Assembly: GCA_973895155.1 (NCBI GenBank)
Contig: OZ316899.1
Location: forward strand, 3,245,455-3,309,454
Source of the DNA: Marsupella aquatica
Taxonomy: Eukaryota; Plantae; Marchantiophyta
Direction: 5' to 3'
DNA: 64,000 bases
Shown here: piece by piece, positions 1-64,000 of the stretch
Position numbering within the stretch: the stretch's first letter is position 1
Layout of the letters: each line of letters opens with the position of its first letter
Notes under the pieces: model-generated
The model's input: the letters and a program-made list of their open reading frames with translations, nothing else
Databases searched by the model: none
What the model was told of the DNA's origin: nothing
Made by a program: the position numbers and the translations under genes

Positions 1-24
1 TCTGTGCATAGAGAAACTCACTGG

Positions 25-166
25 TGTTGTAACTCATACCTGAGTTAAGTCTACCTTTGGGATAACTACCTATGTAACTACCCTAACTACTTAGGCTGTA
101 GCCACATGTACATATTCTACCAGGAATACAGATGGAACAACTTTTTGTCTCATTTATCCCACAACA
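25..166 (+). repeat. 5' LTR (142 bp)
   Basis: Identical by eye to 3637-3778; TG...CA termini. Confidence 0.97.
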
Positions 167-179
167 CGTTATCAGCACG
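167..179 (+). promoter_or_regulatory. Primer-binding site, complementary to the anticodon arm of cytosolic tRNA-Ile (half-tRNA type)
   Basis: CGTTATCAGCACG abuts the LTR. Its reverse complement CGTGCTGATAACG matches the eukaryotic tRNA-Ile(AAU) anticodon stem-loop CGUGCU(A/I)AUAACG as I recall it. Confidence 0.65.
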
Positions 180-1021
180 TAGCTCTCCACGAGCAATCTT
201 TTCTTTGAGAGAAAGGCCAGATTTTCATTGAATGTTTATAGATTTGACATAATTGCCCCTCCCAAGAAGCTATGGATGAGAACTTCGCGATTACATTTCT
301 AATTTTAGGTTTAACAAGGACGTTTGTGATTCCTCCAAATCTCATTGCGGAAGCCATGGACTACTAAAAATAACAATCATCTTGATGTTGACGCTAATGA
401 TGAGTTCAGGCCGAACCATGACGGACCGATCTCATACGGACATTGAAGATCACTTAAGGAGGCACGAGAGAGAGCGAGAGAAAACGATTAAGCAAGAATT
501 GAGAAAGAGTCGGTGTGAGAGAAAGCACTGGCAACGAACATTGATAAGGCGCTGACAAAGAGAATCGAAAGTATTAAGGATTGAGGCGAGAAACAATAAG
601 GATTGAAGGTGAAGAAACCCCTCTGGAAATGACCTTTAAATCTGAGAAGAAACGAAACAAATTCTGATAAGGATAGCAGATAAGGAAAATTAAAGAGGAT
701 CGGTGCATAAAACGATCGAGAGAGGAGGAAAGGCACAAACAAAACAGAGGATCGAAGGCAACCATTCAAAGACTGAGAGCGCATTCCATAAGGACAACAT
801 TGAATAGAGACAAGAATTGAAAAGCAGTACCGCAGAACAGAATCCATAAGAAAAGACTGAACCTCACCCCACTGATCGAAGGCGAAAAAAAATTCAAGCA
901 GCAAAAGCATCGGGAGGCACTGGCAAAGAACCATAAGAGAAATGACGATCAAAAAGCAGAAAGAAGAATTTGATTAGGACATCGCGACCTCATAGGGACA
1001 GGCCTCGCTCGATAGCCAATT

Positions 1022-1758
1022 ATAGCCGCACGGGATGCAGCTATCTTGGAGCAAAATTCGGCTATCACGAAGAGAATAGCTGCATATGAGGAGAGAGACG
1101 CTGCTCTTCTGCTACGTGATGTAGCTTACGCTGATCGAGATTCCGCCACAGAGGAACGCGATGCTGCTGTTACAACTCTTGATATTTCAGCGAACAACAC
1201 CCTTGTTGAAAAGAGGCCATCAGTGAAAGATTCAAAGCTCTTCCATACGCTGAGTATGAAAAAGAATTGTACTATTGTAGGAGTTTTTCATCAGGATCCC
1301 TTGTCTTCCACACGGTACAGTGCTATTGTTCAAGAGCAAAGTGACCTTGGCAAGATTGACGATGCCAAAAGAGTCAATTTGTGGGTTTCCTAGGAAGAGG
1401 AAGCTAATAGTGAAATCTACGCTCGATCGCACAGTGCGTTCAAAAAAGATCATGTCGTTCTCCCCAGGAGCATCGTTTGGAGCTTGGAGATAGCGGCGAG
1501 GCCGATTACCTGAAGGGCCCGAACGATGATGTTCACATTGATAATGTGCACTACCCCATTCCCCACTGCTCCTGTACAGGTGTGAGACAGCAGTGTTACA
1601 GATGGGGTAACGGGGGCTGGCAGTCCTCGTGTAGCACTACTATGATCTCCATGAACTTTTTGGAACAACTTGGCTCCGAAGGGATAAATGTAAATTATCC
1701 TGTTGATTTGAAGGAGCACTGGGCAAAGCATGGAACTAACCGTTACGTTACAATTTGA
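1022..1758 (+). pseudogene. BPC: Captured BBR/BPC (BASIC PENTACYSTEINE, GAGA-binding) transcription factor gene fragment, class II-like
   Basis: N-terminal alanine-zipper repeats IAARDAAILEQN...EERDAALLLRD...DRDSATEERDAA. C-terminal GAGA_bind motif PIPHCSCTGVRQQCYRWGNGGWQSSCSTTMISM...PVDLKEHWAKHGTNRYVTI. The two parts are in different frames and the DNA-binding domain has an internal deletion. Confidence 0.92.
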
Positions 1759-2653
1759 TAACAAGATGAAGCATGCTCCGTCATTCAAGATCAACGACAT
1801 GTAGGGAAGTTTCCGTCAATCATATTTGTGAAGCTCTCTCGACAGGCGCAAAATGTTTTGGTTTCGGGGGCCAAGTGAGGCACACTGGGCGTTTGCCGAG
1901 ATGATACGTGGTTATACTGACGCGTCTGCACGAGTTCCACATTTGAAGTATATAATACTGTTGTATTTTGTAAGTTCATGGAGATCTACGTTTTGGAACG
2001 AGTCATCAGACCCTATTTCCAGTCCGTGAAGGCGACCTCATACGGAAGATTGATTCATAAGGAACACCCATACGCCTAATTCCCAATTGAAAAGATAGGA
2101 AGAGAGAAGACGCTACAGAAATCGAACGCAGATCGTGAGCAAGGCAGGCAGCATCGCGAACATATAAAGACAGTCCATGATCGAACGCAAAGGGAGAAAC
2201 TGAAAACTCCGAAGGAAAGAATGCGAGACAGAGGAGAAACAATAAGCACCAAAGGCAAGGAGGATAAATCCAAGAACATTGAAGGAAGCACAAACCCGAC
2301 AAATCAAAGAGAGAACGTGACGAACGCCAGGAGAGAGAAGGACGTCCAGTGCAGACGGAGATCGTGGTACAAGCTAAAGATGAGACGTCGGGCAAAGGAG
2401 GCAAACAAAGAGAAGCCATCAAACCAAAGGAAAGTCCTCCACCTTTTCTTCTAAGAAGACCATTTTACACTAAGTAAATGGAGAACTAAAGAACAAAGAG
2501 ACTTTCTCTTCAAGAGGAAAGAAAAACCAAACAACAAAGCATGAAGTAAGGACATAAAGAAAGAAGCTAAAGTACAGAACCTACATGGCGACAAACGATG
2601 ATTACTTCCACCAATTAATTTCATAAATTCAAGGGGAGATATTTTTCCCAGGG

Positions 2654-2815
2654 GTGCCTACTACACATAAAAGCCATGTGCCTACTGCACATGGAAGCAA
2701 ATGGGTGCCTACTGCACACCCAGCCAGAAAGGAAAAATATTTGACAAATTGAGGGGGAGACCTCAAGCAAGACTTGCCTCCCAGAAATTTAACCCATGGG
2801 ATGTGCCTACTGCAC
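2654..2815 (+). repeat. Four dispersed copies of GTGCCTACT(G/A)CAC in the internal region of the Copia-type element
   Basis: Copies start at 2654, 2678, 2705 and 2803. Confidence 0.8.
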
Positions 2816-3626
2816 AAGTGCTTTTCACAACAATGAATATTTAAAAATGGAACTACATTCCATGAGTTAGAAGCATATGGCCAAATTATGAAAAAAAAAT
2901 GCATTAAATCACCAATATTGGATGACATGTCATGATGACTAAAATTGGAAATATCAAAGACCCCACATCATATCATATGATCATATGAAGTATGGTATCA
3001 CATTACAAGGTACTATCAGGTGTGGTATGACTTGGTAAGGCACCATGACAGATGGTACGTTATACCTTGATAGGAAATCCCTATGGTATATGAGACCTAG
3101 GATTGGACACTCCAAACGATTCCAAGGCCAATGGATTTCAATCAACCATATCATCTTCATTATGAGCTAATACCTTGTTTGTTCCTTGCATGTAATCTAT
3201 GACCATTGAGGAATCTTCATTACCTGACCGGGAAGAGACGAAAGACACAAGACACAATTAACTTTGCTAACACCAACCAAGGAGGGTCTTCAACAAGCCT
3301 ATAGTGTTGACAAACACCTTAAGATACTTTGTAGAAATACATACACTATATACTTAAATCCAATTATGTTTCACCCATGGGGATGGTAATACTCTTTCCT
3401 CCCACAAAGAAAGTAGGGGAGGTTTTAATGAGGTTACATCCCCCACTTTCACTTTACCATGCAACATGAATTATAAGACATCCATTAGGAGAAGCTTTAC
3501 ATTCATAGTAGACTTGAGATGGCTGCACCATTTATAAAATAGGCTAGACATAAACAATACCTATTGTATACCACTGAGTATACCCAAAGTAGACTCTTGA
3601 TTGTAACATTTAAACCCCAATGTTAC

Positions 3627-3636
3627 AAAGGGGGAG
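3627..3636 (+). promoter_or_regulatory. Polypurine tract
   Basis: AAAGGGGGAG immediately 5' of the 3' LTR. Confidence 0.9.
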
Positions 3637-3778
3637 TGTTGTAACTCATACCTGAGTTAAGTCTACCTTTGGGATAACTACCTATGTAACTACCCTAACT
3701 ACTTAGGCTGTAGCCACATGTACATATTCTACCAGGAATACAGATGGAACAACTTTTTGTCTCATTTATCCCACAACA
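3637..3778 (+). repeat. 3' LTR (142 bp)
   Basis: Identical by eye to 25-166; followed by TSD ACTGG. Confidence 0.97.
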
Positions 3779-4828
3779 ACTGGCAAATTTTCAGAATTTT
3801 CCGAGCCAGGAGTAGAAAGTTAAAAATAGTTGAATTCGGTAAGTCTTTAAGTCTACCACATTCACCGGATTATGCCTTTACGTTTTTATGCTTTTATGAG
3901 TTTACGTCTTTACACTTTTACGCTTTTACGGGTTCTTACTTAGCCATTTCCCGGCTTTTCACTTACTGAATCGCTGTTTTGACTTTTTGAGGAGTATGAA
4001 GAGGCATGTCTCTTCGACCCTATGACCTCTTACCCTATAGGTTTTTACTATAAGACCCCTCCACCACTAGTGTAGTTTATGGTTAAGTTCTGCATTTTTG
4101 CCTCTTCCTTGTGTTAAACTAGTTGATCATGAATCTATGAGTTCGAGATCAGGTTTAACATTTGGAGAGACTTACCTCCTTCTTGTGTTTTTACCTCTGA
4201 TTATAAACACAGGAAGTAAAATCCATTTGTAAGAAATTTTTGGATCTTGTGATGACAGATTCCTTCTTGGTGACTCATTACAAATTCCTAAGTTCTTAGA
4301 GTTAACTCATTGAGTTTATGTCTTATTGAAATTGATGGATTTTCTTTCATGTTGCTTAGTACCATCTAAATCTTGAAGTAGCTACCTTTTAGATCTTATC
4401 TGAGTACCACTTAGAAAGAAAGGATAAGACATGTTGACGGCATTTTAAAAGGTACTCTAGTAAGCATTTTAGACCTGAAAAGCAAACGTGGATTTGAATC
4501 CTTAAGTCTTTTCATTTTGACTTATGTCTAAGGAGTAACCTTGGTCTATTCTAGACTCCCTTAGCGTACTTTGAGATTATTTTCTCTTGTGTTTTGTTAA
4601 TCATTTCCTTTTCATTAATTTATGTTTACATGATGTTGAGTTATCATTGAAAACTACTCACCGCTGTGGAGCGATCTTCAAAATACCTTATTAAAGTAAT
4701 CAAATTTGATTACTATGTGTGGAAACCATCTTTAGTTCTTTGTTATTGTTTAAATCTATCAAACCAACCCCATCTTGTTCTTTACGGGAACGAATACCGA
4801 GTTCGAAGACCTTTAAATGTGTCTTTCC
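3779..4828 (+). mobile_element. AT-rich Athila-like LTR fragment, host of the Copia insertion and cut off by the LINE
   Basis: Shares blocks with 26486-28164: ATGTTGACGGCATTTTA at ~4431 and ~27733; GTTCTTTACGGGAACGAATACCGAGTT vs GTTCCTAAAGGGATCGAATTCCGAGTT; CTATAAGACCCC. Confidence 0.55.
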
Positions 4829-7695
4829 CAAATCAATTGGCTTGGCCAGGGGAAAGAACCTTCTAAGTTCTATTTCTCATTGGTCAAGGCGAAGCAAGTG
4901 AGAGAAACGATGGAATGCCTAATTGGAGAGGATGGCAAAGAAATTAGGGATGAAAATATGATTATCAAGGAGGTTCAGACATTCTGTGAATCACTGTACT
5001 CTCCACCTGAATGAAGTATTGTGGAGCTTCTGGAGATGAGATCTGCTCGTCGGAGGCTTTGCGAACACACTCATTTCTCCCCGTCTGCCACTGAGAACAG
5101 AAATCTAGATATGTTACCTACCTTATAGGAGGTACATGATACTTTGCTCATGCTACCCAATGACAAGGCGCCTGGAGTGGATGGTATGACCGCCGAGGTC
5201 TTGAGGGCCTCTTGGGATTTTGTGAAAACTGATTTCTATGATATGATCTGTGCCTTTTGGAGGACTGGTCATATTTCTTATAGCATCAAGGATGGAGTGA
5301 TCCGCTTTATCCCCAAAAAGATTGACAAGCGGCATCTGAGCGACTGGAGGCCGCTGACGATGCTTACCATTACTTACAAGATTTTGGCTAAGCTGCTTGC
5401 TCGACGACTGATGGTGTTGCTGCCCCGTATGATTAGTCCGCAGCAGGTTTCATTCCCAGTCGGCATATTTTGGAGAATATCTCGCTTACTTGGTTGGCAA
5501 GCGACTGGATTGAATATAGCAGACCCCATCTCTTTTTGCAACTTGACTTTGAGAAAGCTTTTGATAGGGTCAACCATCTTTACATCTGGGAGACTATGAA
5601 CCTTCTAGGTCTTAGTTCACATTTCATCCTTTTGGTACGGTCCCTATTAAGCAACTCTTGCTCTTAAGTTCTAGTCAACGGTCTTTGGTCTGCTGATATT
5701 CACATGTGCAGAGGAGTCCGGCAGGGGTGCCCCCTCTCCCCACTTCTATTTGCTATATCTACTCAACCCCTAATGGATTTCTGCCAGGCAGAGATTGTTG
5801 CTGGTCGTTTGCAGGGACTCAAAATCTCCCCTTCCTTCACCCTCTGTTTTAGGTTGTTTGCTGATGATCTGGGCCTCTTTATCCCTGCTGATGTGATAGC
5901 TTTTGAGCAAGCCAGAAGCACTATTACCTGCTATGAGTGTGCTGCTGGTGCTAAACTCAACCTGGCTAAATCAACCATCATTCCCCTGGCACTTGAAGAG
6001 ATCCCTGGCTGGCTACAGGACACTGGCTGTACAATCAGCCCTGCTGGCATTGTGCGGAGATATTTGGGTGGACCTCTTGGATCTAATCTTACCGAGAAGC
6101 AACTACATTGCTTTTGCTTAGACCGGATTAGTGCACGTCTTGCATCCTGGTCCACTCGCTTTCTTTCCTTCACAGGTCGTCTACTGTTAATCAAGCATGT
6201 GCTTCAGGCCATCCCGGTCTATCACATGATGTTCCTACTCTCTCCCGCTGCTTTGACTAAAAAGCTGATTGCTTTAAACAGAATTTTTCTGTGGGGTTCA
6301 AACCCGCTGGGTGGAAGACGCATCCCACTTGTGGCTTGGGATAAGATGACTCGACCCAAATCTGACGGTGGACTTGGCCTGAAGGACTTCAAGAGTCACT
6401 CTGATGCCCTTCTGTGTAAGTGGTTTACTGGCGCTTTGGACCATCCTGAATCTGAATGGGCTTGCATGTTTGCAGAATACCTTCGACTTACCAAATGGCG
6501 GAACTACAAGGCTATACGTCAAAGCTCTTACTCTATGGCTGATAAGTTGCTACTCTGTACCCCTTGCAGCTTTGGGAGACTTACGTATACAAATCAGTTG
6601 TGGAGTGCCTGGGAGAGAATGAGATCAAATTTGATTTTTTGTCCTACTGAGGCTGATCACATCCCTGGCCAGTGGGGATTTGAAGATATTATCCGCTGTC
6701 TACAAAGGTTCTACAATTTACCTGAGATTGATATTGTGCTGCTAACAAGAACGTTTGGTTCTCTGGGCATCAGGAGAATTTGAGACTTCTGGTCTACAAT
6801 TGATGGCACTTGGAAAAATGTTGAATTACGTCTACCTTGTCTGAGAGGCCTTACACTTCCCAACAAGACTTTATGCCTCTCTCTTGCCGGTGTGATCCGT
6901 GGTTCTCCCTGTGAGGGAGATGCTACTGCTTCTCGTACCTGCATGTGGCGCTGGTTGGATCGGGAGGAGAGAATGAATCGTTTTGACTTAACAAATGCAC
7001 GTGCTTATGAGTTGCTTCGCCCAAAAGGCACTGACTCCGCCCGACTGAACCGGATCTGGGGGGATTTACCGGATGAGGATTGGAATAGAGTGTGGAACAC
7101 TGTGTGGACTTCTGACCTCTCTACCCGTGCTAAGGTCTTTCTGTGGCGGATTATTGCGCAAGGCTTGTTCTCTGGCTCCCGTGCTCTACGGATTGGCAAG
7201 TCGGATGGCTATTGTGGCTTATGTGCTGGGACAATTAGAACTATTCCTCACATTTTCTTTTCATGCCGTCATGCTTGTTGCTGTTGGCTGGAGGTCCACG
7301 GATGGATGGAGGGTGCACTCTGCGATGGATCACCAAGTTTATTCACTCTGATTTTTTCCACTGCAGGGAAACTGTCTATTCGCTCTCTTTGGATTTACAC
7401 GGTTTACCAGATTCTGTGGTGCATTTGGCTAGCCCGTAATGCTCAGACTTTTGACAAAACTCGTCACAGAATCTTTGATCAATTGCTGGTGATCTCTGAG
7501 ATTCTGGACCACTTGAATGCGATTATCACATCCACTTCGGTGCTGTCTACCTCTCTTTTAAGCCGCAAACACCGACGCCTCTCAGGTGCTAAGGGACTGA
7601 TAGAGACAGAACGCATCAACATTCTTAGAAGTGGGGTTAGGAGGATTGAATCCATCCTGGATGGCGGTGCTGCAGGAGGACACCTGACAATTTGA
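4829..7695 (+). pseudogene. LINE ORF2: reverse transcriptase plus zf-RVT zinc finger, disrupted
   Basis: Motifs KAPGVDG, WRPLTMLTITYKILAK, LQLDFEKAFDRV, RGVRQGCPLSPLLF, LFADD, VAWDKMTRPKSDGGLG, CGLC...HIFFSC. In-frame stops at ~5012, ~5126, ~5665 and ~6781, and a frameshift near 5450. Confidence 0.93.
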
Positions 7696-8177
7696 TCCTT
7701 TTTTAGGCTATAGAAGCTCTTAGTTAATAGTTTACTTAGCTGCCCTTGTGTCCGATCTTTCGGAATTTTTGCTCTTATGCCTGCCCTAGATCTTATGACA
7801 ACATTCCGAACTGCTTGACTACCCCCCCTTTTTTTACCCTTGCAGGCTTGGTTGACTGAGAAGCCTTAGGACCATACTTCTGACAAGACATCCGTCCCCT
7901 TGCACTGGCACTATTTTGATTCTACTTTGCCCTTGAGTTGATTAGATGCAACTGTTTGAGTGCCAGTGAACACTTGATTCTTACTAGTTTTCAACATCTG
8001 TGGGATCTGATGTCCTTGACTTTTTTGGACTCTTATTTGTCCTGTTACTCTTTCGCCCTTTGTGGCTTCTGCTGCCGTTTGGCCTGCTGGTTCCCCCCAT
8101 CCGTGGGGTTCACGCGGAATAAAATCAAAATTTAAATTAAAAAAATTAAAGGAAAAGAAAAAAGAAGAAAAAAGAAA
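4829..8177 (+). mobile_element. 5'-truncated L1-clade LINE (non-LTR retrotransposon)
   Basis: Starts mid-ORF2 (QINWLGQGKEPSKFYF). 3' UTR ends in AATAAA (8118) and a degenerate A-rich tail to ~8177. No TSD recognisable. Confidence 0.9.
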
Positions 8178-8179
8178 GA

Positions 8180-9344
8180 CGAGGTCATCCGTCGACTTAG
8201 GGCAAGGGAAGCCGAGGTGGAAGACTTGAAGGCGGCCAAGAAAGCCCAAGATGAGTTGCGGATTAAGCGGCATGAGCTAAACATCATGCAGGGGCAATTG
8301 GATACCGCTAAGTCTGATAATCAGATTATCAAGGATAAATTGACTCGGACCCAGGGGGAACTGGCCGTTGCGGTCAAGGAAAGGGAGAAGTGGAAGCGGG
8401 AGCTAAGGGATGCAGAGGAGGCCCACATAGCAACCAACAATTGGGCCATGGCGGAGACTCAGAGAAGGGAAAGGGCGTTGAAGGGGGAAGTCGAGGATAT
8501 CCGCGGAGCCCTTGAGCAGAAGGAGGCCGAGTTAGGGAAATCCTATCAAGGGATTATTGTGCTGCAGTAGGAGCTTGCATCCCTGACGGCCAGCTTCAAG
8601 GCCGACCTGCGTGAGAAAGACGACCAACTCAATTAGACTTATGCCAAGATGAATAAAATGGAGTCTGAGGTTGTAGCGGAGCTCGACAAGGAGCTAAGAG
8701 CAACACAGGCGGAGAGGGTTACCTTAAAGAAGGAATTGGAGGAAGCCCAAAAGGAGCTGGAGGAGGCATGCAAGGACCTGGACGAAGTGCAGGAGGAGTT
8801 GGAGGAAAGCACGAGGAAGATGGAGAACTTACAACGGCGAGCCGACAACCAACCGGAGCGGCTAAAGAAACAAGCCACAGTATTTAAGTGCTTGGCTTCA
8901 TCAAGTCCAATTGGGGCAACCAAGTTGCCAGGAGTAGTACTGGCCGAAGGACAAGCCGCGACACTTGCACCGGTGCTGGAGATAAGTGGCAAGGGGAAGG
9001 GACCAGCTGCCAAAATAGGGAAGAAGAAGAAGCAAAAACCTTCTGGGTCAGGGAGTAATGCGGCTTCTCAAGCCGCCGTGACAGAGGAGGTACAACCGGC
9101 GCCAACCTCAGGCAGGATCACGGTAGATCCACCCCTAGAAGGCGGGGATGGTAAGGCTGAGGCCAGAACAATCAGTGATGAAGCCGGGGTATCGGATCCT
9201 CCACTAGAGCATGTCGAGGAGGCCGTAGCCGTATTAGAGGCCGTGGCCGATGCTGAGACCAAAGCCGAGGGTGGACCCAGGCAGGCCGATGGAGAGTTGA
9301 CTTGGTCCGGGGCAGGTAATCTGTCAGAGGACGGACCTACATAA
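8180..9344 (+). pseudogene. Coiled-coil plus acidic-tail ORF fragment, probably the C-terminal half of an LTR-borne accessory gene of another family
   Basis: ORFs 8217-8570 and 8649-9344 are in the same frame, separated by stops. Heptad-rich (ELDKELRATQAERVTLKKELEEAQKELEEAC). Downstream TTAGGA repeats and TTAGTGCACC resemble the post-ORF region of LTR 57652-61639. Confidence 0.55.
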
Positions 9345-10307
9345 GTGGCTGCAGAAGAAGCGTTGGGGGCATCCATTGAGGATCAGCCACCACTACCATG
9401 ATGGTGGTGGAGGGCCGCTCCTTTTAAGGAGGGCGGACGTGGAGGGAGGAGGTGTGAGTGGGCAAGGTGGGCTCAGATCTCCAAGTTTAGAATTAGGATT
9501 AGGATTAGGACCAGGAGGCGACCCTGACACTTAGATTAGTGGGATTGCGGATCCACTGGTAAGAGCAACACTTGTGCTTCTGCCTCGCTATACATAGGTA
9601 GATTACAGTTAGGTAGATTAGGCTTACGCTGCAAAGAACTAGGCGGATCCACTGCCAGGATAAGTACCTGGGCTGCGGGGAGTTTGGGGCCTTCTTCTTT
9701 AGCAAGTTTTTAGTGCACCAGCAGGGCTGGGATCAGGTAGTAAAAGAAGCTCTCGGTTAGTTATACTATGACCCTTGTGTATATTCACGTTTCCTCATGC
9801 CTAAGAGATGAATAGAGTTGGCCTCACGGATTAGTTCGCAGATCTTGTGTATGAGAAGTATTGTTTGTATGGCAAGTGCATGGTATAACTCAGTCAGAAG
9901 GAGTCATTTTGCTATTTGTGTGTCGCATTAACTTGTTTGAAGATTGCCCACATCAACCAAGAGAAGGGAGTAAGCAAGGTAGTAAGAGTTGGATGTGTCG
10001 AGCTGAGAGAGGTCTTAGCGGCTTACCAAAGCCAATTGGGGATCATTCCGGCGACGGAATCCAAACATACCTAAAGGAAGACCAAGAGAGGAGACCAAGG
10101 GAAGACATAGAAGAGTCTGGCTACGTATCTCATGACCCGATGAAGGATCTGTCCAGTATATGTGTGTAAAATGTTAGTAGAAGGAGGTTAGCAGCGTCCC
10201 ATGCCGCTAAGCCGCAAAACCGGCCTTGCCAAGGGCGAAACTTGCGGGAATCAGCTTGTGCAGGGGGTTTCTTGGGTTTAGGGAGCCATGGGACGCACCA
10301 CAGCCAC

Positions 10308-10540
10308 TCTGCTTCATATGCATTTAGAGCAGGTGGCCTTGGACTTGTGTGGGACACAGCTCTCCAGCAGTTAGTGGAACCTACTGCTGATGAGAGAGAG
10401 CGTGCTATGGGATTTTTGACTGGCACCACTACAGTGCCTCTGTGTTAGAGGGTTTGCGGCACCAGGTTCTTGGTCAAGCAATGGATCTGAATTGTTTGAC
10501 TTGGACTATCTGCTTGGGAGTAGCTAAACAGTTGCGGATG
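10308..10540 (+). pseudogene. C-terminal remnant (motifs IX-X) of a C5-cytosine DNA methyltransferase domain
   Basis: SYAFRAGGLGLVWDTALQQLVEPTADERERAMGFLTGTT-(frameshift)-GLRHQVLGQAMDLNCLTW fits the DNMT motif IX (E.Er.mGFp..yT) and motif X (R...lGns) pattern. The second part is in frame with the RT ORF at 10751. Confidence 0.72.
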
Positions 10541-10750
10541 CGCTCTGCTGGAATTACCGATTGTCCCTTGGTGAACTTGCGGTCCACTGAGAGAGTACTC
10601 ACCACAACTGGGGGCGAGCAGACAATCCATGGACCTATGGCAGGATTGGCCAAGGCTGAACACATTGTTGAGCAGGAAGGGACTGATCAATCTACTGTTA
10701 AATAGCAATCATCGGCTATCTCTTCTACCCTACAAAGAGATATTAAGGAT

Positions 10751-12042
10751 TTGGTGGAGAGTTGGGAACTACAGCTTGGCCCTAAGTTGACAGGGGAGGA
10801 GAGACGTCGCATACATCAAATCTTGAAGAGTTACCAAAATTGTTTTGCATTTAGCATGAAGGATTTGGGGACATTAAAGGGTCCTGGTATTCAAATTGAA
10901 TTGGCTAGTGATGCGCCAATCTTTTGTAGGCCATACCGTTACAGTGACATGGAGAGAGCTCTGATTCAAAGCAGAACTCAAGATTTGTTGGAGGCTGGAT
11001 TGGTGGAGATTTCATATGGGAAGTATGCATCTGCCACAGTGATGCCAGCCAAGAAGGATGTGCATGGCAATTACACAGATAGGCGCATGTGTGGTGATTA
11101 CATACCCATTAATTGTCAGACAAAATCTGATAGATATGCCATGCCCACACCTGAGGAGATCTTTGATGTTGTGGGGCATGCAAAGGTTTTCAGTTCATTG
11201 GATCTGAGGGCAAGGTACCATCAGCTTCCAATTAGGCATGCTGACAGGTCCAAGACAACATTCTGGGGGATTGATTCTTGTGGCAAAGATCGTTTGTATC
11301 AGTGGTTATTCTTACCATTTGGGTTGAAGAATGCACTAGCTGAGTTCCAGAGAGTCATGGATCGAATCCTTGCAAGTTTGGATTTTGTCAGATGTTATAT
11401 TGATGATATTTTGGTCTATTCTTCTACTGTGGAAGAACATCAGCAGCACTTGCAGATTGTGTTGGAGAGATTGAGAGCACATGGGTTGAAGCTCCATCCT
11501 AGCAAGTGTAAGTTCTTCCTAAACCAGATTGAGTATTTGGGTCACACTATATACCCAGGGGGATTGGGTGTACAGCAGACTAAAGTGGAGGCCATTACAC
11601 AGATTCCTTGTCCTACTGATGTGAGTAGAGTTTGTACATTCTTGGGATTGGCGAGCTACTACAGGAGGTATGTTAAAGGATTTACCCAGCTTGCTAAACC
11701 TTTGACCATACTCACTAAGTTGGATCAGGAATGGATTTGGGGTGATGACCAGGAGCATGCCTTTCAGGAGTTGAAGCAAAGGTTGGCATCATCCCCTATT
11801 TTGAGAAGACCCATTTCAGGCAGACCATTTCAATTACACATTGATTGGAGTGGAGTAGGACTTGGAGCAGTGCTAACTCAGAAGGATGATGAGGGGAATG
11901 AGTTTGTTGTGGCTTATGCCAGTAGATCAAACAATTCAGCAGAGGCTAAGTATAGCTCTTATGAGGGAGAGTGTTTGGCAGCAATGTGAGCTGTTGCACA
12001 CTTTGGTTGCTACTTGTTTGGTAACCCCTTCACCTTGATCAC
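10751..12042 (+). pseudogene. pol: Gypsy RT (YIDD intact) and N-terminal RNase H
   Basis: RMCGDY, KVFSSLDLRARYHQL, LPFGLKNA, CYIDDILVYS, FLGLASYYRRYV, FQLHIDWSGVGLGAVL, YSSYEGECLA. TGG>TGA stop at 11987. Confidence 0.95.
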
Positions 12043-13017
12043 TGTCACACCCATAACCCGGGCCTTAAATCCGAGTTATTTCCTTGGGGCGACCGCAACC
12101 ACCAGTAGGGGTGAGGGTTTGGGCAAGGAGGTGTGTAGTTGTCCTAATTAGCCCTAAATTGGGCTAAGTCAATATACTTACCGGTATAATACTTACACGA
12201 CTCGCATTGATCATAGGTATATTTGTTTCCACCGCTGGAATATTCCCACAGTTAGTGACTCGGACTAACTCCCGGCTTGGGGCTTTCAAGCCATCAACGC
12301 GACAAAACCTTGTGACATGCAATTGGTGGCAATCCCTACCATTAGTCTACACCCGGTACGTCCCTTGAAATGGCGCCTTTGCCCAGACAAAGCATACACA
12401 CAACACCAGTTACACGCGGTAGAATCAGAGGGAAAAGACTACATTTACTCAGCAAAAAATCAGTTTACATAGTTGACTCGACTTCTAAGGGGGTCAGCAG
12501 GCCTAACGGCAATCGATGCCCAGTCTCTACGAGGCCCCGCCTTGCACTTGCCCCGCATGCTTGACTCTTGCTCTCACTCCTTAGTGCACTCTGACCCTGC
12601 TCAGGCCGGGACTCCCCGTGCCTTGCCTTTTCTTGCACTAAGATAACTAAGCCTTCTCCCTGTCCTACAGCAGAAGGGGAAGCCTAAATACTACGTTTGC
12701 GGAAAGGAGCCGGAAGATACTACCTCCCGGGGTAATGCCTACTGACTAACTACCTTCTGACTAACCGGCCGCACTCCTCTGACCGGTTGACCGTCAGTGG
12801 CGGGGGCGCTGATCGGGGTGGCAGTAGCTAAGTCTACTGACCAAAATTCTAGTCCATTGATGGACTCTATCCTACGTCGGCTGATCCTAATTGATCCTGT
12901 CCTAATTCTTCCTTCGGCGCCTAATGACAGCTATTTTGTTGTTAAGTCTAATAAAATAGATGCTGCTGACTCAACTGCCTCGCGCAGCGCCTACTCACAC
13001 CCTTTGCTAACCACCCC

Positions 13018-15482
13018 TTACATGCATGCTGTGGTTGGACCAGGGTTTGTCCCCTTGTCGGGGCGAGACCTCAACCTGCCTTGATCAGAGGTGAGTCCAG
13101 GTCTTGCCCACTGGAGGACGAGCAGGGTAATGCGATCCTACAAGGCCTTGTTATCCCGTACCGCCTCCTCTGCCTCATTTGCAGCTTTGTCGGCCTTGGT
13201 CTGAAGCCATGCTACCTCTAGGCTAAGCTAGCCGATGGAGTCACGATGGGCCTGGTCCTGCGCCAGCAATTTATCTCGCTCGACGGAGAGACTAGCCACC
13301 TGCTGAGCTGCTTGCAAGAGTTGGTTGTTGAGGTCGGTCAGGCTGGTAACCCAAGCCGAGGATTATGAGTGCAATTGAAGCATGGTGTCGTCCAGCTTCT
13401 TGAGATCTGCTTGCGCCGCGCTCAACTCTTGGCTTAGTCCATCCCGTTGTTCAACGGTTCAAACTAACTCCTCACGGCGGGTAGTGGCCTCCTCTTCGAG
13501 GTGTTCTACTAGCATTTGGAGGCGCCTGATCTCGTTCCCCTTTGCCATGAGTTCTTCCTCCAAGCGGCTTACGATCTGCAGTTGGTGCTCTAACATGAAG
13601 AAGGTTGGTTGGAAGTACGCCGAGACCTATTGTCCGATGTACGTTGCCAGCTCCCCTGATAGAGTCTGACTAAACTTCTGGACCAGGTCGTAGGCCATGG
13701 TCCTCGCGGCTACTTGGTAGTCCTCCATCCTCTCGGGCACCAGTGGTTCCTCGGGCGGGGCGGCGAGCTCCTCCGTAGTCTGCAATGGGGAGGGGAAGGT
13801 TTCTTCAGGTGGTGGAGGGATTGGGGGTGGTTGTACTGGGGGTAGCGGAGGCTCGACTGAAGGGGGCGGTGGAATTTCAACGGGAGGAGGTGGTAGAGTA
13901 TTAGCCGGGGCCACAGGCTTGTGGTTTGCTTGAGGCGTGGTAGTCCGCTCGCTCGGGGTAGCCTCCTCCGGAGCGGGGGTGACACTAGTTGGGGCTGAGG
14001 TGGCCATATTCTTTCCCTTGGCCTCCCGCCACGCTTTGTACTAGGCGAGGATGATGGCGATGTGACTTCCCAGGTAGGTCCTTCCTCTGATAGACATACC
14101 TCCTTGAGTCCGCCTAAGCTCCCCTGAGACTGCGGTAAAAGAATTGGGCCCAGTTCCGTCGTTTGTACTGTTCCACCTGTACGATCGTATAGAGGGAGAT
14201 CTCGGATCGTGGCTCAATCATGTGTAGGGTAGTCCGTATGAAGTTAAGCCGCTCCATACAGACTAAGTTGGTGCATGACCCTTGCTTGTACCCATTGTCC
14301 GTCTTACCCTCGGGTTTGAAGTGTCGGGGTGTATACTCTTTATCCCGAATTTGGAGTTCAACCGACACCGGCCCGCTTGGCAGACAAATTAAAAGATATG
14401 TGCCAACCGATGCTCCGTAAGTGATAAGGTCTGCCCTGAAACCTTGGTGATCGCTGCGTCAGTGTTGAAGTTGGATATGAACTCATAAACCTCCCTTGGT
14501 CCGACTGCGTTAAGTCTCCATAGCAAGTGAGCAAACTGCTCCAACTGATGCTCCTTGAGATAGTCCGCGTGGTTGGGTTTCTTGATCGCGGTCCAGACAA
14601 CCTCGGGGACGTGGATTACCTGTAATAAGTTAGGCTGTTGATTATCCGAGGGCCATCGAGTCTGGTTGGTCGGTGGGTTAGCCTGGGCAGGTGTAGGGGC
14701 GGCGTTGGTTTGCGTTGTTGGTTCGGGGGCCGGCGTCGTCCTTGCCCGCTTCCAAGAACGCTACTCAAGCTGCGGACTAACACTGAACCCAAGGAACACT
14801 CGGTGTTGTTCACGGGACGGACTTGGGACCGGTTAGGTGGTACGCCGGTGGTCATCGGCTGAGGGGCTAGGGGTGGCGTCGGGGTGGCCATATCCCAGTT
14901 GAAGGCATTGGAGCTTTCCCCGAGGAACGTAAGATTACGCGTCGCTTCCTGTTGTCTGTTGATGTCTTCTTCATGCTTCTCGGTTGCAATCTGCTGGTCG
15001 ATGTATCCTGGGATCTTGTCAAACTCCATTGGAGTCAGCCTCTGGCTGCCCCTCAGCCTAAAGAACTTTGCGGGGACTTCAAGAATTGCCTCTGCTACCA
15101 ATCTAAACCCCTCCTCGCTGATATATAGCTCGGTGATGTAGCCCCGCAACTCGTTGTAGCTGGAATCCCTGGTAATGGCTGTCTTCTCACAGTTAACCTG
15201 TGCTACCCTGGCCACCAACTTCACGTATCTTTGTTTGTAAGCGGCTTTCTCGGGGCAAGAGTACCAATAAGTCTCGGAGAACTTAGCACCTACCTTGCCA
15301 AACAAGGTCCAAAATCCCAAGGCTGTAAGGGTCATACTAACCTTTGTAGTCTGGTTTGTCGAGTCCGCGTTCCCGCTCGGCCGGTTCGCTCCCTGGTGGA
15401 GGCCTTACTTGTCCTGACTAAACCCCGCCACAATCCGCTCTTACCCCTCGATAATTTCCTCGTAAAAGTTAACTTGATTTGA
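13018..15482 (-). pseudogene. LTR-borne accessory gene, degraded copy
   Basis: Fragments MTLTALGFWTLFGKVGAK..., ...IEPRSEISLYTIVQVEQYKRRNWAQFFY..., ...EETFPSP...MAYDLVQKFSQTLSGELATYIGQ match ORFs 40387-41643 and 39247-40326. Several C>T/G>A stops. Confidence 0.9.
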
Positions 15483-15833
15483 GCAAAAGGCGAGAGTGAA
15501 TGGCAGCGTCCGCGAATTCCAAAAGGTATGAATGAGCAAATGGGCCACAGCGCCATCGACTCAACTCTTATGGAGGTGCCGGGGTGAGCTCAAGCGTGAG
15601 AAGGCGAGGCCGTTTTGGTCGTTGATAATGACCCAAAGTTGGGTGTCTCGGTCCAAGCGTGATCTCCTAACAGATTTTTACTCCGCCACCGCCACCGTAC
15701 CTCGGTCAATCGTAATAATCCCTTTTCCTTAATTCGTAATCATTCAATCAACTAACCTACTCCTAATCTATTCATAATGGCAAAGATGGCTATTCGTGTT
15801 ACTCTACGCTATGGCTATGGTCCTAATGACCAT

Positions 15834-16666
15834 TGTCGCGTGGACTTTAAGTTAGGGGCTCCTCGGGCAAACTACACGCTTCTGGCTGCGATCAGGACAG
15901 GTGACAAGCACTTTTCGGAGCAAACTCTCACTCCTTTTAATTTTTTACTTTTCTCACAAAGGTTACAATAGGTGCCCTCGAGTAAGCTTGCCCGCAAGAG
16001 TCTGGTAGCTGGCCCTACGGCGGGCCGCTACCTCTAACTTGTCGGGTAGAACTCCTCGAGTGACTAACTACTCAAAATCTGACGGAAAAACTATCCTCAG
16101 CTCACAAAACCAAAACTCGACTAGCTACTCCACTAGTCTAAAATAGCTCGCACGGAACTCGGGCCTGGACCAACGAGGCTCCAAACTCGAGAAATTCCCG
16201 CCTGGATCAACGAGACTCCAGACTCAAGAAACTCCCCGCCTGGATCAACGAGACTCCAGACTCGAGAAACTCCCCGCCTGGATCAAAAACTCCTTGCCTG
16301 GATCAAAAACTCACTCCGAACTCCAAAACCAACGCACGACAGCCGAGTTTCGCAGAACGGAGCGTAACTCAACCGACGTCAATAGACAACCGTCAACCTC
16401 AATGAGCCGAGGCTCAAGTCTTAAGTAGCATCAGAAACCCAACCATCCAGCCTGAGCCAGCTGCCATCAGCGAGGCTCATCCAAACTCCAAGCCTGGTGA
16501 CTCACCCAAACACCAAACCTGGTGACGATGAGTCACCCAATCACCAAACCTCAATCCATCCAACCAAGCAGCCCCTCCGAGTCAGCATGCATGCAACCCA
16601 ACCGGGAGGCCTCGTCCATCATCCCCTATAAAAGCCATTCCTGAGCCAAAATCATTCGGCACGACA
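15834..16666. mobile_element. 833-bp solo LTR nested in the solo LTR
   Basis: TGTCGCG...CACGACA termini, flanked by CCAT/TCGT. Removing it restores TGACCGTATAAG as in the young LTR, implying a 4-bp TSD CCGT. Contains ~37-bp tandem repeats (CCTGGATCAACGAGACTCCAGACTC...) at ~16165-16310. Confidence 0.8.
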
Positions 16667-16725
16667 TCGTATAAGTCCTAATCTAGGACTTGCATTTGGT
16701 TAAGTGACATGTTATCCGTGTCACA

Positions 16726-18380
16726 ATCATTGATCATCAGCCTCTTAAGTGGTTAATGGAGTCTGACAAGCTTACAAGGAAGCTTGCACGATGGGCATTG
16801 TTGTTACAAGAGTATGATTTCCAAGTGGTGCATAGGCCTAGAAAAGTGAACTTGGATGCAGATGGATTATGCCGCAATCCATGTACCAATCAACAGGATG
16901 AGACTAGAGCTAGATGGCATGATGAGTCAGATAAGGAGATGGTGCCAGGATGACATGCATCTGCCTTTCTTTGTTGGGTGCCAACATACAGTGGATCTGT
17001 GGACTCTATCTCATTGGATGGAGTGAATGATGAGTCTTCAGATGTGGATGTTGGTGAGGTAACTTCTGGACAACAAGATATTCACAATGATGTGAGAGTG
17101 TTGGAATATTTGCGCAGTGGTTCTATTGTTGGCAGTATTGATACCAAAGAATGTGACAGGATTCTACAGAGAGCCAAGAGGTTTTGATGGGAGGGAAACC
17201 ATCTTTTGAGAGTACTGCATGATGGTAGGGTGTTGGTGGTACCAAAACCATCACAATGAGTACATTTGGTGCAACATGCACATGAGGAGTTGGGTCACTT
17301 TGGTGTGAAGCGCACTTACAGCTTGCTGCAGACACAGTATTGGTGGCGTGGTATGCACACTCATGTCCAACAGTTGATAGCTAAGTGTGTGGTATGTGAT
17401 AGAGTGAGAGCATCATTTAATGCTCACACTCCCCAATTGCACCCGTTGCCGATCATGGGTTTGGGATATCGTTGGAGTTTGGATTTTGCTGGTCCATTAC
17501 CTCTTACCCAATGTCATAATCGGTATGTTTTGGTCATGGTGGAGCACTTCTCCAAGAGGATTGAGCTAGTGGCATTGCCAGATGAAGCCAGTGGAAGAGT
17601 TGCTGCTACATTTTTGGATCGTGTACTCAGTCATTTTGGAGCACCAGCTGAGGTGTTGACTGATCAGGGAACTGAGTTTCGTGGAGAGTTTGAGAGTTTA
17701 TGTGAACAAGCTCTGATTGATCATTGTACTACCTCTCGTGATCATCATGAGGCAGATGGATTAGCTGAGAGAATTGTGCAAACTGTGAAGAGAGGATTGC
17801 GTAAGTATGACTTGCAGGTTGGTCATCTGGGAGATTGGGATCTCCAGCTACCTTGGTTAGCTATGGGCTACCATTTCAGTTGGCAAGCATCACTTGCATC
17901 CTTCTCATCTTACTTTTTGCTCTATGGTAGAGAGCCAGATTTGCCAGATTTGCCAGCAGCTATTCGTTGTGATGCTGCACCTATTGTGAACTTGGATGAT
18001 CCTGATGTTTGGGTCAAGGTGTGTTCAGAGAGAGCACGAGTATTTCAGAGAGTGATGCCCATGGCTTTTGACAAACTTGCAATTGCCCAACATCGTGATA
18101 CTTTGAGGTATGCCACTATTCGTGGAGGAGGTTATTGTGCAAGCATTCGACAATTTCATCTTGGTGATTATGTTTATTTGCAGCAGACAACACCCACAAC
18201 ACTTGATATGACCGCAGGCCAGACAATCTTACGTGTGCGTGAAGTATTGCCTTTTGGTGTCCTGATGTTGGAGGGACGCGATGATATGGTTTGGAAGGAT
18301 CATGTGCGCAACTGTGCTTCATGTCACCTTCCCAACATTGATGGTACAGTAGATCTAAGCTTGGCACATGTTTGTGCTGG
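16726..18380 (+). pseudogene. pol: RNase H end, integrase zinc finger and core
   Basis: DHQPLKWLM, RWALLLQEYDF, HEELGHFG...WWRGM...CVVCDR, WSLDFAGP, LTDQGTEF, DGLAERIVQT. CGA>TGA and TGG>TGA stops. Confidence 0.93.
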
Positions 18381-18387
18381 CTTGAAA

Positions 18388-18527
18388 TGTATGTTGTGTG
18401 GATCTGCTCAAGAAGCAGCTACTATGTTGATTTGTGATAAGTGTTCTAGAGGATGGCACATGTCATGTTGACACCACCATTGTAGGTGATTCTTAATGGA
18501 TCATGGTTGTGTCCTCAGTGTCGGTGA
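18388..18527 (+). pseudogene. PHD finger (C4HC3) at the integrase C-terminus
   Basis: CMLCGSAQEAATMLICDKCSRGWHMSC then, after a 1-nt shift, LTPPL*VILNGSWLCPQCR*. Confidence 0.9.
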
Positions 18528-18702
18528 AGCCGACTAGTTATCATTTGTGTTCTCTTGGTAGATATGGATTGCAGGTAGGTGATTGATGAGGCTCACTTGC
18601 ACCCGGCCTCTTGATCTTCATACCTAAAAAAGTGTATATCAACCTTCTAGAACTCATGGCTAGCTAGAGTTAGGGGACCTTACTCCCATCTAAGGGAGCA
18701 AT

Positions 18703-19305
18703 TGTGGGTTTTGGACATGTGTGGACATGAGTTCCACTTGTATTCCATTCTCTTGTGTTTGTGATGTGGCAGTGTGACTATGTCTGGATGTATGTGACAA
18801 GCGATGTATGTTGTGTAGCGATGTGTATGCGCACGATAACTGTCACACCATTCTAGGTAGTGTTAGAGTGTATCGTACTATCTAGATCCGTATGTTTGGT
18901 ATGTGTGCTATATGAGCCGATAAGGTTCCATCAAGTTTGTGTGAGAGGGTACTTCTCACTCGTGAGGCATTGAAAGGTCATCTTTCAATGTTGGGCCTTG
19001 GAGAGAGAGGAGCTTGAGTGTGGCTATGGTGGCTGTGAGCTCTGCTTGTGTAACATGGATTCCTTGAGTAGTGCAAGGTGCGTTGGCTTAACATACGTGT
19101 GTGATCGGATCGGTGCGGGATCGATGGGGTATTGTTGACCGAGATCATTGTGCCGATTGTATTGAGATTATTGTGGGTTTTGGACATGTGTGGACATGAG
19201 TTCCACTTGTATTCCATTCTCTTGTGTTTGTGATGTGGCAGTGTGACTATGTCTGGATGTACACAACAAGCGATGTATGTTGTGTAGCGATGTGTATGCG
19301 CACGA
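18703..19305 (+). repeat. 3' LTR region of the DNMT/PHD Gypsy with a 134-bp direct repeat (18703-18836 and 19172-19305)
   Basis: Starts TG after the PPT; the second copy is cut off just before the element starting at 19317. Confidence 0.7.
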
Positions 19306-20574
19306 CAGTTGCCAGTTGGTGGCGCGCCCATTATGCGCGATAGGATCCGGGTTGGGGCCAAATGTTTAGGGACCAAAGTTGGTCCGGGGGTGGCAGGTCT
19401 CCAGAAGCATATATGAGGGGAGTGGTGTCTCCCTGGGGGCTAAGGGCGAGCCGAAGTCATGAGCCGCGGCGGTCGCGACACTAAGGGAAACCGCCAAACG
19501 AAAACAACGATATCTTCCCAACGAGAAGTCCGTTGGAGGACTTCTTGGGTGTGTTGGAAAGCCCTCAAGGAGGGCTATGTCCTCCTGAGCTTAGCTGGGT
19601 CGGGGGAAACCATGGGTTCTCGGGGTTTGCGGGGTGTTAACTCGCCCGCTTGCCAAATCTTGCTGAACAGCAGCCAAACCACGTTCAGTCTCCCAAGGGA
19701 GCTTGCGTTAGGGAGGCAAGCCCAAGTAGGTGTGGAGGTGGAGTTCCAAGAGTGCTTGATCCCTAGACCGTCAGTGAGGAAAATTGGGAGTTGGTGGCTA
19801 GAGTCGGGGTCATTCTGGTCCCGGCGTGTTGGGACAAGCTTTAGGACAGGCTACGCTATTTGGGCCATGAGCATGTCCTAGGGTCAGGGCGGTCTTTTGG
19901 TGATGGATAGGTACGAGGGGGAACCCGGGCCATGCCCAAGGAAGGATTTGTTTTGGACAAACAGTGGGCGTGGGTTTTGGTTCCGGCTTATGGCATTGGG
20001 AGGACCTATCGTTGACCTATTTACCAATGTCTGTTGAGCTTGAGTTAGGATGCTAGACTTGGCGAGATCTAGATCCTGAAGGGTTACCAAGGTGCTTGGT
20101 TGCTTGTGCAGACAATGAGGACCGTTGAGTAGCGATTGCGTTGGAGAGCAAGTGCGGCTTTGTATGGGAGGGGTTGCTGGTGGTGCAAGGGGCACTAGGG
20201 TGCTTGCTTGAGGTATTCTGTGGAGGCGTTTGAGCACCAGGGGCACTTAGGCGTGGGTGTTGGGATTGGTGAGGGCGCTGGGTGGTTAGGTCCACCACTT
20301 GGTATTAGAGCAATTGTTGGCATAGACACCGGGCCGGGGTCGTGTTAAGTCAGAATCCAAAAATCTTAACAGATTTTTGCGGGGACTTAGTGTGTCAACA
20401 TGTCCGGCGGGTCGATTGCAGGCAAATTTGGTCACTATGGACATGGCTAAAAGCACTCGTTCAAAGAGTGGCAAATAGGCTCCCCCCACCAAGGGGAGAG
20501 CCCAGGTTCCAAAAGAACAGAAGGAAGACGGGTCAACTTCCCTAGACAAACGTTACAAGCAAGACGATGAGGAC

Positions 20575-22126
20575 GTGGCGGCCAAACCGTCGACCGCCGT
20601 TGCAAACACGGCGAGTGAGGAGCAACATCAACTTAAAGGGAAGGAGGTGGCTGATCCTTCAAAGGACCCGTCGAGCGACGACGGCTCCGACTCAGATGGA
20701 AGCGACGACAATGCCAAAGCTGAATCGGAGGAAGGGGGTCAGGACCCGGAAGAGGAACTGATCCCAGCCTTGAGAGGGTTGAACGCGGAACCAGAAGATG
20801 ATGTTGAGCCGGATGTCATAGTGGATAATTTGACTAAGCAAAACCAAGGCGACGCGGGTGATGCCTCAGTCCCGAGAAGTCATGGTGCTTTCAAAACGCG
20901 GGGAGTATCACCAAAATCCACAAAGGAACCTAAGGATAGGCGGCCCGCAAAGGAAAGACGGTTGGAGGACCGTCCTCACACAACCCGCAAGGGCCCAGCC
21001 ACTGACGATGGATTGGGTCCATTGACTCAAGACCAACGACTCATTTATGAGCAGCTGGAACACAACAAGGAGGCCCAGATTAAGTACTTGCTTAGTCTGG
21101 GTAGTCAGAGTGCGACGCGTCCCAAAGGGGGAATGGTAGTTGGACGGAGTATGTTCCAAGTGAACCAGCTACCGACTCCTCCAACTTACGACGGGGCTTA
21201 TGAGCAAAGTGGACAAAAGTTCCTGAGTTGGCTCTCCACGATGGAGATTCATCTCCAAGCGTGCGTTGAGCGATCCACTTGGGCTACCGTAGTCGCTCCT
21301 TACCTGAAGGACTATACCTTGACTTGGTACAAGTCATGGAAGAAGTTGAGGGAAGACTCCTGCTTGCCATTAACTTGGGAAAACCTGGTTGAGGGTCTCC
21401 GTGCTCATGTCACCACTAAGTACCCAGAGCGGCACGCTCAGAAATGTGTAACGGAGATGAGCTTCAGGGGTGATATCCAAAAGTTCATCACGTATCATGA
21501 GAACCAGTTGGCGTGTATCCCGGGTGGGCAAGAGACCCTACGTACGCAGCTTCATAACTTTATAGTGAAGCTCCCGCCGTTGCTCAGGGAAAAGTTACAA
21601 GAAAAGCATCATGAGTTTAAAACGCTTTCTAACGCCTTCGACAAGGCCACTACGTTGGTGAATAACCGGCCGGACTTGGCAAAGGTGGGTGGCAAGAGAT
21701 CCGAGGGGGAAGCTGGGAAAAGCAAAAGGTCCCGGGAATAAGCGTATTCAACCTGAGGGGGTGTGGGCCGGTGGTTTGGATCCCCAACCCCAGAATGGAG
21801 AAGCTAAGCGAAACCGAAAGGCCAACAACTTCAAGAAAGGAACCTCATTGGCGCAAAAAGCAAATAAGCAGGCACTCATGGAACAGAGGCGGGCGGAAGG
21901 TTCATGCTTCACGTGTGGTGCCATGCGCCATCAAAGTAAGGATTGTTCCACGAAAGGTGGCAAGCCAAGTGGAGATGGAGGGCAAAAGAGCATTAAGGTA
22001 AGTATTGCTCTAATCGAACCCTTAGTAGCTGACAAGGTCCCTGTAGGGGATGTTCCCGCCGGAGAGAAGGTGTTGTTGCGAGAGAAGATACCTAAAGTTA
22101 AGACAATGGATCCTGAATTTTTGTGA
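20575..22126 (+). pseudogene. gag: Gag (retrotransposon capsid plus CCHC knuckle), frameshifted
   Basis: LSWLSTMEIHLQAC...YLKDYTLTWYKSW; CFTCGAMRHQSKDC. Confidence 0.85.
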
Positions 22127-24921
22127 ATGTCACTTGTAACGGTAATCTGGGTGTTGCTTTGATGGATACAGGCGCGATTACTTGCTTCATAAGTGGGCAG
22201 GCGGCGGCACGTCTTGGGGTGGACGTGCAAGAGTTGCTACAACCGTTAGTGTGCAAGTTCACCAATGACACAAAGGGAATAGTGTCAAGAGTGGTACATA
22301 GACTTCGAGTAGAGGTCATAGGCAAACAACAAAATTTTGTTAGTCAGGAGATGTTGTACGTTCTAGATGGTCTAGCCGTAGACTTCATTTTGTTGGTAGG
22401 TTATCTCAGAAAGCACAATGTCACCTTGAAACCGGGGGGTGAAGTGCTCCATTTTCCCAATAAGGGCGATGAGCCCATCCTTGTACATGAAGTTACCAAA
22501 AATAAAGAAAGATTTCTCTAAGTAAAGTGTCTTGGTTGTCTCCGTGTGTATCGGCAAAGCAATGGTGGAAAGACTTCAAGGGTGGACATGAATGTTTCTT
22601 CTTTCATCTCCACCCAGTTAAGGTGGCTGCTTTGCAGCCGAAGGTCAAGTCAGCTAAGTTAGGGCCCGACTGCGGTTGAATTCCTGAAATTTTAGAGGAA
22701 TTCAATGACGTGCTCTCGTAGAAGCTACCTAAACGTTTACCCCCGCGGAGAGAAGTGGATCACCAAGTTGAGTTGGAGCCGGGTTTGGCTCCTCAGGCTA
22801 AAGCTCCTTATCGTTTGAACCCAACAAACGAATGATGTTGAAGAATGCCTTGGAAGAGTTGATTGACAAGGGTTCATTTGTCCTAGTAAGAGTCCTTATG
22901 GGGCGCCCGCACTGTTTGTGTCCAAAAAGGATGGTACTTTGAGATTGTGCGCAGATTATCGGGCCTTCAATAAGTAGACGGTAAAGAACAAGTACTCGTT
23001 ACCTCACACGGATGACCTGTTTGATTGCCTCTTCGGGGCTAGGAATTTTTCAAAGGTGGACTTGCGGTCTGGGTATTACCAGATCCGCATGGCTAAGGGA
23101 GACGAGTATAAGACCGTGATGCGCACAAGGTTTGGATCCTACGAGTTTTTGATTATGCCGTTTGGGTTGTGTAATGCAACCGCAACATTCATGAAGATGA
23201 TGAATATCATCTTTCATGACTTGTTGGACCAAGGAGTGGTCATCTTTATTGACAACATCCTAATCTACTCAAAAACATTGGAGGAACATGAGCAATTGCT
23301 CAGAGAAGTGTTCTCTTGCCTTCGTAAGGCTTGTCTCTTTGCTAATCCTAGCAAGTGCGAGTTTGCAATGAACGAGATTCAGTTCCTTGGCCATACCTTT
23401 ACCCCGGAGGGGATTACGCCTAGTCAGGACAAGCTTAAGGAGATCAAATAATGGGAGCGCCCGTCCAATGTAAGGCAGGTAGCCTTCTTAGGATTTACGG
23501 GGTTCTATCGGAGATACATGAAAGACTATGCAAGGATTGCGAGGCCCCTAAACGCGCTAACATTGAAAAACAAAGTGTTTGTGTGGACACAGGATTGCGA
23601 GTTAGCATTCCTAGAACTTAAGCGGTTAATGATAAAGCCACCGGTTCTAAAGTTACCTGAGATGGGGAAGCCGTTCGAGATTTGGACAGACGCAAGTGAT
23701 TATGCCATTGGCACCTGTCTTCACCAAGATGGGCATCCTGTGGCCTTTGAGTCATGTAAGTTGGAAAATCATTGGATCATTATCGCGTAGGGACCATCAT
23801 CATGTCAATGGGATCACGATGCTCGAATCCGAGTGGCCAAAGGTTTTGGCCATAGCGTATGGGGATGACAGGTTAGCTAAGGAATGGCAAAGCAATGGGG
23901 TTAGCCAAGGCAAGGTAAGGCATGTGTCATTGGGGTTGGATACGACGCATAATGTTCAGTTATGGCAATACAAGCAGAGGCATGTATACATACCAGAGTC
24001 TCTAAGGTTAGAGGTTTTGCAAAAGTACCATGACTTGCCTGGGGAGGGCATGGAGGACAAGCCGCTACGTATCGTAGCATGTCGCAAGATGTGTATTGAC
24101 CGGACATGAAGCAATCGGTCCTTTGCCACGTGCAAAGTTGTTACTCGTGCCAAAAAAACCGAACGGTCTATAGGGCAAAAGGAGGACTTTTGCAACCCTT
24201 ACCGATAGTTGTGACTCCATGGGAGTCTATCTCCATGGACTTCATTGTTGGGTTACGTGAGTCCCACGACAGTAACTCCATCTTAACAATCGTGGATCCT
24301 TTTTCCAAGATGGCGTATTTCTTGCCTACTACAAAAATGGTTTTGGCCAAGAGGTTGCCAGTCTAGTGTTTGACAATGTCTTCCAACAATGGGGATTGTG
24401 GTTGCATATCCTGTCTGATCGCAATACCAAGTTCACAGGCCATTTCTGGAAGGCGTTGTTCCGTTTATCCGGAATGGACCTGACTAGGGGATCAGCATAT
24501 CATCATGAGACGGAATGGATGAATGGTATCATGGAGGACTACTTGCGTCACTTTGTGACGGCCAATCAAAAGGATTGGGCAAAGCACTTAACAATGGCCG
24601 AGTTTAGGTGTAACTCAAACAAGCATTCGACAACGGGGTTTGCGCCATTTGTGTTGGCCACAAGGAGGATGCCAAGGGCGCCCTCCTGGTTTATAAATCC
24701 GGAAGCTTGGCGGACGGAAAGCAAGGTTCCTTCTGTAGACGATTTTATTCGAGGGCGGCGCCTAGTTGTGGAAGCGGCTACCAAGGGTATGACCCTTGCC
24801 CAAAGTCGGTACAAGGAGCAAGGGGATAAACATCGACGCCAGGTAAGCTTTGAAATTGGGGAGAGCGTCTGGTTGCGGTTGAGACCTGAGCAATACCACG
24901 GGAACATAAGTAGGAAGCTAG
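22123..24921 (+). pseudogene. pol: Pol (protease, RT, RNase H, integrase) with many stops and frameshifts
   Basis: ALMDTGA; DLRSGYYQIRM...MPFGLCNA...FIDNILIYS; WTDASDYAIG; CYSCQK, WESISMDFIVGL, ILSDRNTKF. Confidence 0.92.
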
Positions 24922-24990
24922 TATTTTGTTTCCCTCTAGATCCAGGATGTTGTGTGAAGCAGGGATGCTTCACAGTTAAGTAGGGGGATA

Positions 24991-25610
24991 TGTGATGCCA
25001 ATGACATGGTCCTTATTCTATAATCTGATTAACTAGGCTGTTGTATGCAAGGAGTAGCTATTGATATTGCATAAGGAGCAAGCTGGCAAGAATAAGGGCA
25101 ATCATGGCGTTAAGAGTAGGGATAAAGGTATTTGAGCTTGAAGACTGCACAACCAAGGCAGACACAGTTGAGGTAGTCACTGTCAAGGCCACAAAGGAGA
25201 AACTGGGGAAGAGAGGATTCAACTCTTTAAGCATACCATCTTCTTGACAAGCAAGATGGAGCATGGAGGCTCTTCAAGACGCCAGTACGGAGGTAGGCGT
25301 GGTAATTCAAGGAAGCGAGTCTCCATAGCTGAATATGAAACTGTGGGGTATGGTGATTGTTCTCAGGATGAAATCTAAATGTCTTGGGTGTGTAGCTTCA
25401 TTTTGTTAGTTAGGTTAGTGGTTCATAGTCTAGTCTTAGAATGTTAGGGAAATAAAAGGCTATGTCGCGGGTGGTCGGCGACCATATCTCGTTCAATATG
25501 TCACCAAATCTGGATTTGTAAAGAGCATTGGAAAGATCTGGTCAAGGCAAGTCAAATCGATATAAAACACTCAAGAAACGGAGATGTATTAAAAAATACA
25601 GCCTAATTAG
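24991..25610 (+). mobile_element. Possible LTR fragment of an unrelated element
   Basis: PPT-like AGTAGGGGGATA followed by TGTGATG; no partner LTR found. Confidence 0.3.
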
Positions 25611-26485
25611 TGTGACGGGTTAACTTGTGGCCGAAATTAGCAGATTCGGCTTCGGTTTCGGGTTAACCTAAGCTCGGCCACGACTTAGCTTTAGTGAGCA
25701 CGGTTTCAGCTTAGCTCAGGTCAGCACAACTTCAGTTTAGGCTTAACCCGGGTTCGGATTAGATTGATCCTGGGTTAGACTGAACTCGGGCTCGGGCTAT
25801 CATAGGTAAGCTCGGGTTCGGGCTCAGCTTAGCCTAGGTTAGCGGATAGCGGGTAGCGGCCTAACCCGAGACCACAGGGTAGCTCTACTTGGGTTAGATA
25901 GGATAGCTAGGTTAGCCCAACTCGGGTTAGCTATGTAACTCGGGTTAGCGCAACAGTGAGTACCCCCTCTCGGTTGCGGGGGCATAACTCTCTGTGTATT
26001 TGACCAAATTGGCTATAATTGACCTCGTTGGAAAGAGGAGCTCAAGCCGGGTTGAATAGAGAAATTGTGAGAGGATGTGCAAGCTCGCCAAAACTATGGA
26101 GGAGGGCCAAATCCTAAGTACATAGCCAATTCGAGATAGAAATAAAGCTGCGAGATAGGGTTCGGTAGTTAGAGATAGTGGCGGTTCTGTTAGGGCTGGG
26201 ATGGGGCTCCAGTAGCGTAGCATCCACTCATTTGGGCTCAATGTGAGAGTATATAGAGCAGCCCCCCGGTAGAGGCAGGGGGGACTTCAGTTGTGGGATC
26301 TCACATAGACTGAGCAACAGGGAGGAGCTTTGTGCAAGGAAGGCTGGGCTTGGAAGCTATGTGTTGGGGAGAGCTTGGTTGTGCTATTACTCAGGGAGTG
26401 ATCAACCACGCTTCATAGCAACAGTTGGTCAGGTTTGCAAGCTGGATTATGGCTCTTTCTAGTAGGCAATGTGGGAAGGCATTTT

Positions 26486-28164
26486 TGTTGAATATTATGA
26501 ATAAGAGCTTAATCGGGATTTTTTCAAACTTTTTGGAGCCAAAGATGACGCTTTCGGAAGCGTCCGCATTCTTTTGACGCTTTCTGAAGCGTCCGCCCTC
26601 ACTACTCTATTTTAAGCAGCTCAACTCCGGACGCTTTCTGAAGCGTCCATCTGAGAAGTTAGTATACGTTCAACTGCGGCACCAATCCAACGTCTGTGAC
26701 CGGCACCAAGTACTGGACGCCTTCTGAAGCGTCCACTGGAATAGTCCAAAACTTGATGCTACTTGGAAGCGTCCATTATCAAGTCCTGACTGCCGCGACG
26801 CTCCTAAAAGCGTCCCCATAAGACCTGACGCTTTCTGAAGCGTCCGCCACTCCAAGCACATCGACACTGACGCTGACTAAAGCGTCGCACCTGGAGCCCA
26901 GAAGACGGACGCTGCGACCAAAACCTCAAAATTCAGCCGACGCTTTCTGAAGCGTCCACAAAAGTCCTTTGTGGGTTTGGACGCTTTCTGAAGCGTCCAC
27001 TATGTTCCCGACACTTAGAAATATTTTCGTTTCGCACTTTTATAACACCGCGCCACTTTTACCGATTTATTTGAAGCACTTAGAGATCTCATAAAAGTCT
27101 GAAACTTTGCCAACATATAGACTATATGTAGTAGAGTACCCTAGAAAAGTTTCAACTCATTCCGACTTTTAGTTTAGAAGTTAAAATTAGATTAAGATCA
27201 CTATTTATTAGTTTTACCGGAAAACACCGACGCTTTGCAAGGGTCCGCTCAAACCTCGACGCTTTGAGAAGCATCCACTGCATTTTCCATACTTTACTTT
27301 TTCCATTTTAAGATTACCTTTTAGATATTGAGGTTTGAAAGGTCATGACTCTTCAGTTGACAGACTACACCTATAAGACCCCTTTCTTTACCAGTCCAAA
27401 GGGGGGGACAAAATGTTATTCAGATGTTAGAATTCTGAATAGTTTTTCACCTTCCATTTTAACAAGGGAGACTTGTATGGAAGTAAAATATATGTTATGA
27501 TTGTGAATGAATTCAGGAGATACTTTGTGTGACTGAATTACAATCACACCCTTTTGAGATTCATATCAAATTCACTGCTAGACTTACTCAAATGAGATTT
27601 GCTAGCCAATTTGAGAATTAATGCTTGATTGAGAGAAGCAAAATTCCATTTTCACAGTAGTTAGTACCATTACTGTACTCTGGTATATTCAATAGTGATT
27701 GATTGAAAGTACGCATCACTGATAATCAATCCATGTTGACGGCATTTTATTGAATATCTTAGTATTTGTAATCAGAAATCTACCTTTGGGTTTGGTGAGT
27801 AGAAATCTTTCAATCAGTATTCTTATGGATTTAAGGAGAGTTTAGATGAGTTAAGAGAAATTTTGTTTGTATATAATAAGACCATAGTCCTTTTTGAAGG
27901 AGTGGCAATATCAAACTGATAATGATCTCACTCAATTGAAGTTTATCTTTATTCATAACTCAAAAGTCTATTTTGTTTGTGTTTTGTTAGTTTTCTTATT
28001 TTTCCTGTAAGGAAAATTTGAGTTGTATAGAGTAAGAGACTCTAAACCTCTCAAAATTACTATATCATTCAATCTATTCCAATTCTGTTCCTAAAGGGAT
28101 CGAATTCCGAGTTTATAAAGATATTTTGTTACTTTTGTGTTCTTACGGCTTAGGACAGGCAACA
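26486..28164 (+). mobile_element. Athila-like solo LTR (~1.7 kb) with palindrome array
   Basis: TGTTG...CAACA termini; homologous to 3779-4828; no PBS after it. Flanks (ATTTT/CCATT) do not give a clean TSD. Confidence 0.55.
26547..27276. repeat. Array of ~11 palindromes, consensus GGACGCTT-TCTG-AAGCGTCC
   Basis: Copies at 26547, 26576, 26629, 26715, 26797, 26827, 26869, 26939, 26979, 27229 and 27258, plus half sites. Confidence 0.95.
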
Positions 28165-28643
28165 CCATTGGGTTCTTTTCCCCCGATACAGAGCCTTGGT
28201 GATAGGTGATGTGTTGGTGATTGTAAAATGTGGGGAGGATTTCAATGTGATTTGTGGTGAGCACATTAGGGAGGCTGAGATACTGATTGAGGGGCAGCAG
28301 GAGGAGCATTTACAGTTTAGTCTGGCAAGGCTACGTGATCCATGGGGAGTCACGGTCTTTGTCTGGTAGAGAGCACTAAGGGATTTATGGCAAGAGCTGA
28401 GCTTGCAGGGCAAGCGTGAGGCCGGGCCTCATTGCAGTCTGGGGTAGATTGCCGTTAGGCCTGGTACTAGTTTTGAAGTCGAGTCAACTGTGCATGCGTA
28501 ACTTGCCATTCTGAAATGGAGGTGTGAGATCTATATATGCCCCCAAGAATGAAGTGCAGTGAAGGAGGTTGAGTTCAGGATTGAGTTTGCAAGGCAAGTA
28601 CGGGATTGGTTTGAGTCCAATCTGCCGTCGCAATCTGGAGTGA

Positions 28644-30359
28644 CACTAGTACAATTTACCTCCTTTTTCCGACCCTCTTCGCATCGGACGCCTTTGTAAA
28701 ATAAAATCTGAAAAAACCATATATCCAATTCTTCCAACATTGTAATATGCCATGTTAATAGTATCGGATATCGACAATCGGACTTCTATCAGAAAGTCCA
28801 ATGGTGAGAACATGGGAAAGTCCAATGTTGGGAGAATGGGAAAGTCTGATGCTCAAAGAATGGGAAAGTCCGATGGTGAGAGCATGGGAAAATCCGATGG
28901 TGGGAGCATGGGAAAATCCAAAACAATTAAAATGGGATAAGCATAAGATATCTATTGGAGCGGGAGCATACAATCACCCCTCTCTCCCTTTAGATTTCAC
29001 TCTTCATTCTTCAACTACAAGTGTGGTGCCCCATCTCCTTTTATTACCAATTAATTGGTCACCCATCCCAGTTGTTATTCCTTGAGCATGCGCATAACTT
29101 GGTGGTTTCTATCCCTTGCATTGTACATGCAAGCTTAGTACTTTTGATGATTGACTTAGAGTGTTTGGGGATTTTATACACTTCTGAATTCAAGTTTCCA
29201 TTTACCAACTAATTGGTCACCCATCCCAATGGCTATTCCTCAAGCATGAGCTTAACTTGGTGGTTTATATTCCTTGCATTGTACATGCAGCAAGCTTAGT
29301 ACTTCTAATGTTTGACTTGGAGTGTTTGGGAATTTTATACACTTCTTGAATTTATTTAGACCCATAATTTGGACCCATTCTTGATTGATTTTGCTGTACC
29401 ATGACATTTGATTTTTGTGTGATCTATTCAAATTCCATTCTGACTAGCACTCCCTTGGAGTAACCAATAGGAATTTGAGGTCATTTGTGGATAGTAAAGC
29501 CCTCCTTTATTAATTGGACCTGATATGGGATATGGCTTATTTGCTAATGGAACAAATTTTAGTCCCTCCAAACCTCGGCATCAATGGCTCTTGATTGTCT
29601 CACCTTCATGAATTATGTTGTTGATGAACTTGCAACAAAGACTACACGGGACAAGCAACCTCCTTTCAGATGATCTATTTTAGACTTTGCATCAGTACGT
29701 GCATACTACCAGAAGGGAACAACATGTCGAGGTCTTGAAAGGGGACAAAAAGGACATTGCAATCTATTGGCCTCAAGTATGAAATTATTCATATATGCAA
29801 GAATGATTGTGTACTCTTTGGGGGGGAGTATGAGAGATGTGTGCAATCATAACTTGTCATTCTACCACAATCAAACTTTCCCATTCTTCCAGCATTGGAC
29901 TTTCCCATTCTCCAAGCATCGGACTTTCCCATTCTACCAGCATCGGACTTTCCCATTCTCCAAGCATCGGACTTTCCCATTCTACCAGCATCGGACTTTC
30001 CCATTCTCCCAACATCGGACTTTCCCATTCTACCATAATTGGATATAATGTCCGTTATTATCAACTACGGAAAATTTTCAATCAATATTGCAACGCACAC
30101 TATTTCCGGTACAAACAACATTGGACCTATCAAACAAAGTTTTGTTGAGGGATCCGATGTATTTTATAACGGATACAATCCGTTTTTTCACGCATCGGAA
30201 AGGATTCTGTTGGTATTTACATCGGAAAAGAAGATATCCAAAGCCAAGAGTATGGCATATTGCCATTCTGTGAGAATGGGATTTTCCGATTTCAGGAGAA
30301 TTAGACGCCGATTGTTTGCAAAAACTGAGCATCGGAAAAGAGCATAATATGTTCTAGTG
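28644..30359. mobile_element. Non-autonomous CACTA (En/Spm) DNA transposon, 1716 bp
   Basis: TIRs CACTAGTACA / TGTTCTAGTG; 3-bp TSD TGA (28641-43, 30360-62). Inverted subterminal arrays of a 24-bp repeat (ATGGGAAAGTCCGATG...) at ~28810-28920 and ~29875-30030. Internal ~158-bp duplication (29045/29203). No transposase. Confidence 0.93.
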
Positions 30360-32057
30360 TGAGTCGGGCTCAGGTTCAAGATTGAGCTTGCATGGCAAGC
30401 ACGGGGCTTGCAGGGCAAGCACATTGCAATTTGGAGTAGTCAGCCTTCGGGCCTATTGTTCGGATCAAGTGTTCTCAGTGAACTGTTGTGCACATCTTTG
30501 AATCTAATTGAGTTTTCCTCTCAAGCCTCATTTCTCTCATGGAGTGTGTGTGTGAGGCAATCTGAGTGTATGACGGGACTAGCAGCGCCACTGAGAGATG
30601 TATCGGGTGCATTGAAGTGGGTTGGGTGAGGGCTGTCATAGACCTGATTGCTGAGAGTCGAATGGCAGAGTGGTGGGGTAATGGCTTAAAAGTCCCTAAG
30701 CCAGGAATCAGTCAGGAGTCACTAGTTTATGGGTACATTCCGGCGGCGGAATAAAAATATACCTATGATAGTAAGCATACGTATAGACATATGCGCACCG
30801 TAGCGCTAGGCCCTGTGTGTACGGGCCCGATATGAAGACCCCTTCTCACCAGAACTATCATGAGCACAGGATCTGATTCCCAACCTTGGTTCCTAAGGAT
30901 TGAGCTTGGGTGATGTGTGACAGAGTCTTGCTATGATAGTCTAGTGTTAAGGGCATAAACTGGTGTTTATCGGCCTTCACAACATCCCTTTGTGATCCTC
31001 AGGTACAAGGAGATGGTTTTGGCACCCAATAGTGATGTTTTTGGTGTTAAGACCCATGTCAATCGCGTGACACACACCCGCCTTTGCCTCTCCCCATTGT
31101 GATTGGGAACCTTGGGCCCTTGTCCCTCAGGTTTTGAATTCAAGGCTCCCACATACATCCCCACTCCTGGCTCATCTTTTGATCTCCTTCTCTGCGCGAC
31201 CCCGACAAAGGAATCTGCTCTCATGGGCCTTCCTGCCTCTGGGGGTCACTTCCACGGAAGTGGCACCTCACATGCGATAAAGTATAGACACATTTAAATA
31301 GGTGTGGCGGAAGACTTCCAAAGTTTGGTGGAAGAACACATAGGGCATGTTTTATTGACTGGTCAACTTTAAAGAACACATAGGCCTATTTAATTGTAAA
31401 AAATACTTTATTTAAACTTTTTAGGGGTTTTTAAATAAAAAATGTCAAAATTTAAAGAAAGAATGGGTTTTGCAAAAAGATATTTTTCACTTATAAGTTA
31501 GGGGGGTCAAACCCTAAAACGTCACACGTGATGTATGACCCTCCATATAGTGATGCCCCCGAGCTTCCTGCGCCTGCCTCCCAAACAATGCCCTGTACCG
31601 GTGCTTATGCTGCAGCTATTGGCTTCTCCTTCTGTAGCATTTGTAGAAGGTCTTGCATGGTTGGTTGCTCCATTGGCGTGGGTTTTGGCCTTGGGGGTCT
31701 CACTATATGGGGACCTCCCCATCACCTGAGACATTTTTAGGCCTCGGGCCCCCTAAAATGTTTTTAAACCAAAAATTTTGGATTAAAAAGACTCTAATGT
31801 TCTTATAAGTCTCAAAATTAAATTTAAAAGACCCAATTGTTCTTCTGCAAAAATTCTTAAGTCTTTCCTTAGAATCAATAAAATGACCCTATCTTTCGTT
31901 GCACGTGATATGTCATTTTTGTGGAAGTGAAACCCCTGAGGTACTGGCCTCGGCCTAAAGATCTGCTCTATTGTGGGGCTGGTGGGCGGTTCGGGTTTCC
32001 TTGTTGCCGGCCTCTGCTCCAACTCCTCTTCTGGTGCCCTTGCCTACAGGGGAAATA

Positions 32058-32675
32058 CTAGTGCAAAGGTCTGACTTTGGCGTACCGGCACAATAGCGAT
32101 ATGTGATAACCAAACCGGGACACGCTCCCCTGGCCTATCACTTGTTGTTCCTCCTTCAAGATCTTCTTCAATTGGGTGAGGAGGTACCCGTTGTAGTCTT
32201 GGCTTGGGTCTGGCCTCTCTGCCCGGTAGACCTGTGCCTTGCTGATCTCCGGCCTTTCCAAATCGTTATGCATTGTCACCCACAAGAAATCAATCATTTC
32301 TCCAATGTGCGAGTTGGTGCAGGTGTTTTGGAAGAAGCCATTCTTTGTTGATGGCCCGGGAAATGACCTAAAATCCTTATCCGACAAGTTCTTCCGGGTG
32401 TCTACCTTGGTCTTATTGCTTATTGGCAAGCCAAATACTTTGGCAATCACCTTGGGAGTGAGATAGAATTCCCTCCCATAGTACCTTGGTTGCATTTTCC
32501 TTGTGATCCCATAATCCCACGAATTCCAACAAGTCTGATTTTGGCACCTCCGGCTTGAGCCACGGTAATCTAATGAAGGTCTCCAAGTCGGATTCTTGTG
32601 TAAAATATAACTACATCGCTTGCGGTATGACCGTCGCCCAGCCCTTCCATGTATCATCCCTTGTAGGGATAGCAT
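32058..32675 (-). pseudogene. Fragment of another homologue of the LTR-borne PMD-like protein
   Basis: LTPKVIAKVFGLP...KNGFFQNTCTN...EMIDFLWVTMH...EISKAQV aligns with LTEHRLTQIFGLP...DNGYKQGACTN...ERLNFIQTTLH...EIFLCTI of ORF 40387-41643. Confidence 0.7.
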
Positions 32676-33940
32676 TGACTGGGTAGATCTTGGGTTCCTT
32701 GGCCTCCTCCTGTGTCGTATCTTGTGTCCTATAACTACTCTCTAGGTTTCTATCATAAATCTAAGTTTAAGAAGTGTCTATGCTCACAAAACCCAAGATA
32801 AGTTTTGGATTGTGCGTATAGTAGTGTGTCATTAAAATGCCGGCAACATGTTTCCTTTTTCAGCAATGCGCACTTCCAAAGGAAAACTAATGCACATTCA
32901 GTATACCACAATGGTACTTCAAATTCGTGAATTAAGAATGTCGCTACCATCACAAAACGGAAATTTTGTTTGTTTTGTATCTATTGGACATAAGAGTGAT
33001 TGCTACAAATGGCTATGTCCAATTTGTGTTTTATGCATGACACCATGCCATCTTAATATGCTATAACAAATTCATCTATTTTATATCCGTATGATGTCTA
33101 TGCAATGCTGAAAGTTTATTTAATTACATTATGAAACATATATACTTTTGCTGTAGCTTTGCTATTGACATTTTAATTTATTTGATATAAACCTTATGTT
33201 CATCTATAATTGGTGTGTAAACTACACATATATAACTGTCATAAATTTTTGACCAAATAAGCTTAAAAAACTTTTGAATTCAAAAACTTTGGAGGAAATA
33301 TTTAACCAAAATAAGCAGTGAAAGATTTCCACAAAATTTTCATAGATGTTACAATAAGGAGAAAGGGAAAACTTTATTTCAATAAACTTTGTTCCTCTAA
33401 ACTACATAGTATTTCCCAGAGTAGTGCTTTGTCAGCCAGTTTTGTTTGACTGTTTCTAGAGATAACCTAATTCCATTAAAGTGTCAACATGTGAGATACC
33501 ACAGCCGGTTGGAGACATTCACCGGTGGTAACCTTTGAAAGACCTCACTGCCAGAATATATTTGCAACTAACTACCCTTTTGCTCAGTCTGAAGACAAAA
33601 AATTGTCAGCTGGTACAAGCCGCTCCACAGAAACCTCAACATGAGCATATTCATCTATTCAAAGGCCAACAGCAAAAGTTGTTGCACGGCTCTTTCCTAT
33701 CTCTTGCACAGAAAGAGGACTGGCCTTGAGTTGCTTCTTGACGCTAACTCCATCCAGTGAACCCAACAATTATGTGAGAAAAGCAAATCACACATGAAGA
33801 CTCAATTACCTCTCCTGTCAAATGAATCCAGATCAAAAATTATCAACAGCATACACCTGGCAGGCTGACTCAAAACACAAATAAACAGAAGCGATATATA
33901 AAGGCTACAAGATATAGTACCTGCATTGCATGGTCCACCA

Positions 33941-36900
33941 TTAAAGTTTGAATCTATTTTCAAAATATGTGCCAACCTGAGCAAAATTAGGGACACAATG
34001 AATCACTTTAGCAATGTTTGCTACCTCCGCAACAATATAAGGCACTTTGGATCTTTTGTAAAGTGCTTTTCTGCTTGTAGAGGCTGTCGTGCCTTCATCA
34101 ACCCACTGGAGCTTTGTGCAGTGCAATAACTTCCAATCTCCAACCCTTGGCAGCTTTTCCATCATTCTAACAAATGCTAGATGCTTCATGATCTTCTTGC
34201 CACCCTCATCAATGACTTCACAAGAAATCAGCAACCTCAGTTGACCATAAGATGTTATAGGATCAACGCCAACTTCTTCCATCTGAAGAGAGACGAATCC
34301 AAACCATTCTTTACCATGGAAACTTCTGCAGGCACGGGTGTACATTGGCCAATCTCCAAATCAAATGCCTTCCCCAGCAGGCACTGCTAAGCTTTTCCAA
34401 ATTTGTATTATCTCAGGAACTGCACAATTCTCATCATTCAAGTGCATAACAAAGGCTTCTCTCAGGTGCAATTGTATTTCTGGTTGACACTAAAATAGTT
34501 CACTCACTTCTACAGGCAGAAAGTCATTGTTACTTGCATCAAGCCAACTCAATGTCAACCTTATATCCTTTCCAGATAGGGTGATCTGTCCTGTCAATAA
34601 GCCTGCACATATCAAATCAAAAAAGCACATGCATAAGTGCCTACAAGACATCCTTTGTAAAGTGACATGTGTTGCTACATACAAACTGAAAGTGTAGTAG
34701 AAGTGGGAGGGAGGTAAGGGGAATAGTACTCGGTCCAATGCAGTAACATCTTCTGCATGCACTCTTAAGTCTTCTTGACAGCTCGCTTTGTCTAGTAAAA
34801 TTCTAGTCCTCTGGCTATGCCTTGCTATTTGCCCCATGAAATTCCTCTTGTTGCTATGTCTGTATGGAACCTTCATGAGGGCAATGTGAAGATGTTCGAA
34901 TATACCTGTGTCATATTCTAAAGGCAACCCACATCGTTTGATACAATCTTTCAGGTGACTCATGGCATGGACTTTTACAATGTTGAAACTTGACTTCTGC
35001 CAAGTTTTAGCGTGTTTTATCATCGATCCTACTGCTTTTTTCATTAACTGATCCATTTGATTCAAGGACCTCTCAGAATGTTGTTTACTCTAGAATGCTA
35101 GCAAATACCAATCTATGAAGTCCACAAAAACCTCAATGAGCGGATTTGGAATGACACCAAGCAAACAAAATACCACAACCTGCATAACAAATTTATGCTC
35201 GAATCCATGAAAGTTAGCATTGCTTTGAAAGTAACCACTTTGGTTACTCCCGGGCAATCTAAAGGAAGCATAACAACATTCCTTGTGTATTTTCTGGAGT
35301 CTTCTATCAAGTTCTTGCATAGGTTTTTTCACAAGGCTCTGGGAAGCAGCAGCCGATCTCACAATGCCCACTAGAGTCTTGAATACACCTAGTATGGACT
35401 GAAGAAGATCGTCTAATTGTATGCATCGATAGGGATTTCCATACAGCAAATCACCTCCACAAAATCCCCATAGAGCACATTGCAAGACATCACAAGAAAA
35501 AAAATCACTCACAGTTGAGAGAAAGAGAAGAATAACTGAACACATTCAAAACTCCCTTTGCACAATCAATGCTCATCTCAATAAGAAGTGCTTACCTGTA
35601 CTGGATAAATCGACTGCTCCTTAGACATATGTTTCTGATCTTGCATAGAAGACTGCCGCATCTCTTCTAAGATTGCTTCCATTCCCTTCTCATCCCTATA
35701 AGAAAATCTTCTTGCAGCATTGCTGAGGGATTCTTTTGGACAGAAACAACAACTACATGGATAATTTAACTTGTTTGTATCAAATGTGCATGTGATTCTA
35801 CTCCCCTCTGTCTGGTCATAGATATACAGACATAGTCTTGGAAAGACCCATTGGGATTGACCAAATGGGTCTTTCATGTGAACTCCTGTATGACTTGCCG
35901 CCTTCAATGGTGCCAAAACAATCTCCTCACATTTGTGAAACAGTTCCAATTTGGCTGTACTAGGAACCTCTGTCTCCAATATACCTACAGCAAAAGAAAT
36001 TAGTGTAAGTATTTTGAAATGAATATAAAGGTTGTAAGTGTTGGACTTTTTAACATCCAGGGAATATCTACACAGACAAAGAGCAGTCAAATTCAACTAG
36101 AGGGGAATAATTGCAGTTTAAATCTCACATGGATCATTCGGACCAATAACAGGAAGAATAGCCAGCAAAGCGTGACCTTCTGGCAAACTTCTAAGACTGC
36201 AATTAATATTGCCAATTGTCATGACTAAAGGCCAACCCTGAGTTCTCTTGTTGTGAGACAAGGCAGTCTGATCAAAATACAAAATGATGGGTGCAATCAC
36301 TCCTCCTTTGCAAGTAGATTCAACATCTTGCTCCATTTCCCTCCACCACTCAGCAGATTGCAAAGTAGTGTACAATCTCTCACTGCCCTCTATAGCAACT
36401 GAAGAGTGAAGTGCCAACTCTTCTTTATTTTTAGGAGAAGAAAATAGATCTTCCAAAACACGTAATGGATCACGATGCAACAAATGAACTGGAGCACTTT
36501 CAGTCTCCTTGCGGACTTCAACCTTTTCCCAATTTTGGTCACGTACCCCTCTCACTTGTTAAACTTTCCTCATATTTACAAACCTCAGCAGCAGTATGAA
36601 CCTGGACTTTTTTGGTATCGAATTGAGGGTGGTGCAGCAGCCAAAATAATCTGCTCATATCTTTGTGAGATAATCCTCCTCCGATGTGGCATTGTCTCAT
36701 AAAGAAGACAAGTTGAAAAGTAACATCAATTTTTTTATTACATTGGGCAGGAGATGTGAATTCATTCTCAAACAGGTCCATGAATTCCTCAGAGGACTGC
36801 TCTCCAACTGTCTCAACATTGGCCTGTATAGATTCCGGTATACATGTGTTCCCAACGTTTACACTTGTATGGAACCCTTCGTGCTCTACCTCCATCACAT

Positions 36901-37099
36901 GATCAGTCTGTTTAGCCCTTTGCACAGCTCTCTGTTTTGCTAAGCAAAGTCCATTTTGTCCTTGGTGGGTCCGCAAAGCTGTATAATCCAGAAATCCCAA
37001 AGCTCCACAAAAATTACACTTAAAGTTGAAGTCATAAAAAATCCTGTTGTCCCTACACAATATAAAATCAATACAATGTATTAAACCACTACTCTGCAC
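33941..37099 (-). pseudogene. Plavaka-type (CMC-related) DDE transposase, spliced, frameshifted
   Basis: Segments: N-terminal C2H2-like CNFC...H; RDPLRVLEDLF, SAEWWREME, IAPIILYFDQT, WPLVMTIGNI; LFHKCEEIVLAPL, FPRLCLYIYDQTE, CSCCFCP; DDLLQSILGVFK; FNIVKVHAMSH...FEHLHIALMKVPYRHSNK. Canonical minus-strand donors GTAAGC (~35597) and GTGAGT (~34509), acceptor TGCAG (~34605). TIRs not found. Confidence 0.82.
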
Positions 37100-38263
37100 A
37101 TCGTTACTTATTGTTGATTACATTCATTTGAAGCTCATAAAATATTCATGGCTCTCTTTCACCAAGACTTCCTTTTTCTAAATTTCTTCTGACCTTCCAC
37201 TATTGAGTAACAACTTTTGTTGAACTGAGAAACTGCTGCTGTTGAACTGAATACAAAATTGGAAAATTTTCAATGAATTACTTAGGGAGTCACCTTAAGT
37301 CACCTGATGATGCACCTGAGTCCGCGATGTGACTAATTATAGACCAATCCTTTGGTTGCACTAATAAATCACATCACATACCCACCTTTTGATGTCCGCC
37401 TCTGCAAAAAAAGCAATGTCTATCTGTCACTAATTGAACAGTGTCATACATTGCACGGAAGCAAATTGGCCATCGGTATCATGCACGAGTGTTGTTCTTG
37501 CTGTTGTGTTGATGTAGTAGCGTTACTTCTCGCTGTGCTCACTCTTTGGAAGCGCTCGTTGGATTAGTCAATTTGTTTGCACCTACAGTAGGATGCATAG
37601 TTATGTGCAGTAGCATTGGTGCAGTAGCGGTGTCTCTCGCTGAGTATGCGGTAGTGTTACCTGTCGTTGTGCTCACTATTTGGGAGCCCTCGTTTCATTC
37701 GTCAATTCGTTCGCAATTGCAGGTTGTTAAAGCTCCGCGCAATCTGAGCTCTATTAAACACTTTGTCTCGTTCTCAAGTTGTTCGCAACCAGGTCAAAGC
37801 ATTTTTGCAAGCTCCAGGAAATAAATCTTAGCTATACGACTACACGTTCTCTCATTTTGTTTGCTACTGCAACTAATTGAAGCATTCTATCAAGGCAAAG
37901 CACATAAATCTTAGCTTTATGACCTCTGAGTCTGTGCAACGCGATTTTCGAGCATTAAGTGATTTCTGAATTTGAATTACTAAAATTTCTAGAATGATAG
38001 CTCTATAGTTCAGTGGAACGTTTCTGCGACAATCAGAACTCCCGGCTATCATGGCAATTGAAAAAGGTAAGAATCTCGCCCGGTTTCTTCCCTATCCCGT
38101 GTGATTTCTCCCTGCGGACGGACGGACAACAACTTTGCTAGGGAGAGCCCTGACTTCACTCGGGAATGAACATTCAGAAAGTGAGGATATTTGATCACCT
38201 GCTACATTCTGTGATTCATAGCTAAATAGGACTTAACGATGGCTGAAATCTTCTCTAGCTCTT

Positions 38264-41200
38264 TGTCGCACCCCTACCCTGGGCCTTAAATCCGGGTTAG
38301 TGTCGTGGTGCGACCTCGACCACCAGTAGGGGTGAGGGTTCGGGCAAGGAGGTGTGTAGTGACCTTCAATAGCCCTAAGTCGGGCTAAGCCGCTATACTT
38401 ACTGGTATAACACTCGCATAATTCGTACTTGTCATAGGTATATTTATTTTCCACCGCTGGAATTTTCCCTCAGTTAGTGACGCGGACTAACTCCCGACTT
38501 GGGGCTTTTCAAGCCATCGACGTGACAGGACCTTGTGACATGCAATGAGCGGCAATCCCTACCATTAGTCCGCACCCGGTACGTCCCTTAAAATGGCGCC
38601 TTTGCCCGGACAAAGCATACACACAACACCAGTTACTCTCAGAAACATTAAGGGGAAAAGACTACATTTACTCAGCGAAGCATCAGTTTACATGGTTGAC
38701 TCGACTTCAAAGGGGGTCAGCAGGCCCAACGGCAGTCGATGCCCAGTCTCTACGAGGCCCTGCCTCGCACTTGCCCAGCAAGCTCGACTCTGGCTCTCAC
38801 TCCTTGGTACGCTCTGACCCTACTCAGGCCGGGACTCCCCGTGCCTCGCCTTTCTTCTGCTGAGATAACTAAGCCTTCTCCCCCTTCCCATCGCGGAAGG
38901 GGAAGCCTAAATACTACCATAGCGGAAGAGAACCGGAGGATACTACCTTCCGGGGTACTACCTACTGACTAACTAACTGCTGACTACCGGTCGCGCTGCA
39001 CTGACCGGTTGACCGTCGACTACGAGTGTGCCAACCGGAATGGCAGCGGCCAAGCCTACTGACAAACTCTAGTCCGTTGATGGACTCAATCCTACGTTGG
39101 CTGATCCTAACTGACCGGCCCTAATTCTTCCTACTGCCGCTAATCGGCGCCTAATGACAGTCATTCTGTCGTTACGCCTAACTAAAAGATGCCGCTGACT
39201 TAACCGCTTCGCGCGGCTCCTGCTTCTACCCTTCGCTAACTACCCCTTACGTGTGTGCAGTGGTTGGACCAGGGCTGGTCCCCTTGTCGGGGCAAGACCT
39301 CGAGCTGCCTTGATCAGAGGTGGGCCCAGGTTTTCCCCGCTGGAGGACGAGCAGGGTGACGCGGTCCTGCAAAGCCTTGTTGTCCCGTAATGCTTCCTCC
39401 GCCTCGTTTGCAGCTTCGTCGGCTTCAATCTGGAGCCGCGCCACCTCCAAGTTGAGCTGGTCGATGGCGTCGCGATGGACCTGGTCCTGCGCTAGCAATT
39501 TATCTCGTTCGGCGGAGAGACTAGCCACCTGCTGTGCTGCCTGCAGGAATTGTTTGTTGAGGTCGGTCAGGCTGGTAACCCGAGCCAAAGATTTTGAGCG
39601 TAATTGAAGCACGGTGTCGTCCAGCTTCTTGAGTTCGGCCTGCGCTCCGCTTAACTCCTGGGTTAGTCCGTCCCTCTGTTCGACAGTGCGGACTAAATCC
39701 TCGCGGCGGGTCGTTGCCTCCTCCTCAAGGTGCTCTACCAGCATCTGGAGACGTCCGATCTCATTGCCCTTCGCCATGAGTTCTTCTTCCAAGCGGCTGA
39801 CGATCCGTGGTTGGTGCTCTAACATGAAGAAGGCTGGCTGAAAGTACGCCGAGACTTGTTGTCCGATGTATGTCGCCAACTCCCCAGACATAGTCTGGCT
39901 AAACTTCTGGACCAGGTCGTAGGCCATGGTCCCCGGGGCTACTTGGTAGTCCTCCATCCTCTCGGGTACCGGTGGTTCCTCGGCAGGGGCAACGAGCTCC
40001 TTCGTAGTCAGCGCTGGGGAGGGGAAGGTTTCTTCAGGTGGTGGAGGGATTGGGGGTGGTTGTACTGCAGGTAGCGGAGGCTCAACGGAAGGAGGCGGTG
40101 GAATTTCCACAGGGGGCGGTTGTGGAGTATTAGTCGGGGCTTCCGGCTCAGGGTTTGTCCGAGGAACAGTAGTCCGCGTAGTCGGGGTTGCCTCCTCTGG
40201 GGCGGGGGTGACATTACCCGGGGCTGAGGTGGCCGTATTCTTTCCTCTGGCCTCCCGCCGTGCCTTGTACCAGGCGAGGATAATGGCGATATGACTCCCC
40301 AAGTAAGTCTTCCCTCCAATAGCCATACCACCCTGAGCCCGCTTCAGCTCCCCCGAGAATCTTCGGTAGAAGAATTGGGCCCAGTTTCATCGTTTGTACT
40401 GTTCCACCTGCACTATCGTGCAGAGGAAAATCTCGGATCGTGGCTCAATCATGTGTAGGGTAGTCTGTATGAAGTTAAGCCGCTCCATACAGGTTAAGTT
40501 GGTGCACGCCCCCTGCTTGTATCCGTTGTCCGTCTTACCCTCGGGTTTGAAGTGCCGCGGCGTATACTCCTTATCCCGAATTCGGATTTCCACCGGCACC
40601 GGCCCGGTTGGTAGGCCAAAAATTTGCGTTAACCGATGCTCCGTGAGTGATAAGGTCTGCCCCGAAACCTTGGTGGTTGATGCATCAGTGTCGAAATTGG
40701 AGATGAACTCACAAATCTCCTTCGGCCTGGCGGCGCACGGCCTCCATAGTAAGTGGGCGAACCGCTCCAACTGATGCTCCTTGAGATAGTCCGCATGTTC
40801 GAGTTTCTTGATCGCGATCCAGACTACCTCGGGGACGCGGATTACCTGTAATAAGTTGGACTTCGGGTTATCCGGGGGCCGTCGGGTCTGGTTGGTCGGG
40901 GGGTTTGCCGGGGCAGGTGCAGGCGCGGCGTCGGTCCGTGTTGATTCGGGGGCCGTCGTAGTCCTTGACCGCTTACGAGGACGCTGTTCCAGTTGCGGAC
41001 TAGCTCGCTCGGAACCTGAAGAACACTCCGCGTTGATTACTGGACGGACTTGGGACTGGTTCGGCGGTACTCCGGTGGTCATCGGTTGAGGCGCTGGGGT
41101 AGCCATATCCCAGTTGAAGGCATTGGAGCTTTCCCCGAGGAACGTGAGATTACACGCCGCTTCCCGTTGTCTGCTGATGTCTTCTTGGCGCTTTTCGGCT

Positions 41201-42101
41201 GCGATCTGCTGGTCTAGGTACCCCGGAATCTTGTCGAACTCCGCTTGAGTAAGCCGCTGGTTGCCCTTCAGCTTAAAGAACTTAGCTGGAACCTCAAGAA
41301 TCGCCTCTGCTACCGATCTAAGCCCTTCCTCGCTGAGATATAGTTCGGTGATGTAGTCTCGCAGCTCGTTATATCTAGAATCCCTGGTGATGGCTGTCCT
41401 TTCGCAATTAACCAGTGCTACCTTGGTTACCAGCTTCGCGTACCTTCGTTCGTAAGCGGCTTTCTCGGGGCAAGAGTACCAGTAAGTCTCGGAGAACTTA
41501 GCACCTACCTCGCCAAACAAGGTCCAAAATCCCAAGGCTGTGAGGGTCATACTAACCTCGTAGTCCGGTTCGTTGCGTCCACGTTCCCACCTGGCTGGTC
41601 CTTTTTCGCGGAGGCCTCGCTCGTCCTGACTAAATCTCGCCACATTTCGCTCTTTTCCCTAGATAATTTCCTCGTAAAGGTCGACTGGATTCAATCAAAA
41701 AGGCGAGCGGATGGCAGCGTCTGTGAATTCCAAAAAGGTAAACGTGAGCGAATGGCCCGCAGTGCCATCGGCTCCTCTCTTATGGGGGTGCCCGGACGAG
41801 CCCGAGCGTGAGAAGGTCAGGCCGTTTGGTCATTGATAACGAGCTGAAGTCGGCGTCTCGGTCCAAGCGTGATTCTTCTAACTGATTTTTACTCCGCTGC
41901 CGCCACCGTACCTCGGTCGTGCGTAATAATCCCTTTCCTGAACTCGTAATTATTCGGTTATCTCAACCTACTCCTAATCTAATCATAATGGCAACTTGAC
42001 GGCTATACGTGCTATTCTACGCTATGGCTACGGTCCTAATGACCGTATAAGTCCTAATCTATGACCTGGGTTTGGTCAAGTGACACGTTACCCGTGTCAC
42101 A
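38264..42101 (-). repeat. 3' LTR (3838 bp)
   Basis: About 99% identical to 48191-52028 by eye (~17 substitutions in the first 1.5 kb, mostly transitions). Confidence 0.97.
39247..41694 (-). pseudogene. LTR-borne ~815-codon accessory gene (3' LTR copy), split by an in-frame TGA at 40387-40389
   Basis: ORFs 40387-41643 and 39247-40326 are in the same frame, 20 codons apart (KR*NWAQFFYRRFSGELKRAQGGMAIGG). An extra premature TAG lies near the 5' end relative to the 5' LTR copy. Confidence 0.85.
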
Positions 42102-45100
42102 TAGCTCCCCACTTATGTGTGAAGCGTCCTCGCGAACATCATTACGCTCGTTGTCCTGATGAAAGTACCTCTTCACACGATCGTAACTAACTCGATTGGG
42201 AAAGAGGTCGCTGGCGTACGTCGATAGTTGTAGGGATCCATTCAGGTACATCTGCTGGACAACGAAAGGTCCTAGCCAGCGTGTGTGTAACTTTCCTGGA
42301 AAGTACATGTACCTACTGTTGTACAGAAGGACAAGATCTCCCGCAGTGATGTCCACCTGGCGCAGTCCCTTGTCGTGCTGTTTCTTCGTTGCTTCTTGCT
42401 TAGCTGCCACGCGTTGCGATGCCCACAATCTGTGTTCTTCTAGACTATCGATCTTATATGCTCGATCGGACGAACTAGCGGCCTCCGATAGTCTGTGGCG
42501 GATGCGCACCCGGGGGGTCTCGACCTCGAACTCGACGGGTACTAGGGCATGTTGTCCGAATACCAAGAAATACGGACTATGGTTTGTAGTGGTCTTGAAC
42601 GCCAAGTTGTACGAATAGACCGCCGCGAAAAGCTTGTCGTCCCAGTCTATTTTGTGGGCTGCCACGGTTTTGTTGAGGATTTTCCCTACAATGCCATTAG
42701 CCCGCTCTGCTAGTCCGTTACATTTGGGATGATAAGGAGTAGTCTTCCTGTGCTTGACGAGGTAACGGTCAGTCAGTTTTTCCATCGTTTCGTTCAAAAA
42801 ATGAGTCCCGCGGTCGCTGACTAATTCCAAGGGAGGTCCGAAGCGGGTGAAGATCTGTTCGTACAGGAACCTGGCAGTGGTGGCCGCATCATCCTTGACC
42901 GTTGCCCGGGCCTCGACCCATTTAGTCGAGTAGTCGATAGCCAGAAGGATATACCGGCAATGCCGACCTCGGGTTACCGGAGTGAATGGTCCGATATAAT
43001 CGATGCCCCATTTCTCAAACGGGGCAAGGGGAAAGATTGGAGTTAGAGGATGATTACCCGATCTGCGAGGTTTGCCTGCGCGCTGACATAAGTCACACCC
43101 TCGGATAAAATGGGCTACGTCGTGATGAAGCGTGGGCCACCAATAACCTGCGTCCAAGATTTTGTGAGCCGTGGTGACTGGGGCGAAGTGTCCTCCTGCC
43201 TCTTCCTCGTGCATAGCTCGCATGACAATGATCATCTCGTTATAGTCTAGGCATCTGCGGATTTTCCCATCGACGCCTTCCTTATGCAGATGTCCACGGA
43301 TCATCATGTATGGTGCGGCCTTGCGGAGAAAGACCAACGCGGCCTCTTGGTTTATGTTACTTGGAATGCGGGCCGTTAAGAGGAAGGTGATTAGGTCCCC
43401 ATACCATGTTGGTTGGTCCGTTTCTACGCGGAATAACTCCTCATCCGGGAATGCATCATCGACAGGTGCGTCGTCCGACTCCCCTTCGATCCTTGAGAAG
43501 AAGTCCGCATTTACGTGAGCTTTCCCTGGTCGCACCCTGACTTCGTAGTTAAATTCTTGGAGCAGCAGGACCCAACGGGCTATTCTCCCTGTTAAGTCTG
43601 CTTTGTTTACCATGTACTTCAGGCTGTCATGGTCAGTATGGAATACTACCTTATACCCCAATAGATAATGGCGAAACTTTTTACACGAGTAGATGATTCC
43701 CAAGGCCTCCCGATCGGTGGGCGAATAGTTTTTCTCTGCGGCAAACAGTTGTCGACTCGCGAAGTAAATGGGGTGGTCACGTTTTTCGTCGTCCAGTTGG
43801 CTTAGGACTGAGCCGATGCAGAACCCAGACACGTCGACATACACATGGAACTCCTTGTTCCAATCGGGGGTAGTCAGAATCGGAGCCATCATGAGCTGGT
43901 TTTTTAGTTCGTCAAAGGCTGATTTTCGACGGGGAGTCATTTCTATGACCGCGTCTTGCTTCATCATTTCCGTAAGGGGTAGGGCTATTTTAGCAAAATC
44001 CTGAATGAATCGTCGGTAGTATCCTACGCAGCCTAAGAAGGATCGCACCACCTTCTGGTCCGCTGGGTAAGGGACGTTCATCCATGCGGCCACCTTCTCC
44101 TGGTCCACCTCGATCCCCCGTTTGGACACTCGGTGTCCAAGTAGCACTCCTTCCGTTACCCCGAAGAAGCATTTGCCCGGGTGTAATTTCAACCCTACTT
44201 CCCGGCACCGCTCCAAAGTCCGCCTCAGATGTTCTGGGTGCTGGGCGATTGTTCCGAAGATGGCAAAATTGTCTATGAACACCTCCAAAAATTCTCGTAA
44301 GAAGTCATGAAAAATATTCATAATGATTCGCTGGGAGATAGCCGGGGCATTGCATAAGCCAAAGGGCATCCGCCTGAACGCGTAGGTTCCCCACTCGGTT
44401 ATGAACGTGGTTTTGAGCTGGTCCGATAGTCTGATCCAAATCTGGTTATAACCTGAATATCCATCTAGGAACGTGTACACCTCATTTCGGGCTACCATGT
44501 CAAGGACCATATCCGTGTAAGGTAGCGGGTAATGGTCTTTCCGAGTAGCGTCGTTGAGCTTCCGATAGTCTTGGCATATTCGAATTTTAGGTTTACCATC
44601 AGGCCCTACCTTCTTAGGAACCACCACAATGGGGGACACCCATTCGCTAGATAAGACGGGGTAGATGATGTCCGCCACGATCAGTTGATCCAACTCCTCC
44701 TTTACCAAGACGGAATGTCTTGGGTTTAGTCTTCGTTGCCTTTCTCGGATGGCATGAGCACCCAAGTTTAGATCGATGACGTGTTCGCCATAGGCTGGTG
44801 AAATCCCGGTTAAGTCTCGGTGACTCCATGCGAAGACGTCCTCATATTCCGATAGGAGTTCTTGGATGGCCTTTTCCTCTGGCGCTCGTAGGCCATAACC
44901 GACGTTGAATGTTCTCTCCCTCTTGGTGGTGTACCTGCCATAGGATTCCTTGCGGATTACCTCCACATGGTCTCTGGTGGCCCGGTCAAGGTGAGCTTCC
45001 AATTCCTCTAGTCTGGTGCCATCGTAGGCCACAGGTTCCCAGACTGTCGGCTGGTCCTTTGGGAGTTCCTTGGGTTCCTTTATTACGGACGGAATCTCGG

Positions 45101-46235
45101 GGCTCCAGGTAACCTTTTTCTTTGCGGGAGGAGTGACGGTCTGAGTAGCGTTTTCCTCGGGTATACCGGGTAAGGCCAGCCGGCCAACTACCTTCGTAGG
45201 GCTCACCCTGTCGGGGAATGCTCCGCCCGTTGCCGCATCATCTCCTTCTGGTTTCCCGGGTGCTTCGATTTGGGCCGCTGGTCTGGGCTGGTTCAGAATA
45301 TGGGCTTCTCGGACGGCATTTACCCCAAAGACTTTCTCTTCATCCAGGCGAGAGATTAACTCCACCATATTCACCTCTTCTTCTGAGATGTCCTCCTCCG
45401 AGTCATATTCTTCGGGTCCCTGGGGCGTCTCGCCCTGGTAGTCTTCTTCCTTCCAGGACACCGTCGTAGTCGGGTTACCAAATCGTAATTCCTTCCTTCC
45501 CCAGTCGGTAACGACTCGGGCACCGTATAACCAGGGTCTGCCCAGCAGTACTGGATAAGAAGAGGGTCGGACGGGTCGCATCACCAGGTAATTTAGAAAG
45601 AACTCGAGGCCTCCAATCCACGTGGATATCTTGGTTAACGTCCCCAGTGGCATGATCCTGGCGCCGTTTGCTAACCGAATGGTGCGCGCTGTGGGTTGAT
45701 AAGATGTATATCCCAACCTTACGGAAGTGTCCTCTGTCATGATGTTTACACCGGACCCGCCGTCTATCGGTACAAACCGAACAGTACAGCCCGCTATCTC
45801 GATAGAGACTTCCGGCGCTCCTAAGTCCTGGTAAATCATCATACAGTCGGCTAAGGTGCTTACCCGAGGTAGCCGTCGCCTCCTCTTTCCTATCAGCATC
45901 TCCTTGAGTTGTTGCCTATACTTCGGGTTATCTTGCAATAGTTGTCCGACAGTGGCTGTGGCTGCACAGTTCTGAACATCCTTTTTGATGTCGTATTGGT
46001 TAGACGGTGGGGTCGCAGATTTTACTGCTTCTGCTCCCTTGACTTCAGTTTGCAGGGCAGTCTCAGCTTCCTCGGCTTCTTCGGCCGCCTTAGCATTGGC
46101 AATATCCTTCTTAATGGCTTTCTCGTGCTCTTGGGCTTCGTAGGCTTCCAATTGCTTTTTGACCAGTTCCTCTACTCGTGGGTAGAATAACTTCGGGTTA
46201 TCCCGCTGGTAGTCTTCCAGCTCGTCTGGTTCCAT
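42054..46235 (-). CDS. pol: Pol polyprotein (protease, RT, RNase H, integrase with GPF motif, no chromodomain); RT catalytic motif mutated to FIDN
   Basis: 1393-aa ORF: IDGGSGVNIM, FLDGYSGYNQI, MPFGLCNAP, FIDN, VYVDVSGFCIG, TDHDSL, H..GGH...CDLCQ, WGIDYIGP, SDRGTHF, NGLAERAN, WLGPF. The stop codon lies inside the 3' LTR. Confidence 0.95.
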   Translation of the reverse strand: MEPDELEDYQRDNPKLFYPRVEELVKKQLEAYEAQEHEKAIKKDIANAKAAEEAEEAETALQTEVKGAEAVKSATPPSNQYDIKKDVQNCAATATVGQLLQDNPKYRQQLKEMLIGKRRRRLPRVSTLADCMMIYQDLGAPEVSIEIAGCTVRFVPIDGGSGVNIMTEDTSVRLGYTSYQPTARTIRLANGARIMPLGTLTKISTWIGGLEFFLNYLVMRPVRPSSYPVLLGRPWLYGARVVTDWGRKELRFGNPTTTVSWKEEDYQGETPQGPEEYDSEEDISEEEVNMVELISRLDEEKVFGVNAVREAHILNQPRPAAQIEAPGKPEGDDAATGGAFPDRVSPTKVVGRLALPGIPEENATQTVTPPAKKKVTWSPEIPSVIKEPKELPKDQPTVWEPVAYDGTRLEELEAHLDRATRDHVEVIRKESYGRYTTKRERTFNVGYGLRAPEEKAIQELLSEYEDVFAWSHRDLTGISPAYGEHVIDLNLGAHAIRERQRRLNPRHSVLVKEELDQLIVADIIYPVLSSEWVSPIVVVPKKVGPDGKPKIRICQDYRKLNDATRKDHYPLPYTDMVLDMVARNEVYTFLDGYSGYNQIWIRLSDQLKTTFITEWGTYAFRRMPFGLCNAPAISQRIIMNIFHDFLREFLEVFIDNFAIFGTIAQHPEHLRRTLERCREVGLKLHPGKCFFGVTEGVLLGHRVSKRGIEVDQEKVAAWMNVPYPADQKVVRSFLGCVGYYRRFIQDFAKIALPLTEMMKQDAVIEMTPRRKSAFDELKNQLMMAPILTTPDWNKEFHVYVDVSGFCIGSVLSQLDDEKRDHPIYFASRQLFAAEKNYSPTDREALGIIYSCKKFRHYLLGYKVVFHTDHDSLKYMVNKADLTGRIARWVLLLQEFNYEVRVRPGKAHVNADFFSRIEGESDDAPVDDAFPDEELFRVETDQPTWYGDLITFLLTARIPSNINQEAALVFLRKAAPYMMIRGHLHKEGVDGKIRRCLDYNEMIIVMRAMHEEEAGGHFAPVTTAHKILDAGYWWPTLHHDVAHFIRGCDLCQRAGKPRRSGNHPLTPIFPLAPFEKWGIDYIGPFTPVTRGRHCRYILLAIDYSTKWVEARATVKDDAATTARFLYEQIFTRFGPPLELVSDRGTHFLNETMEKLTDRYLVKHRKTTPYHPKCNGLAERANGIVGKILNKTVAAHKIDWDDKLFAAVYSYNLAFKTTTNHSPYFLVFGQHALVPVEFEVETPRVRIRHRLSEAASSSDRAYKIDSLEEHRLWASQRVAAKQEATKKQHDKGLRQVDITAGDLVLLYNSRYMYFPGKLHTRWLGPFVVQQMYLNGSLQLSTYASDLFPNRVSYDRVKRYFHQDNERNDVREDASHISGELCDTGNVSLDQTQVID
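42102..42112 (-). promoter_or_regulatory. Polypurine tract
   Basis: Minus strand GTGGGGAGCTA directly before TGTGACA of the 3' LTR. Confidence 0.8.
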
Positions 46236-46319
46236 TGGACTATTCTTGTCTGCGACCGCCTCTTTCTGCTGGGCATCCTTTCGATCTCGTTCTTTGTACT
46301 TATCCTTCTTGCGGGATGA

Positions 46320-48076
46320 TCAGGTAGAAACGCGATAGCACTCGTCGTCCGCGTGCGTTCCCATTTGCTCGACTGCCTCTATGAGATCGATCCATTCGGT
46401 GGAGTCATCCTGCCATTCCATTGTTACCATTTGTACTACTGCATCCGTAATTGGTGGGGCCGCAGGTTGAGCAGCTCTGACGGCGCCGGCCTTCGCGGCT
46501 AGCACCAAGGGGCAGTTTGACGTGGAATGTGCTTCGGTTCGACAGACCTGGCACAATGGAAGCGCTCTCCCATCCCCTTGCTTCCTTTGCTCCGTGCACT
46601 CTCGGGCAAAGTGACCAGGTTTCTCGCAATTATAGCAAACCGGGGTCCGCCAAACTCCGGGTTTAGGTGGGATACTTGGATTGCTGACCATCTGGGGGCC
46701 ACGCCCATTTACCGGATACGGATAAGGGGTATGGAACCCTGGATTGTGGCCGCTTAGGGTGCGAGGTCCTGTCATACTCATCTGGAACACCGCCTCACCT
46801 GGATCCTCGAAGAAGTACTCCATCGTGCATCCCTCTGGCTCGGACTGTCTGGCTTGGACTGTCCGGGCTCCAACTCCATCTGGTGCACGCGAGTGTTCCA
46901 TCTTGGACATTCTTGCACCACATGTCCCGACTGATAACACTTGGAGCACCAAGCATGCGCTCGGATTTCCGGTGGTTTCTTCTTGTCCGGAGGTTTTTCC
47001 GCCAAGTGCACCGATAGTGCCTTCAGCCGGTCTGTGATTTCGTTCAGCTTTTCTACCTCCGCAGCCTTTGGGTCCGTGGTGACGACTTTGGCTCGCGGTT
47101 TATGTTTACCCGTATCTGACCGTGATCCCTTCTTTCTTCTGTGGTCTCGAGACTCTGACTCGGTCTCGCTGGAGGATGAGCCAGTTGACGTCAGGCTATT
47201 GGACAGGGAATTACTAGACTCTGAATCAGAGTCTGACGAAGAGCTGGTCCGGCCCTTCTTCTTATGTCGTCGTTTCTTCTTCCTCTTCTTCTCGTCGTAC
47301 TCAGGGTCGGAGTCGCTGAAGGTATGATACCTCCTGCTCTTCTTATGTTTGGTCCTCCTATTAAGCTGAGAGGCGTAGTGCGATTCCCTGAAGGATTTGG
47401 CACTATCAATTGCTTGTTGTAGAGTGGTGGTCTTCTTTTCTAGCACCGAGAATGCCATCCTCTGGGGTAGCGCGTTGACGAACCATTTCCTCAGCAGAGA
47501 GTCATCTGGCTTAGGCCGAATCTTGGCGGCAACCTTCTGGAACCGCTGCAGAAATTTGCAAAGTGAGTCATGCTTACCCATTTGCATTCGCCCGATTTTT
47601 GACAGGGCCCGAGATTCGATCACGACGGGCCGAAATTCTTGCAAGAACGCCGTTTGGAACTGGCCCCATGTACAACCCGGGGGTTGTAAGTTATACCACG
47701 GGCGCGCTTCTCCTCGTAGTACGCCTGGAAGAATGGTTAGCTTAATGGCTTCCTCACCATTCGCCTTGGCCGTGGCCTCGAACTCAGCTATCCATTCATC
47801 AGGGTCGTCTGTGGGTCGTCCCTTAAAGGGTCGATAGTGAAACCGGGATCGTTGCGACACGTTCTGAGCCGCAGGGGGCCGCAACGCACCTGGTACCTGC
47901 GGGGCTGGTGGAACCGGTGGAGTTCCTCCCGCGATCGGTGCTTGGGTACCCATCACAACACGCGATCCTGCTTGGGAAGCCGAGCTCCCCGCTTCGCCGG
48001 TCGCGGTATTCTCTTCCAACCTTGATGCTCCGTCCGGTTGTTGTAAATACGCAGAACGTGACCGGGTAAGGGGCAT
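46320..48076 (-). pseudogene. gag: Gag with Ser/Lys-rich tract and three Cys-His knuckles; one frameshift near 46850 and an in-frame TGA before pol
   Basis: DDPDEWIAEFE...LRGEARPWY; CSKCYQSGHVVQEC, CYNCEKPGHFAREC, CQVCRTEAHSTSNC. The TGA at 46320-22 is in frame with the pol ATG 28 codons later. Confidence 0.92.
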
Positions 48077-48155
48077 GCCCCTTCCTTCACGTCGAGTACA
48101 AAATCAAAAGTTACTAGCTCACTACACGGCTCCACTCGTAAGGCGAAATGAGTGC

Positions 48156-48173
48156 CCCCTCCATCTAGCGCCA
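48156..48173 (-). promoter_or_regulatory. Primer-binding site, tRNA-Asn type
   Basis: Minus strand TGGCGCTAGATGGAGGGG has 1 mismatch to the complement of the plant tRNA-Asn(GUU) 3' end as I recall it (TGGCGCTAGAAGGAGGGG); 17-nt spacer from the LTR. Confidence 0.8.
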
Positions 48174-48190
48174 AAAAACCGGTCGCCGTA

Positions 48191-51100
48191 TGTCGCACCC
48201 CTACCCTGGGCCTTAAATCCGGGTTAGTGTCATGGTGCGACCTCGACCACCAGTAGGGGTGAGGGTTCGGGCAAGGAGGTGTGTAGTGACCTTCAATAGC
48301 CCTAAGTCGGGCTAAGCCGCTATACTTACTGGTATAACACTCGCATAATTCGTACTTGTCATAGGTATATTTATTTTCCACCGCTGGAATTTTCCCTCAG
48401 TTAGTGACGCGGACTAACTCCCGACTTGGGGCTTTTCAAGCCATCGACATGACAGGACCTTGTGACATGCAATGAGCGGCAATCCCTACCATTAGTCCGC
48501 ACCCGGTACGTCCCTTAAAATGGCGCCTTTGCCCGGACAAAGCATACACACAACACCAGTTACTCTCAGAAACATTAAGGGGAAAAGACTACATTTACTC
48601 AGCGAAGCATCAGTTTACATGGTTGACTCGACTTCAAAGGGGGTCAGCAGGCCCAACGGCAGTCGATGCCCAGTCTCTACGAGGCCCTGCCTCGCACTTG
48701 CCCAGCAAGCTCGACTCTGGCTCTCACTCCTTGGTACGCTCTGACCCTACTCAGGCCGGGACTCCCCATGCCTCGCCTTTCTTCTGCTGAGATAACTAAG
48801 CCTTCTCCCCCTTCCCATCGCGGAAGGGGAAGCCTAAATACTACCATAGCGGAAGAGAACCGGAGGATACTACCTTCCGGGGTACTACCTACTGACTAAC
48901 TAACTGCTGACTACCGGTCGCGCTGCACTGACCGGTTGACCGTCGACTACGAGTGTGCCAACCGGAATGGCAGCAGCCAAGCCTACTGACAAACTCTAGT
49001 CCGTTGATGGACTCAATCCTACGTTGGCTGATCCTAACTGACCGGCCCTAATTCTTCCTACTGCCGCTAATCGGCGCCTAATGACAGTCATTCTGTCGTT
49101 ACGCCTAACTAAAAGATGCCGCTGACTTAACCGCTTCGCGCGGCGCCTGCTTCTACCCTTCGCTAACTACCCCTTACGTGTGTGCAGTGGTTGGACCAGG
49201 GCTGGTCCCCTTGTCGGGGCGAGACCTCAAGCCGCCTTGATCAGAGGTGGGCCCAGGTTTTCCCCGCTGGAGGATGAGCAGGGTGACGCGGTCCTGCAAA
49301 GCCTTGTTGTCCCGTAATGCTTCCTCCGCCTCGTTTGCAGCTTCGTCGGCTTCAGTCTGGAGCCGCGCCACCTCCAAGTTGAGCTGGTCGATGGCGTGGC
49401 GATGGACCTGGTCCTGCGCTAGCAATTTATCTCGTTCGGCGGAGAGACTAGCCACCTGTTGTGCTGCCTGCAGGAATTGTTTGTTGAGGTCGGTCAGGTT
49501 GGTAACCCGAGCCAAAGATTCTGAGCGTAATTGAAGCACGGTGTCGTCCAGCTTCTTGAGTTCGGCCTGCGCTCCGCTTAACTCCTGGGTTAGTCCGTCC
49601 CTCTGTTCGACAGTGCGGACTAAATCCTCGCGGCGGGTCGTTGCCTCCTCCTCGAGGTGCTCCACCAGCATCTGGAGACGCCCGATCTCATTCCCCTTCG
49701 CCATGAGTTCTTCTTCCAAGCGGCTGACGATCCGTGGTTGGTGCTCTAACATGAAGAAGGCTGGCTGAAAGTACGCCGAGACTTGTTGTCCGATGTATGT
49801 CGCCAACTCCCCAGACATAGTCTGGCTAAACTTCTGGACCAGGTCGTAGGCCATGGTCCCCGGGGCTACTTGGTAGTCCTCCATCCTCTCGGGTACCGGT
49901 GGTTCCTCGGCAGGGGCAACGAGCTCCTTCGTAGTCAGCGCTGGGGAGGGGAAGGTTTCTTCAGGTGGTGGAGGGATTGGGGGTGGTTGTACTGCAGGTA
50001 GCGGAGGCTCAACGGAAGGAGGCGGTGGAATTTCCACAGGGGGCGGTTGTGGAGTATTAGTCGGGGCTTCCGGCTCAGGGTTTGTCCGAGGAACAGTAGT
50101 CCGCGTAGTCGGGGTTGCCTCCTCTGGGGCGGGGGTGACATTACCCGGGGCTGAGGTGGCCGTATTCTTTCCTCTGGCCTCCCGCCGTGCCTTGTACCAG
50201 GCGAGGATAATGGCGATATGACTCCCCAAGTAAGTCTTCCCTCCAATAGCCATACCACCCTGAGCCCGCTTAAGCTCCCCCGAGAATCTTCGGTAGAAGA
50301 ATTGGGCCCAGTTTCATCGTTTGTACTGTTCCACCTGCACTATCGTGCAGAGGAAAATCTCGGATCGTGGCTCAATCATGTGTAGGGTAGTCTGTATGAA
50401 GTTAAGCCGCTCCATACAGGTTAAGTTGGTGCACGCCCCCTGCTTGTATCCGTTGTCCGTCTTACCCTCGGGTTTGAAGTGCCGCGGCGTATACTCCTTA
50501 TCCCGAATTTGGATTTCCACCGGCACCGGCCCGGTTGGTAGGCCGAAAATTTGCGTTAACCGATGCTCCGTGAGTGATAAGGTCTGCCCCGAAACCTTGG
50601 TGGTTGACGCATCAGTATCGAAATTGGAGATGAACTCACAAATCTCCTTCGGCCCGGCGGCGCACGGCCTCCATAGTAAGTGGGCGAACCGCTCCAACTG
50701 ATGCTCCTTGAGATAGTCCGCATGTTCGAGTTTCTTGATCGCGATCCAGACTACCTCGGGGACACGGATTACCTGTAATAAGTTGGACTTCGGGTTATCC
50801 GGGGGCCGTCGGGTCTGGTTGGTCGGGGGGTTTGCCGGGGCAGGTGCAGGCGCGGCGTCGGTCCATGTTGATTCGGGGGCCGTCGTAGTCCTTGACCGCT
50901 TACGAGGACGCTGTTCCAGTTGCGGACTAGCTCGCTCGGAACCTGAAGAACACTCCGCGTTGATTACTGGACGGACTTGGGACTGGTTCGGCGGTACTCC
51001 GGTGGTCATCGGTTGAGGCGCTGGGGTAGCCATATCCCAGTTGAAGGCGTTGGAGCTTTCCCCGAGGAACGTGAGATTACGCGCCGCTTCCCGTTGTCTT

Positions 51101-52028
51101 CTGATGTCTTCTTGGCGCTTTTCGGCTGCGATCTGCTGGTCTAGGTACCCCGGAATCTTGTCAAACTCCGCTTGAGTAAGCCGCTGGTTGCCCTTCAGCT
51201 TAAAGAACTTAGCTGGAACCTCAAGAATCGCCTCTGCTACCGATCTAAGCCCTTCCTCGCTGAGATATAGTTCGGTGATGTAGTCTCGCAGCTCGTTATA
51301 GCTAGAATCCCTGGTGATGGCTGTCCTTTCGCAATTAACCAGTGCTACCTTGGTTACCAGCTTCGCGTACCTTCGTTCGTAAGCGGCTTTCTCGGGGCAA
51401 GAGTACCAGTAAGTCTCGGAGAACTTAGCACCTACCTCGCCAAACAAGGTCCAAAATCCCAAGGCTGTGAGGGTCATACTAACCTCGTAGTCCGGTTTGT
51501 TGCGTCCACGTTCCCACCTGGCTGGTCCTTTTTTGCGGAGGCCTCGCTCGTCCTGACTAAATCTCGCCACATTCCGCTCTTCTCCCTCGATAATTTCCTC
51601 GTAAAGGTCGACTGGATTCAATCAAAAAGGCGAGCGGATGGCAGCGTCCGTGAATTCCAAAAAGGTAAACGTGAGCGAATGGCCCGCAGTGCCATCGGCT
51701 CCTCTCTTATGGGGGTGCCCGGACGAGCCCGAGCGTGAGAAGGTCAGGCCGTTTGGTCATTGATAACGAGCTGAAGTCGGCGTCTCGGTCCAAGCGTGAT
51801 TCTTCTAACTGATTTTTACTCCGCTGCCGCCACCGTACCTCGGTCGTGCGTAATAATCCCTTTCCTGAACTCGTAATTATTCGGTTATCTTAACCTACTC
51901 CTAATCTAATCATAATGGCAACTTGACGGCTATACGTGCTATTCTACGCTATGGCTACGGTCCTAATGACCGTATAAGTCATAATCTACGACCTGGGTTT
52001 GGTCAAGTGACACGTTACCCGTGTCACA
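48191..52028 (-). repeat. 5' LTR (3838 bp)
   Basis: Pairs with 38264-42101; flanked by the PBS and the TSD. Confidence 0.97.
49174..51621 (-). pseudogene. LTR-borne ~815-codon accessory gene (5' LTR copy), split only by the shared in-frame TGA at 50314-50316
   Basis: ORFs 50314-51621 (435 aa) and 49174-50253 (359 aa) are in the same frame. Confidence 0.88.
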
Positions 52029-52663
52029 CTCTTACAACGATGAGCTGGCGTGTAAAGCTGACAATCCACCTGCACTAGAGGTTTGTTGTCATTCAAAGCG
52101 GCCTGGTTCAATCTCCGTGCATTCAATTCGACGAGCACTCTGAGATAAATACTACATAGAGTCCATGCTCATCTTGAAAACGCCAATGATTTATGTTTTT
52201 GCAAATTGATTCGGTCGTATGGTCACCAGAAACGATCCGTCCACTCTATGGTTGTTGGAAGTCAGACTTGCCGATGGTGTAACTGGCCCTTTATTTGACC
52301 TTTGTTCAAATGTTCCTTCTCATCTTGAAGTCAAGATCTCCGACCATGACTATTGTCTGCAAGCCCCTGTCAGAGGCATCTACAGACTTGGCACATGTAG
52401 GCTAAAATAAGCTTGTTATGAAATCTGGTTTCTCCTCTGATATTGTGAATGTTAGCTCATGATAAATTCTCACCGTCTATCACTGTCAAACTACGCTAGC
52501 TACCGTGGTTGTAACCTATGAACTTTAAGTCGTCTTGTGTCCTCAAAGTATATGTTGCTCATCGGGTTGAGACAGAGACTAGAAAGCACCCCTTCAATCA
52601 ACGCCCGATGCCTTGACAATTGCATACACACCGACAAAGTATGTGACACAAGGATTAACCAGT

Positions 52664-52694
52664 CCCCTCCCTCCCCTCCCCTTCCCTCCCCTCC
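52664..52694. repeat. Polypyrimidine (CCCCT-type) simple repeat
   Basis: CCCCTCCCTCCCCTCCCCTTCCCTCCCCTCC. Confidence 0.9.
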
Positions 52695-53073
52695 AATTTC
52701 ATTCACCGGGAATCATCAGCCGTAGTGGCTGGAGCAACAATACTGGCAAGAAGGGACCCTATCGCTTACGCAACCTTCCCACAAGAGAATTAAAAAAATC
52801 AAATTCGCTGACCATTTAGACTCAAGGGAGGCACAACGACACGAGAAGCCTGTCATCTCAGTTAGACAAGTCAAGCAAAGAAGAACCTCATTGGCCGGGA
52901 TGTACCTCACAAACCAAATTACAGGACCCGTGAATTCTTGAGGCCGTCCCCATGCACCCACCCGCCCATTTCTCCCTATCGTATAATTATACGATTATAT
53001 CCTCCCTCCAGTCCTCCGTCCTCAAAATTCAACCTCGCAGTAGCCTACAATAGCATCCTCGAGCTTGCCGGAC

Positions 53074-53097
53074 CAGAAGCAGAAGCAGAAGCAGAAG
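53074..53097. repeat. (CAGAAG)4 microsatellite
   Basis: Four tandem hexamers. Confidence 0.95.
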
Positions 53098-55987
53098 ATT
53101 GTTAGATCCTACTCTCCCTTGAAAAATATCTTTTATTGGCCACAGTTTGTCGCTTCTCTCTGCGCAATGTGAGGCTCACACGACATGTCCCGGTTGGTTT
53201 TTGGCTTCCCTAGATCCCTTGATTGCATCAATCCATCCATCCGTCTGTCCCTTCGGCAATTCATTTGCCGAGTGCTCAATCAATGCTGCAAGAGACTCAT
53301 GAACATTTTTGAAGGATTTCCGCTTCACTTGATACTCCAAAGGATGTATACCTATAAACACACGGCTTCCGTAAGCATATTTTGGATGCATGTAGGTAGG
53401 GCCTTAAAGAATTTGCCTGCCCTCAAAATGTCTCTAGATTAAAGTTGGAAAGAATGATGTAAAGCGTGTTGGAGCCCGAGGCACTAGTACAATCCATACA
53501 TTGGAGGCAATGATCGCAAATCAGCAGCAAAGGAGCATGAATGCTACAATGAGTGACAAACTCACAATCATTGCACCAAGCGCAGCCAAGTCTTCTTCAT
53601 CTTCTTTCCTCATCGTTCCTTGTCCTCCTTCCTCGATCCATATCAAAAGTGACGAGTGCGCGCATTTGTTATTTCCTTTTCTCCATGCTCTCCAACAATA
53701 ATCAACCCTGCGGTCTTCAGAATAATTAACGTGCTTTAGAAGACAACCTTTGTCAATCCGGGCCGTCGAGAGGGAAGGGAGGGCACTAGGGGATGAAAGA
53801 GTCATCACGGGAGTGATCGAGATCCAAGTTTGACCAAACCTGCATGCCTGTTAGGCACTTTCCAGCCAACACTGTCTTGAATCATTCATCCTCTTGACTG
53901 GATGGCCGGGACAACATTTGACTTTGATTGCCAGCTGAGAATACTTCTTTCCATCTTCCATCATCCACAAAGATGTTGCAGAAATGCACTAAAGAGATCA
54001 AAGAGGAAGGCTTGACCTACTTCACTAATTGTGCCCTCACAGAAGGGACAACAACTTTACTGCCTGCAAACCCCTCCAACAGCGTGTCCATCTCTCTATC
54101 TTCAGCGCCTCCAACTGTATGCCTGAAGTTTTACAAGACAAGGTTTAGAATGACAATTATTCAACAGCCAGGAAATCAGAACGCTCAAATGCCTAGAGAA
54201 TCAAGTATTCAAAATCTGTATTACTATCCTGCTCCGAACCTATCCAATGCGTGGCGTGTTACCATCATCTCATAGGTTTATTGGTAATTTAATCAAAGAA
54301 TATCACCAAAACAGTACAAAATAGCGTACCACACTTATGCATGGCAGTGTGCTTCTACTACAACTTATTGCGGAGGTCCACCGAGATTGTAACCAATTGA
54401 AACATATATCCTCCAGAGAACACAAGTCCCGTGTTTAACCATCGATGAATAACAGGAACATCAATACTTATGAAAACTTTAATAAGGCCAAAGTAGACGA
54501 AGCTGTTCTCATGTTAGGCTGCAGATTGCCTCTTCGACAGTGCCCCTAATCCCAAGATGATGGCCAAGGATTGTAAGGCTCTCTGCCCAAGTTGTTCTGT
54601 CAAGCGTAGTAAGCCTTGCAGTTTTTCTGGTGGTCACAAGAGGGACAAACTAGCTTCATTTGTGAAATGTTCAACGAGTATGACCATGTCCAGCTTCCTT
54701 GATGTGTAAGAGGGTCGATGATCTCATATAACCAAGGTAAACTCTATTTTTTTGTGCCTCTGGTTTTTTCAAAATGACTAGCCCGGCCTCCAACCAAAAT
54801 GTACGCACTTCAATGTGACATACTTCGAAGTGTGGATAAATTTTCTGCAATTCAAGAAGTCTCTGAAAGTATTGCTTACTCTAATGAACAGGGCTCTAAC
54901 CTCATAATGTTCATTTGGTCTCCTTCCCAATGAAACGGATTACAATTTTGATTTTCTTTGTCACATAGCAATCAGAATGCGCACCTCTTTGTATTAATGT
55001 TTGCTTGTCCTCTTGTCCGTCTCATTGATAGGAATTTTGGAAAGCTCTGCCGTATTATCCTCGCTGAAACTAATTTGAATTGAGGATATTAAATAAGCCT
55101 CTACACACCAGACCATGATTGTTTTGGACAAGAAGTTCCAAAGTAGATCAAAGCCGATAAGATTACTTACTCTTTGATAGGAATTGGGTGTCTTCTCTGA
55201 AGAATCTCAAAGTAAATCCATTCTATTAATACTGGCATTACACCGAGAAAGAAAGCCACCTATGTACCAACACAACGATGACAAAATTAGTGAAAAACAC
55301 AGATGAGACCAAGATGGACATCCAAACCGATGGAAAAGTGAACAAGATGACCTGTCAAACTGAGAGAAAGCCACTCTCAATGTGAAATGGGCCAGCATTG
55401 TAAGAGACTTGAAAAGCAAACATTAGAAACGGTGACGTTGGCAGCATTCAGTTGATTGCTTATTTTCACAGCACTCAAAGCTTCGCTCCCGCGGCCAGGC
55501 GTAGCTTGCAAGACTAAGTTTTCCTGCAGCGTAATTTGTTCACCAAGCTTCCCTGACGCCAAGATACTTCTTCGTTCACCTTTGCCCGTCCTGTCCGCAC
55601 AACAAGAGTCCCACACCAAACTACAAGAGAGACACACTCCAAATCTGGAACAACTTCATAGACCCTGGCACGCCCATGGAGCAAGATCACAGCCTTGCGC
55701 AATCTTCTCCCGTGCTTCTCATGGTCATCAGGTATCTATCCATTGCTCCCGTCTCTGGAGCCTCTCGTCCGCCTGTCTCTTCGTTCTTTCAATTGACCTA
55801 TTAGATGGGGAGCCGTGCGATGATGTTGCTTTCCTCAATTCTTTCCTTGATTCAGGTGATGATGCTGCTTTCCTTGGGGGTTAGAGTTTGTATTTTCTAT
55901 ACCAAAAGGAGGTTATCTTTGTGTAAATTGTCATAGGTTTTCTCAACCTTGTCGACTACGGAAGTCCGCAACTTTCAGTCTCCTCAC

Positions 55988-56055
55988 GGAGAAACGGAAA
56001 GGAAAGGAAAGGTTAAGGAAGGGAAGGAAAGGAAAGAGAAAGGAAGGGAAAGGGA
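55988..56055. repeat. Polypurine (GGAAA-type) simple repeat
   Basis: GGAAAGGAAAGGAAAGG...GGAAGGGAAAGGG. Confidence 0.9.
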
Positions 56056-56759
56056 TGACATGACGGCGAGATAGAATGGTAAGGACAATCCAACCTTTAC
56101 AGTAAAGCTTACTATAGTGGGCTATAAGTACTTGTCATTATTGGAAAACTTTACTGTAACTAGGGTGCTGACATCCACAACCAGGGTCCCTTTATGTGCC
56201 ATTGTTTGTGAATGATGCAAAGATGTTTTAACAAAGTTGTAGTGATTATTGGCCAAAATCATAGTCCCATATATATGTATAGATCTTACAAAGTTTTTTG
56301 CTAAGTGGAATGTCCGTGTGCCACGTAACCCCCTCTGGGATTACATCCCATTACCCCCTCTTGGGGATGGGTTACCCTACACCAATTGTAACCCTGTCTA
56401 ACCATTGTATGACGCTTATTGTAAGTACTGTAGGCCTCCTGAGCCAAAGTAAGTCATATCTAAGGAGAATTAAAGAAGTTCTGGAACAAAGAGATCAAAT
56501 CGACGAGGTCTTTGGAAAAAAATGAATGAATGTAGTCATGATTGTTGTAAGCAGCAAAGCGGTCATGGCAACGTGAGTGAGATTTGTTGTCGGCTATGAA
56601 CTGCGTGTGAAGAAAATTATTGCCGAATCAAGTCCACAGACGAACGAATGGATGGGAGGAAATTGTAGATCGGCCGAGGGAGTGTTTGGATATTGATTCC
56701 TAAACTGGATACCGTGATACTGGCACTAAAAGAATCCGAGGTGAACTGAGACCGCAATA

Positions 56760-57042
56760 TGTGACTCATTTTGGCTCATGTGACTTCATTGTGACTCAAC
56801 ATGACTTGACCCACGCTGTGACGGTTGGAGTTGCAAAAGTTGAGACCAAAAAATGGAAGTCACTATTGATACTGGGCTTTGCAACTTGCTTGATACCCAT
56901 TTGTGACTGATCTGTGACTTTATTGTGGAGTCTAGCCTTGTTTCTACGTGACTGCAATATGACTTTAACGAGTCATATGGTAAGTCACATACATGACTTA
57001 CCCGCATTCAACAACGACTAGCGTGTGACCATTTAGTGTCAC
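56760..57042. repeat. Cluster of GTGACT/AGTCAC-like motifs in both orientations
   Basis: More than a dozen (G/A)TGACT, GTGAC or GTCAC copies in ~280 bp. Confidence 0.7.
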
Positions 57043-58010
57043 ATGAGAGACCAATGGAGACCCTGGCCCAGGTCACACAACAGAACCATTTGGGACTCTA
57101 TATACTCATGTTTATAACTAATAAGGTTCACATGCAAGTTGTAACCATGACTAATGAACACAGAGGGACAGTTCATAAGGAGAGAGAGCACTCCACATTA
57201 CAATACATAGAAACTTGATGTTATAACTTTAGAAATATAACACATTGAATACAAGAAATGAACATAGCATGAATGACATCCACATGACACAAAGCATCAT
57301 ATAAGCAGATCCTACATAAAACATTCATAAGAATTAAACAGAATCACAATCTTGCTCAAAAATCTAGATCATTTGAATTCCAATGGAATAGTTTGCAATG
57401 TGATCAATGTAATTCAGACAAAACAAGAACTCATAATTGATGACTACAGGATAAGATAACTGAAAGCACATGCATGATACTATGAATCTCCAAGAGGACA
57501 TGATTCTTGTACTCCTTGACATCTAAAATCTACATAACATGACTCACACTACAAACAAATAACGGCATGACATTGTTATGGATCCTCTATGAACTTGCTT
57601 GGCCATAATACCAAAGAACCTGCAGCATCTCCAAGTGTCTTCTGAGGAGGATGTGACGCCGCCGGTACGGCGGTTAATGAGTGATTCGGTCTAACTACGC
57701 TCGGCACGCACGTTAGGAGTGTCTTAGGCCGCTATTATTAGCATAACGACAGTATTTAGGTAATCATTATGGGTAGGATATCATTAGACAATAAGGGGGA
57801 ATTCAGGTTCGGACTGGCAGCTGGTCGCTATTCGCACACCCGGGTTACGAGCGTGGAGGGGCCCCTCCCTCGGGTCCGTATAACAAACTTAAGGAAGCGG
57901 CCACTGACACGCGCTGACTCAGACCGGCGGAGTGGCCGGCACACCACAAGCGTGAGCGGTTCAGCCTATGGGCGTCGAGGAGACGTCGGGGGATCGACAA
58001 GCCCTCAAGG

Positions 58011-58017
58011 TATAAAA
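58011..58017 (+). promoter_or_regulatory. Candidate LTR TATA box
   Basis: TATAAAA 360 bp into the LTR, followed by GGGGAGCC and a pyrimidine-rich initiator-like stretch; ~100 bp upstream of the LTR-borne ORF. Confidence 0.55.
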
Positions 58018-58115
58018 GGGGAGCCAACCCTTTGTAGTGCACCAGTCCATCAGTCCACGCGCCAGCTTCGACCCTAGCTCTCTCGTTTGCTCTAAGTCGC
58101 CACTATCTCCTCTGA

Positions 58116-60742
58116 ATGTTGCACACGATCCTCTCCAGCTCGGCCATTCGATTCTGGACGCAGTTCCTATCTACCGGAAGGCACTTGGCCGACGCATTGA
58201 AACACGCCAACCCGCGCCCATACGAAATCGAACGCGAGTACGAGAGAGCCACCCGCCTAGCAGGACGACACCACTACATCCTTAACTTTGACTACCCGTC
58301 TCAGAGTGAGCTTTATCGACCAGCAGAGGTATCCGGGTACTTCTTCAACGGAGACAAATATATCGGGTTCTGGGAAGCATTGCTTTGGCTTCCGGACGAG
58401 GTCTTCAATATCCCGGGTACGATCGACTTGCAACGACATCACTTTGACCACATCCCTGCTCAGGTTCGGGCTATCATCAACAGCGAGTCCAGCACTACCC
58501 GTTCGACAAGGTCGTCTGCACTCGCTTCGGAGAACTTCTACCAGCACCTACAGAGCTTCATAGGAACTCGGCCAGCAACCAACATGACCAACTCAGTCGT
58601 ACCCGTACCCGTACCCATACAACCTCAGGCTCAGCTTCAGCTTCAGCCTCAGCCGCAGCCTAGCCAAACCCCACCACCGATCGCCCAGCCAGCACAAGTA
58701 CGCTCCGTCATCAACGCTGTGGATCTTAGCAATGACGACGAGGCTACCCTACCCTTGACCAGGCGGCCCAGAGGAACAAGCGCTCAGGGGGCCGACACTA
58801 TATCGTCCCCACCCCCTGCTCTGACCCCAGGAGCGGCCCCGGCAAACAACATGGTGACCGTGGCCGACCCGGGCCCGTTACTAACGGCAGCGGCACTACC
58901 TAGGCCCGATCGGGAGGATGGGGAGGTGTCACCTTCCCCGAGCCAGTCACGGGGGAAGAAGAGGAAGGAATCCGCCACTGCATCCGGGTTACCGTTGGCC
59001 ACGGTAGCCGTGGCCAAGGTGACGATGCACCGCATGGGGGAAAACGTTCACAAAAACATCCTCCATCCCAAGCATGCGGTGTACCTGAAGACTCAGGGAT
59101 TCGAGCACCTCGCCTCCCTCCCCTGGAACACTTGCAGGTACTACGGGGAGGACATGACGGAGTTCGTCAGGAATTATGACGACGTGCGTCAACATACTCG
59201 GCTGTAGGGAAGGAGTATGTCCCTCACGGAAGAACGGCTCAGGATGATCTTCGGGTTACCCGAAGGTGACCATCGAGTCAAATCACGGGCTCCCGGGGGC
59301 AAGGGAGCCAAGTACCAATCTTCAAGTTTTCCCTCAGAGGGAGCAGTGGACAACAGGTTCGTGATGAAGACCTGCCTCATCCCCTAGATAGCTGAGCGAC
59401 TGGAGTTCCAGAGGTACGCCCTCCACATGATGGAACCCCGGGGGGAGATCTCCGCCGCCCAGGTTATCCAGGTTGAGAACTATCGACCTAGGAGGTGGGC
59501 GTCGTACTTCGCTAAGAAATTCCATGAAGAGATGGAGCGGCGAAGGAAGACGCTGTACATTGGCGGGAAGGCGTATTTCGCTAGCCACATCGAGATCATT
59601 CTTGAGTGGTACGCCCGGTTTGATTTCCCCGTGTCAACGTTACAAAGTTGGTCCCAGCTAGGTGGGTTTTCCCGGCCTTGGAGAGACGGCCCCAACCCGA
59701 GGCCCGAAGTCCAGCGGACACGCCAGCTTCACCCACCCCACCTCCACAAGTAGCTGTAGTCGTAACCAAAGAGGTACCGGATGGGTCGGTTGTCGCAACC
59801 GTTGATGCGACCCAACAAGCCGGGCTAAGTACAGAAGTCGGTACGACGGAGGTCTTACCCGAGCCAGGGTCTCCCAAAGACCTACCGGTGGCTATTCCGG
59901 AGAACCGGACATTGCTGCAGGAGGACACTCCAGCCCCTTCCAACGTTACGTCCCCAGGGCTGGACGTCACTGCCCCGGCCCCCGTGCGTGTTGATGTCTG
60001 CCCGTGCCCAACTCCGGACAGGCACAACCTGGACCACCCGGAACTCTTCGTACCGGGTACATTTCTGAACGGGCTTCTGGGAGATTTCTCTCATCAAATT
60101 GCCCGGGATACCGGGGAGTTCATGGCCCGGAAGGTAGCCTGTTTCTTCAATCAGGAGTTGGTTGTCGTAGTAAAGGCAGGTCGGGCCCAGTCAGAGGCCC
60201 TTCAGAGAATAGAGCGGTACCGGGTGGAGTCCGTGTACCTAAAGAACGAAGTTGCAGCTCAAGAGGCTGAGCTTCTGCAACTACGACCCAAGGTTGCAGC
60301 CACCGATGAGTTGTTAGCAAAGGCACACGCTCTTACCGCCCTAGCCGAACAGGCCAAAGCTGGGAACGAGACCGAGATTACACGACTCTGGAACCAGATT
60401 GACAGTTTGAAGAATCAAACTGTCACCTGGCAGAAAGACCTGGAGGAGGCCGAGGAACGGGCCCAACGGGACACGGCGGAGATAGCCACGCTATAGGCCG
60501 AGGTGGCGCGGCTCCAAACCAAGGCCGAGAAGCAGGACCAGCTGGCGGGTAAACTGACAAGTGACGCCCAGCAGCTGGAGGAGGCTTGTCAGGAGGCAGC
60601 AGAGGAGACGGACGCGGCGAGGCGAGAGAACAAATCTCTGCTGGACCAGGTCCAGCTCCTCAAGGCGGACAATGATAGGCTTCGAAGGCAGCGGGATGGC
60701 CGCTCCCATTCGGGCGGCTCTGGCAAGCGTGCCAGGCATTAG
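58116..60742 (+). pseudogene. LTR-borne accessory gene of the second family (~870 codons), disrupted
   Basis: Fragments 58116-59207, 59427-59753, 59648-60496 and 60503-60742. Premature TAG stops at 59205, ~59385 and 60494 (likely CAG>TAG) and one frameshift. Homologous blocks to ORF 49174-51621. Confidence 0.88.
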
Positions 60743-61652
60743 CAGCGGAGTAGGAATAGATTAGGATTAGGACTGGCTTAGTCAGGCTCTTGGGACAGGC
60801 ACCTACCTTAGGTACAGCAGCGCTGCCATGCTGTCCAGCCTACGTAGATTAGGATCTTCTAATAAGACACAGCCATTTTCCGGCCTGACTGTCAGCTTAG
60901 TTAGGACCTTAGTCAGCGAATCTTCGGCGAGAGGACACCCCGTCCCTCGCCCCTTAGTATTTAGTGCACCCCTCGGTAGAGGCAGGGGGGGTTTTTAGTT
61001 GCAGAGTTGGGCGTCCGCGGTATGTGCGGGGAGTCCCGACCTCTGGGAATGAAAGAGTACCAAGGGGAGGGGGTAGGACTAAGCTCGCCGGGCGAGTGCG
61101 GAGCCGGGCTCCGTTGTAGTGTGCACCCTCGGCCTTGAACCTGTTCATTCCGGGGTTGTCGGGTCAACTAAGTGTACGCATATGTTCCCTTTGTAGTAAA
61201 ATCCTTTCCCATCATTTTCCTTCGTGTAAATCGAGATTGTATGCATGTGCGCGTGTATGTGTGTGGGTTTCTCGTATATGGGTGACAGCGCCAGGCCGAA
61301 CGCACTACCCGAGACGTGCACAGGGTGCAGCCTGCGGGTAAGTGGTTGCGAGCACGGGTTGAGGACCTGTATCATCGAATCCGGATCGAAGGCGGACAGC
61401 ACGAAGGCTTAGAAGCCCTTAAGCCGGGGTCGATCCTGCTATCGACTAAGGTACATTCCGGCGGCGGAACACAAACCATACCTAGGAGGTGTCCGTATTT
61501 AGCAGTATGCGCACTTAGCGCTAGTTTACGAGAATAAGGTGCATTACGTGCTTCCCTTCCTGCCCGAACCCTCAGATTTACGAGGGATGTGCCCGTCTAA
61601 GCTGAAGTCTGAGTTAAGGCCGCAGCCGATGACGTGACATAGCCTTTGTTTT

Positions 61653-61670
61653 TGGCGCTAGATGGAGGGG
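61653..61670 (+). promoter_or_regulatory. Primer-binding site, tRNA-Asn type
   Basis: TGGCGCTAGATGGAGGGG, 13 nt after the LTR end. Confidence 0.8.
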
Positions 61671-61763
61671 GCACTCTACATATCGTAGAGGGGAGACATG
61701 TGCGTATTCACCTAGGCAGGATACATCAGGACGTAGTACTAACCATCGCATTTATATGAGTAA

Positions 61764-64000
61764 ATGCCCGTCACTCGTTCTCAAGCAGCTTACTTGAGGA
61801 GATTGACCAGCGAACGAGAAAGTGCAACCACGACAAGTTCCGATTCTTCGGACTCGGAAGACTCGCACTCGCCCCGACGTATGAACATACCCCCGGGACC
61901 TTCGGGGTCCGGTTCGACCGGTCCTCCTGCGGTTCCACCGCCACCACCACCACCACCACCACCTATGGCAGCCGCTCCACCGATGGCCCGCGCTGCTCAA
62001 GCTCCTCCACAAATATCGCAACGATCACGATTTCATTATTGACCTTTCAAGAGGCGTCATGGGGATGATCCGAATGAATGGTTGGATGAGTTTGAAGCCA
62101 CTGCTAAAGCTAATGGGGAAGATGCCATTAAGCTAACCATCCTCCCAGGAGTGATGCGGGGAGAAGCTCGTCCATGGTACAACTCGTTGCCAGCCGGGAC
62201 TACATGGGCACAATTCCAAGCTGCATTGCTGCAGGAGTTTCGTGCCATTGGATCGGAACAGCGTTCTCTATTAAAGATTGGCCAGCTTTGCATGGGAAAG
62301 AAGGAGTCCCTGCGGAAGTTCATTCAAAAGTTTCAGAAACTTGCGGCCAAGATTCGGCCCAGGCCGGGAGACGCGCTCCAGCTTACATGGTTCCTTCATG
62401 GTTTGCCCACGAATATGCAATTCTGGGTATGCCAGAATAATCCGATTTCAATGCAGGCGGACATAGCGTGCGCCGAAACTTACCGGGAGTCCATCTATAA
62501 CTCCCGGCAGAGCCAGCGAGCACGCCGCAAGAAGGGTAAGTACGAGACCTTCAGTGACAGTGACTCCGAATCGGACGATGAGAGGAAGAAGAAACGCAAG
62601 AAGAAAAAGAAACATCGTTCGACCTCGTCCAGCTCGGAGACGGAATCCAGTTCGGATTCAGCTTCAAGCACCGGATCCTCTACCTCCAGTTCATCAGGAA
62701 GTGACTCGGTGAGCGAAAGCCGGAGCAAAAAGAAGAAGAGACGAGTGAAGAAGGAGGGGAAGATCAAACCCGGGGCGCAAAGAACGATACCAGATCCAAA
62801 GGTTGCCGAAGCAGACAAGCTGAACGAAATCACGGATCGACTCAAAGCACTGTCAGTACATCTTGCGGAAAAGCCGGTGGAGAAGAAGAAGCCATCTGAG
62901 ATTTGAGCCCATGCGTGGTGTTCAAAGTGCTTCCAATCCGGCCATGTGGTGCAGGAATGTCCAAGGTGGAAGAATCGAGTTCACCAAGTAGAGCTGGATG
63001 ATGTTGACAACCCGGGTCCCGAATCGGAGTCCACGGAGTATTTCTTTGAGGACCCTCCTGATTCCGTGTACCAGATTTCAACAGTAGGCCCGCGTAATTT
63101 AGCGGGTAGAACTGCGTACCCCTACCCAAATAGTGGCCGGAGTTTCCAGGTTATCAGTAACCCGAGCATCCCTCCTAAGCCAGGGATTTGGCGATCCCCG
63201 GTTTGTTATAACTGTGAAAAGCCAGGACACTTTGCAAGGGAATGCACCGAACCAAGACGTCAGGGAATGGCCGAGGCACCCCACTATGTCAAGTCTGCAA
63301 AACGGAGGCTCATTCCACGGCCAACTGTCCGTTGGTAATCGCTGCTCGAACAAGCGCAGCTAGACCGGCCCAGGCTGGACCGGCCACGAGCGATGCAGTC
63401 GTCCAAATGATTGCTGTAGAATGGCAAGATGACAACACCGAGTGGGTGAATTTGGTGGACGTAGCAGAGCACCCTGATCCATTGGATGAGGCCGAGTGCT
63501 ACCGAGTGTCGACAAGGGCCGAACGGAAGGAAGAGAAGACGGAGGAGAAACGAAGGAAAAAGCAAGATACTACTCCGGTGCAACCAGCGATAGATATACC
63601 CCCGGAGAAGGACGATGACTACCGACGGGACGACCCAAAGCTATTTTTCCCCCACATCAAAGAATTGGTAAAGAAACAGCTGGAGGCCTACGAAGCTCGG
63701 GAATACCAGAAGGCAATCGATAAGGACATCAAAGCAGCCGAGACCGCCCGGCGCCAAGAGCAAGAGGAGCAAGAAAAGCAAGAGGAAGCCAAGCTGCAGC
63801 CGAAAGAGGATAAAAAGGAGAACTACAATATTAAGGAAGACGTGAAGAGTTGCCCGGTTACAACGACGGTGGGGCAACTGCTGCAGAACAACCCACAGTA
63901 CAGACGGCAACTAAGGGAGTTGCTCATGGGTCGCCGAAGGAGGAGACTACCCCGAGTTGGGATCGCGGACTGCAACATGATATGCGAGGACCTTGGAGCG
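61764..64000 (+). pseudogene. gag: gag and start of pol, disrupted
   Basis: MPVTRSQAAYL..., DDPNEWLDEFEATAKANGEDAIKL, CSKCFQSGHVVQEC, CYNCEKPGHFAREC. CGA>TGA stops at 62040 (Y*PFK vs YRPFK) and 62904 (EI*AH vs EIRAH). Confidence 0.92.

Follow-up and report, generated by a model that had tools for sequence, protein, structure and literature searches.

Positions 25–3778 of the window, by which we mean the whole 64-kb stretch of DNA analysed, are supported as a single non-autonomous LTR element of 3754 bp that moved as one unit, because a target-site duplication lies at its outer ends and a PBS-like site and a polypurine tract (PPT) lie at the inner edges of its LTRs. Its features, with coordinates in the window and strand, are as follows.

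20–24, + strand: target-site duplication, left copy, ACTGG (read directly; identical to 3779–3783)
25–166, + strand: 5′ LTR, 142 bp, TG..CA (100% identity with 3637–3778)
167–178, + strand: PBS-like site CGTTATCAGCAC, adjoining the 5′ LTR
425–1018, + strand: purine-rich block A, 64–71% purine, non-coding (from composition; no Pfam match, no host BPC homology)
984–998, + strand: direct repeat GCGACCTCATAGGGA, separated by 20 nt from the 5′ edge of the cargo (14/15 match with 2032–2046)
1019–1758, + strand (sense): broken remnant of BPCV-type coding sequence, running from host codon 18 to the stop (from GAGA_bind matches and nucleotide identity)
1759–2031, + strand: host 3′ flank, 3′UTR-like (73–81% identity to the post-stop sequence of loci L002, L003 and L004)
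2032–2046, + strand: direct repeat GCGACCTCATACGGA, abutting the cargo on its 3′ side (pairs with 984–998)
2032–2624, + strand: purine-rich block B, 60–73% purine, non-coding (from composition; no Pfam match, no host BPC homology)
2652–2816, + strand: a 16-mer of GTGCCTACTGCACA type, present four times (from repeat comparison)
3627–3636, + strand: polypurine tract AAAGGGGGAG, adjoining the 3′ LTR (read directly)
3637–3778, + strand: 3′ LTR, 142 bp (142/142 identical to the 5′ LTR)
3779–3783, + strand: target-site duplication, right copy, ACTGG (read directly)

The identical LTRs, the perfect target-site duplication, the lack of any retroelement ORF and the recent mobility described in the initial annotation are all borne out. 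With 0 differences in 142 bp between the LTRs the insertion is young, and the 5-bp ACTGG falls within the 4–6 bp required at the outer ends of an LTR retrotransposon. No retroelement domain was detected by Pfam in 10 interior ORFs, tblastx revealed no likeness of the interior to the gypsy and LINE elements of the 64-kb window, and neither Rfam families nor tRNA genes were found within the element. The claim of both a PBS and a PPT stands for the PPT, which abuts the 3′ LTR, whereas the 5′ site is only PBS-like, agreeing at 8/12 positions with TGGTATCAGAGC, the usual initiator-Met PBS, and lacking its TGG. The TGG of a PBS pairs with the CCA of the tRNA. Since the element is without gag and pol, its mobilisation would rely on foreign proteins, and an autonomous element at another place in the genome is likely to have supplied those for copying and integration. 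Within the 64-kb window there is neither an autonomous partner nor a cargo-free relative, and blastn returned no second copy of the element. No related empty site turned up, the exact ORFs of the element are absent from the protein collection, and no match was obtained for two LTR patterns against metagenome contigs or for the LTR query against a sequence index. That the element is still being amplified in trans, as the initial annotation proposed, is possible in view of the identical LTRs.

The cargo is one contiguous sense block of ~1.0 kb, extending from host codon 18 through the stop codon and ~275 nt of 3′ flank. No host homology was detected beyond 1019 or 2031, and that upstream of 1019, toward the host exon start or intron, is not significant; the limits first given as 965–2010 are thus corrected to about 1019–2031. 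The flank aligns locally to the host loci with a score that 0/500 shuffles reached, in agreement with the ~250 bp of 3′UTR-like sequence previously noted after the stop. Both L004 and L002 have a conserved GTAAGA some 15 nt past the end of their homology to the cargo. The C-terminal piece of the cargo matches the Pfam GAGA_bind profile (PF06217) with E=2.3e-34 (120.4 bits), and the N-terminal piece with E=1.2e-5 (26.2 bits), just below the profile cut-off of 26.6 bits. The initial annotation had allowed that the cargo might lack a significant GAGA_bind match, and the match is present.

Among 1.84 billion representatives, the best protein match to the cargo is P0014 of Calypogeia fissa (172 bits; the next match reaches 113 bits), while length-limited word searches with two pieces of the cargo returned only distant short fragments. 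P0014 is 73% identical to Marchantia MpBPC2 (old locus tag MARPO_YB0017, on a 7.73-Mb record) and only 49% identical to MpBPCU. Nucleotide identity of the cargo is 87.0% to L004, a locus from a Logan sample, 84.5% to the C. fissa locus L002 and 68% to MpBPC2; at the amino acid level its identity to P0014 is 79% over the zipper region and, counting only the matched stretches, 80% over the C-terminal domain. In a phylogenetic tree the cargo is placed beside L004 (86.9/80) and is not part of the C. fissa clade (support 98.6/97). Judged by sequence, the cargo source is of BPCV type and belongs to the orthogroup of MpBPC2, which BPCV/MpBPC2 and the Calypogeia orthologs share with it; ‘parent’ here denotes a lineage, not a locus. 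In Marchantia, MpBPC2 (BPCV) is the V-chromosome partner, or gametolog, of the sex determinant BPCU and is needed for the induction of sexual reproduction (Iwasaki et al. 2021, PMC8699743). The host genes of Marchantia and Calypogeia are intact and conserved, with 3 synonymous and 0 non-synonymous differences between the two C. fissa loci, whereas the cargo is truncated and broken. A second BPC fragment in C. fissa (L005) has no LTRs around it.

The decay of the cargo is extensive. It has no start codon, and its coding stretch spans three frames owing to single-nucleotide insertions at 1367 and 1442 (+1 nt each). A small deletion of 3 nt follows 1198, and a deletion of 75 nt after 1653 removes 25 codons of the DNA-binding domain, and with them RxxGRKMS; the BPC domain has three invariant parts, of which this motif is one (PMC6477699). 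The fifth cysteine has become serine through a change of TGC to AGC at 1633–1635 (CC now CS), and CGA to TGA has created a nonsense codon at 1756–1758. Measured against the domain as described, with five conserved cysteines and invariant RxxGRKMS and WAR/KHGTN (PMC6477699), the cargo keeps 4/5 cysteines and, of the two motifs, only WAKHGTN. The longest ATG-initiated products in its frames are of ~38–45 aa and contain no DNA-binding domain. The BPC regions placed by the initial annotation at 1022–1758 are therefore recognisable by GAGA_bind, but they do not form the single reading frame attributed to them, lying in three frames with 25 codons and one cysteine missing.

The dN/dS ratio is 0.23 between the cargo and L004 compared with 0.13 between host genes, and the divergence of the cargo is therefore mostly of host type, plus a few per cent of neutral decay (~4% by a rough split). 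Alternatively, the low ratio could reflect a cargo that was functional for some time after capture. Because the many lesions of the cargo stand against identical LTRs, the BPCV copy was probably a pseudogene already before the present insertion, and the family would be moving with a dead passenger. As far as the coding sequence tells, the cargo is a decaying passenger rather than a working regulator, and there is no intact captured gene.

The captured copy sits between the two purine-rich non-coding blocks of the element. Neither block shows homology to host BPC loci that would mark it as a possible UTR, nor is one block a duplicate of the other, since shuffles align locally as well as the two blocks do. 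An excess of GAGA motifs in the blocks beyond their composition is not convincing, with GAGAG in block A reached by 10/200 shuffles and the other GAGA-type motifs unremarkable relative to composition.

Taken together, our results make it very probable that 25–3778 is a young non-autonomous LTR insertion, in a Calypogeia-like leafy liverwort, carrying a 5′-truncated BPCV-type pseudogene that had decayed before insertion, with a capture that was probably RNA-mediated. Such a capture would have occurred either by a template switch to a co-packaged host mRNA or by a retrocopy landing inside an ancestral element, and capture through mRNA is plausible. The lack of introns in the cargo is uninformative on this point, because the host segment is itself intron-free: in the host gene one exon runs unbroken from codon 6 through the stop, and the structure of BPC genes has been described previously (PMC6477699).

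A template switch, known for plant LTR elements (PMC13317346), is a route that we put forward tentatively. The reverse transcriptase in a virus-like particle would have jumped from the element RNA to a co-packaged BPCV mRNA within its 3′UTR, copied back to codon 18 and resumed on the element RNA at a point lying, in RNA coordinates, 15 nt downstream of its exit, so that a duplicated 15-mer would flank the cargo. This is consistent with the sense orientation of the cargo, with its being one block of transcribed host sequence only (coding part and 3′ flank), with the absence of a poly(A) tract, and with the 15-nt direct repeat (14/15) that flanks the cargo, to which a 20-nt filler is added on the 5′ side. 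However, evidence from intron loss is impossible for an intron-free host segment, and since the 15-mer occurs a third time, in a weaker copy at 426–440, it may be no more than a motif that recurs in the element.

It is unlikely that the cargo instead arose as a nested processed pseudogene, that is, by a LINE reverse transcriptase placing a 5′-truncated BPCV retrocopy into the DNA of an LTR element, with a 15-bp target duplication, and that copy founding the family. Target-primed reverse transcription typically leaves a truncated 5′ end and flanking direct repeats, and the cargo shows both; LINEs do exist in this genome, as indicated by LINE-type reverse transcriptase remnants (RVT_1 and zf-RVT) beside the element at 5144–7695. 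However, a LINE-mediated origin is disfavoured by the absence of an A-run between the 3′ end of the cargo and the right repeat, and it leaves the 5′ filler unexplained.

Capture at the DNA level, with genomic BPCV DNA copied in by double-strand-break repair or ectopic recombination, appears more doubtful still. In host genomic DNA the captured block forms one continuous stretch, and so it is compatible with a DNA template, but it ends short of the intron and promoter on its 5′ side, likely comprises transcribed sequence only and lies in sense, none of which is favoured by a DNA route. The initial annotation's own reading, a functional BPC transcription factor expressed by the element instead of gag-pol, is barely credible: host BPC sequence is indeed there, with both hallmark family regions recognisable and WAKHGTN kept, but as a 5′-truncated pseudogene whose three frames, missing start codon and nonsense codon contradict this reading for the present copy, as do the deleted RxxGRKMS, the lost fifth cysteine and ATG products that contain no domain.

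With the pseudogene-carrying LTR insertion as the preferred reading, the present copy is a broken passenger, useful mainly for dating the recent activity of a non-autonomous family and as a warning when genes are annotated in liverwort genomes. If multi-copy, a mobile BPCV look-alike could matter for small-RNA cross-talk with the BPCV gene, because the Marchantia member of this type, the partner of the female sex determinant, governs the switch to sexual reproduction. We consider it highly improbable that the sense BPCV fragments of a young, multi-copy element family feed small RNAs, or antisense or decoy transcripts, that act in trans on host BPCV; in that case a leafy liverwort would have a reproductive switch linked to the silencing of transposons.

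Among known kinds of element, the present one is TRIM-like in its LTRs only. A whole TRIM usually measures less than ~1.5 kb, and its LTRs ~100–250 bp; the 142-bp LTRs fit this range, but the element, at 3754 bp, exceeds the size and is too large to be assigned to the group. TRIMs (Witte et al. 2001, PMC61118) and the present element share very short LTRs, a PPT, a non-coding interior and mobilisation in trans, the last being likely here, and the PBS of TRIMs has a PBS-like counterpart in the present element, and Veju TRIMs with captured host sequence are among the cases to which the review PMC13317346 refers in its citations. LTR retrotransposons of flowering plants are well known to capture gene fragments, examples being Bs1 in maize, a TRIM in Arabidopsis and hundreds of cases in rice and sorghum (review PMC13317346). 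A full-text literature search gave, among its 15 top-ranked matches, no paper on such capture in bryophytes or for a BPC (BASIC PENTACYSTEINE) gene.

The element is Bs1-like, a gene-fragment-carrying non-autonomous LTR element, and gene-fragment capture as such was already known. As far as Bs1 is represented by the reports cited in PMC13317346 (Jin & Bennetzen 1994; Elrouby & Bureau 2001 and 2010), both elements are without their own pol and hold sense-oriented pieces of host coding sequence between their LTRs, and Bs1 still transposes. Within those same cited accounts, Bs1 differs in joining pieces of three genes in an expressed chimeric ORF, whereas the present element carries one frameshifted fragment and no usable ORF. 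The host of Bs1 is a grass, while that of the present element is a liverwort.

The element at 25–3778 is a non-autonomous LTR retrotransposon whose interior holds the remnant of a BPCV-type BBR/BPC gene (the cargo). The structural features on which this reading rests, in window coordinates, are:

20–24 and 3779–3783, target-site duplication ACTGG, directly outside both element ends
25–166 and 3637–3778, 5′ and 3′ LTRs, direct repeats of 142 bp, identical at all bases, starting with TG and ending with CA
167–178, PBS-like site CGTTATCAGCAC, adjoining the 5′ LTR
3627–3636, polypurine tract AAAGGGGGAG, adjoining the 3′ LTR

The duplication at the outer ends, with the PBS-like site and polypurine tract at the inner edges, indicates that one element was inserted as a unit; the same features rule out a pair of solo LTRs. 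A 31-mer from the LTR start has only two sites in the 64-kb window, one in each LTR. No Pfam match was found in the 10 interior ORFs, an Rfam search of the element gave no match, and a translated comparison of the interior with the window's gypsy and LINE elements showed no similarity. The LTRs, duplication, polypurine tract and lack of a retroelement ORF reported in the initial annotation are therefore borne out. Its PBS is better called PBS-like, since only 8 of 12 positions agree with the usual initiator-Met consensus, a general rather than a liverwort-derived one.

Purine-rich blocks lie on the 5′ (425–1018) and 3′ (2032–2624) sides of the cargo; they are not duplicates of each other, show no homology to host BPC loci that would make them host UTRs, and have no clear excess of GAGA sites over what their composition predicts. 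In the 3′ interior, a 16-mer of type (A/G)(T/G)GTGCCTACTGCACA occurs in four copies at 2652–2816, three of them in a 24-nt tandem array. The DNA around the insertion is rich in TEs. Immediately to the 3′ side of the element, at 5144–7695 (+), are remnants of LINE-type reverse transcriptase, two ORFs matching RVT_1 and another zf-RVT; gypsy-type reverse transcriptase/RNase H, integrase and Ty3 capsid ORFs occur at 10751–11986, 17266–18468 and 20575–21738 (+).

Comparison with two Calypogeia fissa loci (L002 and L003) and a Logan sample locus (L004) places the homology to host genes in one block, in sense orientation, running from 1019 (host codon 18) past the stop codon and across ∼275 nt of 3′ flank to ∼2031; no likeness to these loci was found elsewhere in the element. 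The 3′UTR-like sequence proposed previously is thus homologous to host 3′ flank. Pfam GAGA_bind matches the C-terminal piece in two stretches (E = 2.3e-34) and the N-terminal zipper piece slightly below the curated cut-off (E = 1.2e-5). Scored relative to L004, the cargo carries the following lesions:

after 1198, 3-nt deletion
1367 and 1442, single-base insertions, shifting reading through three frames
1633–1635, TGC to AGC, loss of the fifth cysteine
after 1653, 75-nt deletion, loss of the RxxGRKMS motif
1756, CGA to TGA

The BPC stretch consequently occupies three reading frames rather than one; it has no start codon, and ATG-initiated products of these frames are ∼38–45 aa long and lack the BPC domain. 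The WAKHGTN motif is present, whereas RxxGRKMS and the fifth cysteine, both among the invariant parts of the domain (PMC6477699), are missing. As judged from its sequence, no BPC protein can be produced from this copy. The captured transcription factor gene of the initial annotation is contradicted by the absent start codon, two frameshifts, 75-nt deletion, lost cysteine and TGA, and the idea that the element transports a functional chromatin regulator finds no support. Set against LTRs without a single difference, at least five disabling lesions suggest that the cargo had been inactivated before the insertion of this copy.

Word searches with short pieces of the cargo returned distant fragments only, owing to the length limit. 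In a representative protein search, the best match was a 288-aa C. fissa protein, P0014 (172 bits versus 113 for the runner-up), which has a 289-aa twin on a different contig and, by word search, is 73% identical to Marchantia MpBPC2 but only 49% to MpBPCU. Female sex is determined by BPCU, whose V-linked gametolog, BPCV (MpVg00350), is required for reproductive induction (Iwasaki et al., PMC8699743). MpBPC2, on a 7.73-Mb record, is probably BPCV because its old locus tag, MARPO_YB0017, is a male-scaffold tag. Coding nucleotide identity of the cargo is 87.0% to L004, 84.5% to L002 and L003, and 68% to Marchantia; for L005, which comprises a second C. fissa gene together with a partial inverted copy of it, the figure is 76–79%. 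Maximum-likelihood trees group the four C. fissa sequences in a clade (98.6/97) with the cargo outside; its position next to L004 is moderately supported (86.9/80, and 91 with a smaller data set). These comparisons name the parent as a BPCV-type lineage, not as a locus. Since dN/dS is 0.23 between cargo and L004 (dS 0.37) and 0.13 between host genes, most of the difference looks like ordinary host-gene divergence; on a rough split, ∼4% would be neutral decay after capture.

BPCV-type genes in Calypogeia have themselves multiplied by more than one route. L002 and L003 (GCA_965154635.1) are collinear 21-kb loci on separate contigs, 95–97% identical, with three synonymous changes only between their BPCV-type coding sequences; the gene lies between ∼2-kb inverted repeats (6904–8968 and 17081–18915, 82–86% identical). 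L005 (1100–2150 (−) and 10001–13924 (+)) holds a third gene, with annotated products of 303 aa and 517 aa, the latter with an unrelated N-terminal extension, and its inverted partial copy, 11 kb upstream, has no LTRs around it. At the 5′ end of the gene (L002 10001–10306; L004 709–1000), the C. fissa gene model opens with a five-codon exon (MQLSM) and a ∼290-nt intron. Where Marchantia has its start codon (MFCR...), Calypogeia has GTG, which makes it uncertain where translation of the Calypogeia protein begins.

In both C. fissa and Marchantia, no intron interrupts the host coding sequence between codon 6 and the stop, and BPC introns are generally confined to the 5′UTR or extreme 5′ coding part (PMC6477699). 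Because the captured segment starts downstream of these introns, their absence from the cargo cannot decide the template. RNA-mediated capture is plausible, an RNA template being favoured because the block comprises only likely transcribed sequence, 5′-truncated and sense-oriented. A 15-nt direct repeat, GCGACCTCATA(G/C)GGA (14/15 match), brackets the cargo, one copy 20 nt upstream of it and the other adjoining its 3′ end; we estimate the chance of such a match so near both junctions at the order of 1e-4 to 1e-3, although a weaker third copy at 426–440 means that it may simply be a repeated element motif. The repeat fits template switching, in which reverse transcriptase would have left the element RNA and re-entered it 15 nt apart, a route that we put forward tentatively. 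It would also fit the target duplication of a LINE-made copy of the host gene nested in the element, and LINE remnants do adjoin the element; with no poly(A) remnant, however, this origin seems unlikely. DNA-level capture of host sequence is more doubtful still.

At usual plant substitution rates, identical 142-bp LTRs bound the insertion age at about one to two million years, and this bound is a loose one. Current activity is plausible. No second copy was found in the 64-kb window, and none with exact element ORFs against the protein collection or LTR patterns against metagenome contigs. A liverwort BPCV-type gene on a 1.1-kb contig (L009, JGI metagenome 3300056830) indicates that bryophyte DNA is present in that metagenome collection.

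None of the 15 top-ranked full-text literature matches described an LTR element with a captured BPC gene, or any such capture in bryophytes. Capture of gene fragments by LTR elements is nevertheless a known type of event, with hundreds of cases in rice and sorghum (PMC13317346). The element resembles Bs1 of maize, an LTR element that carries host gene fragments, as well as TRIMs and further LTR elements that have taken up pieces of host sequence (PMC13317346); its LTRs are TRIM-like, but as a whole it is too long for the TRIM class.

Follow-up and report, generated by a model that had tools for sequence, protein, structure and literature searches.

Why should a transposon carry an enzyme that silences transposons? 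An answer has been lacking since 2018, as the hosts known so far are algae in which genetics is difficult. The question is raised anew by a locus of the liverwort Marsupella aquatica, where the end of a cytosine methyltransferase precedes the reverse transcriptase (RT) of a Ty3/Gypsy element. The window analyzed here is a stretch of 64,000 nucleotides of contig OZ316899.1, and all coordinates refer to it.

The methylase fragment and its element

The initial annotation assigned a short peptide before RT to the C-terminus of a C5 cytosine methyltransferase that had lost its catalytic N-terminal motifs by 5′ truncation. The features of the element and of the long terminal repeats (LTRs) that interrupt it are as follows.

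9453–10302, + strand: LTR of an unrelated family, truncating the methylase and not the element's own (purine tract, then TG at 9453)
10302–10504, + strand: C-terminal fragment of a DNMT3-like C5 methyltransferase with one frame break (homology to relatives, profile match)
10505–10702, + strand: linker closing the Gag-protease-methylase (Gag-PR-DNMT) ORF (the similar proteins P0319 and P0132 end at the same residue, the window's last codon before the stop)
10703–10711, + strand: stop codon TAG, then CAA TCA, which fits the CARYYA readthrough motif (linker alignment)
10712–12042, + strand: RT and most of RNase H, with a premature TGA at 11987–11989 (Pfam RVT_1, E 2.7e-29; RT_RNaseH_2, E 5e-25)
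12043–16725, − strand: nested 4.7-kb solo LTR of another Gypsy family, not the element's own (5-bp target duplication ATCAC/ATCAT)
16726–18513, + strand: end of RNase H, H2C2 zinc finger, DDE integrase core and C-terminal PHD finger (Pfam)
18686–18700, + strand: decayed polypurine tract (G-richer in other copies, clear in relatives)
18701–18838, + strand: repeat B1 (97% identical to B2 over 136 nt)
18831–18848, + strand: internal attachment-site-like junction of B1, 2 nt and A2 (loose ends of other copies begin at 18841)
18841–19169, + strand: repeat A2 (diverse flanks before 18841 in other copies)
19170–19307, + strand: repeat B2, the right end of the element with ..CA at 19306–19307 (diverse flanks past 19307 in three of four runs)

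With motifs IX and X, the fragment covers the final ~70 residues of a DNMT3-like C5 methyltransferase from a Ty3/Gypsy element. Its homology to relatives begins at 10302, not at 10308, and a frame break lies near 10434–10445. Both peptides of the fragment are present, EPTADERERAMGFLTGTT in the frame starting at 10302 and RHQVLGQAMDLNCLTW in the frame of the RT. They contain the end of the target-recognition region, motif IX (ERERAMGF) and motif X (LGQAMD). The two pieces are 87% and 60% identical to P0319, a protein with a complete methylase domain. Residues 626–693 of Marchantia MARPO_0091s0058, which directly follow its methylase core, match the fragment with an E-value of 1e-17, and the 47-residue piece has 87 representatives at E ≤ 0.001 among 1.84 billion. 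These alignments place the match far beyond chance. Pfam assigns no family to the two window ORFs that hold the fragment, and thus the methylase call rests on the relatives.

A profile of 134 full domains matches the window in six frames only with its positions 253–326; motifs I–VIII are therefore absent. The missing 5′ part of the methylase, the protease and gag were found nowhere in the 64-kb window. A word-based search for the linker among proteins of 931–2655 residues recovered none of 781 candidates. The loss of the N-terminal motifs, proposed initially, coincides with the end of a foreign LTR. Contigs from four runs break sharply at 10302. Copies of the element run upstream from 10302 (two runs) or 10305 (a third run) into sequence that reads as the missing methylase, and other copies of the upstream repeat pass 10302 into a primer-binding-like sequence in all four runs. 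Because these copies run on into such a site, 9453–10302 is the LTR of another family; its left end probably lies at 9453. In two of the runs the stretch is covered by 1772 and 3776 contigs, as a family of high copy number would explain. A broken, coiled-coil-rich frame (8136–9400) just ahead of the purine tract of this LTR looks like an extra 3′ ORF of that element.

The element spans 10302–12042 and 16726–19307, split by the 4.7-kb solo LTR. Its second part contains several stops and one frame break. It scores above the Pfam cut-off for RT_RNaseH, Integrase_H2C2 and rve, and the PHD finger of this broken copy stays below (E 0.0012). Since RT-RNase H, integrase and PHD finger carry stops or frame breaks, the window copy is dead. 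The solo LTR is 83% identical to 38264–42044 and 48191–51971, and thus belongs to the family of a young full-length Gypsy element at 38264–52028. It is ~0.8 kb longer than these two copies, with extra sequence near 15832–16667. In the young element, 9927 nt separate the two 3.8-kb LTRs, which are 99% alike in the single block of 300 nt that was compared; its minus-strand pol at 42057–46319 has an open frame of 1421 residues. Its LTRs hold two long frames (379 and 423–435 residues), without a Pfam hit in the copy scanned.

A search with the RT yielded 1390 proteins at E ≤ 1e-50. Among the 120 matches listed, at least 14 carry PF00145, two of them Marchantia models; the domain scores above the cut-off in all 14 proteins chosen for bearing it. 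In a relative from the metagenome scan described below (L002), the near-intact domain is 72% identical to the first piece of the window's fragment. It matches DNMT3A with an E-value of 1e-11, and the alignment includes the motif IX/X segment that corresponds to the fragment. The predicted model of this domain (pLDDT 96) finds DNMT3A (6f57) as top Foldseek match (E 3.6e-20, TM-score 0.84 over the target). Motifs I, IV (catalytic Cys), VI (EN), VIII (RxR), IX and X occur in unpermuted order in the 134 full domains of the relatives. The catalytic Cys is kept in 131 of these, Glu and Asn of motif VI in all 134, and the two Arg of motif VIII in 131 and 133. Sequence and predicted fold thus identify the relatives' domain as a DNMT3-type C5 cytosine methyltransferase, and DNA methylation is its predicted activity. 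The initial reading of the peptide as a C5 methyltransferase C-terminus is thereby confirmed and narrowed to the DNMT3 type; the absence of motifs I, IV and VI from full-length relatives, which would have spoken against it, is not observed. Assignment to a dUTPase, a protease or a chance ORF is rejected on account of the DNMT3A sequence match and the DNMT3A-like predicted fold. Plant domains-rearranged methyltransferases (DRM) have a circularly permuted motif order. A DRM identity is likewise rejected, owing to the order I to X and to DRM matches (E 4e-5 or worse) far below that of DNMT3A.

Gene order and the stop codon before RT

In a metagenome scan 79 loci were collected, of which 69 are close relatives (60–78% identity) and 10 are distant. 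The order protease, methylase, RT is fixed in all loci wherever covered, which agrees with the initial placement of a methylase before the RT of a Gypsy element. A gag with two zinc knuckles lies in the methylase's frame in four loci (L002, L016, L049 and L065). The family layout is Gag, zinc knuckles, protease, DNMT3-like methylase, stop, RT, RNase H, integrase and PHD finger.

From the single TAG (10703–10705) before the RT ORF (10706–11986) it had been concluded that the methylase was part of pol. The TAG is indeed the only one, but the conclusion is not supported in this form, as the stop is a conserved feature. In 47 linkers with both sides in reach, the window's included, the stop column is TAG in 34, TAA in 12 and GAG in one, i.e. 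a stop in 46 of 47. It is directly followed by CAA in 46 linkers, and the frame is kept through the stop. The linkers are mostly of one family (44 of 47), so that the support for the stop amounts to about four independent families. In the locus L080, whose family is 63% identical to the window over RT-RNase H (P0006), TAG CAA TCA is identical to the window and lies between open frames for Gag-PR-DNMT and for RT, RNase H, integrase and PHD finger. L080 and L081 are eukaryotic-type retrotransposons in a cyanobacterial genome bin of GTDB, likely a contamination. Furthermore, 46 of 132 full-domain proteins are without RT, RNase H and integrase, and many end 47–134 residues past the domain. Another 13 of the 132 models continue from the methylase into RT without a stop, some of them probably spliced by gene callers. 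Comparison of the linkers thus marks the TAG at 10703 as conserved and not as decay.

Because the stop is conserved, the Gag-protease ORF ends with the methylase, for which readthrough is likely the only link to RT. The type I readthrough motif of tobamoviruses is UAG CAR YYA (PMC3542737), and the contexts of the window, L001, L002, L005 and L080 fit it. The most sampled family differs in having CAA CCC (41 of 47 linkers) followed by ATG, and readthrough in these elements is predicted from sequence. RNA folds predicted 3′ of the stop, without comparison to shuffled sequences, differ among four families, with no common fold. The RT-integrase ORF might instead be made separately, with the same layout: ribosomes may reinitiate at a start codon just behind the stop, or a shorter or spliced RNA may serve as the message. 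An in-frame ATG two codons past the stop in 43 of 47 linkers (GTG in three) would suit this, as would several intact RT ORFs called from a start ~20 residues before RT (P0003, P0005 and P0006). However, the window has TCG where others have ATG, L080 has no ATG there, and both the CAA after the stop (in all four families) and the frame through it are kept. Separate production is therefore considered unlikely, and readthrough of the stop is the likely way in which the methylase reaches RT.

Ribosomes would read through the stop only now and then. With readthrough only occasional, the methylase in front of the stop would be made at the levels of a capsid protein. Bulk production is apparently not needed throughout the family, because of the 13 stop-free models and because one large clade has its methylase between RNase H and integrase.

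Element ends and integration

The 3′ end in the window reads polypurine tract, B1, CA-NN-TG, A2, B2. In the least decayed relatives the junction palindrome is GACAGCTGTC. In other copies of the window's family, the flanking sequence varies outside 18841, where they begin, and 19307, where they end. A1, the partner of A2 at the 5′ end of the element, is absent from the window, and the A1/A2 pair is found in L015, L016 and L061. L015 is complete (A1..B1-A2-B2) with TG..CA ends and the target duplication AAGG. L033 has the form A-internal-B with the duplication TACA, and L020 has the duplication CACA. Target duplications of 4 bp are thus present in three of the four loci with both ends; L061 lacks one because its 5′ end is eroded.

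Among the 22 B copies that follow a purine tract, 12 (10 independent) run into flanking sequence and seven into NN-TG-A. The remaining three are unreadable (two deleted junctions, one cut by a contig end). NN is GC in L015, L016, L027, L054, L080 and L081 and AC, AT or GT in five others, the products expected from deamination of GC. The mirror form A-B-GC-A-internal-B, a predicted product of two-LTR circles, was seen at none of nine 5′ ends (seven independent), a number too small for its exclusion. A TGG-initial primer-binding site after A1 is likewise present at none of the nine 5′ ends read. A short predicted hairpin (L015:1034–1054 and equivalents) takes the place of the tRNA primer-binding site. 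Complementarity between the sequence after A1 and repeat A, as for self-priming, amounts to 12, 10, 8 and 11 nt at differing places in four loci and is inconsistent. In L019, L020, L052, L054, L067 and L068, inverted pieces of A or B are joined to internal sequence in an autointegration-like manner.

The order protease, RT, RNase H, DDE integrase and the TG..CA ends with target-site duplication are those of Ty3/Gypsy elements, but split repeats replace two full terminal LTRs and a tRNA primer-binding site. DIRS, Ngaro and PAT elements have a tyrosine recombinase and no target duplication. Membership in these groups is rejected because of the rve integrase and the 4-bp duplications.

As relatives end in TG..CA with 4-bp duplications at the palindrome, the integrase likely cuts inside the LTR. 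We infer that the true LTR is B-GC-A and that its internal palindrome is probably the site of cleavage. Reverse transcription would yield a cDNA with the LTR B-GC-A, beginning at the polypurine tract. The integrase would then leave the cDNA ends untrimmed and cleave the palindrome within the LTR. A-internal-B would result if both LTRs of the linear cDNA, or a one-LTR circle, were cut. A single cut of an end-joined two-LTR circle would give A-internal-B-GC-A-B, the window's form and the only observed one that would keep the repeat needed for another round. The circular assembly of L080 was set aside as a sign of circles, since collapsed repeats give the same result. A precedent is the foamy virus integrase, also a DDE enzyme, which cuts a palindromic LTR-LTR junction of the type CA-NN-TG after CA (PMC1180852). 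That palindrome is described as arising only when the cDNA ends are joined (PMC1180852), whereas here it is a fixed part of the LTR, with the actual cDNA ends predicted to lie at other places.

For elements of the Ngaro/PAT type, split repeats have been proposed to be copied as a whole from one RNA. If the same held here, with an RNA spanning A1 to B2, the A2/B2 joint would be inherited and not formed by end joining. Such copying would account for the joint being nearly identical in six loci (L015, L027, L034, L055, L056 and L061) and for the mirror form not being seen. It is at odds with the extra internal bases at the joint of L019/L020 (one insertion), as end joining would leave them, and with the single B as commonest form (12 of 22). 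Moreover, the enzyme is a DDE integrase with target duplications and not a tyrosine recombinase. Copying as a whole is thus rather doubtful, and cleavage of the LTR-internal palindrome is preferred. If the end anatomy results from such cutting, it would represent a distinct integration route, of which no description for LTR retrotransposons was found in the searched literature. LTR-pair finders likely miss or mis-delimit the family, given these ends.

Range, known relatives and role of the methylase

A quick tree of 120 RT rows places the window beside L002, Marchantia, Calypogeia and L004 (support 97); together they sit in an 18-row group that includes Coleochaete and L080 (support 99). The expectation of a land-plant lineage carrying the methylase is borne out by such relatives. 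The nearest named relatives also point to a liverwort host. Further named organisms with the methylase or its motif IX region are Spirogloea, Cymbomonas, Closterium, Haematococcus, Tetraselmis, Monoraphidium and Chromochloris. The domains that follow RNase H, 73 in number, all belong to a single clade of 78 rows (support 99), which includes Haematococcus, Monoraphidium and Chromochloris and has the methylase between RNase H and integrase (P0072, P0078, P0104, P0050, P0281 and others). Three Klebsormidium RTs are placed in a neighboring group (node support 88, quick tree), and their protein models hold no methylase. The trees contain neither host DNMT3 nor an outgroup and are compatible with one or several origins. 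Among viral contigs, the RT query found no relative and the alignment query one distant RT.

This kind of element has been published for Klebsormidium nitens (KnitGypsy-Dnmt3; de Mendoza et al. 2018, PMC5890265), in line with the kinship in kind suggested initially. It is called "streptophytes (Gypsy-DNMT3)" in bioRxiv 10.64898/2026.05.21.726589 and likewise referred to as streptophyte in PMC12344493. The published description agrees in an unrearranged, intron-free DNMT3-type domain in the Gypsy coding region with conserved catalytic residues, and in DIRS-like repeats (Fig. 4 legend, PMC5890265), which compare with A1..B1-A2-B2 (L015, L061) and B1-A2-B2 (window) here. Purifying selection on the methylase (Ka/Ks < 0.2) belongs to the published element; here conservation was assessed from the residues of the 134 domains. 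In the published description the domain is presented as acquired within the K. nitens lineage and as belonging to the Pol ORF (PMC5890265). Here, relatives occur in liverworts, Zygnematophyceae and chlorophytes, and the methylase, although in RT's frame, is the last domain of the Gag-PR ORF and is followed by a conserved stop. For the ends, TG..CA termini and 4-bp duplications could be assigned to an internal palindrome; this comparison is with the published description only.

SymbioDIRS-Dnmt3 of Symbiodinium, also a DNMT3 carried by a retrotransposon, is, according to PMC5890265, alone among such enzymes in having been shown to methylate CG de novo in yeast. It belongs to a dinoflagellate DIRS element, whereas a DDE integrase and a Gypsy RT are found here. 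The EpiLTRs of Cymbomonas and Euglena also combine an LTR element with a cytosine methylase and a chromatin reader, but their methylase is sister to DNMT4, lies at the 3′ end of pol with DAM and a chromodomain, and is called distinct from Gypsy-DNMT3 (bioRxiv 10.64898/2026.05.21.726589). In the searched literature, with most subscription papers outside its scope, no description from land plants or chlorophytes was found, nor a report of the conserved stop or the end anatomy, including split repeats in Gypsy and CARYYA with retrotransposons. No paper on the Marchantia gene ids was found, and the accessible part of PMC11982613 holds nothing relevant. Land-plant sequences may be included in the supplements of PMC12344493 and bioRxiv 10.64898/2026.05.21.726589.

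For the role of the methylase, packaging with the particle and methylation of new cDNA before integration is, on balance, the preferred reading. The PHD finger, in L080 nearest to those of CHD4, PHF12 and UHRF1, would likely tether integration to histone H3 tails. Taken as a whole, the account of Gag-to-PHD layout, occasional readthrough, self-methylation of cDNA and integration at the internal palindrome is held with moderate confidence. CpG depletion as a footprint of self-methylation was rejected, as it is inconsistent and confounded by age: observed/expected CpG is 0.19–0.29 in the window copy, 0.26 in L002 and 0.73–0.84 in intact L080. Differences of the window copy are not enriched at CG (8 of 35 sites listed, against a background of 35%).

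An active methylase might act on another target, namely the integrated copy, rival elements or host chromatin, or might bind or modify RNA. No CG-depletion signal is common to intact members, the Klebsormidium domain gave no methylation in yeast, a result that its authors call inconclusive, and alternative roles are listed in the same paper (PMC5890265). On the other hand, the predicted fold is that of the DNA enzyme DNMT3, and the methylase would be brought to the cDNA from either of its places, as part of the Gag-protease polyprotein or, in the sister clade, between RNase H and integrase. Other targets are thus improbable. The window copy alone, with its ~70 residues and no Pfam hit, could suggest a passenger, i.e. 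a piece of a host DNMT3 gene that one element picked up and that has no role in its cycle. This is refuted by the complete, intron-free domain at the same place in dozens of loci and by the catalytic residues kept across 134 divergent sequences.

Methylation of the element's own cDNA remains preferred. A more tentative view, possible at best, extends it to an ancient Gypsy lineage throughout green plants, from chlorophytes to liverworts, with DNMT3 made at capsid levels by a leaky stop, pre-methylated cDNA and LTR-internal cutting. Since Marchantia polymorpha has long Gag-PR-DNMT reading frames (e.g. Mp4g09160 and Mp8g17980), a model plant for which methylation mutants exist can serve to test the question. 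For bryophyte genomes, a second source of de novo methylase would also bear on the reading of methylomes and of DNMT gene counts.

Elsewhere in the window, a decayed LINE with RT lies at 4817–7695. At about 1000–1758 (1513–1755), between two identical 143-nt repeats (24–166 and 3636–3778), lies what remains of a plant GAGA-binding (BPC/BBR) gene, which may be a captured copy. Two inverted arrays of 24-nt tandem repeats (28792–28937 and 29834–30067) are ~950 nt apart, like subterminal repeats of a transposon.
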